DNA from: Gammaproteobacteria bacterium
Lineage (GTDB): Bacteria; Pseudomonadota; Gammaproteobacteria; CBDBNL01; JAAOII01
Assembly (NCBI GenBank): GCA_965215225.1
Contig: OZ244039.1
Span: 111,771 to 175,770, forward strand
Reading direction: 5' to 3'
DNA: 64,000 nt
A program made the translations under genes and the position numbers. Below are positions 1 to 64,000 of this stretch, piece after piece. The notes under the pieces were generated by a model. That model searched no databases. It saw only the letters and a list, made by a program, of their open reading frames with translations, and was not told the origin of the DNA. The first letter of the stretch is position 1, and each line of letters opens with the position of its first letter.

Positions 1-3
1 ATT

Positions 4-669
4 ATGTTCAAACAATCGGTTAGGGCATTCTTGTTGTTAATGTCCTTAGCTGTTCCGACTCTTAGGGCTAAGAAGCTCAGGGCTCTTTTTGCTTCGGCTA
101 GTATCATTTTGCTGATTGGCATTGCCAGCCCATCTTTTGCGGACTCGCGCTTACAAGCCTTCCTTAGCCTAGGAAGCGGAGGAAGTCTATTTCAAGATAT
201 AGACTTCGAAGGTAAGTCCGGCGAATTTGATGATAAATCTGGTAGTGGAATCCTTTTTGATTGGACTGTGGACACACCTGACTCCATTCTCACCGGCGGG
301 CTCAGCCGCCACGGGCTTTCAATCGACTACTATGACACCAGCGAACAGGAAGGTGAGGATAGCATTGAGATAACTAGCATTTTTGTCGGCTACCGCTATC
401 ATTTTCTCAAAAGATTCTATGCTGGCGCCAGCATAGCCTTGAATTCGGAAGCAGTGCATAGTGAAGCAGGGCTTGATCCTGCGACTGCCAACGCTAATCC
501 GATCGCCTATACCTTTGGCTATTCATATGGATTCCCCATTGGTCCTACCTTAGGAGTTCATTATATGAATAGTCTTCCTACCGACTATGAGTTTGATGAT
601 CCAACCCGCTCGGACCTTGAAGACCTAACCGTAACAACGATTGGGGTAACTGCTGGCTTGCGCTTTTAA
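4..669 (+). CDS. Putative outer-membrane beta-barrel protein. The real start is probably the internal Met at about nt 40 (signal peptide MSLAVPTLRAKKLRALFASASIILLIGIASPSFA), and the ORF may extend past the window edge.
   Basis: ORF track. N-terminal signal-peptide-like segment ending AFA/SFA-DS. Alternating amphipathic strands. C-terminal ...TAGLRF with a terminal Phe, typical of OMP beta-barrels. Confidence 0.45.
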   Translation: MFKQSVRAFLLLMSLAVPTLRAKKLRALFASASIILLIGIASPSFADSRLQAFLSLGSGGSLFQDIDFEGKSGEFDDKSGSGILFDWTVDTPDSILTGGLSRHGLSIDYYDTSEQEGEDSIEITSIFVGYRYHFLKRFYAGASIALNSEAVHSEAGLDPATANANPIAYTFGYSYGFPIGPTLGVHYMNSLPTDYEFDDPTRSDLEDLTVTTIGVTAGLRF

Positions 670-785
670 GTCTTTATCCTTTAGTCATAGAACATAGCCA
701 CAGAATATAGCCACCTTCTAATTCTCTATTCTCTTCAATCCTCCTTGATTCTTGGTGAATCCCCATTATAAGTGCGCCCATCTTG

Positions 786-970
786 GTGAGATTATATAAT
801 CCTGTCCAACCAAAAGAGCGGTCTCGTGTAAAAGCATTATACCCGTCTTTCAAAGAAAGAACGAGCGGTGATAGAAAGAATGAGGAGAGAAGGAAGGAGT
901 GTGTGCTTTATAGCTCGGCGCTTAGATCCTCCTACCATTAGCCGAGAAACTCAGCGTAATAGCGGTGCAT
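786..970 (+). mobile_element. IS30-family left-end remnant: the palindromic IRL core gggattatataatcc plus the first ~40 codons of the transposase HTH region. Truncated and diverged.
   Basis: Nucleotide similarity to the intact IS30 copy at 3062-4157. The ORF 868-1053 translates to MIERMRREGRSVCFIARRLDPPTISRETQRN, matching the transposase N-terminus (MIEKMRREGKSIRFIARRLDRCPSTISREIQRN). Confidence 0.6.
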
Positions 971-1291
971 CCAACGAATCTACCATAATAGAAATTTTAT
1001 ATCATCCCTATACTTTTTGCTGGGAGTGGCACAAGGGAAATGGGATAGTGTGATTGATTGAGGGATAAGCTGCTTCTTTATCAAATTTTCTATCCAATGT
1101 AACCACCGAAAACAAGAAAAAAAAGAGGCGCCGGTTAGGGCACCTCATTTTTTTATGTCATGCCTATTTGGCAGACTTAGTGAGCACGGTCACAAAAAGA
1201 AGCGTTAGAATAATCGCTTATCCATTAAGCAATGCCGCTCCCATCAACGCAACTTATCTACATTGTTACGATGGCTGTTTTTCTATCCGCT

Positions 1292-1537
1292 TCAATCTTT
1301 GCCGCTGCAGAGTGCTTGTTCAATAATAAAAGCAGCCGCACAAAATGCTAAGTTAACCGGAGTAGGACTTTTTGCTGCAGCAGCACAAACGATTTTACGA
1401 CCCGCCTTTGCTGCGTCACATGCATTTATCTTTATCAAATTATGAACTTCCGCTGCCTTTGGTTCACTTTCCATAGACTTAACAATTGCTTCAAGGACAA
1501 ACAAAGCTTGCTCTTTTTCTTTCTCAGTCATTTCCAT
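1292..1537 (-). CDS. Small Cys-containing helical protein of unknown function (81 aa).
   Basis: ORF with AGAGG Shine-Dalgarno ~8 nt upstream of the ATG. It overlaps and outcompetes the antisense ORF 1263-1445. Ala- and Cys-rich. Confidence 0.4.
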   Translation of the reverse strand: MEMTEKEKEQALFVLEAIVKSMESEPKAAEVHNLIKINACDAAKAGRKIVCAAAAKSPTPVNLAFCAAAFIIEQALCSGKD

Positions 1538-1570
1538 AATGATACCTCTTTATTTAATTGAATAACGAAA

Positions 1571-1596
1571 TAATTAATTAATTAATTAATTAATTA
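1571..1596. repeat. (TAAT)6 tetranucleotide microsatellite in the promoter region of the 1292-1537 gene.
   Basis: Direct reading: taattaattaattaattaattaatta, 34 bp upstream of the start codon at 1537. Confidence 0.9.
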
Positions 1597-1697
1597 TGCA
1601 GATTATAGCAGAAAAAGAGAAAAAAAACTGTATTTAACGAGGACAAAAACAACAAAAAATGCACATTAAATACTCCTAATCAACACTCAATTTCAAC

Positions 1698-1922
1698 CTA
1701 GATTTCTTTATATCTGTCAGGTTGGCCCTTGATGAGCATGAACTTACATTCTTTATATAGGAATCTCAAAGACTTTCCCTTTGCTTTGCCAGCAGAAAAT
1801 ATATCTTCTCCATATACTTCCTTTAATATGCCATTTGGAACGGATATTAGCTTAATAGATGTAATAGCTAGGCTCTTCTCATCATAGACAACACTATCTA
1901 CAATAGTAGAAATTTTAATCAC
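1698..1922 (-). CDS. Hypothetical protein (74 aa), downstream of the disrupted methyltransferase. Possibly a fragment of a former restriction-enzyme gene.
   Basis: ORF track only. No recognisable motif. Confidence 0.25.
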   Translation of the reverse strand: MIKISTIVDSVVYDEKSLAITSIKLISVPNGILKEVYGEDIFSAGKAKGKSLRFLYKECKFMLIKGQPDRYKEI

Positions 1923-1972
1923 GAATTTACATCATAAATGTAACCCGGTTAGATGAGATTGTCCAATCCCAT

Positions 1973-2278
1973 TTAAACATAGCAATAGAAAGCATTGTAA
2001 GTTTCAAATAGCATATCTGCACCTATAGGTGTGGAATTTGGTTTGCCAAACTGATTAAAAAGCCAAAAGTAAATTCTTTCTGCCCCCCGAGAAAAATCAG
2101 AATTTTGTCTTTTATTCTCTTTATAAAAATAATGTCCCCATTCACTCCTAATCTTTTCTTTTGAATGAAGACCTAACAACATCTTCTCTTTTTCTTGTTC
2201 CAACAAGAAATAGATCTCATTAAAATAATGAAATTCCCATTCTTCTATAGATTGTGGATCCAACTCTAGTTCCATCAC
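1973..2278 (-). CDS. Hypothetical protein (101 aa) immediately downstream of, and overlapping the stop of, the methyltransferase pseudogene.
   Basis: ORF track. 4-bp overlap with the upstream MTase ORF, which suggests an operon. No recognisable motif. Confidence 0.3.
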   Translation of the reverse strand: MMELELDPQSIEEWEFHYFNEIYFLLEQEKEKMLLGLHSKEKIRSEWGHYFYKENKRQNSDFSRGAERIYFWLFNQFGKPNSTPIGADMLFETYNAFYCYV

Positions 2279-3061
2279 AGAAGCTTAATCTCCCCTATTA
2301 TTCTTTTCATAATGGGAATGTAGCTTTCTTGAATATCTATCAGGATAGATCTTCGATTTAGCTTTTTAGCTATCAAGCCAGTTGTGCCACTTCCAGCAAA
2401 AGGATCTAGCACCACACCATCTGGTGGACAACATGATTTTATGGCTAGGGTGGGTATGCTATCAGGGAAAACGGCAAAATGTTTATATCCGCTTTTCGCC
2501 GTGGGTGATATGAGTAAGTCGCCAGGATTCTTCCCATTAGGATGGGGTCTAACACATCGGATTTCCTTATATTCTTTAGTCATTTGTTCATCATACTCAT
2601 CACCAAACTTCAATATCCTTTTTAGCTTTACCCAGTCTTTTATATTAGGATAAGAACCTCCACCATCTTTTCTAAACCAATGGGATGAAGTATGTCTGTA
2701 TTTTTCACCTAGAATTTTTAACAAGTCCCCTTTGGTGTAATTATTATCTATAAGAGCCTGTCCTAGAAAATCCGCTATTGTATGTTGAGAAACTTTTATC
2801 CTTCTTGTTTTTATATATTTGTTTTTACTAGTAGCTATTCTACCTGCAGGAGAAGAGCCTATATTTTTAGTTTCATTTGAAAACTTACCATTGTATTTCC
2901 GATTAGCATATTGGGTGGTTCCTTTACTTTTATGAGCTATCCTCACTTCATCTAAATTGAAATTTATTCTTTTTTGCCAAGTATTCTTTGAGAATAAGTA
3001 GATCACTTCATAAGTATTAGAAAACCTATTCTTAACGGCGGATGGCATATGATTAGGCTTA
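2275..3061 (-). pseudogene. C-terminal fragment of a beta-class (CcrM-like) N6-adenine/N4-cytosine DNA methyltransferase, separated from its N-terminal part by an IS30 insertion.
   Basis: The translation carries the motifs KPNHMPSAVKNRFSNTYEVIYLFSKN (compare CcrM [26 protein letters not shown]) and, near the C-terminus, motif I VLDPFAGSGTTGLIAKKLNRRSILIDIQESY. The ORF track entry 2275-3147 runs artefactually into the IS inverted repeat. Confidence 0.75.
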
Positions 3062-4157
3062 GGCAAATTCCCACCATCAGTGCAACACCTCTTTTCTTGG
3101 ATGGGATTATATAATCCCATCCAAGAAAAATTATTACGAGGTGTCACAATGTATAAAAAGCATTATACCCCCCTTTCAAAGAAAGAAAGATATATGATAG
3201 AAAAAATGAGGCGAGAAGGAAAGAGCATACGCTTTATAGCTCGGCGCTTAGATCGTTGTCCTTCTACTATTAGCCGAGAGATCCAGCGCAATCGCGGGAA
3301 GCGCGGCTATCGTCATTTACAAGCGCATCAAAAAAGCCAAGCCCGACAGTTAGAACGTTCTTACTACGAGGTTCTAACGGAACGGATGAAGGAAGAAGTG
3401 CGCTCTTTATTAGAAATCCAATGGAGTCCAGAGCAGATTGTAGAGCGCTGGCGTCTTATAGGGAAGCCCGCTCCTTCTAAAAATACGCTGTATCGGTGGA
3501 TCGCAAAGGATCGTAAAGCAGGCGGTGACCTGCATACTTTGCTTCGCAATAAAGGACGCCATCACGGTCATGATCATAGACGCAAAGCCTATAAACAGTG
3601 TATTCCAGGACGGGTCGGCATCGAAAAGCGTCCCGCCATAGTGGAACAACGCACGCGATTAGGCGACTGGGAAGCCGATACCATGCATGGTGCCAACCAT
3701 AAAGGGTTCTTAGTGACCATAGTGGATCGAGCTTCCCGTTTTACCTTGATGGCCCAGGTGCAACACAAAGACAAGGTCTCAATCGAAAAAGCTATCTCCG
3801 CCATGCTCCAACCCATCGCCGACTGGGTCCATACCATCACTTTCGATAATGGGCGGGAGTTCAGCGACCACCAGAAGATAGCCGAAAAACTCAACTGCGA
3901 TACCTACTTCGCCACGCCTTATCGCAGCTGGGAAAGAGGTACCAATGAAAGTATCAATAAACTCATCCGCGAGTATCTGCCGAAAGGAATGTCCTTGCGA
4001 AATCTACCCAAAGAAATGATAATAAAAATCATGACCCGATTGAACAACCGACCACGAAAGTGCCTCGGCTTCAAAACCCCCGCCGAAGTGTTCCAACAAC
4101 TTAGCGGGATAAACTATAATTTAGAAACAAGTGTTGCATTCTAGATGGGAATCTGCC
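3062..4157 (+). mobile_element. Complete IS30-family insertion sequence (1096 bp) with imperfect ~27-bp terminal IRs (ggcaaattcccaccatcagtgcaacac ... gtgttgcattctagatgggaatctgcc), flanked by a 3-bp TSD 'tta' at 3059-3061 and 4158-4160.
   Basis: The 1.1 kb unit is repeated at 35106-36200 and the boundaries were defined by comparing the two copies. A single ORF encodes a DDE transposase with the IS30-type HTH (IARRLDRCPSTISREIQRN). Confidence 0.85.
3080..4144 (+). CDS. IS30-family DDE transposase. The probable true start is the Met at nt 3149 (MYKKHYTPLSKKERYMIEKMRREGKS...).
   Basis: Similarity to E. coli IS30 InsI (HTH ...STISREVQRNRG; SPEQI; catalytic region with WEADTMHG, FDNGREF, YRSWERGTNE). 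Confidence 0.85.
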   Translation: MQHLFSWMGLYNPIQEKLLRGVTMYKKHYTPLSKKERYMIEKMRREGKSIRFIARRLDRCPSTISREIQRNRGKRGYRHLQAHQKSQARQLERSYYEVLTERMKEEVRSLLEIQWSPEQIVERWRLIGKPAPSKNTLYRWIAKDRKAGGDLHTLLRNKGRHHGHDHRRKAYKQCIPGRVGIEKRPAIVEQRTRLGDWEADTMHGANHKGFLVTIVDRASRFTLMAQVQHKDKVSIEKAISAMLQPIADWVHTITFDNGREFSDHQKIAEKLNCDTYFATPYRSWERGTNESINKLIREYLPKGMSLRNLPKEMIIKIMTRLNNRPRKCLGFKTPAEVFQQLSGINYNLETSVAF

Positions 4158-4599
4158 TTATACCAGATGATTTGGTTTCTTATTATCCATCCATGTTTTT
4201 GCATCTCTATCGCTATTCTTTGAGGTATCATTTGTAAGTTACCATCAATATATAAGTGTCCCCCAGATTCAAAAAGAACGCTCCATCATCTTTTAGTATT
4301 CGCAACATTTTCTTGCCTAAGGAAGATATCTTTCGGACATAGTCATCAGGGCTTCTCTCTAAACCTATTTGGTGTTCAGAATTATAGTCTCGCAAATTCC
4401 AGTAAGGTGGGGAAGTCACTATCACCGCTATAGATTTATCGGGTATCCTTTTCAGAGCCGCTTCAACTTCAGCAATAATCACCAATGGAATAGGATTCTT
4501 AGGCAATTCAATAAGATCCCTGTCATATTCCAGATGATTCAATGGATTATTTTGCAATAATACATTAAAGCTGTTTTCTATACTTCTAAGTTTATACAC
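4158..4599 (-). pseudogene. N-terminal fragment of the same beta-class DNA methyltransferase. It has a catalytic motif IV TSPPY and an additional 1-nt frameshift in a poly-A run at about 4231-4233.
   Basis: ORF 4228-4599: ...SIAVIVTSPPYWNLRDY...GAFFLNLGDTY, then a stop. Continuation in the +1 frame (MIPQRIAIEMQKHGWIIRNQIIWY) is colinear with CcrM [23 protein letters not shown]. After removal of the IS and one TSD copy it joins in-frame to KPNHMPSA on the other side of the IS. Confidence 0.7.
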
Positions 4600-4671
4600 G
4601 CAAGTTTATACACGCAAGAATTAAATATAAAAAGTAAAATGTCATTTTATCTGCACTTTACAAAAGATAAA

Positions 4672-4815
4672 ATTTATTATAAGAAAAATAATGGTGGATT
4701 AACATTTAAACTGCAAATACTAAATTATTGTCTATCCCACTGAGTTGTTGAAACATCTCAGCGGGTATTTTGAATCCGAGGCACTTTCGTGGTCGGTGAT
4801 TCAATCAGTTGAACA
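4672..4815 (-). mobile_element. IS30-family right-end remnant (diverged IRR plus the last ~25 codons of the transposase).
   Basis: ctgagttgttgaaacatctcagcgggtattttgaatccgaggcactttcgtggtcggtgattcaatc matches the 3' end of the intact transposase gene (NNRPRKCLGFKTPAEVFQQLSG) in reverse orientation. Confidence 0.55.
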
Positions 4816-5112
4816 CTCTTCTTATTTCTTGCTTGGTGATGCACTTATGATGTAAATTCACGAGTAACTCTTATATAAAGGAGGAATCATTATGAGCTGG
4901 AAAAATTCACAACCTCAGGAGCTGCCCTTAAGAGCAAACTCGCCGCCTAGATCCGCCTACACTATTTAATCAACGCTCAATTTCAACCTCACCCCATAAA
5001 AACACTTTTATTAGTTAGAATAAACTAATTAATCAAACCTTTCTCCCTATATTAAGGATATAATAAGGTCTGATTAATTTAATATTGACCTACTATTGAG
5101 TAGAATAAGAAG

Positions 5113-5445
5113 ATGAAAAAGTTAATTTTTGGTGGAATATTAGTTCTATCTGTTTCAGTAGCCCATGCTGCTGACTATATTTGGTGCCAAAGCGAACCTC
5201 ATGATAGCAATAAGCGATACTATTCTAAGGTTTTTGCTGGGGATTATCACGACCGGCTCTCCTATCAGATAGCCTTTGAGAACTTTCTTCGTGCCCGTTA
5301 TGTGGATGGCGAGGAGCTATTAACCAGCTTTTGCTTTTCAGCACCCACCTCCAGTGAGGCAAAATCCAAGCGAGATGAGGACGCTGCCTATGCCCGTAGC
5401 GGAATCTTCAATTACGAAGTAGTTTTCCTTGATTGGAAATATTAA
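5113..5445 (+). CDS. Small secreted protein of unknown function (110 aa).
   Basis: ORF with an N-terminal signal peptide MKKLIFGGILVLSVSVAHA-AD. Confidence 0.45.
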   Translation: MKKLIFGGILVLSVSVAHAADYIWCQSEPHDSNKRYYSKVFAGDYHDRLSYQIAFENFLRARYVDGEELLTSFCFSAPTSSEAKSKRDEDAAYARSGIFNYEVVFLDWKY

Positions 5446-5639
5446 GACAAAAGAGGGAAGGTTGGGAGGGATGTAAATATTAAGACAAAAGAGGGGATAC
5501 AGGGAGGGGTATAAAAATCAAGGAGGATTGAAGAGAATAGAAAATTAGAAGGGCAAGTTTCTCCCTTTTTGCTGTATAGTTTCTCAAATGTTGTTAATTA
5601 TTCAAATCTTTCTACGTGAAGTAGTATAATGAACATTGT

Positions 5640-6131
5640 ATGTGGATGTTTGTTTCATTTAAATGGGTTTTGGTCGTTGGGGTGTTGTTGGCGTTTGTTA
5701 CGCTTGCTGTCACCGGCAGGAAATCAGTCAAAGCTGAATTGTTTGTTGCTGCTACACCTGAAGAGGTGTGGCGTGTAATCATCGATGGGTCGGATTACCA
5801 ATCATGGAATCCGCTACTGGTTCCTTTGGAGGGAGATATAGCCCTCGGCAATAAAGTTACTTACGAAATGACCGACAACAAAGGAAATAAAAGTAATATC
5901 TCTGCTCGAGTAAAAGCTTTTGAAACCAATCGATATCTCAACCAATTTGGCGGCATTCCAGGTATTATTACCTTCAACCACGAATATAAACTCGAGCCGC
6001 TCGACGGAGGTACGCGCATTATTCAGCAAGAAGAATACCGCGGGCTGTATGTTTGGTTTTGGGACCCCGAATGGCTTAATGGTGCTTACGCAGATGTTAA
6101 TGAAGCCATTAGCAGAAAAACTGGAGAATAA
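5640..6131 (+). CDS. Membrane-anchored SRPBCC-fold (polyketide cyclase/START-like) protein.
   Basis: N-terminal TM helix, then ~140 aa with the composition and length of an SRPBCC ligand-binding domain (...EEVWRVIIDGSDYQSWNP...). Assignment by pattern, not by search. Confidence 0.4.
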   Translation: MWMFVSFKWVLVVGVLLAFVTLAVTGRKSVKAELFVAATPEEVWRVIIDGSDYQSWNPLLVPLEGDIALGNKVTYEMTDNKGNKSNISARVKAFETNRYLNQFGGIPGIITFNHEYKLEPLDGGTRIIQQEEYRGLYVWFWDPEWLNGAYADVNEAISRKTGE

Positions 6132-6310
6132 ATCGACACACGATTTACCTAAGGAAAGTTTCGGCACAAAACCACCTCGCGGAAGCACTTGATTATTTCA
6201 AGCGCAATACTTCTTGGTTAGTTGTGCTCTACTTGGTTTCCCCCAACTTCTTTTGTTAATTAATCACAACTTTCAGGGAACACAAGGCATCTAGGACAAA
6301 TCATTAAGCT

Positions 6311-7564
6311 TTAAGCCTCGCCACCGATCTTCTTCACCAACACTTTCGCATTACGGCAATAGGAAATGTGTGGCAGAGGCAGTTTCTCCTTAGTATTCAC
6401 AAAGCCCTTTTCGCGAAACCACTCAACTGCTTGGGTGGTCAGCACAATCAGATGGCTATATCCTTGCCCTATGGCAAGATTTTCCATTGAATTCAAGACC
6501 CGACTGCCATAGCCACGACCAGCGTATAGATTCTTGACTACAACACACTCAAGTTCGACATAGCCCCGCTTCCCTTCCACAGGGGACAGGGCGGCGCAAC
6601 CTATGATATTGTCGTCTTGCTTAATGATACGAAAGTCCTTGGTCTTCTTTTGCAACTGCTTTAGGCTGCGCGGTCTCAACAGTCCCTCTTGTTCTAAAGG
6701 CGCAATCAAGTCTTTTATCATCGCCATATCACGGCGCTTTGGTTCTATCAGCTCCTCATAAGAATCGGCATTAATCATCAAGCCATAGCCTTGGGCGGTC
6801 AATAGTTCACTAACCAAGGCGTTTTCTTGATGCGCGGGCAATAGATGAACTCGTGGCGCGCCCATATCACAATAGTGAATCATATCAGCCAAGACGGGAC
6901 GGATGGATGCCTTCGCCCGCTTCATAAAGGATTCCGCCTCCGCGCGCGGAATTGCCTTCTTATAGTCAGCATCTGACAGCCCGGTATGATAAAGAATGAC
7001 CTTATCGGCCGCCAAAGACCTCACCAGTTCTGCTACTAAATTGCGCTCGCTAAGCAGATAGCCGATTCCTTGCTTATCGGCAGCTAGCGGAGTGACAAAC
7101 AAAACATATCCCATATCAAGCAGCTGGATCATGCCATCGGCTGCCACTCTTCTTACTCTGCCGTGATGTTGCATATCTATTCCATCAATAATACCTTGTG
7201 GGCGAGCAAGAATCCAGCTACCTTGAATAAACTTCGGTTTTTGCCCCACCTCATAGCTTGCCCGCGTCGCCAGTCTATTACAATGCCCATAGAGAGCGGC
7301 ATATTTACTAGCCAGGTCATTGAGCTCGGCAGTCTTAAGCGGCTCATTTGGAGCAGCGACAGGTTCGGTAATACAGAGAACACAATGAATACCAAGACTT
7401 TGGCACATAGCCCAATCTTGACCTAGGATCCTGCTGTGCTCTTCTACCTCCTTCCTCACCAAGGCTCCTGACACAACGAAAACAAAGCACTTTCCTCTAT
7501 AGTTGTTAATATAAGGAAGTGCTTGACGAAGCAGAAGTCCCCTTTCTTGCGCGTTATTAGACAT
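6311..7564 (-). CDS. argA: Amino-acid N-acetyltransferase (N-acetylglutamate synthase): N-terminal amino-acid kinase domain plus C-terminal GNAT domain.
   Basis: N-terminus RQALPYINNYRGKCFVFVV...LGIHCVLC matches the ArgA/ArgB start (SVPYINTHRGKTFVIMLGG...LGIRLVVV). 417 aa. C-terminal GNAT segment (...LYAGRGYGSRVLNSMENLA...). Confidence 0.75.
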   Translation of the reverse strand: MSNNAQERGLLLRQALPYINNYRGKCFVFVVSGALVRKEVEEHSRILGQDWAMCQSLGIHCVLCITEPVAAPNEPLKTAELNDLASKYAALYGHCNRLATRASYEVGQKPKFIQGSWILARPQGIIDGIDMQHHGRVRRVAADGMIQLLDMGYVLFVTPLAADKQGIGYLLSERNLVAELVRSLAADKVILYHTGLSDADYKKAIPRAEAESFMKRAKASIRPVLADMIHYCDMGAPRVHLLPAHQENALVSELLTAQGYGLMINADSYEELIEPKRRDMAMIKDLIAPLEQEGLLRPRSLKQLQKKTKDFRIIKQDDNIIGCAALSPVEGKRGYVELECVVVKNLYAGRGYGSRVLNSMENLAIGQGYSHLIVLTTQAVEWFREKGFVNTKEKLPLPHISYCRNAKVLVKKIGGEA

Positions 7565-7612
7565 TTGCTAATTATACAATTAGATAAACTCTAGTTAAAA
7601 GATAGCATTATA

Positions 7613-8278
7613 ATGACATCTCTAATTATGAATCTAATTTTCCTTGGCCCGCCCGGCAGTGGTAAGGGCACTCAGGCTGCAACCCTTTGCAGCGACAAGA
7701 ACCTTGCTCATATAAGCACGGGCGATATGCTGCGCACTGAAATTAAAAGAGGCTCTGCCCTAGGCAAGCAGGTCAAAGAAAAGATTGCGCAGGGAGAGCT
7801 CATTGACGACCAACTAATTATCCAACTAGTCAAAGAGAGGATAAAGCAAAGGGATTGTGAGAAAGGATTTGTCTTGGACGGCGTGCCACGGACGCTTGAA
7901 CAGGCTCAATCTCTGACCGATGAAGCAGTCCCAATAGATCATATTATTGAATTCCAATGTTCGTCTGAGCTATTAACTCAGCGGTTAACCAATCGGCGCG
8001 TCCATCTGGCGTCTGGCCGCATATACAACACACTCTACAACCCTCCCAAACAAGAAGACAAAGACGATATCACTGGCGAGCCGTTAATCCAGCGAGAGGA
8101 CGATAAGGAAGAAACTGTGCACGCTCGTATCCAAGAGTATTACGACAAAACCCAGCCATTGAGAGAGTATTATCATCAGTTGGCGAGTCAGTTGCGATCG
8201 ATAAAATACCATCTCCTTGATGCGTCCTTGCCGGCCAAACAAATCAAGCAAAATCTACTCAGGGCTATCTATAGCTGA
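7613..8278 (+). CDS. adk: Adenylate kinase.
   Basis: P-loop LIFLGPPGSGKGTQA, ...ISTGDMLR..., LID domain, 221 aa. Confidence 0.92.
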   Translation: MTSLIMNLIFLGPPGSGKGTQAATLCSDKNLAHISTGDMLRTEIKRGSALGKQVKEKIAQGELIDDQLIIQLVKERIKQRDCEKGFVLDGVPRTLEQAQSLTDEAVPIDHIIEFQCSSELLTQRLTNRRVHLASGRIYNTLYNPPKQEDKDDITGEPLIQREDDKEETVHARIQEYYDKTQPLREYYHQLASQLRSIKYHLLDASLPAKQIKQNLLRAIYS

Positions 8279-8296
8279 TTTCTCCTTGCTCAGATT

Positions 8297-8989
8297 GTGA
8301 AGAGGATTCTCGCCCTAGATTGCGCAACCAATGCTTGTTCAGTGGCGCTCAATCTAAATGGCGAATACAAGCAGATACTAAAAACCAAAGCCCGCATCCA
8401 CAATCGCATCCTGCTGCCTATGATGGACAGGCTGCTCAGCCAAGCGGGACTGCGGCCAAAAGACTTAGACCTGCTAGTATGTGGAATAGGGCCAGGAGCC
8501 TTTATGGGAGTGCGTATTGCAGTCGCGGCTGCTCAAGGCTTGGCGACAGCCGCCGACTTACCACTCATGCCCATCTCATCCCTTTATGCTCTGGCCCAAC
8601 AAGCCTGGCAAAACCAAGCAAGCAAGCCACTCAAAGGAGGAATTCTTGCCCTGCTAGATGCCCGCCTGAGCCAAGTATATTGGGGTTGCTATGAGGAATA
8701 TGAGGAACATCAAGAAGCCAAAGAGCCTAAACGATTATTAAAAGAGAGAACAGCCCCCCAGCTTGCTTTTCCAACCCAAGTCAAGCCTCCTATAGACATA
8801 GCCTTAGGAATCGGGGAAGGCTGGAGCTACCAAGCCGAGCTGCCTTCCCCATTGAAAGAATTAAAACAAGTAGCTAAGGATGCAATGCCACAGGCTCGTC
8901 ATCTGATTGAAGTGGCGCTCGGTCAAAAACAGCCTCTTATCTATAATCCTCGCCTGCTCAGCCCATTGTATTTGCGTAATCAGGTCTGA
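8297..8989 (+). CDS. tsaB: tRNA threonylcarbamoyladenosine biosynthesis protein TsaB (YeaZ).
   Basis: MKRILALDCATNACSVAL...GIGPGAFMGVRIAVAAAQGLA, typical of the YeaZ/TsaB ASKHA fold. The overlapping ORF 8320-8694 is spurious. Confidence 0.8.
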   Translation: MKRILALDCATNACSVALNLNGEYKQILKTKARIHNRILLPMMDRLLSQAGLRPKDLDLLVCGIGPGAFMGVRIAVAAAQGLATAADLPLMPISSLYALAQQAWQNQASKPLKGGILALLDARLSQVYWGCYEEYEEHQEAKEPKRLLKERTAPQLAFPTQVKPPIDIALGIGEGWSYQAELPSPLKELKQVAKDAMPQARHLIEVALGQKQPLIYNPRLLSPLYLRNQV

Positions 8990-9053
8990 TTTGACAAGAT
9001 ATACAAGGATACCTTGTATTAATATGAAAATAGTTTTATAATATCAGTATAGA

Positions 9054-9127
9054 GGCCGGGATAGCTCAGTTGGTAGAGCAACTGATTCGTAACCAGTAGG
9101 TCAGAGGTTCGATTCCTCTTCTCGGCA
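9054..9127 (+). tRNA. tRNA-Thr (anticodon CGU). No encoded CCA.
   Basis: Manual cloverleaf: acceptor GCCGGGA/TCTCGGC, D-arm GCTC-AGTTGGTA-GAGC, anticodon loop TTCGTAA, T-arm AGAGG-TTCGATT-CCTCT. Close to E. coli thrW-type tRNA-Thr(CGU). Confidence 0.85.
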
Positions 9128-9153
9128 TTGAGTAAATTGTTATAGTATGAATA

Positions 9154-9960
9154 ATGGGCATATTAGACAGCTTTAGAAGGAGAAAGCAGGTTATTAGCCC
9201 CGCACAGCAGGGGCTAGAATCTCAGTCAAAGGTGCTGGGCGAGAAGAAAGTGGTGAGCACAAGTAATTCGCTTGCTCGTATCACAATTATGAATGGTAAG
9301 GGCGGAAGTGGTAAGAGCACTCTCGCCACCAATCTTGCCGCGCTTCTTTCTTCTCATGATGAGAGTGTCACCTTAATAGACAATGACCCCCAGTGTTCTA
9401 GCATTCGCTGGCTGGGTGAGCGCCCCCATGATATGACTGTTATTAAGGGGGTCACTGTCAGCGAAACCGCCAGATTAAAGAATATTCGCCTCAGATCTGG
9501 TGCAGTAGGGGCAAAGACCAACTATATCATCACCGATACTCAGGCTGGGTTGCACGGTCTTGGTCTAACCGATGTCATTGACCGCAGCGATATGATGATT
9601 ATCCCTGTTCTGCCCTCTGCTATAGACATGCGGGTAACTGCCGACTTTGTTGCCCAGATATTTCTAAATCGTTCTTATCGCAACAAGCCAAAACCCTTAG
9701 GAGTGGTCGCAAATCGGGTCATCAACGACTCTGTTATCTATCGCAAACTACAAAAGTTTTTGCTCAGTCTGAGAGTCAATTTCATCAGCACTTTTCGCGA
9801 CAACAAAGCCTACTTAGAAGCTGCCGAAAAAGGAGCAGGGATCTTTGAGTTAAATTGGCCTGGCCTTGAAGAAGAAAGACAGGAATGGCAACTACTACTC
9901 CGCTGGATAGAAGACAAGAAAGCCAAGCTACAGCCCTCCTCGTCCCTAAGCGCAGACTGA
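9154..9960 (+). CDS. ParA/MinD-family P-loop ATPase (orphan), directly upstream of ccmB where ccmA would be expected.
   Basis: Deviant Walker A ITIMNGKGGSGKSTLATNLAALLS followed by VTLIDNDPQ, a ParA/MinD signature and not the ABC ATPase signature expected for CcmA. 8-bp gap to ccmB. Confidence 0.65.
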   Translation: MGILDSFRRRKQVISPAQQGLESQSKVLGEKKVVSTSNSLARITIMNGKGGSGKSTLATNLAALLSSHDESVTLIDNDPQCSSIRWLGERPHDMTVIKGVTVSETARLKNIRLRSGAVGAKTNYIITDTQAGLHGLGLTDVIDRSDMMIIPVLPSAIDMRVTADFVAQIFLNRSYRNKPKPLGVVANRVINDSVIYRKLQKFLLSLRVNFISTFRDNKAYLEAAEKGAGIFELNWPGLEEERQEWQLLLRWIEDKKAKLQPSSSLSAD

Positions 9961-9967
9961 ACCTCAA

Positions 9968-10609
9968 GTGTCAAGCCTAGCTGGAATATTCATCATTGAA
10001 GCCAAAAGGTATGGGCGTAATGCGCACAATCTCATAACCCCGGCTGTTTTCACCACTCTCATAGCCCTGATAGCAGGCTTTGGCATGCCCCAAATGCCAG
10101 CCGATAGCCTAATATGGATTTGCGCTATCCTAGCCTTTCTTCTTAACACCGACCAGCTTTTCCGTCAAGACTATCACAATGGCTTGTTGGAACAGTATTT
10201 TTTCGCCAGCCTGAGCCCCTACTTCATTATTCTCATCAAGACTGGTATCTTTTCCTTATTCAATAGTGCCGTCCTATTAGGCATCAACCTACCCATCATC
10301 ATTCTATTGCTCCAGCCCCAGACGGATCAGTTGGGACTGCTCCTCTTAGCTTTGTTAGCTATTATCCCCAGCCTCACTATGTTGGTGGCACTTGGCGCCT
10401 CCTATGCATTGGCATCCTCAGGTAGCCTCATGCCGGCACTAATAACCATTCCTTTTTATGTCCCGCTGGTTATCCTAGCCATGTTGGCAACCAATGACCC
10501 TTTGAACTATGCTTACTATCTCTCTTTATTAGTAGCCTTGGCGCTGCTATATGTCTCATTATTAGGCCTCGCCATTCAATTCATCCTAAAAAATCTTGCT
10601 GCCTCTTAG
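9968..10609 (+). CDS. ccmB: Heme exporter protein CcmB.
   Basis: ~213 aa polytopic membrane protein in ccmB position before ccmC. Six predicted TM segments. Confidence 0.7.
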   Translation: MSSLAGIFIIEAKRYGRNAHNLITPAVFTTLIALIAGFGMPQMPADSLIWICAILAFLLNTDQLFRQDYHNGLLEQYFFASLSPYFIILIKTGIFSLFNSAVLLGINLPIIILLLQPQTDQLGLLLLALLAIIPSLTMLVALGASYALASSGSLMPALITIPFYVPLVILAMLATNDPLNYAYYLSLLVALALLYVSLLGLAIQFILKNLAAS

Positions 10610-11321
10610 TCTCACCAAATTGCTTGCTTTACGCAACTGCTATAACCTTAGCGAACGGTTGACTCCTATCCTGCTCCCCATATCCATCGGACTACTGATC
10701 TGCGGAGCACTCTGGGGGCTAATCTATGCGCCGACTGACTTTCGCCAGGGCGACGCCTATCGCATCATCTTCATCCATGTTCCGGCTGCTTTTAGCGCCG
10801 AAGCCATCTATATGTTCATGGCGGCGGCTGCCTTCATATTTCTCATTTGGCGGATCAAATTGGCATATTTGCTAACCAAGGCGGCTGCGCCCCTTGGTCT
10901 TAGCATGGCGTTTATCACCCTTGTGACCGGCTCCCTATGGGGAAAGCCAACCTGGGGAGTCTTCTGGGTTTGGGATGCCCGTATTGTTTCGGTGTTGCTC
11001 TTGTTCATCCTCTATCTAGTGATTATCAACATCCAAAAGTCTCTTCGCCCAGCCGATTTTGCCGCCAAAGCCAGCTGCGTCATCATTCTGCTTGGCTTAG
11101 TCAATATTCCCATCATCAAGTTCTCGGTTGATTGGTGGTTCACTCTTCATCAAAGTGCCTCTCTTTCCCTCTTTCGCCCTCCTTCTATGCCACCCTCTAT
11201 GTGGATGCCACTACTCTTTATGATATTTGCCTTCAACCTATACCTTATCACCCTATTGCTCCTTCGCCTTAACAACGAGATCCTATACTCTGAAAGGCAC
11301 AACCGCTGGTGGCAAGAATGA
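10596..11321 (+). CDS. ccmC: Heme exporter protein CcmC.
   Basis: Tryptophan-rich WWD motif (WGKPTWGVFWVWDARI) and conserved His residues. 241 aa. Confidence 0.85.
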   Translation: MLPLSLTKLLALRNCYNLSERLTPILLPISIGLLICGALWGLIYAPTDFRQGDAYRIIFIHVPAAFSAEAIYMFMAAAAFIFLIWRIKLAYLLTKAAAPLGLSMAFITLVTGSLWGKPTWGVFWVWDARIVSVLLLFILYLVIINIQKSLRPADFAAKASCVIILLGLVNIPIIKFSVDWWFTLHQSASLSLFRPPSMPPSMWMPLLFMIFAFNLYLITLLLLRLNNEILYSERHNRWWQE

Positions 11322-11476
11322 TAACCGAACTCTTTGTGATGAACGGTCATGGCATCTATGTTTGGTCTGCTTATCTCCTGTGCGCGCTGGTGTTGGCGGT
11401 TAATCTAATCCACCCGCGCCGTGAGCTGGCTCGGCTGACAAAGACTCTCAAGACTAAAAGCAAGAATGCGTCCTAA
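11318..11476 (+). CDS. ccmD: Heme exporter protein CcmD (52 aa). Not in the ORF track.
   Basis: Manual translation: MITELFVMNGHGIYVWSAYLLCALVLAVNLIHPRRELARLTKTLKTKSKNAS. Single TM segment, start overlapping the ccmC stop and stop overlapping the ccmE start, as in canonical ccm operons. Confidence 0.6.
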   Translation: MITELFVMNGHGIYVWSAYLLCALVLAVNLIHPRRELARLTKTLKTKSKNAS

Positions 11477-11873
11477 GCGGCGACAAAATCTACAAGCGCT
11501 CATCTTTATCATGCTAGCAGTAGCCTCAGCTACCGCTATCATCCTCTATCAACTCAGAGCCAATATCAACTATTTCTACACCCCATCTGATTTAGCTACC
11601 AGCGATCTGCCATCCGATGCAAGAATAAGAGTCGGCGGCTATGTGGTAAATGGCAGCCTTCGCTACAACCAAGACGGCAGCGCCCAATTCCTGCTAACCG
11701 ATAATCTGGCGGAAGTAGCGGTGGTCTATAGGGGCGTCCTGCCAGCCCTCTTTGCCGAAGGGGATCAAGCCGTAGTAATAGGAACAAATGGCAACAAGCA
11801 AATACTGGCAACCCAGGTCCTAGCAAAGCATGACGAGAACTACCGCCCCCCTGAACTGAAAGAATTAGAATAG
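11466..11873 (+). CDS. ccmE: Cytochrome c-type biogenesis heme chaperone CcmE.
   Basis: N-terminal TM anchor, OB-fold region ...RIRVGGYVVNGSL..., 135 aa. ccmF does not follow; the repeat array begins 7 bp after the stop. Confidence 0.8.
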   Translation: MRPKRRQNLQALIFIMLAVASATAIILYQLRANINYFYTPSDLATSDLPSDARIRVGGYVVNGSLRYNQDGSAQFLLTDNLAEVAVVYRGVLPALFAEGDQAVVIGTNGNKQILATQVLAKHDENYRPPELKELE

Positions 11874-11894
11874 CACCCTGTAGTTATTCCAACT

Positions 11895-13204
11895 AATGGA
11901 AGCGGTAAAGAAGCAGCGCGTCTAAACAAATCTGATTTAATTGAGGTTCGCCAATCCCATCCAAAAACTACCAGCTATGCTATTGGATTGAAGCTGAGGA
12001 ACTAAGTCAAAGCCAGCCATATATAAGAAGGAAAACAGCTTGGCTAGATGGGTCTGGTTGGGTTCAGCTGTCCTAGTCGCTTCGGTTGAAGCTGAGGAAC
12101 TAAGCCAAAGCAAGCTACCTATATATAAGAAGGAAAACAGCTTGGCTAGATGGGTCTAGTTGGGTTCAGCTGTCCTAGCCGCTTCGGTTGAAGCTGTTGA
12201 ATATAAGAGACTAGTCAAAGCCAGCTACCTATATATAAGAAGGAAAGCAACTTGGCTAGATGGTCTGGTTGGGGTTGATCTGTCCTAGCTGAGAACCTAG
12301 TCAAAGCCAGCCACCTATATATAGGAAGGAAAGCAGCTTGACTAGATGATTCTAGTTGGGATTCATCTGTCCTAGCTGAGGAACCTAGTCAAAACCAGCT
12401 ACCTATATATAGGAAGAAAAGCAGCTTGACTAGATGATTCTAGTTGGGATTCATCTGTCCTAGCTGAGAACCTAGTCAAAGCCAGCTACCTATTATATAA
12501 GAAGGAAAGCAGCTTGGCTAGATGGGTCTGGTGGGGATTCTTCTGTCCTAGCCGTTTCGGTTGAAGCTGTTGAAGCTGAGGGACTAGTCAAAGTCAGCCA
12601 CCTATTACATAAGAAGAAAAGCAGCTTGACTAGATGGTCTGGTTGGGGTTGATCTGTCCTAGCTGAGAGCCTAGTCAAAGCCAGCTACCTATATATAGGA
12701 AGAAAAGCAGCTTGACTAGATGGTCTGGTTGGGGTTGATCTGTCCTAGCTGAGAACCTAGTCAAAGCCAGCTACCTATATATAGGAAGAAAAGCAGCTTG
12801 ACTAGATGGTCTGGTTGGGGTTGATCTGTCCTAGCTGAGAACCTAGTCAAAGCCAGCTACCTATTATATAAGAAGGAAAGCAGCTTGGCTAGATGGGTCT
12901 GGTAGGGATTCTTCTGTCCTAGCCGTTTCGGTTGAAGCTGTTGAAGCTGAGGGACTAGTCAAAGTCAGCCACCTATTACATAAGAAGAAAAGCAGCTTGG
13001 CTAGCTGGGTCTGGTTGAGTTCCTCTGTCCTAGCCGCTTTGGTTGAAGTTAGAGGGCCTAAGTCAAAGCAAGTTGTCGATTTAAGGTGAAAGGCTAATCA
13101 AAATCAGTTTGAAGAAGAAGGCAGACTGTCTAAGCGAGTCTGGTCTAGTGTGGGCTTGGCAGGCGTCCCCTCCAAAGACCACCAGCTACGCCAGTTGTCA
13201 ATGG
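11895..13204. repeat. Tandem array of ~12 copies of an 86-118 bp repeat derived from the 3' cassette-junction element of the giant lipoprotein genes. Each unit carries an 8-bp stem ctagtcaa/ttgactag around a TATATATA core and a GCTTC-GGTT-GAAGC hairpin.
   Basis: Direct reading: units such as gcagcttgactagatggtctggttggggttgatctgtcctagctgagaacctagtcaaagccagctacctatatataggaagaaaa recur head-to-tail. Longer variants insert ccgtttcggttgaagctgttgaagct. No unique spacers between units. Confidence 0.85.
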
Positions 13205-15613
13205 CTAATGGTGTGCAGCGAATGGCCGGATATTGACTTGAAGTGCCGAAATCCCAGATAAGATTGTCAGTCGAATTTGTTCATCTGCCTCAATGCTCCC
13301 GCTATGATCCCTATCACACCAGACCGCCAATGGCACGTTATCCCCATCGCTAAATATATTTGTCTCCTCGTCCCACCTATCATAAATATCTGTATAGCCA
13401 GTTGGGCTGCGGAGATCACTAGTGGTCTTGGCTTCACCAATGTTGCCAATACTGCCACTACTAAGAACATCACTGTCCCAATAGGAAGCAACTCCATCTC
13501 CGTCTGAAGCCGTCCCCGTCATAGCAGTATTACTGCCTGAAACTACATAAGAATAAGCAACCCGACCAGCATTAGCATCAACGCCAAGGAAGCCCACCAG
13601 ACCGCCTACAGAAGCAAGAAACAACCCCCCCATTCCGTTCACCTCAGCCACCACAACCGAAGAAGAATGAATCCGAGCACCTGGACCCCGCCCCAACAGA
13701 CCACCTACACTATTACCATTATCCCCTCTCACTTCACCTGCCACAACCGAAGAAGAATATATCTCAACCGATTCACTATCCCCTACCAGACCACCTACAT
13801 TACCCGCAACACCACTCCCTCTCACCTCACCCACCACGACCGAAGAAGAATATATCTCAACCGATATGCCCCCAGTCACTGGGCCCCACCCCAACAGACC
13901 TCCTACTTGATTAGCCCCGCTCACCTCACCCGCCACAACCGAAGAAGAATGAATCCGAGCCAATTCACCATACCCCACCAGACCGCCTACAACATTATCA
14001 GTCCCGTTCACCTTACCCGCCACAACCGAAGAAGAAACAATCCGAGCACTCATACCTCTCCCCATCAGGCCGCCTACATTAATACCACTCCCGCTCACCT
14101 CAGCCACCACAACCGAAGAAGAATTAATCTGAGCCGACGAACCAACCCCCATCAAACCGCCTACACTACCAACCCCTCTCACCTCAGCCACCTCAACCGA
14201 AGAAGAAACAATCCGAGCCGAGCCACCATTCCCTACCAGACTGCCTACAACTCGCCTTCCTATCACCGCTTCGGCGCGGAGAGTCAAATTGCGAATCTCT
14301 GAACCCGTAGCTATATAGCCAAACAAACCCACACAATCCTCAGCTGGACGACTAATGCTTAGATCACTGATCGTCCAGCCATTGCCTTCAAAAGTCCCAT
14401 CAAAAGCAGCTCCTTGACATAAAGCCATACTACTATCTGTATCATTCCCTAATGGCTGCCAGCCTTTGCCCTCTCTATAAGCGGCAAGACTTATATTCCC
14501 AACCAACTCATAGCCAGAACAAGAAGTGATCGCAGCGCCATCACCACAGCCAGTGCTATCAAGCGACCCATCCGCCGATAGCTTTCGCCCATTACCTTCT
14601 AGAGCATGCCTCACTGCATCCAATTGCGCCGCCGTCTCTATCTCTATCAACCCATCCCCATCTCTATCTACGTCCGCCCCATCCATAGAACCATCATTAT
14701 CATCATCTGTATCTTCACCTGCATCTCGGCAACCATCCATATCACTATCGGTCGAAGGATTACTCATCCAACCTGTCTCACCAGCAGAACAGTCGTCCAA
14801 ACTATCACCTACCTCATCATTATCACAATCCGCTAACAACCGACAACTCATCCCACCTGAATTAGTCAGCTGCTCCTTCGTATCAGTATCATCCAACCCA
14901 TCATTATCATCATCTGTGTCCTCAGTCTCATCACGGCAACCATCCCCGTCATTATCGCTAGAAGCATTGCTCTGCCAGTTGATCTCGTGACCAACAGCAT
15001 CCGGATCATCACATCGGTCTGCCTCATTATTAACATCATCGCCATCTAAGTCATCATCCACACTGTCTGCTCGTCTATCCCCATCCGTATCCAGCCCTGA
15101 CCCAATGCCGCCATCGTCGTGGTCGGCCTCATTCTCTGGCCAAACAAAATTGATTGCTACCCTCTGCTGTCTGCCATCATCAAGAGTCCCTATAATCGCA
15201 AAGGTCCAGTTGGATTGGTCGCCTAACCCAGTGAGGTTATAACTGTCATCAGCAAATTCGTTTATGTTAATATTCTTATTTACAGACTCGGTTCTATTGG
15301 TCGCCGTAATCCTCAAAGAAACCATCTCGCCAAAATCCGATTGGTTGCCTATTTGAAAACCATCGGGTATGGGAGCAAAAGTGAGATTTACCTCAAAAGG
15401 CCGGAGAGAACTAGGAGGACCATCACCTGGACCGCCTCCCCCATCTGAACCATTTTCCGAATCATCGCTTCCCCCACCAGCACAAGCCGTAAGAACTAGA
15501 AAGCTGAACCCAACTAAAAAGAAGAGAAGCCGCCCGCCTCGCAAAATCGGAAGGAAAGCAAGCACGAAAGAGGAAAGAAGACCCCGCACCAAACTAAACA
15601 AGCGGGGGGGCAT
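13205..15613 (-). CDS. Giant surface lipoprotein, single cassette (802 aa): lipobox LVLTAC, Ig-like FEVNLTFAPI domain, thrombospondin type-3 repeats, ~10 GLUG-motif repeats (VGGLVG), C-terminal AVWCD...WDFG...YPA domain.
   Basis: ORF track. TSP3 consensus D.D.DG..D..D.C..........D.DGDG..D visible repeatedly. GLUG period of ~19-22 aa. Paralogous to 16365-21803 and 62612-64000. The plus-strand Ser/Pro-rich ORFs inside are antisense artefacts. Confidence 0.7.
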   Translation of the reverse strand: MPPRLFSLVRGLLSSFVLAFLPILRGGRLLFFLVGFSFLVLTACAGGGSDDSENGSDGGGGPGDGPPSSLRPFEVNLTFAPIPDGFQIGNQSDFGEMVSLRITATNRTESVNKNININEFADDSYNLTGLGDQSNWTFAIIGTLDDGRQQRVAINFVWPENEADHDDGGIGSGLDTDGDRRADSVDDDLDGDDVNNEADRCDDPDAVGHEINWQSNASSDNDGDGCRDETEDTDDDNDGLDDTDTKEQLTNSGGMSCRLLADCDNDEVGDSLDDCSAGETGWMSNPSTDSDMDGCRDAGEDTDDDNDGSMDGADVDRDGDGLIEIETAAQLDAVRHALEGNGRKLSADGSLDSTGCGDGAAITSCSGYELVGNISLAAYREGKGWQPLGNDTDSSMALCQGAAFDGTFEGNGWTISDLSISRPAEDCVGLFGYIATGSEIRNLTLRAEAVIGRRVVGSLVGNGGSARIVSSSVEVAEVRGVGSVGGLMGVGSSAQINSSSVVVAEVSGSGINVGGLMGRGMSARIVSSSVVAGKVNGTDNVVGGLVGYGELARIHSSSVVAGEVSGANQVGGLLGWGPVTGGISVEIYSSSVVVGEVRGSGVAGNVGGLVGDSESVEIYSSSVVAGEVRGDNGNSVGGLLGRGPGARIHSSSVVVAEVNGMGGLFLASVGGLVGFLGVDANAGRVAYSYVVSGSNTAMTGTASDGDGVASYWDSDVLSSGSIGNIGEAKTTSDLRSPTGYTDIYDRWDEETNIFSDGDNVPLAVWCDRDHSGSIEADEQIRLTILSGISALQVNIRPFAAHH

Positions 15614-15799
15614 TATTGCGGCTATGTAACAAGGCGGACATAGACAAGGTAAGATAAGAGAAATAAAAGCGAGGCATTGCCGAGGCTAGATAAAAGAAAT
15701 CAGAAAGCAAGGCATTCACAATAGTGAAGAAGCGAGACCTGGTCACGCTAGATAAGAAAATTTTTGTTATCATGGCTAGTAATTGGTTAATGAATTCAT

Positions 15800-15960
15800 A
15801 GGTGGCATTATACCTCTTTTATAGATCTTTTATCTTTTTTTTAACTTTTTTTATCTCTTTTTTACATATCTTTTATCTTTTTTTTGTATCTTTTTTATCT
15901 CTTTTTTATATCTCTTTTAGGTCTCTTTTATATCTTTTTTCTGGTTATTTTTGTCTCAAC
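15800..15960. repeat. Degenerate ~13-bp repeats (tatctcttttttat)n in the 5' region of the 13205-15613 gene.
   Basis: Direct reading of ...ttttatctcttttttacatatcttttatcttttttttgtatcttttttatctcttttttatatctcttttaggtctcttttatatctttttt... Confidence 0.6.
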
Positions 15961-16035
15961 TAGCATTCAATTAATAGAAGATGAATGGTTAGTTCTGCCA
16001 GCTCAATTAACATCAGGACAATGCTCCTTGCCTGT

Positions 16036-16446
16036 TGGATTGAAGCTGAGGAACTAAGTCAAAGCCAGCTACCTAATATATAAGAAGGAAAGCAGCTTGA
16101 CTAGATGGGTCTGGTCGGGGTGTGCCACCAACCAAAGACCACCAGCTATGCCGTTTCGATTGAAGCTGAGAAACTAAGTCAAAGCCAGCTACCTAATATA
16201 TAAGAAGGAAAGCAGCTTGACTAGGTGGGTCTGACTGGGTTCAGCTGTTCTAGCCGTTTCGGTTGAAGCTGGGGGGCTAAGCTAAAGCAAGTTGGTAGTT
16301 TAGGAAAGCAGCTTGGCTAGATGGGTCTGGTTGAGTTCCTCTGTCCTAGCGGCTTCGGTTAAAGCTAGGGAAGCAACGCGTCTAAACGAGGCTGGTTTAG
16401 CCGGGGTTTGGCTGGCGTCCCCTCCAAAGACCACCAGCTACGCCAG
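16036..16446. repeat. Second array (3-4 units) of the junction-derived 100-115 bp repeat, overlapping the 3' coding end of the 16365-21803 gene.
   Basis: Same unit family as 11895-13204 (ttgaagctgaggaactaagtcaaagccagctacctaatatataagaaggaaagcagcttgactagatgggtctgg...). The conserved junction core cctccaaagaccaccagctacgccag lies at 16415-16446. Confidence 0.8.
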
Positions 16447-19400
16447 TCATCAGGGGCTAGCGGGGTGCAGAGAAGAGCGGGATATTGACTTGAGGTGCCG
16501 AAATCCCAGATGCGATTATCAGGGGTTCGTTCATCTGCCTCTATGCTCCCGCTATTATCCCTATCACACCAGACCGCCAAAGGCACGTCTTCCCCATCGT
16601 TAAATATATTTGTATGATTGCCCCAGTTGGCATAAATATCTGTATAGTCAGTTGGACTGCGGAGATCACTAGTGGTCTTCGGGTCACCAATGTCGCCACT
16701 AAGGACATTACTAGTATCACTGTCCCAATAAGAATCAACATCAGTAATCCCGCTTCCAACTCCAGCCAACATATTGGTATTCCTGCCTGAGACTACATAA
16801 GAATAAGCAACCTTGCCAGAGTAAAAGGCTCCCGCCAGACCGGCTATACTACCTAGTAAACCACCACTCCCGCTCACCTCACCCACCACAACCGAAGAAG
16901 AATGAATCCGAGCCGAGCCACCATTCCCTACCAGACCGCCTACACTACTACTCCCGTTCACCTCACCTGCCACAACCGAAGAAGAATGAATCCCAGCCCG
17001 AACACCATTCCCTACCAGACCGCCTACATACAAACCAGTTCCGCTGACCTCAGCCACCACAACCGAAGAAGAAAAAATCCGAGCCGAGTGACCCCATCCT
17101 ACCAGACCACCTAGAACCCCCAACCCGCTCACCTCTCTTGCCACAACCGATGAAGAAAAAATATGAACGCCATCCCCCCACCCCACCAGACCGCCTACAC
17201 GAAGATTACCTTTCACCCCACCCACCACAACCGAAGAAGAAACAATCCGAGCCAAGCCACCATGCCCCACCAGACCGCCTATACTAGTATTCCCACTCAC
17301 CTCACCCACCTCAGCTGAAGAAGAATTAATCCGAGCCGAGCTGCCATCCCCCACCAGACCGCCTACACGAAGATTACCTTTCACCCCACCCACCACAACC
17401 GAAGAAGAAACAATCCGAACATCTGTCCCATACCCCACCAGACCGCCTACTCTATCACCACCTACTACTGCCTCGGCATGAAGAGTCAGATTGCGAATCT
17501 CTGAATTCGCAGCTATATGACCAAACAAACCCACGCAATCCTCACCTGAACGATTAATGCTTAGATCACTAATCATCCAGCCATTGCCTTCAAAAGTCCC
17601 ATCAAAAGCAGCTCCTTGACATCCATCTGTAACATTATCTGTATCATGACCCAAGGGTTGCCAGCCTTTGCCTCCATCACCATCTGCATAGGCTGCAAGA
17701 CTTATATCCGCAACCAGCTCATAACCATTACAGGTCCTAATGCTGTCGCCATCACCACAGCCAATGGTGTCGGTCGTCGCATTCTCTGATAGCTGGCGCC
17801 AGCTACCATGCAAAGCATACCTCACTGCATCTAATTCCGCGGCCCTAGCTATCTCTATCAAACCATCGCCATCATCATCTATATCTATATTGTCGTCATA
17901 ACCATCGCCATCGCAATTCCTATCTAATGCACATCCAGCTGCCTCATCACCATCTCGGACCTCATCATTATCATCGTCTGTATCCTCATCTGCATCACGG
18001 CAACCATCGCCATCATTATCAGTAGAACCATTGCTCGTCCAACCCGTCTCACCAGCAGAACACTGGTCTGAATTATCATCTACCCTATCATTATCGCAAT
18101 CAGTCTTTATTACACAATTTGCCGCCACTTCATCTATGTCTCTGACAGTATCCCCATCGCAATCTGCTAACAGCGAACAACTCACCCCATCCAAATTATT
18201 CTGCTGCTCCCTCACATCAGTATCATCCAATCCATCATTATCGTCATCTGTATCCTCACCCCCATCACGGCAACCATCCCCATCATTATCGGACGATGAA
18301 TTGCTCGTCCAACTTGTCTCACCAACAGAACATTGATCTGAACTATCAGTTACCAAATCATTATCATCATCTTCATCCTCACCCTCATCACGGCAACCAT
18401 CCCTATCATGATCGGTAGAACTATTGCTTAGCCAATCGGGCTCGCCAATAGAACATTGGTCTGAATTATCATCCACCTCATCACTATCACAATCAGTTTC
18501 TATTACACAATTTGATGCCATCTCATCTATATCTCTGACAGTATCCCCATCGCAATCCGCTAACAACCAACATGTCACATTATTTGAATTAGTTAGCCGC
18601 TCTCTCGAATCATTATCCCCTAACCCATCATTATCACAATCCTCATGCAAACGACACTCCCTTCCATCAACCATTCCTGTATCCAGCAAATCTAAAATAT
18701 TATCATCATCATCATCCTCATCACAAGCATCCCCTTCAGTATCACCATCAATATTATATTGTCGAGGATTTACAACAAGCCGGCAATTATCCCTAACATC
18801 CGGAACCCCATCATTATCATCGTCATCATCCACACTATCCGCTCGCCCATCCCTATCTGTATTTAGACCTGGCCGAATACCGCCGCTTGCGTGATCTTCA
18901 CGATTCTCTTGCCAGATAAAATTTATTCTCATATTTTGCTGCCTCCCATCACTAAGAGCCCCTATAATCCGAAAAGTCCAATCGGTTTGATCATCTAGCC
19001 CGATAAAATCATAATAGCTGTCATCAATAAATTCGGCTATGTCAATATCCTCTTCTACTACCAACCCGCCTTCATTAGTTGCTTTGATGTTCAAAGAAAC
19101 CGAATCACCAAAATCCGATTGGTTAGCTATGCGAAAACCATCGCTTATGGGAGTAAAAGTGAGATCCACCTCAAAGAAAGGAAGCAGCTCATCTAAACGG
19201 GTCCGGTTTAGTCGAGGTTTACCAATCTCATCCAAAAACCACGAGCTACGCCAGTCGGCAGGGGTTAGCTGAGTGCAGCGAATGGCGGGATATTGACTTG
19301 AATTACCGAAATCCCAAATAAGATTGTCCTCGGTTTGTTCATCTGTCTCAATGCTCCCGCTATTATCCTCATCACACCAGACCGCCAATGGGACGTCTTC

Positions 19401-21803
19401 CCTATTGCCAAATATATTTGTAGCATTGTCCCAATCGGCATAAATCCCTTCATAGCCAGTCGGCATCCGAAGTGCATCGCTGGTCTTGGCTTCCCCAGTG
19501 CTTCCACTATTAACACCATTAACATCACTGTCCCAATAAGAATCAACATCAGTAACCCCGCTTCCAGTCCCAACCAGCATAGCAGCATCTGAGACCACAT
19601 AAGAATAAGCAAGCTTGCCAAAATCAAAACGCCCCGCCAGGCTGCCTATAAAATTACGTCGCCCACTCACCTCAGCCACTACAACCGAAGAAGAATGAAT
19701 TTGAGCGAATGGTCCATCCCCTACCAGACCGCCTACAAAACTAAAAAAACTGTTCACCCCGCTCACCTCAGCCACCACGACCGAAGAAGAGTGAATATGA
19801 GCACCTTCACCCAACCCCACCAGACCGCCGACAGTAGAGCGCCCGCGCACTTCACCCGCCACAACCGAAGAAGAATCAATCCGAGCCGATAGACCCCAAC
19901 CCACTAGACCGCCTATTAGGCTATTCCCGTTCATCTCACCAACCACAACCGAAGAAGAATGAATTTGAGCCGAGTCACCCAAACCCACCAAACCACCTAT
20001 CCAATCATTAGTCCCGCTCACCTCGCCAGCTACGACCGAAGAAGAAACAATCCGAGCAAATTCACCAGACCCCATCAGACCGCCTATACTCTGCACACCC
20101 ATCACCTCACCCACCTCAACCGAAGAAGAATGAATCCGAGCGAATTCACCATACCCCACCAGACCGCCTACAGCATTTCTACCTATCACTGTCTCGGCAC
20201 GAATATTCAAATTGCGAATCTCTGAATTCGCAGCCACATGACCAAACAAACCCACACAATCCTCGCCTGAACGACTAATACTTAAATTGGTAACCGCAAA
20301 ACCATTGCCTTCAAAAATTCCGTCGAAAGCGGCTCCTTCACATTCACCTTCAAAATTTAGTGGTCCTTCCCCCAAGGGCTGCCAGCCTTTGCCGTCCCTA
20401 TAAGCAGCAAGACTTATATTCCCAACCAGCTCATAGCCATCACAGAACCTAATGCCGTTGCCACCACCACAACCAGTGGTGTTGAGTTCCGCATCCGCTG
20501 ATAACCTACGCCCATCGCCATTCAGAGCATACCTCACTGAATTCAATTCCGCCGCCGCGGCTATCTCTATCAAACCATCGCCATCTCTATCTATGTCCTC
20601 ATCATCCATAACCCTATCATTATCATCGTCATCATCCTCACCTGCATCACGGCAACCATCGCCATCATTGTCGGTAGAAGGATTGCTCGTCCAACCTGTC
20701 TCACCAGCAGAACACTGGTCGAAATAATCATCTACCTCATCATTATCACAATCCTCATACAAGCGACACTCCCTCCCATCAACCATTCCGGTATCCATCA
20801 AATCTGGCAATAGATCATTATCACAATCCTCATATAAGCGACACTCCCTCCCATCAACCATTCCGGCATCCATCAAATCTGGCAATAGATCATTGTCATC
20901 ATCCATATCCTCAGTCTCATCACGGCAACCATCCATATCATTATCGCTAGAAGAATTGCTCGTCCAACCTGTCTCACCAGCTTCGCACAGGTCCAAATTA
21001 TCATTTACCTCATCATTATCACAATCGCTGTCTAATTCACATCCAGCCTCCTCATCCAGATCTTCTACCTTATCATTATCATCATCTGTATCCTCAGTCT
21101 CATCACGACAACCATCCCCATCATTATCGGTCGATGAATTGCTCGTCCAACCTGTCTCGCCAGTTTCACACAGGTCTGAACTATCATTTACCCTATCATT
21201 ATCATCATCCTCATCCACACTATTCGCTCGCCCATCCCCATCCGTATTGTTTCCCGCCCGAATGCCACCGCTCTCGTGATCTTCCTCATTCTCTTGCCAC
21301 ACAAAGCCTATCTCCACCTCCTGCTGCCTGCCATCACTAAGAATCCCTATAATCGCAAGAGTCCAGTTGGATTGCTCATCTAGCCCAGTAAAGTTATAGC
21401 TGCCATCAACAAATTCGGCTATGTTGATATTTAGCTCTTCTACCACCGACCCATTCTCACTGGTTGCCTTGATGCTCAAAGAAACCAAATCACCAAATGC
21501 CGATTGGTTGCCTATTTCAAACCCGCCACTTATAGGAGCAAAGGTGAGATTTACTTCAAAAGGTCGGAGAGAACTAGGAGGGACTTCAGTTGGACTGCCT
21601 CCCGAACCCCCACCAGCACAAGCAGTAAGAGTTAGAAAGCCAACCCCAACCAAAAAGAAAAGAAACCGCTTGCCTCGCAAAAGCGGAGGGAAGGCAAGCA
21701 CAAAGGAGAAAAGAAGTCCCCTCACTAAACTAGACACGCGAAGAGCGGACACAAAGGAGTGGCATAACGGAGGCACAAGAAAGACATAGACGAGGGAAAA
21801 CAT
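16365..21803 (-). CDS. Giant surface lipoprotein formed by in-frame fusion of two complete cassettes (1812 aa). Each half has the FEVNLTF Ig-like domain, TSP3 repeats, GLUG repeats and a WDFG/YPA C-domain. The halves are joined through a translated junction element (...YPAIRCTQLTPADWRSSWFLDEIGKPRLNRTRLDELLPFFEVDLTF...).
   Basis: ORF track. Internal repetition of the whole domain order. Nucleotides 19190-19330 match the intergenic junction or tail element found after the other cassettes. Confidence 0.7.
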   Translation of the reverse strand: MFSLVYVFLVPPLCHSFVSALRVSSLVRGLLFSFVLAFPPLLRGKRFLFFLVGVGFLTLTACAGGGSGGSPTEVPPSSLRPFEVNLTFAPISGGFEIGNQSAFGDLVSLSIKATSENGSVVEELNINIAEFVDGSYNFTGLDEQSNWTLAIIGILSDGRQQEVEIGFVWQENEEDHESGGIRAGNNTDGDGRANSVDEDDDNDRVNDSSDLCETGETGWTSNSSTDNDGDGCRDETEDTDDDNDKVEDLDEEAGCELDSDCDNDEVNDNLDLCEAGETGWTSNSSSDNDMDGCRDETEDMDDDNDLLPDLMDAGMVDGRECRLYEDCDNDLLPDLMDTGMVDGRECRLYEDCDNDEVDDYFDQCSAGETGWTSNPSTDNDGDGCRDAGEDDDDDNDRVMDDEDIDRDGDGLIEIAAAAELNSVRYALNGDGRRLSADAELNTTGCGGGNGIRFCDGYELVGNISLAAYRDGKGWQPLGEGPLNFEGECEGAAFDGIFEGNGFAVTNLSISRSGEDCVGLFGHVAANSEIRNLNIRAETVIGRNAVGGLVGYGEFARIHSSSVEVGEVMGVQSIGGLMGSGEFARIVSSSVVAGEVSGTNDWIGGLVGLGDSAQIHSSSVVVGEMNGNSLIGGLVGWGLSARIDSSSVVAGEVRGRSTVGGLVGLGEGAHIHSSSVVVAEVSGVNSFFSFVGGLVGDGPFAQIHSSSVVVAEVSGRRNFIGSLAGRFDFGKLAYSYVVSDAAMLVGTGSGVTDVDSYWDSDVNGVNSGSTGEAKTSDALRMPTGYEGIYADWDNATNIFGNREDVPLAVWCDEDNSGSIETDEQTEDNLIWDFGNSSQYPAIRCTQLTPADWRSSWFLDEIGKPRLNRTRLDELLPFFEVDLTFTPISDGFRIANQSDFGDSVSLNIKATNEGGLVVEEDIDIAEFIDDSYYDFIGLDDQTDWTFRIIGALSDGRQQNMRINFIWQENREDHASGGIRPGLNTDRDGRADSVDDDDDNDGVPDVRDNCRLVVNPRQYNIDGDTEGDACDEDDDDDNILDLLDTGMVDGRECRLHEDCDNDGLGDNDSRERLTNSNNVTCWLLADCDGDTVRDIDEMASNCVIETDCDSDEVDDNSDQCSIGEPDWLSNSSTDHDRDGCRDEGEDEDDDNDLVTDSSDQCSVGETSWTSNSSSDNDGDGCRDGGEDTDDDNDGLDDTDVREQQNNLDGVSCSLLADCDGDTVRDIDEVAANCVIKTDCDNDRVDDNSDQCSAGETGWTSNGSTDNDGDGCRDADEDTDDDNDEVRDGDEAAGCALDRNCDGDGYDDNIDIDDDGDGLIEIARAAELDAVRYALHGSWRQLSENATTDTIGCGDGDSIRTCNGYELVADISLAAYADGDGGKGWQPLGHDTDNVTDGCQGAAFDGTFEGNGWMISDLSINRSGEDCVGLFGHIAANSEIRNLTLHAEAVVGGDRVGGLVGYGTDVRIVSSSVVVGGVKGNLRVGGLVGDGSSARINSSSAEVGEVSGNTSIGGLVGHGGLARIVSSSVVVGGVKGNLRVGGLVGWGDGVHIFSSSVVAREVSGLGVLGGLVGWGHSARIFSSSVVVAEVSGTGLYVGGLVGNGVRAGIHSSSVVAGEVNGSSSVGGLVGNGGSARIHSSSVVVGEVSGSGGLLGSIAGLAGAFYSGKVAYSYVVSGRNTNMLAGVGSGITDVDSYWDSDTSNVLSGDIGDPKTTSDLRSPTDYTDIYANWGNHTNIFNDGEDVPLAVWCDRDNSGSIEADERTPDNRIWDFGTSSQYPALLCTPLAPDDWRSWWSLEGTPAKPRLNQPRLDALLP

Positions 21804-21965
21804 CCCTTCACCAAACTAGACAAGCGGGAAGCAGGACACAAAGGAGTGGCATAACGGAGGCACAAGAAAGACATAGACGAGGAAAAACATCCCTTCACCA
21901 AACTAGACAAGCGGGAAGCAGGACACAAAGGAGTGGCATAACGGAGGCACAAGAAAGACATAGGG
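21736..21965. repeat. Three tandem 87-bp copies of the 5' end (start-codon region) of the 16365-21803 gene.
   Basis: Unit period of exactly 87 bp (acacaaaggagtggcataacggaggcacaagaaagacatagacgag...). Upstream copies carry ATG-initiated short ORFs that end at a TAG created by a 1-nt difference from the gene-proximal copy. Confidence 0.8.
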
Positions 21966-22225
21966 GAGGTGAGATAAGAGAATAGAAGCGGGACCCAATA
22001 TCCACAATATTGAAGAAGCGGAGCTTCACTTCCTTGTCTTCACCGAAAAACAAAAATTGTCTTGTCATGGTTAATGATTGAAACTAATAAGAACATTGTT
22101 CAGCTGCTTATCAGCTAGCTAAAAGCAGAAATGGTTTCATAGTCCTATTATATCTTTTCTTCCAACTAAAAAAAGGAATACTGTAATCATATTAGCAGTC
22201 TTAGTTTGTTAGTTTTTGTCAGTTT

Positions 22226-22645
22226 AAGGAAGGAAGCCGCTCATCTAAACGGAATGGTTTAATTTGTCAAGCGTCCCAGCCAAAGCAAGTTGTCAGCTTA
22301 AGATGAGAGGCTAATCAAAATCAGCCCAAGAGGGAAGTAGATTAGCTAAATGGGTCTGGCTGGAGTTCCTCTAGCCTAGCCGAGAATCTAAGCCAAAGCC
22401 AGTTGTCAGTTTAAGGAAGGAAGCAACTCGTCTAAGCGGGTTCGGTTTAGTTGGGGTTTGGCAGGCGTCCCCTCCAAAGACCACCAGCTACTTCGGTTGA
22501 AGCTGAGGAACTAAGTCAAAGCCAGCTATCTATATATAAGAAGGAAAGCAGATTAGCTAAATGGATCTGGTTGGGGTTCATCTATCCTAGCCCCTTCGGT
22601 TGAAGCTGAGGAACTAAGTCAAGGCAAGTTGGTGGTTTAGGAAAA
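22226..22645. repeat. Third array (~4 units) of the junction-derived repeat family, upstream of the 16365-21803 gene.
   Basis: Units contain aaggaagcaactcgtctaagcgggttcggtttagttggggtttggcaggcgtcccctccaaagaccaccagctac and ttcggttgaagctgaggaactaagtcaaagccagc. Confidence 0.8.
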
Positions 22646-22647
22646 TA

Positions 22648-22840
22648 GGCGGATTCACATTTAAAGTGCAACATCTGTTGCTAAATTATAATTGATTTCG
22701 CTGAGTTGTTAGAACACTTCAGCGGGTGTTTCGAATCCGAGGCACTTTCGTGGTCGGTTGTTCAATCGGGTCATGATTTTAGTTATTATTTGGTTAGATA
22801 GATTTCGGAAGGACATTCTTTTCTCTGAAAGATAATGCTT
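22648..22840 (-). mobile_element. IS30-family right-end remnant (IRR ggcggattcacatttaaagtgcaacatc plus ~50 C-terminal transposase codons).
   Basis: Colinear nucleotide similarity to the 3' ~190 bp of the intact IS copy, in reverse orientation. Confidence 0.6.
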
Positions 22841-22912
22841 TTTACACATTTTAGATCGGCTAGTTATCTTGGAGTCAGGTTGCCCTTAGGATGTAAATTT
22901 ATGTTGTAGTCA

Positions 22913-23659
22913 TCAGACATTATTGTGTCTTTGATGAATGGTGTTTATTGTTTTCTTGTTTCTATTAATCGATATGACTTGCCTCCCATGTTTTTTTGCT
23001 GCTGTCCCAGTAGTTTCGTTCCCGCCAGAAAGAATCAACACAGTATTACCTACATTACTATGAGCTAAGATGATTCGCTCCAAAATATTAAAGGGTCTTT
23101 GAATAGAGTTCTTATTCCCATTATTCTTTTCTTTGCTATTACTTTTTAGTATCGGCATACTATCCCACCAGACATCAGTCGGAGTTTTGCCACGCTTAGC
23201 CTTTTCATCTCCTACTAACATAGGCGCCATATATGGTATGCGATCTATTTCCTCGTAGTTATAGCTATAATTTTTGTTATCCTTTGTGTACCACAAGATA
23301 TAGTGATGTTTTGTCGGCCATCTCGATCTGCTTCGAGCCCTTCCCTCATAGGCTAGGATGATTTCGTTTATAAAATTACTCCTACCAAATAATTTATCCA
23401 TCTCAATTTTGATATAGTGAACCTCTCTATAGTCTGCTTGTAAAAAGAAACTTCCGTTATCACTTAATAATGGATATGCTAACTCCACTCTATCCATCAA
23501 GAATGAAATGTGGTTTCTGGATTTGTCACCTTGCCCTCGCCTATTCTTAAAGAGCCGCTCAATGTAAATAAGATCTATGCTACCCTTTTTTATGGTAGGT
23601 AAATTCATATCTTCTTTCCAAACTAAAAAACAATTGCTGAAATCATATCGGCATGGCAA
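22913..23659 (-). CDS. Degenerate beta-class (CcrM-like) DNA methyltransferase homologue with both catalytic motifs ablated. A likely inactive pseudo-enzyme or early-stage pseudogene, although the ORF is intact.
   Basis: Colinear with CcrM: SIDLIYIERLF (for SVDLIFADPPY), LSDNGSFFLQADY (for LKPNGSLWVIGSY), HHYILWYTKDNKNYSYNYEEI (for [19 protein letters not shown]), and ILSGGNETTGTAAKKHGRQVISI (for [25 protein letters not shown]). DPPY is replaced by ERLF and D-FxGxG by SGGNE. Confidence 0.5.
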   Translation of the reverse strand: MPCRYDFSNCFLVWKEDMNLPTIKKGSIDLIYIERLFKNRRGQGDKSRNHISFLMDRVELAYPLLSDNGSFFLQADYREVHYIKIEMDKLFGRSNFINEIILAYEGRARSRSRWPTKHHYILWYTKDNKNYSYNYEEIDRIPYMAPMLVGDEKAKRGKTPTDVWWDSMPILKSNSKEKNNGNKNSIQRPFNILERIILAHSNVGNTVLILSGGNETTGTAAKKHGRQVISINRNKKTINTIHQRHNNV

Positions 23660-23873
23660 TACGGATACTTCATTATACCTTCATTGCCCATTGCCATTAG
23701 ATCTTCCTTCCTTTGCCAAACTCTTGATTTGAAAGTTCTGATTAATTAAAGCAACTCAAATAAGTTCTACTAACTACAATTGAGTCAAACCATCTAAGCC
23801 AATTTGAAATAAATCATCTTATAATGACAACTCAAGAATCATTTAAATAATTCTAACTTCTATTTGACTAACT

Positions 23874-24992
23874 ATGAAAAAAATAGCGTTCTACCTTCCT
23901 TTATTACTGATGGCCAGTCTGCCAGTTCATTCATTGGAGCTGGTTACCAGTATCAAACCGCTTCAGCTAATGGCATCGGAGCTTATCCTACCCCAAGACC
24001 GGGTAGCTTATCTCATCCCACCTAATGCATCGCCTCACACCTATGGCTTGAAACCCTCTGCCATAAGGCAAGCAAGACAAGCCGACCTTGTTCTCTGGGT
24101 TGGCAGTGGGCTGGAAAGCAAATGGGGGAAGTTGTTCACTAGCCTCGACTCATCTATTGAGCTAGCTCAGGCACTAGGCTTACAAGAGGAGAGAGAAGAA
24201 CATGGTGAGGACCATGATAAACACCATGGTGAAAAGCACGATGAAGAGCATAGCGAAGAGCATGATGAAGAGCATAGCGAAGAGCATGATGAAGAGCATA
24301 GCGAAGAGCATGATGAAGAACATAGTGAAAAGCACGATGAAGACCATGGTGAAAAACATGGTGAAAAACATGGTGAAGAGCATGGTGAAAAACATGGTGA
24401 AGAGCATGGTGAAAAGCATGATGAAGACCATCATGAAGACCATGATGAGGAACATGGTGAAGAGCATGCTCATCACGACCATTCTCATTCAATTGACCTT
24501 CATATCTGGTTGTCGCCTCCATTGATGAGGCAGACAGCAGCCGTTATCACCGACCGCTTAATCCAACTCAATCCTTCTCAAGCAGAATCCTACCAACAAA
24601 AATTGGCTGCTTTTGAAAGAGACCTAGCCACCGCCATTAATGCCATAAACAACGACCTACTAGCTGTAAGGGATAAGAAGTTCTATACCATGCATGATGC
24701 CTATAACTACTTCACTTCCTATTTTCATCTCAGCAACACTGGTTATCTGACCCTCTCGCCTGAGATTCCCCTGTCAGCTTCCCATCTACAGAGGGTTCGC
24801 TCCGACCTAAAAAACAAAGACATCGTCTGCGTATTTAGCGAGCCGCAACTAGATGAGGCAGCGGTTCTCAAACTCATTGAAGGCACTCAGGTTCGTTATG
24901 GCATTCTAGACCCCCTAGCAGGCAATGCGAACGACTATTTCAGCTTTCTCCACACGCTAGCAGATTCATTCAAACAATGCCTTGCTTCCTAA
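23874..24992 (+). CDS. znuA: Zinc ABC transporter periplasmic substrate-binding protein ZnuA-like, with a long His/Glu/Asp-rich loop.
   Basis: Signal peptide. Cluster-9 SBP pattern. Loop HGEDHDKHHGEKHDEEHSEEHDEEH... encoded by 24-bp nucleotide repeats (agcgaagagcatgatgaagagcat x4). The ORFs 24154-24525 are artefacts of this repeat. Confidence 0.75.
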   Translation: MKKIAFYLPLLLMASLPVHSLELVTSIKPLQLMASELILPQDRVAYLIPPNASPHTYGLKPSAIRQARQADLVLWVGSGLESKWGKLFTSLDSSIELAQALGLQEEREEHGEDHDKHHGEKHDEEHSEEHDEEHSEEHDEEHSEEHDEEHSEKHDEDHGEKHGEKHGEEHGEKHGEEHGEKHDEDHHEDHDEEHGEEHAHHDHSHSIDLHIWLSPPLMRQTAAVITDRLIQLNPSQAESYQQKLAAFERDLATAINAINNDLLAVRDKKFYTMHDAYNYFTSYFHLSNTGYLTLSPEIPLSASHLQRVRSDLKNKDIVCVFSEPQLDEAAVLKLIEGTQVRYGILDPLAGNANDYFSFLHTLADSFKQCLAS

Positions 24993-25031
24993 GTTCTCGC
25001 TGCTCTGGTTTATGACCGGCTCAATAAACCT

Positions 25032-25934
25032 ATGACATCCCTTTCCTTACGTATCCCTGCCAGCAGCGGCAACCTCGGCGCAGGGTTTGATTCTTTGGGC
25101 TTAGCCTTCGCCGTCTATAATACTTTTGACTTTGCCTGGCAAGAAGAATACCAGCTAAGCTATCGACATCCGCAGGATGAGCTATTAGACCCCAAGCGCA
25201 ATTATGTTATCAATAGCTATAAATTTGCCTGTGCCAAACTAGGCAAAGAGACCCCGCCTTTTGCGCTCCACTGTGATAATCAAATCCCCTCTGCCAGCGG
25301 CTTTGGTTCCAGTGGCACGGCTGCCCTGGCTGGCTGCGCCGCCGCTCTCCTCTACCACACTGGCACATTGGATCAAGACCAGCTGCTACAGCTGGCATGT
25401 GAGTTGGAAGAACATCCAGACAATGTCGCCGCCAGTCTTTACGGCGGCTTTGTCATCAGCCATCATGATAAAGGCAACGGCAGTTGGGCTTACAATTTTC
25501 CGGTTTCAACCTCACTATCCTATTGGGTCATCCTACCAAAACTACAAACCTATACTCAGGTAGCCCGTAAAAACATTCCACCCGTCATAGAGCGCCAGGC
25601 TGTTGTCTTCAACCTTAGCCACGCTGCCCTTACCACCGCCGCCTATATCAAGCAAGACTATCAGCTGCTGAGATCAGCAGTTGATGACCGAATTCACGAA
25701 GAGCTAAGGGATATGCCTCAACTGGACTATCTAGGTCTCAAAAGGAAGCTACTAATAACAAATGTTTTTTCGGTATCCCTATGTGGCAGTGGTCCTGCTA
25801 TATTGGTGCTTGCCCCTGAGATAAGTAGCTTCCAAAAAAAGCTAGTCGGCGAACACTTCGCTAGGCTGAGCGTGGAATGGCGCGACTCCCAGCTCAAAGC
25901 AGATAATCAAGGAATGACCTTCGACTATGAATGA
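25032..25934 (+). CDS. thrB: Homoserine kinase (GHMP kinase family).
   Basis: N-terminal LRIPASSGNLGAGFDSLGLA and the GHMP motif region. 300 aa. Confidence 0.8.
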   Translation: MTSLSLRIPASSGNLGAGFDSLGLAFAVYNTFDFAWQEEYQLSYRHPQDELLDPKRNYVINSYKFACAKLGKETPPFALHCDNQIPSASGFGSSGTAALAGCAAALLYHTGTLDQDQLLQLACELEEHPDNVAASLYGGFVISHHDKGNGSWAYNFPVSTSLSYWVILPKLQTYTQVARKNIPPVIERQAVVFNLSHAALTTAAYIKQDYQLLRSAVDDRIHEELRDMPQLDYLGLKRKLLITNVFSVSLCGSGPAILVLAPEISSFQKKLVGEHFARLSVEWRDSQLKADNQGMTFDYE

Positions 25935-28641
25935 ACACTTAATTCTGGTGGATGGCTCGAGCCATATGTTTCGCGCCTACTATGCCCTTCAACAGCAGGG
26001 TTTCTCTAGCCCCGACGGCAAACCCACTGGTGTTCTTTATGGGGTGCTCAATATGATAAAGGCATTAGGCAAACAATATCCCAAAAGCACTATCATCATA
26101 GTTTTTGATGGCAAGGGCAAAGGAGTCCGCAGCCAATGGTATCCCAAATATAAAGCACAGCGCCCATCTATGCCTGAGGATATGAGAGAACAGCTGCCCC
26201 CTTTGTTTGATGCCATTCGGGCTTTGGGAATTCCCTTAGTCCAACAAGGCGATTGGGAAGCCGATGACCTCATAGGCGTGCTGGTTAAACAAGCACCTTC
26301 GCTATATAAGAAAACCTACATAGCGACTCGCGACAAGGACTTGGCTCAGCTAATCTCCACTAGGGTTTCAATCCTTGCCGATGAAAAGACAAACACTCTA
26401 TGGGGGCCAGCTGAGGTAGAGGAAAAATTTGGGGTGCCACCCAAGCTGATTAACGACTATCTAGCACTTCTAGGTGACACGGTTGACAACATTATCGGAG
26501 TAGAAAAGGTGGGGCCAAAGACAGCCGCTCAGTTGCTCAAAAAATACGGCTCGCTAGAAGAGCTACTTGCCAATCTCAATGAGGTTCCAGGCAAGGTGGG
26601 CGAAAATCTCATGGCAGCTAAGGAACGGCTACCGCTAAACAAGAGGCTCACCACTCTTATCTCTTCCATCTCGCCGCTACCAGACCTTGCTTCATTAAAG
26701 ACAAGACCGCCAGATAATGACAGGCTGCGCGCGCTCTATTTAGAATATGGCTTGCGCAGTTTTCTTAAAGAGATGCCAAGCCATGACAGCCCAACTGAAC
26801 AAGAGTACCATCTCATAACCGAAAAAGAGCAATGGCAAGAGCTAATCAAGCAGCTGCGCAAGAACAAGTCTTTTGTCTTCAATCTGCATAGTGAGAAAAA
26901 GGAAGACCTCAATGCCGCTCCAGTTGGGTTCTCATTTGCTATGTCTGCAGCCAAAGCCTATTATGTGCCGTGCGGTCATTCTTACTTAGATGCCCCTCCC
27001 CAATTAACTATTGAAGAGATCTTGGCTGAGCTAAAACCACTCTTCGTTTCTCACACTATTATTAGTCATGGACTCAAATATAGCTTCCATCTGCTTGCCA
27101 ACCAACTCCAACTGGAGAAGCGAGCAGAAAAACAATCATTGAATCAGCTGCCGAGCCAATGGGAAGATGTTCGTCTGATGTCCTATACTATCAATTCCAC
27201 TGCCAGTAACAATCATTCACTATCCGATCTCAGCCAAACCTATCTCGCTACCATTAAGCAAGACGACCAAGAACTGCTTGGCAAAGGCAAAAAGCAAATA
27301 GGCTTCGCTGACCTAGATCTAGCCAAAGCAAAGGACTATGCTGGCGAAGAAAGTCTGCTCAGCTTTCAGCTATTTGACCGATTGAGCGAAGAGATGAAAA
27401 AGGAAAAAGATTTGATGGCTGTCTATCAGAAAATAGAAAAACCCCTCATGCCAGTGCTGATGCATATGGAACGCACCGGCGCATTGTTGGACTCTAAGCT
27501 ATTACAGCAACAAAGTCGCCAACTGGAAAAAGCTATGAAGCAGATCGCCGAGCAGATCTTCTCTCATAGTAAAACGGAATTCAACATCAACTCCCCAGCT
27601 CAGCTTGGCAAGGTGCTTTATGAGGAGATGGGCTTTACTTCTGGCCGCAAAACAAAGGGTGGTAAGCACTCCACTGCCGAAAGCATTTTGCAAGAACTAG
27701 CTATTGAGCACGAATTTCCTCGTCTGATATTAGACTACCGCAGTGTCAGCAAACTAAAGAATACCTATACCGACCCTCTCCCTCAATTAGTGAATCCGAA
27801 AACCGGCCGCGTCCATACTTCTTTTGATCAAGCGGGGGCTGCCACCGGACGACTAGCTTCCCTCCACCCTAATCTACAAAATATTCCCATTAGAACAGCT
27901 GAGGGTAGGCGGATTCGCCAAGCATTCATCGCTCCAGCCGGTCGGCTACTAGCATCTGCTGATTACTCCCAAATTGAACTGCGCATCATGGCACATCTAT
28001 CCAAGGACAAGACCCTACTTGACGCCTTTCAGCGCAAACAAGACATCCATAGAGTTACCGCAGCTGAGGTGCTTGGCAAAGAACCGAGCCAAGTAACCGA
28101 TGAGGAGCGGCGACAAGCCAAGGCAATCAACTTTGGCCTAATCTATGGTATGTCCGCCTTCGGCCTAGCAAGACAACTGAGAATAGAACAATCAGCCGCC
28201 CAAGAATTCATCAAGATATATTTCAATCGCTATCCGGGAGTTCAAAAGTATATTACCCAGACGCGCAGCCTAGCCCACAAAAAAGGCTGGGCTGAAACGC
28301 TCAGTGGGCGGCGAGTCTATACCCCTGATATTAACAGCACTAACTTTGTTGCCCGCTCGGCAGCCGAGCGAGCTGCTATCAATGCCCCAGTGCAAGGGAC
28401 TGCCGCTGACATCATCAAATTAGCCATGCTGAAAGTATCCGCTGCCCTGGATCATCAACGCGCCAGTTTAATTTTGCAGGTGCATGATGAATTGCTACTG
28501 GAAGTAGATGAAGACTATATCGACCAATGCGAGCAATTGGTGCGCGACTCTATGACTCAGGTCGCGCCACTAAAAGAGAAACTTCAGGTGGATCTGGAGG
28601 TGGATTTCGGCTATGGCGCTAATTGGGATGAGGCTCACTGA
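25927..28641 (+). CDS. polA: DNA polymerase I (5'-3' exonuclease, 3'-5' exonuclease-like and polymerase domains).
   Basis: 904 aa. Motif A DYSQIELRIMAHLS, motif B RRQAKAINFGLIYGMSAFGL, motif C LQVHDELLLEV. N-terminal FEN domain. Confidence 0.95.
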   Translation: MNEHLILVDGSSHMFRAYYALQQQGFSSPDGKPTGVLYGVLNMIKALGKQYPKSTIIIVFDGKGKGVRSQWYPKYKAQRPSMPEDMREQLPPLFDAIRALGIPLVQQGDWEADDLIGVLVKQAPSLYKKTYIATRDKDLAQLISTRVSILADEKTNTLWGPAEVEEKFGVPPKLINDYLALLGDTVDNIIGVEKVGPKTAAQLLKKYGSLEELLANLNEVPGKVGENLMAAKERLPLNKRLTTLISSISPLPDLASLKTRPPDNDRLRALYLEYGLRSFLKEMPSHDSPTEQEYHLITEKEQWQELIKQLRKNKSFVFNLHSEKKEDLNAAPVGFSFAMSAAKAYYVPCGHSYLDAPPQLTIEEILAELKPLFVSHTIISHGLKYSFHLLANQLQLEKRAEKQSLNQLPSQWEDVRLMSYTINSTASNNHSLSDLSQTYLATIKQDDQELLGKGKKQIGFADLDLAKAKDYAGEESLLSFQLFDRLSEEMKKEKDLMAVYQKIEKPLMPVLMHMERTGALLDSKLLQQQSRQLEKAMKQIAEQIFSHSKTEFNINSPAQLGKVLYEEMGFTSGRKTKGGKHSTAESILQELAIEHEFPRLILDYRSVSKLKNTYTDPLPQLVNPKTGRVHTSFDQAGAATGRLASLHPNLQNIPIRTAEGRRIRQAFIAPAGRLLASADYSQIELRIMAHLSKDKTLLDAFQRKQDIHRVTAAEVLGKEPSQVTDEERRQAKAINFGLIYGMSAFGLARQLRIEQSAAQEFIKIYFNRYPGVQKYITQTRSLAHKKGWAETLSGRRVYTPDINSTNFVARSAAERAAINAPVQGTAADIIKLAMLKVSAALDHQRASLILQVHDELLLEVDEDYIDQCEQLVRDSMTQVAPLKEKLQVDLEVDFGYGANWDEAH

Positions 28642-29445
28642 TTAGATCTTATGACTAGGCAGTCAGTTTCCATGACTCAAGTTGCGCCACTAAAAGAGAA
28701 ACTTCAGGCGGATCTGGGGGTGGGTTTGGAGGTGGATTTAGGGGCGGATTTGGAGGTGGGTTTGGGGGTGGATTTAGGGGCGGGTCTGGGGGCGGATTTC
28801 GGCTATGGTGCTAATTGGGACGAGGCTCATTGACTAGGTCTTATGACTAAGCGGTCAATTCTCGTGATTCAGGTTGCGCCACTAAAAGAGAAGCCTCAGG
28901 TGGATCTGGAGGTAGATTTAGGGGCGGATTTCGGCTATGGCGCTAATTGGGATGAGGCTCATTGATTAGGTCTTATGACTAGGCAGTCAGTTTCCATGAC
29001 TCAAGTTGCGCCACTAAAAGAGAAACTTCAGGTGGGTTTGGGGGTGAGTCTGGGGGTGAGTCTGGGGGTGGGTTTGGAGGTGGATTTGAGAGCAGATTTC
29101 GGCTATGGCGCTAATTGGGACGAGGCTCATTGATTAGGTCTTATGACTAAGCGGTCAATTCTCGTGATTCAGGTTGCGCCACTAAAAGAGAAACTTCAGG
29201 TGGGTCTGGAGGTGGATTTAGGAGCGGATTTGGAGGTGGATTTCGGCTATGGCGCTAATTGGGACGAGGCTCATTGATTAGGTCTTATGACTAAGCGGTC
29301 AATTCTCGTGATTCAGGTTGCGCCACTAAAAGAGAAACTTCAGGTGGGTTTGGGGGTGAGTCTGGGGGTGGGTTTGGAGGTGGATTTGAGAGCAGATTTC
29401 GGCTATGGCGCTAATTGGGATGAGGCTCATTGACTAGGCCTGATG
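28642..29445 (+). repeat. Six tandem ~130-190 bp copies of the polA-3'-end / mnmA-5'-start junction. Each contains a decoy mnmA-like ATG fused to a polA tail and an internal variable 12-bp (ggtggatttrgg) microsatellite.
   Basis: Each unit reads ...ttaggtcttatgactaggcagtcagtttccatgactcaagttgcgccactaaaagagaaacttcaggtgg(at/gt)ctgg... ggctatggcgctaattgggatgaggctcattga. ORF 28651-28833 is one such unit. Confidence 0.85.
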
Positions 29446-30507
29446 GCTAGGCAGTCAGTTTTCGTTGCCCTTTCGGGTGGAGTAGATTCCGCCTTGACTG
29501 CCTCACTGCTCCAAGAACAAGGCTATGAGGTAGTCGCGGTGTTTATGCGTAACTGGATGGATGACGATGGTCGTCCTGAATGCACTAGCCTAGCAGATTG
29601 GTTGTCCGCGAGGCGAGTTGGCGACCACCTGGGCATAGAAGTCCAACAGGTTAATTTCAGCCAGCTCTACAAGGAGAAGGTCTTTCATCCATTCTTGCGC
29701 GGGCTGGTAAATGGTATCACACCCAATCCAGATGTGCTTTGTAATCACTTTATAAAATTTCAGGCACTTAGACACTATGTTCGCCATCAAGGAGGGCAAC
29801 TACTAGCCACTGGCCATTATGCCCGCCTGGTTTCAACGCCACCAGAGCTGCATCGTGCCTATGATAGCACCAAGTGCCAGACCTATTTCCTTTTTGCAGT
29901 GAACAATTTTGCCAACTGCCTTATGCCCCTTGGCGATCTTAGTAAGTCTCAGGTGCGGGCTATGGCAAAGAAACGGCGCCTGCCTAACTATGCCCGTAAA
30001 GACAGCACTGGGCTATGCTTCATTGGCGAAAGAAACTTTTCTCACTTCATTAGTCGTTATCTTAAAGATGACCCAGGTGAGATAGTGGATAGCCACGGAA
30101 AGGTCCGCGGCCAGCATAGGGGGCTATTTCACTATACCATAGGTCAGCGGCGCGGCCTTGGCATTGGCGGAAAGGCAGATAGCGAACATAGTCCTTGGTA
30201 TGTGATTGACAAAGACAAAAAGCACAACCGCTTAATAGTAGGGCAACAAACCAATGCTCTTTATGCAAATGAGATCCGCATCACCAATCTCCACTGGATT
30301 AATGAGCCACCCAAATTGCCACTCAACTGCCAAGTGCAGATCCGCTATCGCAGCCAATCTTCCCCCTGTATAGTGAGCACTGCCAAAGAAGGCTCCTGCC
30401 GTTTGCAGTTTGCTCAGCCGCAAAAGGCTGCCACTCCAGGCCAAGCAGCCGTTTTCTATCAAGGAGAAAGGTGTCTAGGCGGAGGGTTTATTGCTTCCAA
30501 CATCTAA
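29443..30507 (+). CDS. mnmA: tRNA-specific 2-thiouridylase MnmA.
   Basis: PP-loop VALSGGVDSALTA, catalytic Cys region GLCFIGE. 354 aa. Confidence 0.9.
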   Translation: MARQSVFVALSGGVDSALTASLLQEQGYEVVAVFMRNWMDDDGRPECTSLADWLSARRVGDHLGIEVQQVNFSQLYKEKVFHPFLRGLVNGITPNPDVLCNHFIKFQALRHYVRHQGGQLLATGHYARLVSTPPELHRAYDSTKCQTYFLFAVNNFANCLMPLGDLSKSQVRAMAKKRRLPNYARKDSTGLCFIGERNFSHFISRYLKDDPGEIVDSHGKVRGQHRGLFHYTIGQRRGLGIGGKADSEHSPWYVIDKDKKHNRLIVGQQTNALYANEIRITNLHWINEPPKLPLNCQVQIRYRSQSSPCIVSTAKEGSCRLQFAQPQKAATPGQAAVFYQGERCLGGGFIASNI

Positions 30508-30779
30508 ATCTAAAAGCACACTGCTGCTTTTTTATTTCGGTTTGGGATTGGTTTACCGCTGCTAGTATTTAGGTTTGTCGCTTCCAACGTCTAAATCTAA
30601 AAGCACACCGCTGCTTTATTTCGGTTTGGGATTGGTTTACCGCTGCTAGTATTTAGGTTTGTCGCTTCCAGTATTGAGGCTTATTGCTTCTAGTATCTAG
30701 GTCTATTGCTTCCAGTATGTTCCAGTATATTAAAGCATCTAAATCTGAAGCATAGACCCTGCTAAGAAGTTCTAGTGAA

Positions 30780-31772
30780 TTACTTGTTATTAGCCTGCCC
30801 CATTAGCCAGCGTTTTGTGCTAAGGCAAATGTCATACAGACCAAAAAATGCAAGAATGGGATAAATAAAAAGGATTAACAAGGCACGTCTAATAAATATT
30901 GTCCTACCTCTCAAAAGTTGAGCTAAAAGGATTATTCTTCGTCTATAAGACTTGAGAGCACCTATGACCGAAAACCTCATACTATCCACACGTCTTGAAC
31001 GAGCAATATTCTCATCATAAAGAGGATTTAAAACGCTCGCCTTCCCAGCCTCTTCAAAATCATACCCCAATACTTCCAAATCATCCGCATAGATTTCTTC
31101 TATCAACCGTCTTGTTGGCTTGTCATAATAGTCACTATAATGTCTAGACCCACTTCCTACTCTTCGGCTTAAGGAAACATTACGCTTGGTGAGATTATGA
31201 TTGGGCACACCTAATATATCCAACAAGTAGCTAAAATCCCTCTCTAGGTTTTCATATCTCCCAATGAAAGAACAAGGGGTGCTGGTATATCGCTTGAAAC
31301 CCGAATAGTAGATGGGATTATAGTCCAATACCATAGCCTTTTGGCTCATCAAATGAAGCCTTTCATATCCAAGATCACAAAGAGGCACCCTATGAGGCCC
31401 CATCTCTTTATCTAACCGGATGGAAGCAAGTGAAGAATTAATCAATAGATCCTTAGTAAGCTCCGCATACTCCCTTAGACTATGATTGCACATAGGATTG
31501 TCTTTATATATTTCTCTATTAGGGTCAAATCGATGCAACCAAGAAGAAACAAATCTATCAAATGGGTTGCGAACAAAAGCAAAAGTGAAATAAGTAGGGA
31601 ACATATTAATATAGGGCGGACGTCTATCACCTACATAGGAGGGGCCTAAATAGGCTGATACAGTATGCCATCTCAAAAAACCCTGAAAATAGCTTGCTAT
31701 GCTACTGCTGGCAACCTTAGGAACACGAATATATATACATCTATATTTATAAGATATCAAAAGATACGTCAT
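30780..31772 (-). CDS. Carbohydrate sulfotransferase-like protein (Sulfotransfer_2 / eukaryotic CHST-type) with a C-terminal hydrophobic tail anchor. Paralogue 1 of 5.
   Basis: 5'-PSB-like CIYIRVPKVASSSI (compare CHST YCYVPKVACTNWK) and 3'-PB FVRNPFDRFVSSWLHRF (compare VRDPLERLVSAYRNKF). C-terminal LILFIYPILAFFGLYDICL. Confidence 0.6.
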   Translation of the reverse strand: MTYLLISYKYRCIYIRVPKVASSSIASYFQGFLRWHTVSAYLGPSYVGDRRPPYINMFPTYFTFAFVRNPFDRFVSSWLHRFDPNREIYKDNPMCNHSLREYAELTKDLLINSSLASIRLDKEMGPHRVPLCDLGYERLHLMSQKAMVLDYNPIYYSGFKRYTSTPCSFIGRYENLERDFSYLLDILGVPNHNLTKRNVSLSRRVGSGSRHYSDYYDKPTRRLIEEIYADDLEVLGYDFEEAGKASVLNPLYDENIARSRRVDSMRFSVIGALKSYRRRIILLAQLLRGRTIFIRRALLILFIYPILAFFGLYDICLSTKRWLMGQANNK

Positions 31773-31810
31773 GAATTTAAATCGTGAATTTGCATCATAA
31801 GTTCAACCTG

Positions 31811-31925
31811 ACGGGATTATATAATCCCATTCAAAATAATCAACAAAGAGGTTTCAAAATGTGTAAAAAGCATTATACCCACCTTTCAGTGAAAGAAAGA
31901 TATATGATAGAAGAAATGAGAAAAG
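31811..31925 (+). mobile_element. IS30-family left-end remnant (IRL palindrome gggattatataatccc plus start of the transposase gene).
   Basis: Sequence similarity to 3085-3200 of the intact copy. Confidence 0.55.
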
Positions 31926-32067
31926 ACACTCTATAAGGCCCCGTCTTTTTATCTGAAGGAAAGGAAATGGATGACTGTTAGAGTCCAATATGCAATGGAA
32001 AATTCCTCTCATCGATTAGATGCTAATATTTGAAATTGTCTAATTTTATTGTGGGCTCCCCTTTCAA

Positions 32068-33384
32068 CTATGAGTCTTGAGCAATTTCCAGTTCGGTCAC
32101 TACCCCCGTTTCAATTGCCTTATCAATAACCCGTTTGTCCTCAATAAGAAACGCCGGATCCACCGAACTTAGTGGCTGTATCATTTTCATAAATTTAGAA
32201 TGTCTATTTTTTCCACGATTCCAACCAGTATATAGATCACGAAAATGGCAGAAAAATGGATCTCCCCTTTTTTCATCAACAAGCCGCCATTTATCTTTCT
32301 CTGCTCTGTTTCGCAAAAGCTTAAAAACCACATCCCACTTTTTAGAGATAGCAGCTCTCTTTATCTGCATCAGCAACGATAGAATATTTTGTGGTCTTGT
32401 TAGTACACAATAATGATTTGTCATTTGCTGAACCTTATTAGGTTGGCAAATATATTTAGGGTTGTGCTTAAAATCCCAATGTTTTAACTGGTATCTAATT
32501 CGGTGATGGTAAAAACGTGCTTGCTTCTTAGCCGACACTTGACCAGGTGGGAAGAGGTAATGAGCAAAAGGAATATATGGTCTTATAAGGTTCTCAGGTA
32601 GTTGCAAATATTCTTTTAGCTGCGCAGGACTATCAAAATACAGAAATTCGTCAATATCTAAATTGATACACCATGAGGTTTGCATACCAAAGAAGAGATG
32701 AAAATGATTGAATGCACCTGCGTTGGCATATTTGTATCGCCAGAGCATATCAGGGATAGGGCCAAATTTATAAGGCCAATGGACTAAGATAATCTCCACT
32801 TCTTCATCTATCTCAGCAAGTTCCTTATCTAGTGTTGGCCAATAACTACTGCCATTATCATAAAGCACTATTCTTTGAACCCCATGCACCCTTATATGCC
32901 AACGGCACCAATCCTTTATCCAGATAAGCAGATTATCTTTTTGTAAACCAACCAAACACAAATCCTTTTGGGTCAGAGAAATATTCTTGTGGCAATCGCA
33001 AGAAATCTCGATACTGAACTCCTTAAATACAAATTCCAAATCTAACTGAGATACTCGCGTCCATCGAGAAGGAAGTTTTATATCTATTACTTCTGGCCCC
33101 TTCCATCTATCATACCCTACTAGTTTAAAGCTAAGACTCTTGCCTTTATACTTGATAGCTAAGGGTGCACCTATGCTATAAAAAGGCGGGCCTATACAGA
33201 CCAACCGATTAGATTGAACAAACACATCATAGAACAAAGTTTTACTATCATAATTGGCTTGCTGCTGCCTAGGGAGCAAGTGAGGCATTAATTTTTGTTG
33301 TTCCAATGGAACAGCTCTCTCTATGTCATCAGGTAGAAATACTGCTTGAGGATAGTAGGTTCTGATTGCCGGCTTCTTCTTCAT
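32068..33384 (-). CDS. GT-A fold glycosyltransferase, GT92/DUF23-like. Paralogue A.
   Basis: Core ...HGVQRIVLYDNGSS...ILVHWPY...KYANAGAFNHFHLFFGMQTSWCINLDIDEFLYF with a DxDEF motif typical of GT92 (Glyco_transf_92). 438 aa, ~70% identical to 33423-34754. Confidence 0.5.
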   Translation of the reverse strand: MKKKPAIRTYYPQAVFLPDDIERAVPLEQQKLMPHLLPRQQQANYDSKTLFYDVFVQSNRLVCIGPPFYSIGAPLAIKYKGKSLSFKLVGYDRWKGPEVIDIKLPSRWTRVSQLDLEFVFKEFSIEISCDCHKNISLTQKDLCLVGLQKDNLLIWIKDWCRWHIRVHGVQRIVLYDNGSSYWPTLDKELAEIDEEVEIILVHWPYKFGPIPDMLWRYKYANAGAFNHFHLFFGMQTSWCINLDIDEFLYFDSPAQLKEYLQLPENLIRPYIPFAHYLFPPGQVSAKKQARFYHHRIRYQLKHWDFKHNPKYICQPNKVQQMTNHYCVLTRPQNILSLLMQIKRAAISKKWDVVFKLLRNRAEKDKWRLVDEKRGDPFFCHFRDLYTGWNRGKNRHSKFMKMIQPLSSVDPAFLIEDKRVIDKAIETGVVTELEIAQDS

Positions 33385-33422
33385 ATGTCTTGATATTATT
33401 AATGATTATAGCTCCTTTTCAA

Positions 33423-34754
33423 CTATGACTCTTGAGAAATTTCTAGTTCAGTCACCACCCCTGTTTCAACTGCCTTATCAATAACCCGTTTGTCCTCAAT
33501 AAGAAATGCCGGATCCACCGAGCTTAGAGGCTGTATCGTTTTTATAAAAGTAAAATTTTTATTTTTCCCCTCAGTCCAAGCCTCATTCCAACCTTCATGC
33601 CAACCAGTATATAGATCACGAAAATGGCAGAAAAAGGGTTTCTCCCTTTCATCAATCCTTTGCTGTTGTAATCTCCTCTTTATTTTTAGCAAAAGATATA
33701 AAATAATATTCCACTTTTCAGAGATATTATCTCTCTTTATCAGCAACAATAGAATATCTCGTACACTGTTTTGCATACAGCCATGAACTTTCATTTGCTT
33801 AATCTTATCAGGTTGGCAAATATATTTAAGGTTGTACTTCACATTCCAATATTCTGACTTGTATCTAATTCGGTGATAATAAAAACGCGCTTGCTTCTTA
33901 GCTGGGGCTTGACCAGGTGGGAAAAGGTAATGAGCTAAAGAAATATATGGTCTCATAAAATTTTTAGGCAGCTCCAAATATTTCTTTAACGGCATAGGAC
34001 TATCAAAATAAAGAAACTCATCAATATCTAAATTGATACACCATGAGGTTTGAGCACCAAAGAAGAGACGGAAATGGTTGAGCATACCGATTCTGGTATA
34101 TTTATATTTAGGGAACGTACCAGGGAAAGGGCCATATCTATAAGGCCAATGAACCAAGATAATCTCCACTTCCTCATCTATTTCAACAAGTTCCTTATCT
34201 AGAGTTGGCCAATAACTACTGCCATTATCATAAAGCACTATCCTTTGAACCCCATGCACCCTTATATGCCAACGGCACCAATCCTTTATCCAGATAAGCG
34301 AATTATCTTTTTGTAAATTAACTAAACACAAATCCCTTTGGGCCAGAGAAATGTTCTTATGGTAATGGTAAGAAACCTCAATAGTGAATTCCTCAAATAC
34401 AAATTCCAGATCTAACTGAGATGCTTGCGTCCTTCGAAAAGGGATTTTTATATCTATTACTTCCGGCCCTCTCCATTGATCTCCTCTTATCAACTTAAAT
34501 CTAAGATCCTTACCTCTATGCTTGATAGCTAAGGGTGCACCTATGCTATAAAAAGGCGGGCCTATACAGATCAACCGATTAGATTGAACAAACAGATCAT
34601 AAAACAAGGTTTTACTATCATAATAGGCTTGTTGTTGCTTAGGGAGCAAAAGGCCTATTAATTCTTGTTGTTCCAATGGAACAACTCTTTCTATACCATC
34701 AGGTAAAAATACTGCTTGAGGATAGTAGGTCCTGATTGTGGGTTTCTTTTTCAC
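33423..34754 (-). CDS. GT-A fold glycosyltransferase, GT92/DUF23-like. Paralogue B.
   Basis: Same motifs (INLDIDEFLYF). 443 aa. Tandem paralogue of 32068-33384. Confidence 0.5.
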   Translation of the reverse strand: MKKKPTIRTYYPQAVFLPDGIERVVPLEQQELIGLLLPKQQQAYYDSKTLFYDLFVQSNRLICIGPPFYSIGAPLAIKHRGKDLRFKLIRGDQWRGPEVIDIKIPFRRTQASQLDLEFVFEEFTIEVSYHYHKNISLAQRDLCLVNLQKDNSLIWIKDWCRWHIRVHGVQRIVLYDNGSSYWPTLDKELVEIDEEVEIILVHWPYRYGPFPGTFPKYKYTRIGMLNHFRLFFGAQTSWCINLDIDEFLYFDSPMPLKKYLELPKNFMRPYISLAHYLFPPGQAPAKKQARFYYHRIRYKSEYWNVKYNLKYICQPDKIKQMKVHGCMQNSVRDILLLLIKRDNISEKWNIILYLLLKIKRRLQQQRIDEREKPFFCHFRDLYTGWHEGWNEAWTEGKNKNFTFIKTIQPLSSVDPAFLIEDKRVIDKAVETGVVTELEISQES

Positions 34755-34785
34755 GAAAGTTTTGAATAATTAAAGCGATATCTTA

Positions 34786-35105
34786 TTAGTTCTTTTTTCT
34801 TACTCCAAGATACGAAAACAGCTTTTTAAGTTCTCTTTTGCTAAAATAATAGAATTCTTGCCCTAAGATTTTAATAAGCGCGTACCGGCTAAGTTTTCTA
34901 TTGGCAAGGCGATTAGTAGCATGATAGAAATATATCCCTTCCTTTATTAAGTAATAGGGATAGAGTGTAATTAATACTACTTCTCGCATTATCTTATAGT
35001 AGTGCCATTTTATATTAGTCTTAGGGGGTCTAGTGTAGTCTAAGTAACGAGATGGTATCTTTCTTTCTATGGCTTTAATCATGGATTTATTTAGTTGAAT
35101 AGTAA
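34786..35105 (-). pseudogene. Detached C-terminal domain of the IS30-disrupted DXD glycosyltransferase-like gene (see 36201-37056).
   Basis: ORF 34786-35118 (...IQLNKSMIKAIERKIPSRYLDY...LITLYPYYLIKEGIYFYHATNRLANRKLSR...) aligns with the C-terminal 100 aa of the intact paralogue 39661-40830 (IPLNKYVIRAIGKNILFLYLY...LIILYPYYLINEGIYFYHAANRLTNRKLSR). Its first codons (MGICL) come from the IS end. Confidence 0.75.
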
Positions 35106-36200
35106 GGCAGATTCCCATCTAGAATGCAACACTTGTTTCTAAATTATAGTTTATCCCGCTAAGTTGTTGGAACACTTCGGCGGGGGTTTTGAAGCCGAGG
35201 CACTTTCGTGGTCGGTTGTTCAATCGGGTCATGATTTTTATTATCATTTCTTTGGGTAGATTTCGCAAGGACATTCCTTTCGGCAGATACTCGCGGATGA
35301 GTTTATTGATACTTTCATTGGTACCTCTTTCCCAGCTGCGATAAGGCGTGGCGAAGTAGGTATCGCAGTTGAGTTTTTCGGCTATCTTCTGGTGGTCGCT
35401 GAACTCCCGCCCATTATCGAAAGTGATGGTATGGACCCAGTCGGCGATGGGTTGGAGCATGGCGGAGATAGCTTTTTCGATTGAGACCTTGTCTTTGTGT
35501 TGCACCTGGGCCATCAAGGTAAAACGGGAAGCTCGATCCACTATGGTCACTAAGAACCCTTTATGGTTGGCACCATGCATGGTATCGGCTTCCCAGTCGC
35601 CTAATCGCGTGCGTTGTTCCACTATGGCGGGGCGCTTTTCGATGCCGACCCGTCCTGGAATACACTGTTTATAGGCTTTTCGTCTATGATCATGACCGTG
35701 ATGGCGTCCTTTATTGCGAAGCAAAATATGCAGGTCACCGCTTGCTTTGCGATCCTTTGCGATCCACCGATACAGCGTATTTTTAGAAGGAGCGGGCTTC
35801 CCTATAAGACGCCAGCGCTCTACAATCTGCTCTGGACTCCATTGGATTTCTAATAAAGAGCGCACTTCTTCCTTCATCCGTTCCGTTAGAACCTCGTAGT
35901 AAGAACGTTCTAACTGTCGGGCTTGGCTTTTTTGATGCGCTTGTAAAGACGGCCGCCGCGCTTCCCGCGATTGCGCTGGATCTCTCGGCTAATAGTAGAA
36001 GGACAACGATCTAAGCGCCGAGCTATAAAGCGTATGCTCTTTCCTTCTCGCCTCATTTTTTCTATCATATATCTTTCTTTCTTTGAAAGGGGGGTATAAT
36101 GCTTTTTATACATTGTGACACCTCGTAATAATTTTTCTTGGATGGGATTATATAATCCCATCCAAGAAAAGAGGTGTTGCACTGATGGTGGGAATTTGCC
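35106..36200 (-). mobile_element. Second IS30-family copy (1095 bp, ~98% identical to copy 1) flanked by a 3-bp TSD 'taa' at 35103-35105 and 36201-36203. Its transposase gene carries a frameshift and is split into ORFs 35119-35877 and 35910-36209.
   Basis: Direct comparison with 3062-4157. Copy 1 gcggctatcgtcatttacaagc reads gcggcggccgtctttacaagc in copy 2 (1-bp loss), changing ...GKRGYRHLQAHQ... to ...GKRGGRLYKRIKKAKPDS*. Confidence 0.85.
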
Positions 36201-37056
36201 TAAAAACATAAGTTTGATTCTTTACTAAGGATTTATCAGATAAAGAATAGTTTGTTCTTTGATTTATTAGCTTAAACAATTCTGGTGATCCTTTATATAG
36301 ATGCATCATAATAAAGTAGTTCCAGTGCGAATTAGTGTCATTAAAACGATCATTAAGACTTATTAGAGGCTTATTCTTATAAGTTATGCCTTTGTTAGTG
36401 TCACTATTAATTCGTAAGAGGTCATGAATCACCACTCTTGATTCATGAGAATATACATTTGCCCGCCATCTTAGCCTTAAGTTATAATTTGGCGAAAAAT
36501 GGAATAGGGTAAAATATTTGGCAACATCACTTAAGCAAATTTGTTCTATAAAAGGGGAGGAACCTTTTGCCATTGCATTTCTCCACCAGTGAGGGAATTC
36601 CTTATTGTTAACAAAAATCCATGCACCACTATATTTGCCATATATATTAATCTCGCGTAGAGGACGCCTTGGTGTCAGACCCAGATCTTTGCTATCATCA
36701 ACCAAGCCAAGAGGAGAAGTGATGACGACATCCGCATCCATGTATAGGCTATTGGGATGGTGTTTTAAAGCTTGCTCAATAATAATAGATTTTTGACTTA
36801 GGAACTCTATTGCTTCTGGAACACTTAGTAACTTCCAATTTTTATTTCCATATTTTTCTAATCCCAAGGTTATAGTGATATTTGTTGGTAAACCAGTCTC
36901 TTGTTCTAGTCTCTTCCTCACTATTGATTGAGCCGAGATAAAAATCGGCATGTCTGGGTGAAATACTACAATAGAACGGAGCAACAAGAGCAGCTCATCA
37001 TAGAACGGAAAGCTAGCCATGGTGGCGATAGAACGAATGTTAGTAGTTTTTGTCAT
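36201..37056 (-). pseudogene. N-terminal ~285 codons of a DXD-motif glycosyltransferase-like gene interrupted by IS30 copy 2. Removing the IS and one TSD restores an in-frame gene (...KNQTYVF-T-IQLNKS...).
   Basis: ORF 36148-37056 runs into the IS IR. Paralogous to 39661-40830 (YMDADVVITSPLG vs FMDSDVTIASPLG). Confidence 0.75.
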
Positions 37057-37106
37057 AAAGCTTTAATTAATGTAGATAATGCGCAAATAATCCACTCTCC
37101 ATTAAA

Positions 37107-38111
37107 TTATTTGCTCTCACCTGTGTCCTCCTCTTTTTTAGGTCTCAACCATTTCACCCAAATATAATGCAGTTGCAGTCCGATAAATACAGAAATAGGA
37201 TAGATGAAAAGGAATATTATGGCCCTTCTGCTCATAAATCTTCTATCCCAGAAAGATTTAACCAAAAACACAAGCCGTCTCTGGTAAGCCCTTAAAGTAT
37301 CCAAGACTGAATTCTTCACACTATTGGCATGTCTTGCTCGAGCTACCTCTTCATCATAAAGAGGATTTAGAATACTCACCTTTCCACCCTCTTCAAAATC
37401 ATACCCCAACAGACTTAAATCATCCGCATAGATTTCTTCTACCAGCCGTCTTGTGGGCTTGTCATAATAGTCACTATAATGCCTTTTTTTACCTTCCCCT
37501 ACTCTTCGGCTTAAGGAAACATTGCCTTTGGGTAGATCATGATTGGGCGCACCTAGTATATTCATCACGCAGCGCAAATCTTTCTCTAGGGTTTCATATC
37601 TCCCAATGAAAGAACAGGGGGCACTGTTGCATCGCTTGACACCAAAATAGTACTCAGGGTTATAATCCAACAAAAAATCTTTTTGGTATCTACAATGATG
37701 GCCTTCATACCAAAGGTCACAAAGAGGCACCCTATGAGGCCCCATCTCTCTATCTGAAGAAAGAGAAGTAGATGACCGATAGATTAATAGATCCTTAACA
37801 AGCTCCGCATACTCCCTTAGACTATGATTGCGCATAGGGTTCCTTTTAAACTCTTTCCTGTTAGGATCAAATCGATGCAACCAAGCAGAGACAAACTTGT
37901 CAAATGGATTACGGACAAAAATAAAAGTGAAATAGGTCGGAACCATATTAATACAGTGTGGAAGTCTATCCAAATAATTGCCCAGATAGCGGTGGCCTAA
38001 CGAAGATTCTGTAGAATGCCCCTTCACAAAAAAACGGAAATAATTATCCAGACTAGAGCTGGCAACCTTAGGGTGGTTAATATATATATATCTATATTTA
38101 TAAGATATCAT
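37107..38111 (-). CDS. Carbohydrate sulfotransferase-like protein, paralogue 2.
   Basis: MISYKYRYIYINHPKVASSSL...FVRNPFDKFVSAWLHRF. C-terminal hydrophobic helix IIFLFIYPISVFIGL. Confidence 0.6.
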   Translation of the reverse strand: MISYKYRYIYINHPKVASSSLDNYFRFFVKGHSTESSLGHRYLGNYLDRLPHCINMVPTYFTFIFVRNPFDKFVSAWLHRFDPNRKEFKRNPMRNHSLREYAELVKDLLIYRSSTSLSSDREMGPHRVPLCDLWYEGHHCRYQKDFLLDYNPEYYFGVKRCNSAPCSFIGRYETLEKDLRCVMNILGAPNHDLPKGNVSLSRRVGEGKKRHYSDYYDKPTRRLVEEIYADDLSLLGYDFEEGGKVSILNPLYDEEVARARHANSVKNSVLDTLRAYQRRLVFLVKSFWDRRFMSRRAIIFLFIYPISVFIGLQLHYIWVKWLRPKKEEDTGESK

Positions 38112-38153
38112 CTGATCCTTTCCCTAATAAATCCCTCATTGAATCCTACTAGC

Positions 38154-39131
38154 TTACCCCATTAGCCAGCGTTTTATGTCACGACAAATGTCATACAAAC
38201 CGATAAATGTAAGAAGCGGCAAAACAAAAAAGAACTTAATAACCCTTCTGCTGATAAATTTTCTATCCCAGAAAGACTTAACCCAAAACATAGACCGCCG
38301 TTGGTAAGCCCTTACAGCATCGAAGACTGAATTCTTCATGCTATTGGCATGTCTTGCCCGAGCCACCTCCTCATCATAAAGAGGATTTAAAACGCTCAGC
38401 TTCCCAGCCTCTTCAAAATCATAACCTAATAGATTCAGATCATCCGCATAGATTTCTTCTACCAGCCGTCTTGTCGGTTTGTCATAATAGTCACTATAAT
38501 GTCTCTTTTTACCCCCATCCACTATTCGGCTTAAGGAAACATTATGCTTGGGTAGCTTGTAGTATGGCGCGCCTAGTATATTCATCACGCAACGCAAATC
38601 TTTCTCTAGGTTCTCATATCTCCCAATAAAAGAACAGGGGGCATTGTTACATCTTTTAACATCATAATAGTACTCGGGGTTATAATTCAACAATAAATCC
38701 TTTTGTCTCCCCAAATGAAGTCTTTCATACGGAAGATCGCAAAAAGGTACTCTATGAGGCCCCATTTCTTTGTCTGGAGGAAAAGAGGGAACTGGCGAAC
38801 TATTCAATAGATCCTTAGTAAGTTCCGCATACTCCCTTAGGCTATGATTAGGTATAGGGTGATCTTGAAATCCTTTTCTATTAGGGTCAAGTCGAGGCGC
38901 CCAAGTAGCAACAAATCTATCAAATGGATTGCGAACGAAAACAAAAGTAAAGTAGGTTGGAAACATATTAATACAGTGAGGAAGCCTAGCCTGATAATAG
39001 CCGTGATAATAGCGGCCTAAGGGGCGTACTATCTCATGCCCTGCCAAAAAATCCTTGACATAAGCCCTCAGACTAGTGCTAGCAACCTTACCATTGCGAA
39101 TAAGTATACATCTATATTTATAAGATATCAT
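38154..39131 (-). CDS. Carbohydrate sulfotransferase-like protein, paralogue 3.
   Basis: MISYKYRCILIRNGKVASTSL...FVRNPFDRFVATWAPRL. C-terminal FFFVLPLLTFIGLYDI. Confidence 0.6.
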   Translation of the reverse strand: MISYKYRCILIRNGKVASTSLRAYVKDFLAGHEIVRPLGRYYHGYYQARLPHCINMFPTYFTFVFVRNPFDRFVATWAPRLDPNRKGFQDHPIPNHSLREYAELTKDLLNSSPVPSFPPDKEMGPHRVPFCDLPYERLHLGRQKDLLLNYNPEYYYDVKRCNNAPCSFIGRYENLEKDLRCVMNILGAPYYKLPKHNVSLSRIVDGGKKRHYSDYYDKPTRRLVEEIYADDLNLLGYDFEEAGKLSVLNPLYDEEVARARHANSMKNSVFDAVRAYQRRSMFWVKSFWDRKFISRRVIKFFFVLPLLTFIGLYDICRDIKRWLMG

Positions 39132-39184
39132 ATGATCCTTTCCTCATAAATACTTAAACATGAATTCCCGTCATAGGTGCAACC

Positions 39185-39360
39185 CGTTTAGATGGGATTA
39201 TATAATCCCATCTAAGATAACCAAAAGATAGGTCTCGGGTAAAAAGTATTATACCCATCTTTCAAAGAAAGAACAAGCAATGATAGAAAAAATGAGGAGA
39301 GAAGGAGGCATAGCTTGGCGCTTAGATCCTTGTCCTGCTACTATTAGCCGAGAAACTCAG
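39185..39360 (+). mobile_element. IS30-family left-end remnant. It is the same diverged subtype as 786-970 and shares the variant ...attagccgagaaactcag.
   Basis: gatgggattatataatcccatctaag...tttcaaagaaagaacaagcaatgatagaaaaaatgaggagagaagg... Confidence 0.6.
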
Positions 39361-39660
39361 TGGGATCAATTATAATGACAGGTGCTGCGCTCTAAGTGTT
39401 AATCCACCGCGCGTCATCCACATTAATTAAGGGAACTACATAGTATCTTCCACAAATCCATAAATCCCCTTATTCCACTCTCTTTTTGATGAGTGTCTGT
39501 AAAAGAAAATCTGTGAAGCTGTTAAACTTCGCTTCCTTTATTGGCGGAAGGTCTGACCGTAAATAGTCTCACTTTTTATGACTTCTCCGCTTCGGGGCTT
39601 TCTTTTTCACAATATTTTCTTTTGTGGAAGATTGGATATAATTCCCTTAATTAAAGCTTC

Positions 39661-40830
39661 ATGACAGAAAATACTAACATCCGTTCCATCGCCACCATGG
39701 CTAGCTTACCAGTCTATGATGAGTTGGTCTTGTTGCTCCGTTCTATTAAAGTGTTTCATCCAAACATACCGATTTTTATCTCAGCCCAATCAACGGTGAA
39801 GAAGAGGCTAGAACAAGAAACCGGGCTGCCCGCAAACATCACTATAACCTTGGGATTAGAAAAATATGGAAACAAAAATTGGAGGGTATTAAGTGTCCCA
39901 GAAGCAATAGAGTTCCTAAGTCAAAAATCTATTATCATTGAACAAGCTTTAAAGCACCATCCCAATAGCCTATTTATGGATTCGGATGTCACCATTGCTT
40001 CTCCCCTTGGCTTGATTGATGATAGCAAAGATCTGGGTCTGACACCAGCTGTTCCAGAGCTCATTACCAAATTCGGCAAGTATAATACCGGGTGGGTCTT
40101 CGTTAACAACAAGGAGTTTCCTCACTGGTGGAAAAATGCAATGGCAAAAGGTTCTTCCCCTTTTATAGAACAACTTTGCTTAAATAATGCTGCCAAATAT
40201 TTTGACCTGTTCCACTTCCCACCAAATTATAATTTTTCTCCCAATAAGCAGCTAAGCCATTCTGGTAATAAGCCAAGAGTACAGCTCCATCGTTTTTTAC
40301 GAATTAACAGTGATACTGACAAAGGCATAACCTATGAGGATAAGCCTCTTATAAGTTTTCACCATCGTTTTAATGGCATTAATTCGCCCTGGGACCATTT
40401 TATTATGATGCATCTGTATAAAGGATCACCAGAGTTGTTTAAGCTAATAAATTCGAGCACAAACTATTCTTTATCTGATAGATCCTTAGCAAAGAATGAG
40501 ACCTATGTTATTTTCGCTATTCCACTAAATAAGTATGTGATTAGAGCCATAGGAAAAAATATACTATTTCTTTACTTATACACTAGATCCACCAAGACTA
40601 ATATAAGAAGATACTACTATAAACTAGTTCAAAGAATAGTACTCATCATACTCTACCCTTACTACCTAATAAATGAAGGGATATACTTCTATCATGCTGC
40701 CAATCGCCTTACCAATAGAAAACTTAGTCGGCAAACGCTTATTAAAATCCTAGGGCAAGCATTCTATCATTTTAGTAAAGGAAAACTTCAAAGGCTATTT
40801 TCGTATTTTGGGGCAAGAACTCCAAGATAA
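39661..40830 (+). CDS. DXD-motif (GT-A-like) putative glycosyltransferase, intact paralogue (389 aa) with a C-terminal hydrophobic domain.
   Basis: FMDSDVTIASPLG (DXD), WVFVNNKEFPHWW. C-terminal RIVLIILYPYYLINEGIYFYHAANRL. Fold and family assignment tentative. Confidence 0.4.
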   Translation: MTENTNIRSIATMASLPVYDELVLLLRSIKVFHPNIPIFISAQSTVKKRLEQETGLPANITITLGLEKYGNKNWRVLSVPEAIEFLSQKSIIIEQALKHHPNSLFMDSDVTIASPLGLIDDSKDLGLTPAVPELITKFGKYNTGWVFVNNKEFPHWWKNAMAKGSSPFIEQLCLNNAAKYFDLFHFPPNYNFSPNKQLSHSGNKPRVQLHRFLRINSDTDKGITYEDKPLISFHHRFNGINSPWDHFIMMHLYKGSPELFKLINSSTNYSLSDRSLAKNETYVIFAIPLNKYVIRAIGKNILFLYLYTRSTKTNIRRYYYKLVQRIVLIILYPYYLINEGIYFYHAANRLTNRKLSRQTLIKILGQAFYHFSKGKLQRLFSYFGARTPR

Positions 40831-40842
40831 TCCTTAGGGCGG

Positions 40843-40930
40843 TTTCGGGTAAAAGAGCATTGTATACACCTTTCAGAGAAAGAACGATATATGGTAGAAG
40901 AAATCAAAAAAGACGGAGTAGCTTGGCGAA
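40843..40930 (+). mobile_element. Short IS30-family left-region remnant lacking the IR.
   Basis: ggtttcgggtaaaagagcattgtatacacctttcagagaaagaacgatatatggtagaagaaatcaaaaaagacgg parallels 39231-39300. Confidence 0.45.
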
Positions 40931-40934
40931 AGAT

Positions 40935-41075
40935 TACACAGAGGACTTTCTTTAAACTCTTCGGGTCAGATAGATTCAACCAAGAAGAAACAAACTTATC
41001 AAATGGATTACGGACATAAAGACCCAGACTAGAGCTAGCAACCCTATTTATAAGATATCATTTGATCCTTTCCTT
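40935..41075 (-). pseudogene. Heavily deleted sixth sulfotransferase paralogue. Only the 5' end and promoter-proximal region are retained.
   Basis: ...ttcaaccaagaagaaacaaacttatcaaatggattacggaca...ctagagctagcaaccctatttataagatatcatttgatcc matches the 5' ~140 bp of the other paralogues (atatttataagatatcat = MISYKY start). Confidence 0.5.
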
Positions 41076-41083
41076 GAGATACC

Positions 41084-42079
41084 TCATTGAATCCTATTAG
41101 TCTGACCTCTTAAATATTGTCTCACTCTATAGGCAATGTCATACAACCCGAAAAACGTAAGAGCCGGAAAAACAGAACAGAACTTAATAACCCTTCCACT
41201 GATAAGTTTTCTATCCCAGAAAGATTTAACCAAAAAGATAAGCCGCCGTTGGCAAGCCATTAAAGTATCCAAGACTGAACCCTTCATACTATTGGCATAT
41301 CTTGTCCGAGCTACCTCCTCATTATAAAGAGGATTTAAAACGCTCAACTTCCCAGCCTCTTCAAAATCATAACCCAATAGCTCCAAATCATCCGCATAGA
41401 TTTCTTCTACCAGCCGTCTTGTGGGCTTGTCATAATAGTCCCTATAATGTCTCTTCTCATTTTCCTTTGCTCTGCGGCTTAAGGAAACATTGTCTTTGAA
41501 CAATTTATATTGGGGCGCACCTAGTATATTCATCACGCAGCGCAAATCTTCCTCTAGGGTTTCATATCTCCCAATGAAAGAACAGGGGGCGCTGTTGCAT
41601 CGCTTGACACCAAAATAGTACTCAGGGTTATAATCCAACAAAAAATCTTTTTGGTATCTACAATGATGGCCTTCATACCAAAGGTCACAAAGAGGCACCC
41701 TATGAGGCCCCATTTCTCTATCTGAAGAAAGAGAAGTAGATGACCAATAGATTAATAGATCCTTAACAAGCTCCGCATACTCCTTTAGACTATGATTGCG
41801 CATTGGGCTCTCTTTAAACTCTTTCCTGTTAGGATCAAATCGATGCAACCAAGCAGAGACAAACTTGTCAAATGGATTACGGACAAAAGCAAAAGTGAAA
41901 TAGGTGGGAAACATATTAATGCAGCGAGGAAGCCTATCAAGATGAGCAGCTATGTAGGAGAGGTCTAAATAGGGTTGCATAGGATGCCCTCCCAAAAAAT
42001 TCCCGAAATAGTTTCTTATGCTAGTGCTGGCATTCTTAGGAATGCGAACATATATACATCTATATTTATAAGATATCAT
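41084..42079 (-). CDS. Carbohydrate sulfotransferase-like protein, paralogue 4.
   Basis: MISYKYRCIYVRIPKNASTSI...FVRNPFDKFVSAWLHRF. C-terminal VFPALTFFGLYDIAYR. Confidence 0.6.
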   Translation of the reverse strand: MISYKYRCIYVRIPKNASTSIRNYFGNFLGGHPMQPYLDLSYIAAHLDRLPRCINMFPTYFTFAFVRNPFDKFVSAWLHRFDPNRKEFKESPMRNHSLKEYAELVKDLLIYWSSTSLSSDREMGPHRVPLCDLWYEGHHCRYQKDFLLDYNPEYYFGVKRCNSAPCSFIGRYETLEEDLRCVMNILGAPQYKLFKDNVSLSRRAKENEKRHYRDYYDKPTRRLVEEIYADDLELLGYDFEEAGKLSVLNPLYNEEVARTRYANSMKGSVLDTLMACQRRLIFLVKSFWDRKLISGRVIKFCSVFPALTFFGLYDIAYRVRQYLRGQTNRIQ

Positions 42080-42116
42080 CTGACCCTTTCCTTTAAATAC
42101 TTAAATAGAAAACTCC

Positions 42117-43112
42117 TCATTGAATCCTACCAGTCCGACCTTTTAGATATCGTCTCATTCTATAGGCAATGTCATGCAAGCCGACAAATGTAAGAAGCGG
42201 CAAAATAAAAAAGAACTTAATAACCCTGCTGCTGATAAATTTTCTATCCCAGAAAGACTTAACGAAAAAGATAGACCGCCATTGGCAAGCCTTTAAAGCA
42301 TCCAAGACTGAGTTCTTCATACTATGGGCATATCTTGCCCGAGCCACCTCCTCATCATAAAGAGGACTTAGACCGCTTGGCTTGCCAGCCTCTTCAAAAT
42401 CATACCCAAATAGTTCCAAATCATCTGCATAGATATCCTCTACCAACCGTCTTGTTGGCTTGTCATAATAGTCACTATAATGCCTCTTTTTACCTTCTCT
42501 TACTCTTCGGTTTAAAGAAATATTGGCCTTGGGTAGCTTATGATTGGGCGAACCTAGTATATCCAGCAAGCAGCTAAAATCCCTCTCTAGGTTTTCATAT
42601 CTCCCAATGAAAGAACAAGGAGCCTTGGTGCATTGCTTGACATCATGATAGGAGTTGAGATCATGAACCAACAAAAAATCCTTTTGGCGGATAAAATGAT
42701 GCCTTTCAAATTTAAGGTCAAGAAAAGGCATCTTGTGGGGTCCTATTTCTTTATCCGAAGGAAAGGAAATAGACGACTGATAGATTAATAGCTCCTTAGC
42801 AAGCTCCGCATACTCCCTTAGACTATGATTATATCTAGGTGTTTGATTAAATGGCCACCTAGTAGTATCAAATCGATGCAACCAGGTAGAAACAAATCTA
42901 TCGAATGGATTGCGAACAAATGTAAAAGTGAAATAAGTAGGGAACATATTAATACAATGCGGAAGTCTATCAAGATAAGCGCCTACATAGGAGTGGCCTA
43001 AACAGATTTCTATATTATGTCCTGCCATGAAATTCTTGAAATATTCTCTTATGCTAATGCTGGCAGTCTTGGGATTGTGAATATATATACATCTATACTT
43101 ATAAGATATCAT
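42117..43112 (-). CDS. Carbohydrate sulfotransferase-like protein, paralogue 5.
   Basis: MISYKYRCIYIHNPKTASISI...FVRNPFDRFVSTWLHRF. C-terminal FFFILPLLTFVGLHDIAYR. Confidence 0.6.
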   Translation of the reverse strand: MISYKYRCIYIHNPKTASISIREYFKNFMAGHNIEICLGHSYVGAYLDRLPHCINMFPTYFTFTFVRNPFDRFVSTWLHRFDTTRWPFNQTPRYNHSLREYAELAKELLIYQSSISFPSDKEIGPHKMPFLDLKFERHHFIRQKDFLLVHDLNSYHDVKQCTKAPCSFIGRYENLERDFSCLLDILGSPNHKLPKANISLNRRVREGKKRHYSDYYDKPTRRLVEDIYADDLELFGYDFEEAGKPSGLSPLYDEEVARARYAHSMKNSVLDALKACQWRSIFFVKSFWDRKFISSRVIKFFFILPLLTFVGLHDIAYRMRRYLKGRTGRIQ

Positions 43113-43226
43113 CTGATAGTTTCCTTGCTAAAAAATGCGCCTTAGGGATTGTGAATAAATATTTATTATACTCCTTCAAGCAAAGTCAGCGCACCCAAAT
43201 CCGATGCTGTTGCCGCATTTCAATAA

Positions 43227-44825
43227 CTAAAAACTATATTCTAGCCCTATCCTCATTCCTATAGTTAAGCCGGCCGGTTCCAGTTCGCGATCACTGCCAG
43301 CTGGGGCATTCTCTCCATCCTCAGAGCGGGCTTGAGAAGCATAGACGAAATTGCTGAGATACTGAAACGCCTCCAACGAGACGCCATACTTCAACGAATC
43401 ATAAAAATCATTGGCATAATAAAGGCTCCCGCCAAAAGCAAAACTAAGAAAACCAGCTATAGCGCCGATAGTATGTTGTTGGCGAAGACCAAATTCACGC
43501 CCGACATTGAAGGCGGGAAGCACATTGCCAAAAGGTCCACCGTCTTCTTCCGGAAAGGCCGCATCCTGTAAGCCAATCGCCTTGTCTGCCCGCCGTCCGA
43601 AATAATCGAAATATATCAGATAGACATTAAAGAAGTTCCTATCACCATAGTAGTCAAACCCCCAGGCAACAATATACTGATCCGCCGCCACAGTCAAACG
43701 ATTATTATTATCCATCTGAATGAAATCGCGATAATCTCGTTGCGCTGGGCTCATCGCTGATTCAGTAATCGCTTCAAATCTTAAAGGAAAAGTGGCTGGC
43801 TCGGCTAGGATCTCAAACTTGATATTAAATCTATCAAGCGGAACTGATAGTTCAAAGCCATAGGCGAGCCTTCGCTCAATAGTCGGCAGGGTCTCACTAT
43901 AGAACCACTTCTCAACTTCCCCACCCCGCCCACCTTCACCGCCTCCCCCACCTCCAACGCTCCTCACTGTCCCCTCCCTAAGAATTGCCACATCACTGCC
44001 AAACACAAAGGCGTTATAGCCTTGATAAACAGTCCAACCATAAACTATCTTAGGGCTAGTATATATCAAGCGAAGCAAATACTGAGATTCGTCGGCCGGA
44101 ACATCCAGCCGAACCGCCACATTATCACCGCAGTCGCCAGCTTCATAGTCGTCATAGGTTTGGCAAGCTGGCTCTAGCAGCGGATTAAAATACTGCTCTG
44201 GGGATGCCTGGGCTACATCCAAAAGAGCATCACTAGTGAGAGAAGGAAAGTAAACCGTTTCAAGCAACCAGTTGCCGAAGGCAAAATCATTCCGCACTGC
44301 CAGCTGCGGCAGACGATAGTCTGCTTTATTGTAGGTAAGGCGAGTATTAGTAACATCCACTGGCAAGACAAAATCAACTGGCGAGAAGATATCAAATTGA
44401 CCTATAGTGATGGCTTGCCGCCCGAAGGCGAAATCCCAGTATTCAGTCGGTGCCAATTTAATATATGCCTCGCGCCATTCATTATCCATCACCTCAAAAG
44501 ACTGGGTCGGGCCAGGGTCGCCATCCTCGCCACGAGCCAGAGTCAGATCCACCTTTGAAGCATAGCCAATATATTCTGCCACCACTAGTCCGTCCCGCCA
44601 GTCCTCTTGATAGCGCAGCCGCAACTGGAGATTAGACCGACTGTTATCTGCATCGCCCAGACCGGCTTCACTGGCTATAAAATTACCGCCAAAATGCTTG
44701 GTCAGATAACTAGTTGGCCCTTCCTCTGCCTCCTCAATCACTATAAATGACAAGGTTTCATTTTCTGCCATCGAGAAAGATGACGACAAGAGAACAAATA
44801 TGCCAACAAAAGAACGACTTTTCAT
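43227..44825 (-). CDS. Putative outer-membrane beta-barrel protein (532 aa).
   Basis: Signal peptide MKSRSFVGIFVLLSSSFSMA-EN. Aromatic-rich alternating strands. C-terminal ...RIGLEYSF. Gly-rich loop GGGGGEGGRGGE. Confidence 0.5.
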   Translation of the reverse strand: MKSRSFVGIFVLLSSSFSMAENETLSFIVIEEAEEGPTSYLTKHFGGNFIASEAGLGDADNSRSNLQLRLRYQEDWRDGLVVAEYIGYASKVDLTLARGEDGDPGPTQSFEVMDNEWREAYIKLAPTEYWDFAFGRQAITIGQFDIFSPVDFVLPVDVTNTRLTYNKADYRLPQLAVRNDFAFGNWLLETVYFPSLTSDALLDVAQASPEQYFNPLLEPACQTYDDYEAGDCGDNVAVRLDVPADESQYLLRLIYTSPKIVYGWTVYQGYNAFVFGSDVAILREGTVRSVGGGGGGEGGRGGEVEKWFYSETLPTIERRLAYGFELSVPLDRFNIKFEILAEPATFPLRFEAITESAMSPAQRDYRDFIQMDNNNRLTVAADQYIVAWGFDYYGDRNFFNVYLIYFDYFGRRADKAIGLQDAAFPEEDGGPFGNVLPAFNVGREFGLRQQHTIGAIAGFLSFAFGGSLYYANDFYDSLKYGVSLEAFQYLSNFVYASQARSEDGENAPAGSDRELEPAGLTIGMRIGLEYSF

Positions 44826-44897
44826 TATCTTAATAAGAATATCAAATACAAAAGGAGTTGTGACTCATTATAATTCAACAAAATGAGCGGGGATTAA

Positions 44898-44975
44898 AAC
44901 AAGGAAACAGAGGAAACAAGAAAGCAAAGGAAACAAGGAAACAAGAAAACAAAGAAAACAGAAAGAGAATGAAAC
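44898..44975. repeat. Octanucleotide (GGAAACAA/GAAAACAA)n tract, ~10 units, 70-150 bp upstream of the OMP gene start.
   Basis: Direct reading: aacaaggaaacagaggaaacaagaaagcaaaggaaacaaggaaacaagaaaacaaagaaaacagaaagag. Confidence 0.8.
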
Positions 44976-45015
44976 CCACTATAATTACTTTATTATGACA
45001 AACCGAAAAGAACCA

Positions 45016-46336
45016 TTATGACAAGGAGAGAAGGAGCAACCAAGCACCTGCTCAAAGAAGAGTCTTATTTCATCAAACGGCAGCTAAGAAGCTATGCTGG
45101 CGCCCTATAATTGCTTCATTATGACAAGGAGAGAAGGAGCATGACAAAGCAAGAAGAAAGAGCATGACAAGGCGAGAGGAAAGAGCATGACCAGGAGAGA
45201 AGGGAGAGAAGCAACAACCAAGCACCTGCTCAAAGAAGAGTCTTATTTCATCAAACGGCAGCTAAGAAGCTATGCTGGCGCCCTATAATTGCTTCATTAT
45301 GACAAGAGGAGGAGCATGACAAGGAGAAGAAAGAGCATGACAAAGCAAGAAGAAAGAGCATGACCAGGAGAGAAGGGAGAGAAGCAACAACCAAATACCT
45401 GCTCAAAGAAGAGTCTTATTTTATCAAACGGCAGCTAAGAAGCTATGCTGGCGCCCTATAATTGCTTCATTATGACAAAGCGAGAAGGAGCATGACAAAG
45501 CAAGAGGAAAGAGCATGACCAGGAGAGGAAAGAGCATGACAAAGCAAGAGGAAGGAGCATGACAAAGCGAGAGAAAGGAGCATGACCAGGCGAGAGGAAA
45601 GAGCATGACAAAGCAAGAGGAAAGAGCATGACCAGGAGAGAAGGGAGAGAAGCAACAACCAAGCACCCGCTCAAAGAAGAGTCTTATTTTATCAAACGGC
45701 AGCTAAGGAGATATGCTGGCGCCCTATAATTGCTTCATTATGACAAGGAGAGAAGCAACAACCAAGCACCCGCTCAAAGAAGAGTCTTATTTTATCAAAC
45801 GGCAGCTAAGAAGCTATGCTGGCGCCTTATAATTGCTTCATTATGACAAGGAGAGAAGGAGCATGACAAAGCGAGAAGAAAGAGCATGACCAGGCGAGAG
45901 GAAAGAGCATGACCAGGAGAGAAGGGAGAGAAGGGAGAGAAGGAACAACCAAATACCTGCTCAAAGAAGAGTCTTATTTTATCAAACGGCAGCTAAGGAG
46001 ATATGCTGGCGCCCTATAATTGCTTCATTATGACAAGGAGAGAAGGAGCAACCAAGCACCTGCTCAAAGAAGAGTCTTATTTTATCAAACGGCAGCTAAG
46101 GAGATATGCTGGCGCCCTATAATTGCTTCATTATGACAAAGCGAGGAGGAGCATGACAAAGCAAGAGGAAAGAGCATGACAAAGCAAGAAGAAAGAGCAT
46201 GACAAAGCAAGAGGAAAGAGCATGACAAAACAAGAGGAAGGAGCATGACAAAGCAAGAGGAAAGAGCATGACAAAGCGAGAGAAAGGAGCATGACAAAGC
46301 AAGAGGAAAGAGCATGACAAAGCAAGAGGAAGGAGC
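45016..46336 (+). repeat. Array of ~7 tandem duplicates of the permease gene 5' end (5'UTR, ATG and first ~30 codons, each ending in a premature TAA), interspersed with a variable number (1-9) of 23-bp repeats (gagcatgacaaagcaagaggaaa).
   Basis: atgacaaggagagaaggagcaaccaagcacctgctcaaagaagagtcttatttcatcaaacggcagctaagaagctatgctggcgccctataa recurs. The real gene at 46337 reads ...gctggcgcctggtcgctc. The 23-bp period keeps all three minus-strand frames open, which produces the artefactual ORFs at 45424-46377. Confidence 0.85.
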
Positions 46337-47797
46337 ATGACCAGGAGAGAAGAAGGAACAACCAAATACCTGCTCAAAGAAGAGTCTTATTTTATCAAAC
46401 GGCAGCTAAGGAGATATGCTGGCGCCTGGTCGCTCTGGTCTTTGGGAGTGGCGGCCGTAATAGCCGGCAACTTTTATGGCTGGAACTTTGGTCTTGCCGC
46501 TGGCGGCTTCGGTGGGATGCTAGTGGCAACCCTAGTGATAGCGATCGCCTATATATGTATGTGCTTCTCCCTAGCCGAGCTCTCGCCAGCTCTGCCGCAT
46601 ACTGGCGGCGGCTATTCATTTGCTCGCACCGCGATGGGACCCTTGGGCGGCTTCATTACGGGGCTTGGCGAGTCAATCAAATACATCCTCACGCCAGCGG
46701 TCATAGTAGTTGGCATAGGAAGCTACCTAGACACCATCTTCTCTCATTCCTTTGGCATAACCCTAGCCCCTCCCATCTGGTGGCTCATCACCTATGGCAT
46801 TTTTGTTGCCATTAATCTTCTCGGCGCCGAGATTAGCTTCAAGTTCACTGTCTTCATTACTTTTCTTGCCCTGCTGGTATTGTTGCTCTTTTGGATAGGC
46901 ACCATCCGATACATTCAGTGGGAAAATGCTTACAATATCGCCCCTCAGCTTGGTGCTTCCCTCTTCTTGCCTTTTGGTTGGAAAGGGATTGCGGCTGCTT
47001 TGCCATTCGCATTCTGGTTCTACCTTGCCATTGAACTATTGCCCTTGGCAGCTGAAGAGACACAAGAGCCCCACATCAACATACCCAAGGGACTGTTATG
47101 GGGCATAGCAACCCTAGTGGTTGTTTCCTTTCTTACCTTAATACTCAGCTCCAGCATTGCACCTGGCGCGGCCGGGCTGAGCAATTCAGCCCAACCTTTG
47201 TTCATCGCTTTCAAGACCATCTTCGGCACTAGTATCAACGCATCATTTCTTTCCTTAATAGTGGTCCTAGGGCTTATCGCAAGTTTTCATACCATCATCT
47301 ATGCCCATAGCCGCAACATCTTTGCTCTCAGTCGGGCTGGTTATTATCCCAAATGGCTATCTCACACCAATCAAAAGAGCAAAAGCCCTTATGCTGCTCT
47401 CATAGCTGGGGCGATCCTCGGTTATCTAATGGCTCTGATGATAGAATTTGACAGCCAGCTCTTTGGCGATCTTCCCGTAGGTGCAACCCTCCTAGGCATG
47501 GCGGTTTTTGGCGCCCTCATATCCTATATCATGCAGATGCTATCCTTTATTCTTTTAAGGCGCAATCAGGCTTATATCACTCGTCCTTTCATCAGCCCGC
47601 TCGGCAGTTTCGGTGCCTTTGTGGCATTGGTAATTTTTTGTGTCGCGCTGATTACTCTGCTAAGCATCTATTTGCAAGGTATCTATGGCTGCCTCATCTG
47701 GTTCGCTATAGGCCTAGCCTATTTCTTCCTTTATGCTCGCCGCCGAATGATACTATCGCCAGAGGAAGAATTTGCTTTGAACAATCGCATCAAATAG
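46337..47797 (+). CDS. APC-superfamily amino-acid/ethanolamine-type permease (12 TM).
   Basis: 486 aa polytopic membrane protein. GGGYSFARTAMGPLGGFITG-type segment and length are typical of APC transporters. Confidence 0.65.
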   Translation: MTRREEGTTKYLLKEESYFIKRQLRRYAGAWSLWSLGVAAVIAGNFYGWNFGLAAGGFGGMLVATLVIAIAYICMCFSLAELSPALPHTGGGYSFARTAMGPLGGFITGLGESIKYILTPAVIVVGIGSYLDTIFSHSFGITLAPPIWWLITYGIFVAINLLGAEISFKFTVFITFLALLVLLLFWIGTIRYIQWENAYNIAPQLGASLFLPFGWKGIAAALPFAFWFYLAIELLPLAAEETQEPHINIPKGLLWGIATLVVVSFLTLILSSSIAPGAAGLSNSAQPLFIAFKTIFGTSINASFLSLIVVLGLIASFHTIIYAHSRNIFALSRAGYYPKWLSHTNQKSKSPYAALIAGAILGYLMALMIEFDSQLFGDLPVGATLLGMAVFGALISYIMQMLSFILLRRNQAYITRPFISPLGSFGAFVALVIFCVALITLLSIYLQGIYGCLIWFAIGLAYFFLYARRRMILSPEEEFALNNRIK

Positions 47798-47801
47798 CAC
47801 C

Positions 47802-50800
47802 TTAGTATCCTCTCTGCAAACCAACTCCGCCAGCTGCGCATCTTAGGGCTGGATATTGATTACTATTGCCAAAATCCCAAACTCGGTTATCATCTACTGC
47901 CTCTTCCCGATCTACCCACCCATTGTTATTAAGATCACACCAAATGGTTACATTCATATCCCAGCCAGCATTGAATCCCATCTCAACAATTTCATCCCAC
48001 TCGTCATAAATAGCTGTATAGTCGGTTGGCTGCTTCAGTTCGCTTGCTGTCTTATGAGTACCAAAAGTGCCCTGTGAGTCATCTTTATAGACCTTGTTCT
48101 CATTATTACTATAATGACCATACCAACCTATCAACCCACCTATATCACTAGACCCGTTCACGGTATTTTCGGCGGCATAGGAATAGGATATTCCCGACGA
48201 GTCCATTCTCCCCACTAGACCACCACCACTAGAATCTACCAATATAGAGTTTGCGCGAGCATAAGAAGAAATCACATCGCTAGCACGGTATTGTCCTATC
48301 AAGCCACCCCCATTAACCGAAGCCGATATATTGGAATTGCCTACATAAGAAGAAAAGGTCACCACACCAGTTCCATGACCTAGGAGTCCACCGACCCTAT
48401 CAACACCAGTCACTCGATTGGCGTAAGAGACAGAAAACATCAACTCAGTGTTTATAGAGCTTCCTATGAGCCCGCCCACCTCCTCTTGTCCATTCACACT
48501 TAGTTCAGAAGCTGCCACTTGATAAAAACTAGAGCCCACATCTTCACCTACTAGGCCGCCTGCTTGGGATCCGCTGGCGTTAACCTTGCTGTTATGAATA
48601 CTAATCTCAATAAGCTCCGCTTTCCGAGTCAGTCCCATTAAGCCACCGACTCCTTGCTGCCCATTGACTATCACCCTATCTAAGTGGATATTTGTCATTC
48701 GCGCGCCCTCCCCAGCAAAAGACGCCAGCACGCCAACCTTTTGCGCTCCAGTCACATAGGCTTGATCTATATAAAGATTGCGAATCTCACTATCAGAACC
48801 CAGGCTAGTGAATAAACCCGAGTTATCTTGACCAGGCCGAGCTATAGTGAGATTGTAGATAGTATGGTTATTGCCTTCAAAAACAACATCAAACTCATCA
48901 GTTGGACTTCCTAAGGGTTGCCAGTCGGCTGCGCCACTCATATCTATATCCTGTGTCAGCTCATAACCCACACATTGCCGCTCTGGGCAGCTATTAATAT
49001 CCATCATGTCATCTAGATGCAAACCGCCATGACGAATTCCATCCATATCAGCCCTGCTGGCAATTTCCATTAAACCATTATTATCATAATCCTTGTCGCA
49101 AGCATCACCGCTGCCGTCTTCGTCATAATCTAGCTGGGCAAAATTAGCCTTAATAGGACAATTATCCTCATGGTCATAGAACCTATCGCTATCGCAATCC
49201 TTAACCAAGCGGCAGGCCTCAGCCGCCTCATCGACATCCAAAACCCCATCATTGTCATCGTCCGTATCACAAGCATCGCCAGCCAAGTCTAGGTCTGAGT
49301 TCAGTTGGTCTGGATTTGCATCAACCTGACAATTATCACTATTGTCCCCTATGCCATCCCCATCTGTATCCTGTGATTCTTGGTTGTTCAAAGGAAAAGC
49401 ATCTACATCATCCCGCGCCGAATCCCCATCGCAATCTGCTACCAAACGACAGCTTGCCAGTGCCTCATCCTCATCCAAAACACCGTCATTGTCGTCATCA
49501 GAGTCACAAACATTGCCATCCCCATCATTGTCGGTATCCAACTGAACGGGATTGGCAACCGAAGGACAGTTATCACCATTATCGCCACGGCTATCATTAT
49601 CACTGTCTTGCCATTCAGCCCTATCAAGCGGAAAAACATCCACATCATCCCGCGCCGAATCCCCATCGCAATCGGCTACCAGGCGACAGCTTGCCATGGG
49701 TTCGTTCTCATCCGCCACCCCATCATTGTCGTCATCCGAGTCGCAACGATTGCCAGTCCCATCTCCATCCGTATCCAACTGAACGGGATTGGCAACCGAA
49801 GGACAGTTATCGCCATTATCACCATATCCATCCGCATCACCGTCTTGCCATTCAGTCCTATCAAGCGGGAAAAGATCCATATCATCCCTCACCAGATCGC
49901 CATCGCAGTCGGCGAGCAAACGGCAAGCTCTTATAGCCTCATCTTCATCCGCAACTCCATCATTGTCGTCATCCGAGTCGCAAAGATTGCCAGTCCCATC
50001 ATTGTCTGTATCCAACTGAACGGGATTGGCAACCAAAGGACAGTTATCACCATTATCACCATGACCATCCTCATCACTGTCTTGCCATTCAGTCCTATCA
50101 AGCGGGAAAGCATCAAGATCATCCCGCGCCAGATCCCCATCGCAATCGGCGAGCAAACGGCAGCCAGCCGCCTCAGCGGTATCTAAGACACCATCATTGT
50201 CGTCATCCGAGTCGCAGACATTGCCAGCATTGTCCGTGTCTGTATCCAACTGATTCGGATTGGCAACCAAAGGACAATTATCACCATTGTCGCCATAGCC
50301 ATCCCCATCGCTGTCTTGCCACTCAGCAGAATTCAATGGGAAAAGATCAACATCATCTCGCACCAGATCACCATCGCAGTCCTGTTCTATTTGGCAAGAC
50401 TCGGCCGCCTCATTAATATCCAGCACCCTATCATTATCATCATCCTCATCACAAGCATCCCCAGTCCTATCGCCATCTGTATCCAACTGGTCGTCATTTG
50501 CAGCCACAGGACAATTATCCTCAGGGTCAAGACGACCATCGTGATCGCAATCTGCCAGCAAGCGACATATTGATGCCACTTCATTCAGATCCAAAATGCC
50601 ATCATTGTCGTCATCAGCATCGCAAGCATCCCCAAGCTGATCGCCATCTGTATCCAGCTGATCGCCATTGGCATTCGCCGGACAATTATCCTCATAGTCA
50701 GAATGACCGTCATTATCACAATCTGAATTCAGAACACACTCGGCCCTCTCCTCAACATCTGCTAAGCGGTCATTGTCATCGTCCTCATCCAGGCTATCAG

Positions 50801-53720
50801 GCAAATAGTCATTATCATGATTTGAGCCGACGTGCACCTCCCCTGCACCTAATAGCTGGCGGCTGCCATCAGCATAAACAACGGTCAGTTCCACCAGATA
50901 GCTCACCCCATTAGCCATACTAAACAACACCTCCTGGCGCAGCTCCCCTCTTGCCAAGACATCCCTCACTTCCAACAGACGCATATCCGTGCTAGTATCC
51001 TCTTGTTCTCTATAACGGATCTCGACATAATCAATCGGCGGTGCAGGATACCAAGCTGGATTACGCCACTGAACCAAAATGGCATTCGCTTGAGGTATCA
51101 GCACAAAAGAATCGTCTAAGGGTGGGGCGCAGCGCAAATGCGGATAGCTAAGGCTGGTGCCAAAATCCCACAAGCGATTTTCATCCCTTCTCTCCTCAGC
51201 ATCAATTTGAAAATCTAAATTCCTATCACACCAAATAGTTAAATTATGAAAGCCGCCCTCTTCAATGGCTAGGCCCTCATCCCAATTAGCATAGATACCA
51301 TCATAGGACATTGGCTGTTGTAATTCCCCTTGGGTCTTGACAAAATCGTCCTCCCCATCACCTACTAGATAGGAATGCGCGACCGCCACACCAAGGCCGC
51401 CATCGCCTACCAAATTGGTCGTTGAAATGCCAACCGCATAAGAAGAAGTAATCCGTCCGCCCACTGCCTGGCCGACCAACCCGCCAATCGTCTCAGCCCC
51501 ATCAACCAGACCACCAGTCGCATAGGAAGATACTAGCTTAAGATTAGTACCACGACCTAGCAGACCACCACCAATCAAATTCAGGCTCATAGTTCTTGTC
51601 TGTGCCGATGACGACAACACAGTGATGTCCTCTCCATCACCAACCAGCCCCCCTAGGTAGCTATGACCGCGTAGGATGCCATTATGTCCCGCCGAGTAGA
51701 GTATGCGCGCCAAATGAGCCCTGCCTATCAAACCACCTACCTCATCTACCCTCCCTTCAATCAGTTGGCTGCGTGCTTCAGTAAATAGAAGTTGTACCGA
51801 ATTTGCACTGCCCACTAAGCCACCCAACCGGCTGTCGCCACTGATATTTCTTGTTTCAGCAACGGCAAAACGAATCCTCGCATGGCTGCCATCGCCGACC
51901 AAGCCACCGACCGAATGGATGCCAGCCAGATTACCAACCCGCGCCCGGCTGTTTTCAATTTGACTGGCATAGCCATCACCTGTCAAGCCGCCAACATAGC
52001 CACCAGCTGCGCTCACCAAATCCACTTCAATGAGAACAGCTTTAATATGCGCTGAGGCTGCTGAGCCTATTAATCCACCAGCCCTCTGCCTTGCCCGAAC
52101 CTCATTCAGTTGCACATAGGCGCCCTCAACCACTGTCCCCTCGCCAGAACCAATTAAACCACCTCCGCCTTCGCCATTGGCAAGGATGCTAGAACCTTGA
52201 AGGGCAAGATTGCTAAGACGAGCCCCTCCAGCTGAGCCAGCCAAGCCGCCGACATTATCCTTGCCAGTCACCTCCACTCCTTTAAAGCGAAGGTTGCGCA
52301 CCTGAGCCAGATCGCCCAGTTCAGCAAAAAAGCCCACCGCATCTTCTTGGGGGCGAGAGATAACAAGATTGGCAATGGTTCGATTGTTCCCTTCAAAGAC
52401 TTTGTCAAAGGGAGCCCTGCCATGCCCCAGCGGATGCCAGCCAGAAGCATTCTCATAGTCCAGCACCAGATCAGCAACCAGTTCATAACCAGAGCATAGA
52501 CCAGCCGCACAACCAGACTGGCGCAAAGCCTCATCTTGCCAGTAATCACCAACTTTCTTCAGCTCTGCCACTTTGCGAATCTCAATTAAGCCATCCCCAT
52601 CTCGATCCTCATCACATAGATTGCCAACCCCATCGCCATCATCATCTGCTTGAGCCCTATTGAAGACCATCCGACAGTTATCCAGGTTATCAAACACACC
52701 GTCCTTATCACAATCCTTAAGCAAAGCACAACCAGGGAATTCATCAACATCGAGAACCCCATCGCCATCGCAGTCCATTGTGGCAGTGCATCTCACCGCT
52801 TCTTCCATGCCATCGGGGATAGTATCATTATCACAATCAATGGTAGAGACACAATCCAGCTCATCCGAATCCGCTATGTTATCATTGTCATCGTCCTCAT
52901 CACACATATCGCCTATCCTATCCCCATCCGCATCTGCTTGATTCGGATTGGGATCTAAAACACAATTATCTTGCTTGTCCATCACCTGATCATTATCACA
53001 ATCGGTTAATAGCTCACAACCAGGCATCTCATCGACATCCATCACCCGGTCATTGTCATCGTCCGCATCACAGGAATTACCCAAAGGGTCCTCATCACTA
53101 TTTTCTTGGTTTGGGTTATAGTCTAAAACACAGTTGTCATCCTCATCCATTATCAGATCATTGTCATCATCGGGATCAACTGCATCAATCATATGATCCT
53201 TATCAGCATTTGGCCCGGTGCGCGCCTGTCCTGTCCCTATTGCCATAACAATATCATTGGCAAAAGCCACCTCTACAAGAAAATCATAGGCAGCATCCTC
53301 AGCCAGCCCTACTACTATATAGGTAGCATTTGCATTTGGCTCTGATGAACCGCTATTGAGATTCTGCGGCTCCACCACCAGCACATTCTCGCCACTGCTA
53401 TCAAAGTCACTCAAACTAGCCTCTTTTGCTTGCCGAGCAGATTGGTCTTCCTCCGCTGTCTCTATCCTTTGATATTTGACAAGATAATGCTCGGTCTCAG
53501 CTGACATAGCAAGATTTTTCCACTTAAGAGTGACACTCCTTTCATCAGGTATCATAACCAAGGCACTCGCCTCGGCTGAACCACCCGAGCCGCCATAACT
53601 GCTAGAACCACCAGAGCTGCCAGACCCACCAGAACCAGAATTGGTACAAGCCATAACAAGATTACCAACTAGGATTGCTCCTATCCAAAAACACCTCTTA
53701 TATAGATATTGATTTTTCAT
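47802..53720 (-). CDS. Giant surface lipoprotein (1972 aa), two-module architecture: lipobox LVMACT, FN3-like domain, TSP3 repeats, GLUG repeats, WDFG/YPHLRC domain, then a second FN3-like, long TSP3 tract, GLUG repeats and WDFG/YPALRC.
   Basis: ORF track. Motifs as for 13205-15613. Numerous D.D.DG.GD.CD.DDDNDG units. Confidence 0.7.
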   Translation of the reverse strand: MKNQYLYKRCFWIGAILVGNLVMACTNSGSGGSGSSGGSSSYGGSGGSAEASALVMIPDERSVTLKWKNLAMSAETEHYLVKYQRIETAEEDQSARQAKEASLSDFDSSGENVLVVEPQNLNSGSSEPNANATYIVVGLAEDAAYDFLVEVAFANDIVMAIGTGQARTGPNADKDHMIDAVDPDDDNDLIMDEDDNCVLDYNPNQENSDEDPLGNSCDADDDNDRVMDVDEMPGCELLTDCDNDQVMDKQDNCVLDPNPNQADADGDRIGDMCDEDDDNDNIADSDELDCVSTIDCDNDTIPDGMEEAVRCTATMDCDGDGVLDVDEFPGCALLKDCDKDGVFDNLDNCRMVFNRAQADDDGDGVGNLCDEDRDGDGLIEIRKVAELKKVGDYWQDEALRQSGCAAGLCSGYELVADLVLDYENASGWHPLGHGRAPFDKVFEGNNRTIANLVISRPQEDAVGFFAELGDLAQVRNLRFKGVEVTGKDNVGGLAGSAGGARLSNLALQGSSILANGEGGGGLIGSGEGTVVEGAYVQLNEVRARQRAGGLIGSAASAHIKAVLIEVDLVSAAGGYVGGLTGDGYASQIENSRARVGNLAGIHSVGGLVGDGSHARIRFAVAETRNISGDSRLGGLVGSANSVQLLFTEARSQLIEGRVDEVGGLIGRAHLARILYSAGHNGILRGHSYLGGLVGDGEDITVLSSSAQTRTMSLNLIGGGLLGRGTNLKLVSSYATGGLVDGAETIGGLVGQAVGGRITSSYAVGISTTNLVGDGGLGVAVAHSYLVGDGEDDFVKTQGELQQPMSYDGIYANWDEGLAIEEGGFHNLTIWCDRNLDFQIDAEERRDENRLWDFGTSLSYPHLRCAPPLDDSFVLIPQANAILVQWRNPAWYPAPPIDYVEIRYREQEDTSTDMRLLEVRDVLARGELRQEVLFSMANGVSYLVELTVVYADGSRQLLGAGEVHVGSNHDNDYLPDSLDEDDDNDRLADVEERAECVLNSDCDNDGHSDYEDNCPANANGDQLDTDGDQLGDACDADDDNDGILDLNEVASICRLLADCDHDGRLDPEDNCPVAANDDQLDTDGDRTGDACDEDDDNDRVLDINEAAESCQIEQDCDGDLVRDDVDLFPLNSAEWQDSDGDGYGDNGDNCPLVANPNQLDTDTDNAGNVCDSDDDNDGVLDTAEAAGCRLLADCDGDLARDDLDAFPLDRTEWQDSDEDGHGDNGDNCPLVANPVQLDTDNDGTGNLCDSDDDNDGVADEDEAIRACRLLADCDGDLVRDDMDLFPLDRTEWQDGDADGYGDNGDNCPSVANPVQLDTDGDGTGNRCDSDDDNDGVADENEPMASCRLVADCDGDSARDDVDVFPLDRAEWQDSDNDSRGDNGDNCPSVANPVQLDTDNDGDGNVCDSDDDNDGVLDEDEALASCRLVADCDGDSARDDVDAFPLNNQESQDTDGDGIGDNSDNCQVDANPDQLNSDLDLAGDACDTDDDNDGVLDVDEAAEACRLVKDCDSDRFYDHEDNCPIKANFAQLDYDEDGSGDACDKDYDNNGLMEIASRADMDGIRHGGLHLDDMMDINSCPERQCVGYELTQDIDMSGAADWQPLGSPTDEFDVVFEGNNHTIYNLTIARPGQDNSGLFTSLGSDSEIRNLYIDQAYVTGAQKVGVLASFAGEGARMTNIHLDRVIVNGQQGVGGLMGLTRKAELIEISIHNSKVNASGSQAGGLVGEDVGSSFYQVAASELSVNGQEEVGGLIGSSINTELMFSVSYANRVTGVDRVGGLLGHGTGVVTFSSYVGNSNISASVNGGGLIGQYRASDVISSYARANSILVDSSGGGLVGRMDSSGISYSYAAENTVNGSSDIGGLIGWYGHYSNNENKVYKDDSQGTFGTHKTASELKQPTDYTAIYDEWDEIVEMGFNAGWDMNVTIWCDLNNNGWVDREEAVDDNRVWDFGNSNQYPALRCAAGGVGLQRGY

Positions 53721-53801
53721 AACCCCAATAATGAATATAGTTTATTAATAACCAGTCCCTCTCAGCCACCCTTTGTCATAGGATGCAAAAGCTCATTCTC
53801 A

Positions 53802-56800
53802 TCACCTCTGTCCCTCAATCCCCAGCGGCACACAAGGCAAAGCGGGATACTCGCCTGAACTGCCAAAATCCCATAGCACATTATCAACTACAGCCTCATC
53901 GTTGTTAATAAGGAGATCTCGATTAAGGTCACAACGAAAGCTAAAACTCATATCAAAGTTACCACCAGTGAGATTATTCCTTGTTAGCCAGTCTGCATAA
54001 ATCCCACTAGCATCTGTCGGCTGTTGTAAATCCTCCGTCGTCTGATAGGTCGCCTCCTCGGCAAGGTAGATGTTCTGATAAACACCATTAGATCCATCCC
54101 CCGTATCAACCCCAGCAATCCCACCAGTAGAAGAATTCCCTTCAACCTCTATATCCGCAGCATAGCTATAATAAATCGCAGTGCCTAGCATACTACCACC
54201 CAGTCCGCCACTGCCAGTAGCAGCATAGCTATGACCATCTCTCGCATAGGAAGAGGCTATCCGAACGGCAAAGCTTGAACCTACCAAGCCACCCGCATGT
54301 TCAACCTCCGCCCGAACCCGGCAATCCTCAACATAACTGGATATAACAGCATTGCCAAACATATTGCCAACCAAACCACCCGCACTAGAAGACAACGCCG
54401 TCACATTATTTGCCACCGAAGAAGACGAAAAAATATAGCCCCTATATGCATCACCAACCAAACCGCCTACATCTTCCTCTCCGGTCACCCTGAGATTAGT
54501 CGCCAAGGTCCAATGAAAGGTCGCAAGCTCCCTGCCACTGCCTGCCAAACCACCAACAGAACTACCATTACTATGAATAACACTATTATGAACCTCAGCA
54601 CTTATCACTTCGGCATCCACAACTTCCCCTACGAGCCCTCCTACCTTATCTTCCCCCTCTATACTCACCCCATCAAGATAGACATTCCGAATAGCCCCAC
54701 CAGCTTCAACCAACCCAGCTATGCTACCAACAAAATCCCTGCCAGTCACAGAAATGTTGACACCATAAAGATTGCGAACCTCACCAGACAGAGAACCAAA
54801 CAAACCCACATAGTCCTCTTCTGCTTCCGCAAAGACGAGATTGTGAATCGTGAAGTCGTTCCCTTCAAAGACAAATGGAAAAGGCTGCTCGCCGTCCCCC
54901 AAAGGCTGCCAGAAATCTACTCCCGCCATATCTATATCCGCAACCAACTCATAGCCTTCACAACCCGCCTCCCCGTCTAACCAGCAGCCAGTCAGATCGA
55001 GAACCGAACTCAGGTCATCATCGCCTATGGCAACTAGATCTGTCCCATCTCTTATCTCGACTAAGCCATTGCCATCACTATCCCTATCGCAAGGATCACC
55101 AGTGGAATCGCCATCGCTATCTAACTGTTCTTCATTGGCAATGGCTGGACAATTATCACCACTGTCCCCTATGCCATCACTATCGCAATCGGCGAGCAAA
55201 CCACAGCCAGGCAGCTCATCGCCATCCAACACATTATCATTATCGCAATCGACTAAGAGAATACAATCAGCCGGCTCATCACCATCCAACACACTATCGC
55301 CATCGCAATCGGCTATGAGCCCGCAGCCGCTTAACTCATCACCATCCAACAGACCATCGTCATCGCAATCGGCTAGAAGCTCGCAGTCGGTTAACTCATC
55401 ACCATTTAGCACATTGTCACCGTCTATGTCCTCATCGCAGCTATCACCAACAGTATCACCATCAGTATCCAACTGATCTGCATTGGCAAGGGCCGGACAA
55501 TTATCGCCATTGTCCCCTATGCCATCCCCATCATCATCCGACCACTCACTAGCATTCAAGACAAATGCATCCACATCATCCCTCACCAAATCGCCATCGC
55601 AATCGGCTAGGAGATCACAGCCAACCAGCTCATCAGCATTGGACACATTGTCACCGTCCCTGTCCTCATCGCACAGGTCACCAACAGTATCACCATCAGT
55701 ATCCAACTGATTGGGATTGGCAAGGACCGGACAATTATCGCCATTGTCCCCTATGCCATCCCCATCACCATCCGACCACTCACTAGCATCCAAGTCAAAC
55801 AGATCCACATCATCCCTCACCGAATCGCCATCGCAATCGGCTAGGAGATCACAGCCAACCAGCTCATCAGCATTGGACACATTGTCACCGTCCCTGTCCT
55901 CATCGCATCTATCACCAACTGTATCACCATCGGTATCCAACTGATTAGCATTAGCAACCGTCGGACAATTATCACCATTGTCCCCTATGCCATCACTATC
56001 ACCATCCGACCACTCACTAGCATCCGAAGGAAAAGCATCCAGATCATCCCTCACCAAATCGCCATCGCAATCGGCTAGGAGATCACAGCCAGTCAGCTCA
56101 TCCCCATTTAGCACATTGTCACCGTCTCTATCCTCATCGCAGCTATCACCAACTGTATCACCATCAGTATCCAACTGCTCAGCATTGGCAAGGGCCGGAC
56201 AATTATCACCATTGTCCCCTATGCCATCCCCATCACTATCCGCCCACTCAGTAGCATTCAAGACAAATGCATCCAGATCATCCCTCACCAAATCGCCATC
56301 GCAATCGGCTAGGAGATCACAGCCAACCAGCTCATCAGCATTCGACACATTGTCACCGTCTCTATCCTCATCGCAGCTATCACCAACTGTATCACCATCA
56401 GTATCTAACTGCTCAGCATTGGCAACCGTCGGACAATTATCACCATTGTCCCCTATGCCATCCCCATCATTATCCGACCACTCACTAGCATCCAAGTCAA
56501 ATGCATCCACATCATCCCTCACCAAATCGCCATCGCAATCGGCCAGGAGATCACAGCCAGTCAGCTCATCGCCATTTAGCACATTGTCACCGTCTCTGTC
56601 CTCATCGCACAGGTCACCAACAGTATCGCCATCAGTATCCAACTGATCAGCATTGGCAAGGGCAGGACAATTATCGCCATTGTCCCCTATGCCATCCCCA
56701 TCACCATCCGACCACTCACTAGCATCCGAAGGAAAAGCATCTAGATCATCTCGCACCAAATCGCCATCGCAATCGACTAAGAGATCACAGCCAGTCAGCT

Positions 56801-59800
56801 CATCAGCATTCGACACATTGTCACCGTCTCTGTCCTCATCGCACAGGTCACCAACAGTATCACCATCAGTATCCAACTGATCAGCATTGGCAATGGCTGG
56901 ACAATTATCACCATTGTCCCCTATGCCATCACCATCACCATCCGACCACTCACTAGCATCCGAAGGAAAAGCATCTAGATCATCTCGCACCAAATCGCCA
57001 TCGCAATCGACTAAGAGATCACAGCCAGTCAGCTCATCAGCATTCGACACATTGTCACCGTCTCTGTCCTCATCGCAGCTATCACCAACTGTATCACCAT
57101 CAATATCCAACTGAGCCGCATTGGCAATGGCCGGACAATTATCACCATTGTCCCCTATGCCATCCCCATCACTATCCGCCCACTCAGTAGCATCCGAAGG
57201 AAAAGCATCTAGATCATCTCGCACCAAATCGCCATCGCAATCGGCTAAGAGATCACAGCCAGTCAGCTCATCAGCATTCGACACATTGTCACCGTCTCTG
57301 TCCTCATCGCACAGGTCACCAATAGTATCACCATCAGTATCCAACTGAGCCGCATTGGCAATGGCCGGACAATTATCGCCATTGTCCCCTATGCCATCCC
57401 CATCATTATCCGCCCACTCACTAGCATCCAAGTCAAATGCATCCACATCATCCCTCACCAAATCGCCATCGCAATCGGCCAGGAGATCGCAGCCAGTCAG
57501 CTCATCAGCATTCGACACATTGTCACCGTCCTTATCCTCATCGCACAGGTCACCAACAGTATCGCCATCAGTATCCAACTGATCAGTATTGGCAAGGGCA
57601 GGACAATTATCACCATTGTCCCCTATGCCATCACCATCACCATCCGACCACTCACTAGCATCCGAAGGAAAAGCATCTAGATCATCTCGCACCAAATCGC
57701 CATCGCAATCGACTAAGAGATCACAGTCGCTCAGCTCATCCCCATTTAGCACATTGTCACCGTCCTTATCCTCATCGCACAGGTCACCATCAGTATCACC
57801 ATCAGTATCCAACTGAGCCGCATTGGCAACCGCCGGACAATTATCGCCATTGTCCCCTATGCCATCACCATCACCATCCGACCACTCACTAGCATCCAAG
57901 ATAAACAGATCCACACCATCGTCATATGAGTCATTATCGCAATCGGCTAGCTGCCCACATCCAGCCAACTCATCACCATCCAACACACTATCCCCATCGC
58001 AATCGGCTAAAAGAACACACCCAGCCAACTCATCACCATCTAACACACTATCATTATCGCAATCGGCTAAGAGCACACAGCCAGGCAACTCATCACCATC
58101 CAATACAGTGTCACCATCGCAATCGGCTAGCCGCTCACAGCCAGCTAATTCATCCTCATTCGGCACATTGTCACCGTCTCTGTCCTCATCGCAGCTATCA
58201 CCAGCACCATCCCCATCTCTATCCAACTGGTCAGCATTGGCAAGGGCCGGACAATTATCAAACAAGTCCAATACCCCATCGTAATCGCAATCCTCAACCA
58301 GACTACACCCTTCCGCCTCATCAATATCCCTCACATTATCATTATCATCATCGCTATCTAGGCTATCTGCCAGCCCATCACCATCTGTATTGACCCCAGT
58401 CCGAACCTCCCCTTCGCCCAAGAGCTCACTGGTGCCATCATCATAAAAAACCCTCAAGGCTATGGCATAATCAGCATCACTACTAAGGGATACCAACTGG
58501 TGCTCCCCTTCCTCAGCCAGATTCAGCCGACCCCCTATATTCGCTATCTCAACCACATCAAACACATTGTTATCCCCTTCGGCATAGCTCAGCTCCATCC
58601 GTTCAATAGAAACACCCGCCCCGCGAACCGGCCTATGCCAACGAACCAAAACACTCTGACTAGCTGGCACCAACGAAAAAGAATCCTCCAGCGGCGGCGC
58701 ACATCTTAACACTGGATAATCATGGCGCGAACCAAAATCCCACAGGCGATTACTATCTACCTTCTCACCTGCTTCTATAGTAAAACTCAAATCAGTATCA
58801 CACCAGATAGTTAGATTCAGATTCACCGAAGGAGACACAGTTGCATTTATCAAAAAGACCTCCTCAATATCAACACCCTCATCCCATTGAGTGTAAATCC
58901 CGCTATAATCGACTTGCCCTTGTAATTCCTCTTGGGTCTTATCAAACTCACCGTCGCCATTGAGCTTCTCAACATAGGAGCTAGAACTGTCCCCTCCTTG
59001 AGGGAGAACCGCATCCAAACCCGTCCCATAAGAAAAATAGACCTTAGACGAATCTCCCCCTCCTATTAAACCAGCCGACCCAGCCGCCGAAGTTACATTT
59101 TTACTCCACACATAAGAAGCTATCACCTTCGCCGAATCACCTTGCCCCACCAAGCCACCACCAGTGTCATCAAAGGAAAGAGAATCTAGCTGTGCCGATG
59201 AAGATAAGACCAGGGATCCATCCCCTTCTCCTATCAAACCACCTATATGATTCCTGCCCTGCACACTTTCAAAATCAGCCGATGAATAGAATACCCAGCT
59301 CCTTGAAGCCCATCCAATCAATCCTCCCACCCTATCGTGGCTAGAGCGAATATGCTGCCCGCTTACGGAAGAAGAATACACCAGCGCGGAATCCCCATCC
59401 CCTAGTAAACCGCCAACTCTATAACGCACATCAGAAAGCGAGTCTATCTCAATCTCAGCAAAACGAACCTGGGCGCGATTTCCTGATCCCATCAAGCCAC
59501 CTACTTCATATGCACTTTGTTTTCCTGCCAGCTTGCCTATACGAACCTGGGCGCGAATCACCTCTGAGCCATCCCCGTCCCCTACTAGACCCCCAACACT
59601 CCAACCGCCACTCTCAATCAAATCCACATCTACCCAGCTATCAGCTATTTGACTCCTCCGCCCATAGCCTATTAAACCACCAAGATTATAGGAACCAACA
59701 ACTGAATCCAATCTCGCATAGGCGCGGGTCACCACTGAATAAGAACTAATCCCCAGCAAACCACCAGTAGATGAACCCCCTCTCACCTGCCCATCAGAAA

Positions 59801-61322
59801 CCGCCACATTATCAACTTGAACATAAGACCCAGCTCCTGCTAGAGAACCAGTAAAGACGCGGCCAGTTATATCCACTTCATTCAAGCGCAAATTCTGCAA
59901 ACGTGAGCCGTCCGCAACCGACCCAAAAAGACCAACAAAATTTTCCTGTGGCCGATTAATGAACAGATTAGTAATCGTCCGATTGTTCCCTTCAAACACG
60001 CCATTAAATTGATGAGACCAGCTGCTGCCCAGAGGAGTCCACCCCTTCTCACCAGTGGTATTCAAAATCAAATCTCTAACCAGCTCATAACCAGCACAGG
60101 TCTCCTCACATCCCGGCTTGTCCCTGCCATGTTCTGGCCGACCAATGTCTTGCCGAATCCCCGCCAGCTCGGCTGCGGTTGCTATCTCAATCAAGCCATC
60201 CCCATCCTCATCCCTATCACACAGATCACCAAATCCATCATTATCCAGATCATCTTGCTCGCTATTTGCAACCAATAAGCAGTTGTCTAAGCCATCTGCT
60301 ATCTGGTCGCCATCGCAATCCGCCAAAAGGGCGCAGCCCGCCAGCTCAGCCGAATCCAAAATACCATCATCATCACAGTCTTCATTCAACACACATTCCA
60401 TCATCTCCTCCATACCATCCACAATCCCATCGTCATCACAGTCCTCATCCAATACACACTGTGCCATCTCATCCACATCAGCCAGCTGGTCATTGTCATC
60501 ATCCTCATCACACACATCCCCCTCACCATCACTGTCATAATTGTTTTGATCGCGGTTAGCATCTAGGACACAATTATCTATGCCATCAGCCACCTCATCA
60601 TTGTCACAATCTGCCAGGGTGCTACAACCAGGTGCCTCATCAACATCCATCACATTGTCATTGTCATCGTCCTCATCACAACTATTCCCCAATGGATCAT
60701 CATCGGTATTGAGTTGGTCTCCATTGGCAATCAGGCGGCAGTTGTCCTCCTCATCCATCACATTGTCATTGTCATCATCTGGATCAACTGCATCTATCAT
60801 GCTATCCTCATCATTATTCGGACCTGTCTGCATCCTCATGGTCCCCATCATCACCATATCATCACCCGCATAGGCTATCCCTACTGAAAAATCATACATG
60901 GTATCTTCCCCCAGACCATCAACCGTATAAGCCGCATCCTCCCCAGCTAAGACAGAAGAACCCCCATCTAAGGCAGAAGGCATTACCTCCATCACAACCC
61001 CTTCTTGCCCCTCATCGCTCTCAGTATCCAGCCTTGAAGCCTGACTAAAAAAAGAACGAACCGCAGCTACAGACCCCTTAGTCTCCCCCACCTCAACATA
61101 GCGAATAAGATAATGGTCTATCTGCTTGCCCTCCTCAACCATCGGATTAGTCCATCTGAGCGTTGCACTTGTCTCGCGCGGTATCATCGAGAAAGGCGCC
61201 TCACTGCTTTCAGTCGGCGAGCTGCTGGTAGTTGTTCCACCACAACCACTCAATAAACTCCCCAATAAGAGCCCCAATAGAACTGCTAAAACTCCCCCTC
61301 GCCTTATACCCCTATACCCCAT
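53802..61322 (-). CDS. Giant surface lipoprotein (2506 aa). Lipobox LLSGCGG, FN3-like domains, TSP3 tract containing ~17 near-identical 78-aa (234-bp) tandem repeats, GLUG repeats, WDFG/YPAL C-domains. Two modules.
   Basis: ORF track. The 234-nt periodicity shows as regularly spaced antisense ORFs at 56653, 56887, 57121, 57355, 57589 and 57823. Repeat unit DGDTVGDLCDEDRDGDNVSNADELTGCDLLADCDGDLVRDDLDAFPSDASEWSDGDGDGIGDNGDNCPALANADQLDT. Confidence 0.7.
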   Translation of the reverse strand: MGYRGIRRGGVLAVLLGLLLGSLLSGCGGTTTSSSPTESSEAPFSMIPRETSATLRWTNPMVEEGKQIDHYLIRYVEVGETKGSVAAVRSFFSQASRLDTESDEGQEGVVMEVMPSALDGGSSVLAGEDAAYTVDGLGEDTMYDFSVGIAYAGDDMVMMGTMRMQTGPNNDEDSMIDAVDPDDDNDNVMDEEDNCRLIANGDQLNTDDDPLGNSCDEDDDNDNVMDVDEAPGCSTLADCDNDEVADGIDNCVLDANRDQNNYDSDGEGDVCDEDDDNDQLADVDEMAQCVLDEDCDDDGIVDGMEEMMECVLNEDCDDDGILDSAELAGCALLADCDGDQIADGLDNCLLVANSEQDDLDNDGFGDLCDRDEDGDGLIEIATAAELAGIRQDIGRPEHGRDKPGCEETCAGYELVRDLILNTTGEKGWTPLGSSWSHQFNGVFEGNNRTITNLFINRPQENFVGLFGSVADGSRLQNLRLNEVDITGRVFTGSLAGAGSYVQVDNVAVSDGQVRGGSSTGGLLGISSYSVVTRAYARLDSVVGSYNLGGLIGYGRRSQIADSWVDVDLIESGGWSVGGLVGDGDGSEVIRAQVRIGKLAGKQSAYEVGGLMGSGNRAQVRFAEIEIDSLSDVRYRVGGLLGDGDSALVYSSSVSGQHIRSSHDRVGGLIGWASRSWVFYSSADFESVQGRNHIGGLIGEGDGSLVLSSSAQLDSLSFDDTGGGLVGQGDSAKVIASYVWSKNVTSAAGSAGLIGGGDSSKVYFSYGTGLDAVLPQGGDSSSSYVEKLNGDGEFDKTQEELQGQVDYSGIYTQWDEGVDIEEVFLINATVSPSVNLNLTIWCDTDLSFTIEAGEKVDSNRLWDFGSRHDYPVLRCAPPLEDSFSLVPASQSVLVRWHRPVRGAGVSIERMELSYAEGDNNVFDVVEIANIGGRLNLAEEGEHQLVSLSSDADYAIALRVFYDDGTSELLGEGEVRTGVNTDGDGLADSLDSDDDNDNVRDIDEAEGCSLVEDCDYDGVLDLFDNCPALANADQLDRDGDGAGDSCDEDRDGDNVPNEDELAGCERLADCDGDTVLDGDELPGCVLLADCDNDSVLDGDELAGCVLLADCDGDSVLDGDELAGCGQLADCDNDSYDDGVDLFILDASEWSDGDGDGIGDNGDNCPAVANAAQLDTDGDTDGDLCDEDKDGDNVLNGDELSDCDLLVDCDGDLVRDDLDAFPSDASEWSDGDGDGIGDNGDNCPALANTDQLDTDGDTVGDLCDEDKDGDNVSNADELTGCDLLADCDGDLVRDDVDAFDLDASEWADNDGDGIGDNGDNCPAIANAAQLDTDGDTIGDLCDEDRDGDNVSNADELTGCDLLADCDGDLVRDDLDAFPSDATEWADSDGDGIGDNGDNCPAIANAAQLDIDGDTVGDSCDEDRDGDNVSNADELTGCDLLVDCDGDLVRDDLDAFPSDASEWSDGDGDGIGDNGDNCPAIANADQLDTDGDTVGDLCDEDRDGDNVSNADELTGCDLLVDCDGDLVRDDLDAFPSDASEWSDGDGDGIGDNGDNCPALANADQLDTDGDTVGDLCDEDRDGDNVLNGDELTGCDLLADCDGDLVRDDVDAFDLDASEWSDNDGDGIGDNGDNCPTVANAEQLDTDGDTVGDSCDEDRDGDNVSNADELVGCDLLADCDGDLVRDDLDAFVLNATEWADSDGDGIGDNGDNCPALANAEQLDTDGDTVGDSCDEDRDGDNVLNGDELTGCDLLADCDGDLVRDDLDAFPSDASEWSDGDSDGIGDNGDNCPTVANANQLDTDGDTVGDRCDEDRDGDNVSNADELVGCDLLADCDGDSVRDDVDLFDLDASEWSDGDGDGIGDNGDNCPVLANPNQLDTDGDTVGDLCDEDRDGDNVSNADELVGCDLLADCDGDLVRDDVDAFVLNASEWSDDDGDGIGDNGDNCPALANADQLDTDGDTVGDSCDEDIDGDNVLNGDELTDCELLADCDDDGLLDGDELSGCGLIADCDGDSVLDGDEPADCILLVDCDNDNVLDGDELPGCGLLADCDSDGIGDSGDNCPAIANEEQLDSDGDSTGDPCDRDSDGNGLVEIRDGTDLVAIGDDDLSSVLDLTGCWLDGEAGCEGYELVADIDMAGVDFWQPLGDGEQPFPFVFEGNDFTIHNLVFAEAEEDYVGLFGSLSGEVRNLYGVNISVTGRDFVGSIAGLVEAGGAIRNVYLDGVSIEGEDKVGGLVGEVVDAEVISAEVHNSVIHSNGSSVGGLAGSGRELATFHWTLATNLRVTGEEDVGGLVGDAYRGYIFSSSSVANNVTALSSSAGGLVGNMFGNAVISSYVEDCRVRAEVEHAGGLVGSSFAVRIASSYARDGHSYAATGSGGLGGSMLGTAIYYSYAADIEVEGNSSTGGIAGVDTGDGSNGVYQNIYLAEEATYQTTEDLQQPTDASGIYADWLTRNNLTGGNFDMSFSFRCDLNRDLLINNDEAVVDNVLWDFGSSGEYPALPCVPLGIEGQR

Positions 61323-61439
61323 AATTTATACCCCTTAATGATTCAAAAGTTAATTTTTACCTCATCATAATAAAGCGCCTAAACAAAAAAGAAAGAGCAA
61401 AAGCAACAGTTTCTCAAATTAATTGAGTTTTTTTCACTG

Positions 61440-62480
61440 CTACCTATTCTCTGCTTTCCACCTCTAGCCTTCTGCTTTCTGCCTCTGCTTTCTGTTTTCT
61501 GTCCTCTGCCGCCAGCCTTCTGCTTTCTGCCTCTGTCCTCTGCTTTCTGTTTTCTGTCCTCTGCCGCCAGCCTTCTGCTTTCTGCCTCTGTCCTCTGCTT
61601 TCTGCCGCCAGCCTTCTGCTTTCTGCCTCTGTCCTCTGCTTTCTGCCGCCAGCCTTCTGCTTTCTGCCTCTGTCCTCTGCTTTCTGTTTTCTGTCCTCTG
61701 CCTTCTGCCTCTGTTTTCTGCTTTCTGCCGCCAGCCTTCTGCCTCTGCTTCTGTCCTCTGTTTTCTGTCCTCTGCCGCCAGCCTTCTGCTTTCTGCCTCT
61801 GTCCTCTGTTTTCTGTCCTCTGCTTTCTGCCTCTGTCCTCTGCTTTCTGTTTTCTGTCCTCTGCCGCCAGCCTTCTGCTTTCTGCCTCTGTCCTCTGCTT
61901 TCCGTTTTCTGCCTTCTGCTTTCTGTTTTCTGCCGCCAGCCTCTGCCTCTGTCCTCTGCTTTCTGCCTCTGTCCTCTGCTTTCTGTTTTCTGTCCTCTGC
62001 CTTCTGCCTCTGTTTTCTGTCCTCTGCCTTCTGCCGCCAGCCTTCTGCTTTCTGCCTTCCCCTTTCTAACTTCCTCTCGCTAACTTCCCCTTGCTAGCTT
62101 CTCCTTTCTAACTTCCCCTTTCCAGCTCCTCCTTTCCAGCTTCCTCTTGCTAGCTTCCCCTTGCTAACTTCTCCTTGCTAGCTTCCTCTTGCTAACTTCC
62201 TCTTGCTAACTTCCTCTTGCTAGCTTCCCCTTGCTAACTTCCCCTTTCCAGCTCCTTCTTTCCAACTTCCCCTTGCTAGCTTCTCCTTTCTAACTTCCCC
62301 TTGCTAGCTCTCTCTTTTCCAACTTCTTCTTGCTAGCTTCTCCTTTCTAACTTCCCCTTTCCAGCTCCTTCTTTCCAACTTCTCCTTGCTAGCTTCTCCT
62401 CTCTAACTTCCCCTTGCTAGCTTTCTCTTTTCCAACTTCTCCTTGCTAGCTTCTCCTTTCTAACTTCCCCTTGCTAGCTT
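61440..62480. repeat. Compound short-repeat tract between two giant genes (5' of 53802-61322): (CTGCYTTCTGYYTCTGTCCT)n variants for ~600 bp, then ~12-bp (cttgctagcttcycc / ctttctaacttcccc)n for ~440 bp.
   Basis: Direct reading of 61440-62040 and 62040-62480. Confidence 0.85.
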
Positions 62481-62611
62481 TCTCATTTGAGAGAAGCTAG
62501 CAAATTCTTCCTTACCATACCCTGATACACCCTTTACAAACCCTCGAAGAATTATCCATCTTTTCCTTAAGCCCTTTTAGATTGAATGGCTTAGAGATTC
62601 TAAGCTAGTTC

Positions 62612-64000
62612 CTATTGGCTCAACGCTTCTTCTAAACGGTCCCTGTCTAGTTCGGGTTTGCCAGTCGCATTCAAGAACCACCAATCACGCCATTCATCAG
62701 GGGCTAGCGGAGTGCAGCGAATGGCGGGATATTCATCCGACTTACCAAAATCCCAGATAAGATTACCAGGGGTTTTTTCACCTATTCCAATGTCCCCACT
62801 ATTATCTCTATCACACCAAACCGCCAATGGCTCATCAATCATTCCATCACCAAATATATCCGTGTCCTTGGTCCAATTGGCATAAATATCTGTATAGCCA
62901 GTTGGACTGCGAAGCTCACTAGTGGTCTTTGGGGCACCAATGTTTTCAACAGGAGGGACACCACTAGTATCACTGTCCCAATAGGAAGCAGCTCCAACAG
63001 TCCCGGTTGCAAGCCCAGCCAGCATATTAGTAGGACTGCCTGAGACTACATAAGAATACGCAAGCTGGCCAGAGAAAGTTCCCACCAGACCGCCTACAAA
63101 ACCCTTTCCTATCACCTCACCCACTACAACCGATGAAGAAACAATCCGAGCCGGAAATGCAAAATTGTCTCGCCCCAACAGACCGGCTACATTAGTACTC
63201 CCGCTCAACTGACCCACCACAACCGAAGAAGAATGAACCTGAGCACTTGGACCCTCCCCTATCAGACCACCTACCTGATTCTTATCCCCACTACTCAGTT
63301 TACTTGCCACAACCGAAGAAGAATGAATCCGTGCCGATTGACCATTCCCCACCAGACCACCTACATTATTATCAGTCCCTCTTACCATACCTGCTATAAC
63401 CGAAGAAGAATGAATCCAAACTGATACACCATCCCCCACCAGACCGCCTACAGCACCAATCCCTCTCACCTCACCTGCCACAACCGAAGAAGAAACAATC
63501 CGAACCTCTTCACCACCACCTACCAGACCGCCTACGAAATTCCCGCCTATCACTACCTCGGCTCGAAGAGTCAAATTGCGAACCTCTGAATCTGCAGCTA
63601 TATATCCAAACAAGCCCACACAATCCTCAGTTGGACGATTAATGCTTAGATCACTAATCGTCCAGCCATTACCTTCAAAAGTCCCATTGAAAACAGCTCC
63701 TTGACATCCAGCATTAACACTATCTGTATCATTCCCTAATGGTTGCCAGCCTTTGCCTCCATCAGCATTCACATAGGTTGCAAGACTTATATCCTTAACC
63801 AGCTCATAGCCAGAACATTCAGTAATGCCACTGGCACCACCACAGCCAGTGTCGTCGAACTCCGCATCTGCCGATAGCTTCCGCCCATTCCCATTTAAAG
63901 CATGCCTCACTGCATCTAATTGCGCCGCTGTTCTTATCTCTATCAACCCATCGCCATCATCATCTATGTCCGCCCCATCCATTACACTATCCCCATCGCA
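62612..64000 (-). CDS. 3' portion of another giant TSP3/GLUG lipoprotein cassette gene. The 5' end lies beyond the window.
   Basis: ...DGDGLIEIRTAAQLDAVRHALNG...GLUG repeats...AVWCDRDNSGDIGIGEKTPGNLIWDFGKSDEYPAIRCTPLAPDEWRDWWFLNATGKPELDRDRLEEALSQ. The frame stays open to nt 64000. Confidence 0.7.
   Translation of the reverse strand, partial: CDGDSVMDGADIDDDGDGLIEIRTAAQLDAVRHALNGNGRKLSADAEFDDTGCGGASGITECSGYELVKDISLATYVNADGGKGWQPLGNDTDSVNAGCQGAVFNGTFEGNGWTISDLSINRPTEDCVGLFGYIAADSEVRNLTLRAEVVIGGNFVGGLVGGGEEVRIVSSSVVAGEVRGIGAVGGLVGDGVSVWIHSSSVIAGMVRGTDNNVGGLVGNGQSARIHSSSVVASKLSSGDKNQVGGLIGEGPSAQVHSSSVVVGQLSGSTNVAGLLGRDNFAFPARIVSSSVVVGEVIGKGFVGGLVGTFSGQLAYSYVVSGSPTNMLAGLATGTVGAASYWDSDTSGVPPVENIGAPKTTSELRSPTGYTDIYANWTKDTDIFGDGMIDEPLAVWCDRDNSGDIGIGEKTPGNLIWDFGKSDEYPAIRCTPLAPDEWRDWWFLNATGKPELDRDRLEEALSQ

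What the first reader, a model, noticed from the sequence alone, without database searches (positions are those of the whole stretch)
45016..46336. Permease gene preceded by ~7 tandem pseudo-starts plus a frame-shifting 23-bp repeat
The 5'UTR, ATG and first ~30 codons of the APC permease (MTRREGATKHLLKEESYFIKRQLRSYAGAL*) recur ~7 times upstream of the real gene. Each copy is terminated by TAA because gcgccCtataa replaces gcgccTggtcg. Between copies there are 1-9 units of a 23-bp repeat (gagcatgacaaagcaagaggaaa). Each unit contains its own ATG and an in-frame TGA (MTKQEERA*). Because 23 is not a multiple of 3, unit-number changes would reset frames. This is the second instance in the window of a 'decoy start array'.
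Basis: seen in the sequence. Interest (0 to 1): 0.65.

Follow-up and report, generated by a model that had tools for sequence, protein, structure and literature searches.

The report
Nested tandem duplications of a gene start
The promoter box, start codon and first 30 codons of an ethanolamine transporter gene have been copied head-to-tail seven times in front of the real gene, with a 23-base start-codon repeat nested inside; the array is young, varies between strains and is most likely a tolerated by-product of unusually active tandem duplication in this bacterium, not a frame-switching device.

Summary
Window 44980-46426 holds eight head-to-tail modules of [TATAAT-N9-ATG + first 30 codons] of an ethanolamine permease gene. 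Seven are truncated and the eighth is the gene (46337-47797). Inside the modules lie 0-9 copies of a 17-23-bp unit that repeats the start codon and the purine-rich first codons, plus a 9-bp in-frame repeat.

Two sister species (80-87% nucleotide identity, same gene order) have a single TATAAT-N9-ATG and no array. A sister strain has four modules where the window has eight, and 3 units before the real start where the window has 9.

The "frame reset" idea is wrong. Every unit is a closed mini-ORF whose TGA overlaps the next ATG (ATGA), and the permease has its own ATG in the last unit.

The window has the same kind of array at other gene edges: polA 3' end/mnmA 5' end, mnmA 3' end, and the 5' end of an 1812-aa gene. 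All 19 repeat arrays inside genes have periods divisible by 3; only 11 of 41 intergenic ones do.

Best reading: a lineage-specific burst of tandem duplication filtered by selection. Possible side effects on expression are extra -10 boxes, a 31-ORF relay and a new Shine-Dalgarno site.

The closest known case is the copy-number-variable promoter tandem repeats of M. tuberculosis. I rate it a new variant of a known kind.

The parts
44896..44962 (+). Purine-rich 8/17/25-bp microsatellite (AAACAAGG...) just upstream of the array. The sister strain has one extra 8-bp unit.
   Evidence: TRF; alignment A2
44980..45105 (+). Module 1. It holds the native TATAAT (44980-44985) and, after 9 nt, the decayed ancestral start (ATG 44995, 8-codon ORF MTNRKEPL*). 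One old 23-bp duplication follows, then decoy ORF 1 (45018-45110, 30 aa, ending in TAA).
   Evidence: alignment to the single-copy sister species
45106..45283 (+). Module 2: TATAAT-N9-ATG, 3 mini-ORF units (20, 23, 23 bp), decoy ORF 45187-45288 (33 aa).
45284..45456 (+). Module 3: 3 units (17, 21, 23 bp), decoy ORF 45360-45461 (33 aa).
45457..45724 (+). Module 4: 7 units (20, 23, 21, 23, 23, 23, 23 bp), decoy ORF 45628-45729 (33 aa).
45725..45827 (+). Module 5: bare 103-bp module with no units; decoy ORF 45740-45832 (30 aa) starts 9 nt after TATAAT.
45828..46014 (+). Module 6: 3 units; decoy ORF 45909-46019 (36 aa) with three copies of the 9-bp GGGAGAGAA repeat.
   Evidence: TRF period 9 at 45916-45943
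46015..46117 (+). Module 7: bare 103-bp module; decoy ORF 46030-46122 (30 aa).
46118..46336 (+). Leader part of module 8. The last TATAAT (46118-46123) is followed by 9 mini-ORF units (one of 20 bp, eight of 23 bp), each ending in a TGA that overlaps the next ATG. The last unit supplies GAGGAAGGAGC directly upstream of the real ATG.
   Evidence: predicted duplex with a canonical anti-SD sequence -8.2 kcal/mol
46337..47797 (+). Intact ethanolamine permease gene (486 aa, APC superfamily).
   Evidence: TIGR00908 equivalog 396.1 bits against a cut-off of 381.75; Pfam AA_permease_2 and AA_permease; homologues at 60-63% identity named ethanolamine permease by their sources
43227..44825 (-). Divergently oriented 532-aa gene with no family assignment. 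It is the conserved left neighbour in all relatives and anchors the synteny.

Best explanation
This is a young, strain-variable, three-level nested tandem-repeat array, built only from the permease gene's own promoter-proximal sequence.

Ancestral state (shown in two sister species): a perfect TATAAT box lies 9 nt before the ATG with no Shine-Dalgarno sequence. That is the layout of a leaderless or nearly leaderless mRNA.

Origin (inferred): one duplication joined codon 30 (..GCTGGCGCC) to the base before TATAAT, at 2-3 nt of microhomology, and made a 103-bp module. Unequal recombination or slippage then multiplied the modules and mixed their variants. Inside the modules, the first about 20 nt of the ORF (ATGACAAGGAGAGAAGGAGC) were duplicated again as 20-23-bp units. 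A 9-bp in-frame repeat arose within those.

Why it is tolerated (inferred): a tandem duplication that spans a gene's 5' end always leaves an intact copy at the 3' side. Here every partial copy is also closed by a stop, either TAA inside TATAAT or TGA inside ATGA.

Context: the same process has hit other gene edges in this genome, both 5' and 3'. Inside genes only in-frame periods survive. The array is therefore best read as a tolerated product of a lineage-specific high rate of tandem duplication.

Consequences read from the sequence, not tested:
(a) The real ATG now lies 213 nt downstream of the nearest -10 box, not 9 nt.
(b) It has gained a strong Shine-Dalgarno sequence made from the gene's own purine-rich codons 3-7.
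(c) An unbroken relay of 31 short ORFs (24 ATGA overlaps, 7 gaps of 10 nt) links the first leaderless AUG to the permease AUG, so termination-reinitiation could carry ribosomes through.
(d) Eight -10 boxes are present, so module number may tune transcription.
For: Anatomy.

Single-copy ancestral state at the same syntenic site:
- L001/L002: 91% aa, 83-87% nt identity.
- L004: 80-83% nt identity.
- TATAAT-N9-ATG is conserved in all, while the flanking intergenic DNA has diverged.

Strain variation:
- L003 comes from another sample and is 98.8% identical over the 9.7 kb downstream. It has 4 modules with 1, 3, 3 and 3 units, against 8 modules with 1, 3, 3, 7, 0, 3, 0 and 9 in the window. Modules 1 and 2 are shared.
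- Even the upstream 8-bp microsatellite differs by one unit.

Recombination among modules: 6 variable sites in the 67-nt core show all four allele combinations for 8 site pairs.

A general process, not a device for starts:
- The polA 3' end plus the mnmA start is duplicated about 6 times with a nested 12-bp repeat. The sister species has polA, 9 nt, then mnmA. The array varies in sister-strain locus L005.
- The mnmA 3' end and stop are duplicated; L001 has a single copy.
- Three copies of an 87-bp unit repeat the start of the 1812-aa gene.
- TRF covers 17.8% of the window. It covers 0% of L002 and L004 and 1.6% of L006. In L001 it finds only arrays inside the large repeat-protein genes.
- Periods are divisible by 3 in 19 of 19 arrays inside ORFs but in only 11 of 41 intergenic ones.

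Leaderless context: exact TATAAT lies 6-13 nt before the starts of four other genes that lack an SD (5640, 7564, 7628, 23659). About 0.2 would be expected from 78 TATAAT sites in the window.

SD gain: -8.2 kcal/mol before 46337, against +1.8 before each ATG that follows a TATAAT.
Against: - No reads were available, so the exact copy numbers rest on the assemblies.
- No transcription or translation data exist. Leaderless status, activity of the internal TATAAT boxes and the ORF relay are all inferences from sequence.
- The internal TATAAT boxes have no recognisable -35 element and lack the native A-rich upstream DNA, so they may be silent.
- 'Neutral by-product' is hard to prove. The array persists in two strains, the relay is unbroken in both, and copy number differs, which is also what an adaptive expression rheostat would look like.
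- The cause of the high duplication rate is unknown. DNA-repair gene content could not be examined from 64 kb.
Confidence: 0.68

Rival explanations
1. Adaptive expression rheostat or phase-variable promoter array. Changes in module and unit number, by slippage or unequal recombination, tune transcription (number of -10 boxes) and translation (length of the mini-ORF relay, SD context) of the ethanolamine permease. This would generate subpopulations with different uptake capacity, as proposed for the promoter tandem repeats of M. tuberculosis.
For: Each module carries a perfect TATAAT at the spacing conserved in sister species. Copy number differs between two near-identical strains at both repeat levels. 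The ORF relay is unbroken in both strains. There is a precedent: 57-bp and other promoter tandem repeats next to leaderless promoters vary at 10^-2 to 10^-3 per chromosome in M. tuberculosis (PMC12817950).
Against: Arrays of the same architecture sit at a gene junction inside an operon-like pair (polA-mnmA) and at a gene 3' end, where no promoter logic applies. The internal boxes lack a -35 element and the native upstream region. Conservation of ATGA in the units is not beyond chance: 7 variable positions of 23 and none in ATGA gives P about 0.2. Among the 6 variable core sites, 3 are synonymous and 3 non-synonymous, which says nothing either way. Sister species manage with one copy.
Confidence: 0.22
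2. Frameshift-type contingency locus, the first reader's idea: gain or loss of 23-bp units switches the permease reading frame on and off.
For: Unit length is not a multiple of 3, and unit number varies between strains.
Against: All units lie upstream of the permease ATG. Each is closed by its own TGA, and the ATG at 46337 with its upstream 16 nt is the same kind of unit end in every module. No reading frame runs from the units into the gene.
Confidence: 0.02
3. Assembly artefact: a single 5' end was spuriously expanded by the assembler.
For: Repeats are error-prone in assemblies. A sister-strain contig (L005) breaks inside the polA-mnmA array.
Against: Two assemblies from different samples contain the array with the same junction and the same first two modules. 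The copies differ from one another by point substitutions and unit numbers in a mosaic pattern, which spurious expansion of one sequence would not produce. The window contig is reported as 2.3 Mb long, and the sister contig names (contig_5, ctg93776l) look like long-read assembler output; that last point is my inference.
Confidence: 0.04
4. The short ORFs are functional leader peptides or small proteins, for example attenuation-type sensing or 30-36-aa peptides that act on the permease.
For: 31 intact short ORFs, many with SD-like sequences.
Against: They are absent from the sister species. The peptides are only the cytoplasmic N-terminus of the permease, cut before its first hydrophobic stretch. 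No terminator or antiterminator structure is present: 0 terminator-like sites and a folding z-score of +0.73. There is no Rfam match.
Confidence: 0.04

Closest known systems
Promoter tandem repeats (PTR/VNTR) with copy-number variation in Mycobacterium tuberculosis (dop 57-bp, lpdA, cysG; PMC12817950)
   Same: Head-to-tail duplication of the promoter region directly upstream of genes, some with leaderless promoters. Copy number differs between strains. Generated by slippage or recombination. Easily missed by short-read sequencing.
   Different: Here the repeated module also includes the start codon and 30 codons of the gene, so it creates truncated ORFs. It is nested on three levels (103, about 23 and 9 bp). 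Up to 8 modules and 9 units are present. No expression or within-population data exist. The host is an uncultured gammaproteobacterium, and similar arrays also sit at gene 3' ends.
MIRUs (mycobacterial interspersed repetitive units) with ORFs coupled to the downstream gene at -4 nt (review PMC12548453)
   Same: Short repeats placed at start codons, whose internal ORF ends in a stop overlapping the next start (ATGA). Translation of the downstream gene need not be disturbed. They occur as variable tandem arrays.
   Different: MIRUs are a dispersed, apparently mobile family. The units here are copies of the local gene start and occur nowhere else in the window or in the scanned collections.
Simple-sequence-repeat contingency loci (Haemophilus, Neisseria, Campylobacter; my own knowledge, and summarised in the introduction of PMC12817950)
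   Same: Repeats at the 5' end of a gene whose number changes by slipped-strand mispairing.
   Different: Those repeats lie inside the ORF, or between -35 and -10, and switch the frame or the promoter spacing. Here the units are 17-23 bp, lie upstream of the functional ATG and are each closed by a stop, so no frame switch is possible.
ATGA stop/start overlaps and termination-reinitiation coupling (PMC6728339 and PMC10666635, abstracts seen)
   Same: 24 of the 31 junctions in the relay are ATGA overlaps, the commonest geometry of translationally coupled gene pairs.
   Different: Known cases couple two real genes. Here up to nine 8-codon ORFs are chained by one repeated unit, and coupling is untested.
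Intergenic TAACTGA heptamer direct repeats just upstream of start codons in Beggiatoaceae and cyanobacteria (PMC4679880)
   Same: A lineage-wide abundance of short tandem repeats in 5' regions close to start codons, with no canonical ribosome-binding site and an unknown role.
   Different: That is one dispersed heptamer motif. Here every array is built from its own local sequence, and the units include the start codon itself.

Membership tests
Bacterial VNTR / minisatellite locus | Head-to-tail copies of a unit of 10 bp or more | tested here: met
   TRF periods of 23, 103, 173 and 290 with scores of 88-1325; parsed modules
Bacterial VNTR / minisatellite locus | Copy number differs between strains of one species | tested here: met
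   Window: 8 modules and 9 terminal units. L003: 4 modules and 3 terminal units. The flank is 98.8% identical
Promoter tandem repeat (M. tuberculosis PTR type) | The repeated unit contains the gene's promoter element | tested here: inconclusive
   Each module starts with a perfect TATAAT at the spacing conserved across species. No -35 element is found, and no TSS data exist
Promoter tandem repeat (M. tuberculosis PTR type) | Copy number changes expression; variants coexist within a population | not testable with these tools
   Needs reads, TSS mapping and reporter assays
Frameshift-type SSR contingency locus | Repeat number sets the reading frame of the gene, or the -35/-10 spacing | tested here: not met
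   All units are upstream of the ATG at 46337 and each is closed by TGA. The units lie downstream of TATAAT, not between promoter hexamers
MIRU-like coupled repeat | ORF within the repeat overlaps the next start by 4 nt (ATGA) | tested here: met
   24 junctions of -4 nt in the window and 10 in L003
MIRU-like coupled repeat | Dispersed family present at many loci | tested here: not met
   All 18 matches of the unit lie in 45137-46332. No matches in metagenome or viral contigs
Ethanolamine permease (EAT family, TIGR00908) | Score above the curated equivalog cut-off over the full length | tested here: met
   396.1 bits against 381.75; residues 21-478 match model positions 2-441 of 442
Leaderless gene (ancestral state of this permease) | -10 box a few nt upstream of the start codon and no SD | tested here: met
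   TATAAT-N9-ATG in L001, L004 and window module 1; anti-SD duplex +1.8 kcal/mol
Leaderless gene (ancestral state of this permease) | Transcript 5' end at or within about 3 nt of the AUG | not testable with these tools
   Needs 5'-end mapping

The most novel reading that the evidence does not exclude
In this gammaproteobacterial lineage, tandem self-duplication of leaderless start cassettes is a regular, copy-number-tunable layer of gene control. Module number would set the number of active -10 boxes. The 23-bp units would convert a leaderless gene into a Shine-Dalgarno-led one by recycling its own purine-rich first codons. A chain of ATGA-coupled mini-ORFs would relay ribosomes to the real start. 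Strains and cells would thus differ heritably but reversibly in ethanolamine uptake, and in the expression of other genes that carry such arrays.
Probability: 0.12. Interest if true: 0.75.

Novelty: new variant of a known kind. Interest (0 to 1): 0.45.

Why it matters
If the array is only a by-product, it is still useful in three ways.
- It is a clean natural example of how selection filters a high background of tandem duplication. Inside genes only in-frame periods survive. At gene edges any period is allowed, provided one intact copy remains and the partial copies are closed by stops.
- It shows a plausible route by which a leaderless gene acquires a leader and a Shine-Dalgarno site from its own coding sequence.
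- It flags a lineage whose genome annotation, gene-start calls and short-read assemblies will be misled by such arrays. A sister-strain contig breaks inside one.

If copy number does tune expression, it would extend the recently described promoter-tandem-repeat phase variation of M. tuberculosis to an unrelated, probably host-associated gammaproteobacterium. It would also add a translational component, the mini-ORF relay.

Tried and rejected
- **RNA element:** no Rfam match at gathering score or at E<=1. The leader folds no better than shuffles, z = +0.73. No terminator-like sites.
- **Sigma-70 promoter scan:** no +-strand -35/-10 pair at any module. Four minus-strand TTGTCA-18-CATAAT hits are the reverse complement of the repeated ATTATG...TGACAA. 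I treat them as a by-product.
- **Coding on the minus strand:** ORFs of 72-86 aa there are low-complexity translations of the pyrimidine-rich strand. Rejected.
- **More array-bearing strains:** exact look-up of the window's own permease found nothing. The junction pattern and the unit dimer are absent from JGI metagenome contigs and viral contigs. A search with the neighbouring 532-aa protein gave no further contigs of this species.
- **Organism identity:** no close relative of the permease in genome contigs. Named PolA homologues at 46-48% are Coxiella, Legionellales and unclassified Gammaproteobacteria. Sample accessions and gene-content keywords found no paper. The organism stays 'uncultured, deep-branching gammaproteobacterium'.
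- **Selection on decoy peptides or on ATGA:** too few independent changes to say anything.
- **Literature on nested tandem repeats in bacteria or in symbiont genomes:** nothing relevant.

Full report
**1. What is there**

Reading 44400-48400 and running TRF shows a dense repeat block upstream of a 486-aa ORF (46337-47797, + strand). Anchor searches and explicit parsing resolve it into eight head-to-tail modules. They start at 44980, 45106, 45284, 45457, 45725, 45828, 46015 and 46118.

Each module has three parts in order:
- TATAATTGCTTCATT, that is TATAAT plus 9 nt, followed by an ATG.
- 0 to 9 short units, each beginning ATGAC and mostly 23 bp long. The first unit after the TATAAT is 20 bp. 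Two units are 21 bp and one is 17 bp.
- A long start of the form ATGAC[AC]AGGAGAGAAGG...AACCAAGCACCTGCTCAAAGAAGAGTCTTATTT..GCTGGCGCC.

In seven modules the next base run is [C/T]TATAAT. This places TAA in frame and ends a 30-36-aa ORF. In the eighth module the sequence continues TGGTCG... into the full gene.

A third nested repeat, GGGAGAGAA, is 9 bp long and in frame. It is present in 1-3 copies in the long starts.

The 67-nt module cores are on average 95.4% identical. The 23-bp unit has 18 matches at up to 3 mismatches, all inside the array, against 0 in shuffles.

**2. The gene and the organism**

The ORF is an ethanolamine permease. It scores 396.1 bits on TIGR00908 against a cut-off of 381.75, and it matches the Pfam amino-acid permease families. 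Thousands of homologues at about 60% identity exist, and those that carry a source name are called ethanolamine permease.

The PolA encoded in the window has named relatives only at 46-48% identity: Coxiella, Legionellales and unclassified Gammaproteobacteria. A profile scan of species-representative genomes found nothing closer. The organism is therefore an uncultured, deep-branching gammaproteobacterium.

Its neighbours in the window include eukaryote-like sulfotransferases and giant proteins with thrombospondin type 3 repeats. This suggests a host-associated lifestyle, which is my inference.

**3. Comparison with relatives: the decisive evidence**

Exact-protein look-ups gave four syntenic loci.
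- L001 and L002 (permease 91% aa, 83-87% nt) and L004 (80-83% nt) have the same neighbours. They carry a single copy...GAAACCC[TC]CTATAATTG[TC]CTCATTATGAC[CA]A[AG]GCGAGAAGGAGC..., followed directly by the gene.
- L003 comes from another sample. Its permease differs by one residue, and the 9.7 kb downstream is 98.8% identical. It has the array, but with 4 modules and 1, 3, 3 and 3 units. The window has 8 modules and 1, 3, 3, 7, 0, 3, 0 and 9 units.
- Modules 1 and 2 and the last module correspond between the two strains. The interior differs.

The array therefore arose after the split from the sister species. It is polymorphic within the species at both repeat levels. It is not a set of old paralogue fragments.

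Six variable sites in the core show all four allele combinations for eight site pairs. That is the signature of unequal recombination or conversion among modules.

Alignment to the single-copy species shows two further things. The first ATG of module 1 (44995) is the decayed ancestral start. The 20-23-bp units are copies of the first about 20 nt of the ancestral ORF.

**4. The frame argument**

I translated from every ATG in the array.
- Each unit is a closed ORF of 6-8 codons, or 15 codons where a 21-bp unit fuses two.
- Its TGA overlaps the next ATG, giving ATGA.
- The decoy long ORFs end at the TAA inside TATAAT, 10 nt before the next ATG.

Walking from 44995 to 46337 gives an unbroken relay of 31 ORFs, with 24 junctions of -4 nt and 7 junctions of +10 nt. 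L003 has the same in 13 ORFs.

The permease ATG lies in the last unit, so unit number cannot change its frame.

The ATGA geometry follows automatically from duplicating a unit that starts ATGA and has a length of 2 mod 3. Seven of the 23 unit positions vary and none of them is in ATGA, but that has a chance probability of about 0.2. There is no evidence that the relay is maintained by selection.

**5. Promoter and ribosome-binding context**

The TATAAT-N9-ATG arrangement, with no SD (+1.8 kcal/mol against a canonical anti-SD sequence), is conserved in three species.

Elsewhere in the window, exact TATAAT lies 6-13 nt before the starts of four other SD-less genes. About 0.2 would be expected by chance. 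Leaderless or near-leaderless mRNAs are therefore probably common here, and each module is a copy of such a start cassette.

The internal copies have lost the native A-rich upstream DNA, and no -35 element is recognisable. Their activity is unknown.

In the present gene the nearest TATAAT is 213 nt upstream. The ATG is preceded by GAGGAAGGAGC (-8.2 kcal/mol), which is made from the duplicated codons 3-7 of the gene itself. The duplications have thus probably converted a leaderless gene into an SD-led one; this is an inference. No RNA structure or known RNA family is present.

**6. It is one of many**

The window has the same nested architecture at other gene edges.
- The polA 3' end, its stop and the first 7 codons of mnmA are repeated about six times, with a nested 12-bp repeat (28640-29440). 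In sister species L001, polA and mnmA are 9 nt apart. The sister-strain locus L005 has a different version, and its contig ends inside the array.
- The mnmA 3' end and stop are repeated as 84-bp and 22-bp units (30485-30718). L001 has a single copy.
- Three copies of an 87-bp unit repeat the ATG and 28 codons of the 1812-aa gene (21717-21963, minus strand).

TRF covers 17.8% of the window. It covers 0% of L002 and L004 and 1.6% of L006. In L001 it finds only arrays inside the large repeat-protein genes.

All 19 TRF arrays that lie inside ORFs have periods divisible by 3. Among the 41 intergenic ones the periods are spread over all residues: 11, 12 and 18.

This is what a high, unspecific rate of tandem duplication filtered by purifying selection would leave. 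It explains why arrays pile up at gene edges: a duplication that spans a gene end leaves one intact copy.

**7. Verdict**

Best explanation (about 0.68): a young, hypervariable, nested tandem duplication of the permease's leaderless promoter/start cassette. It is a tolerated product of lineage-specific repeat instability, with untested side effects on expression.

Main rival (about 0.22): the same structure serves as a copy-number rheostat, as proposed for the promoter tandem repeats next to leaderless promoters in M. tuberculosis (PMC12817950).

Other comparisons:
- The -4 coupling resembles MIRUs (PMC12548453). Unlike MIRUs, the units are not a dispersed family.
- A frameshift contingency locus is excluded by the sequence.
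- An assembly artefact is unlikely, because two assemblies agree and the copies are mosaic variants.
- Functional leader peptides are unlikely.

Novelty: a new variant of a known kind. The process is ordinary. The three-level nesting, the duplication of the start codon itself, the 31-ORF relay and the apparent leaderless-to-SD conversion are unusual.

Interest: 0.45.

Noticed in passing
window 28640-29442: The last about 24 codons of polA, its stop, a 9-nt spacer and the first 7 codons of mnmA are repeated about six times between the two genes, with a nested 12-bp (GGTGGGTTTGGG) in-frame repeat. Sister species L001 has polA, 9 nt, then mnmA. Sister-strain locus L005 has a different version, and its contig ends inside it.
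   Followed up: yes
window 30485-30718: The 3' end and stop codon of mnmA are tandemly duplicated downstream of the real stop (84-bp modules, then 22-bp units). L001 has a single copy. This shows that the arrays also form at gene 3' ends.
   Followed up: yes
window 21717-21963 (minus strand): Three copies of an 87-bp unit hold the ATG and 28 codons of the 1812-aa repeat-protein gene. The upstream copies end in TAG. The last copy is 1 nt shorter in one segment, which shifts its frame past that TAG.
   Followed up: partly
window 11988-13034, 16044-16350, 22335-22591; L005 2805-3176: An 86-102-bp unit (..CTAGTCAAAGCCAGCTACCTATATATAAGAAGGAAAGCAGCTTGACTAGATG..) forms tandem arrays at three separate places. 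These flank and interrupt a roughly 12-kb segment (two large repeat proteins and a DNA methylase) that is absent between ccmE and znuA in sister species. Unlike the permease units, it is a dispersed family.
   Followed up: partly
window 61449-62488 (minus strand is the coding strand): About 1 kb of purine-rich short tandem repeats lies directly upstream of the 2506-aa gene: a 7-bp unit of the CAGAGGA/CAGAAAG type in about 87 copies, then a 14/28-bp unit AGCTAGCAAGGGGAAGTTAGAAAGGAGA. A-rich 11-bp repeats lie upstream of the 802-aa gene at 15817-15940.
   Followed up: no
window 5625, 7576(-), 7609, 23677(-), 9141: Perfect or near-perfect TATAAT boxes lie 6-13 nt before the start codons of SD-less genes: a polyketide-cyclase-like gene, an acetylglutamate-synthase-like gene, adenylate kinase, a DNA methylase and a ParA-like gene. 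Leaderless mRNAs are probably common in this organism.
   Followed up: partly
window 24195-24468: A 12-bp unit (GAAGAGCATGGT, Glu-Glu-His-Gly) is repeated about 23 times in frame inside the znuA-like gene, a strongly expanded His-rich loop.
   Followed up: no
window 43227-44825 against L003 7695-9275: The 532-aa neighbour gene is only 92% identical between the two strains, while the permease and the 9.7 kb downstream are 98.8-99.8% identical. The array sits close to a boundary between differently diverged segments, which hints at recombination between strains.
   Followed up: no
window 30780-43112: A cluster of at least six eukaryote-like Sulfotransfer_2 genes with glycosyltransferase (GT92-like) genes lies between mnmA and the 532-aa gene. 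It is much shorter in L001 and absent in L004.
   Followed up: no
window 45118-46159 (minus strand): Four promoter-like sites, TTGTCA-18-CATAAT with TG, are created on the antisense strand by the repeat itself. Possible antisense transcription was not examined.
   Followed up: no
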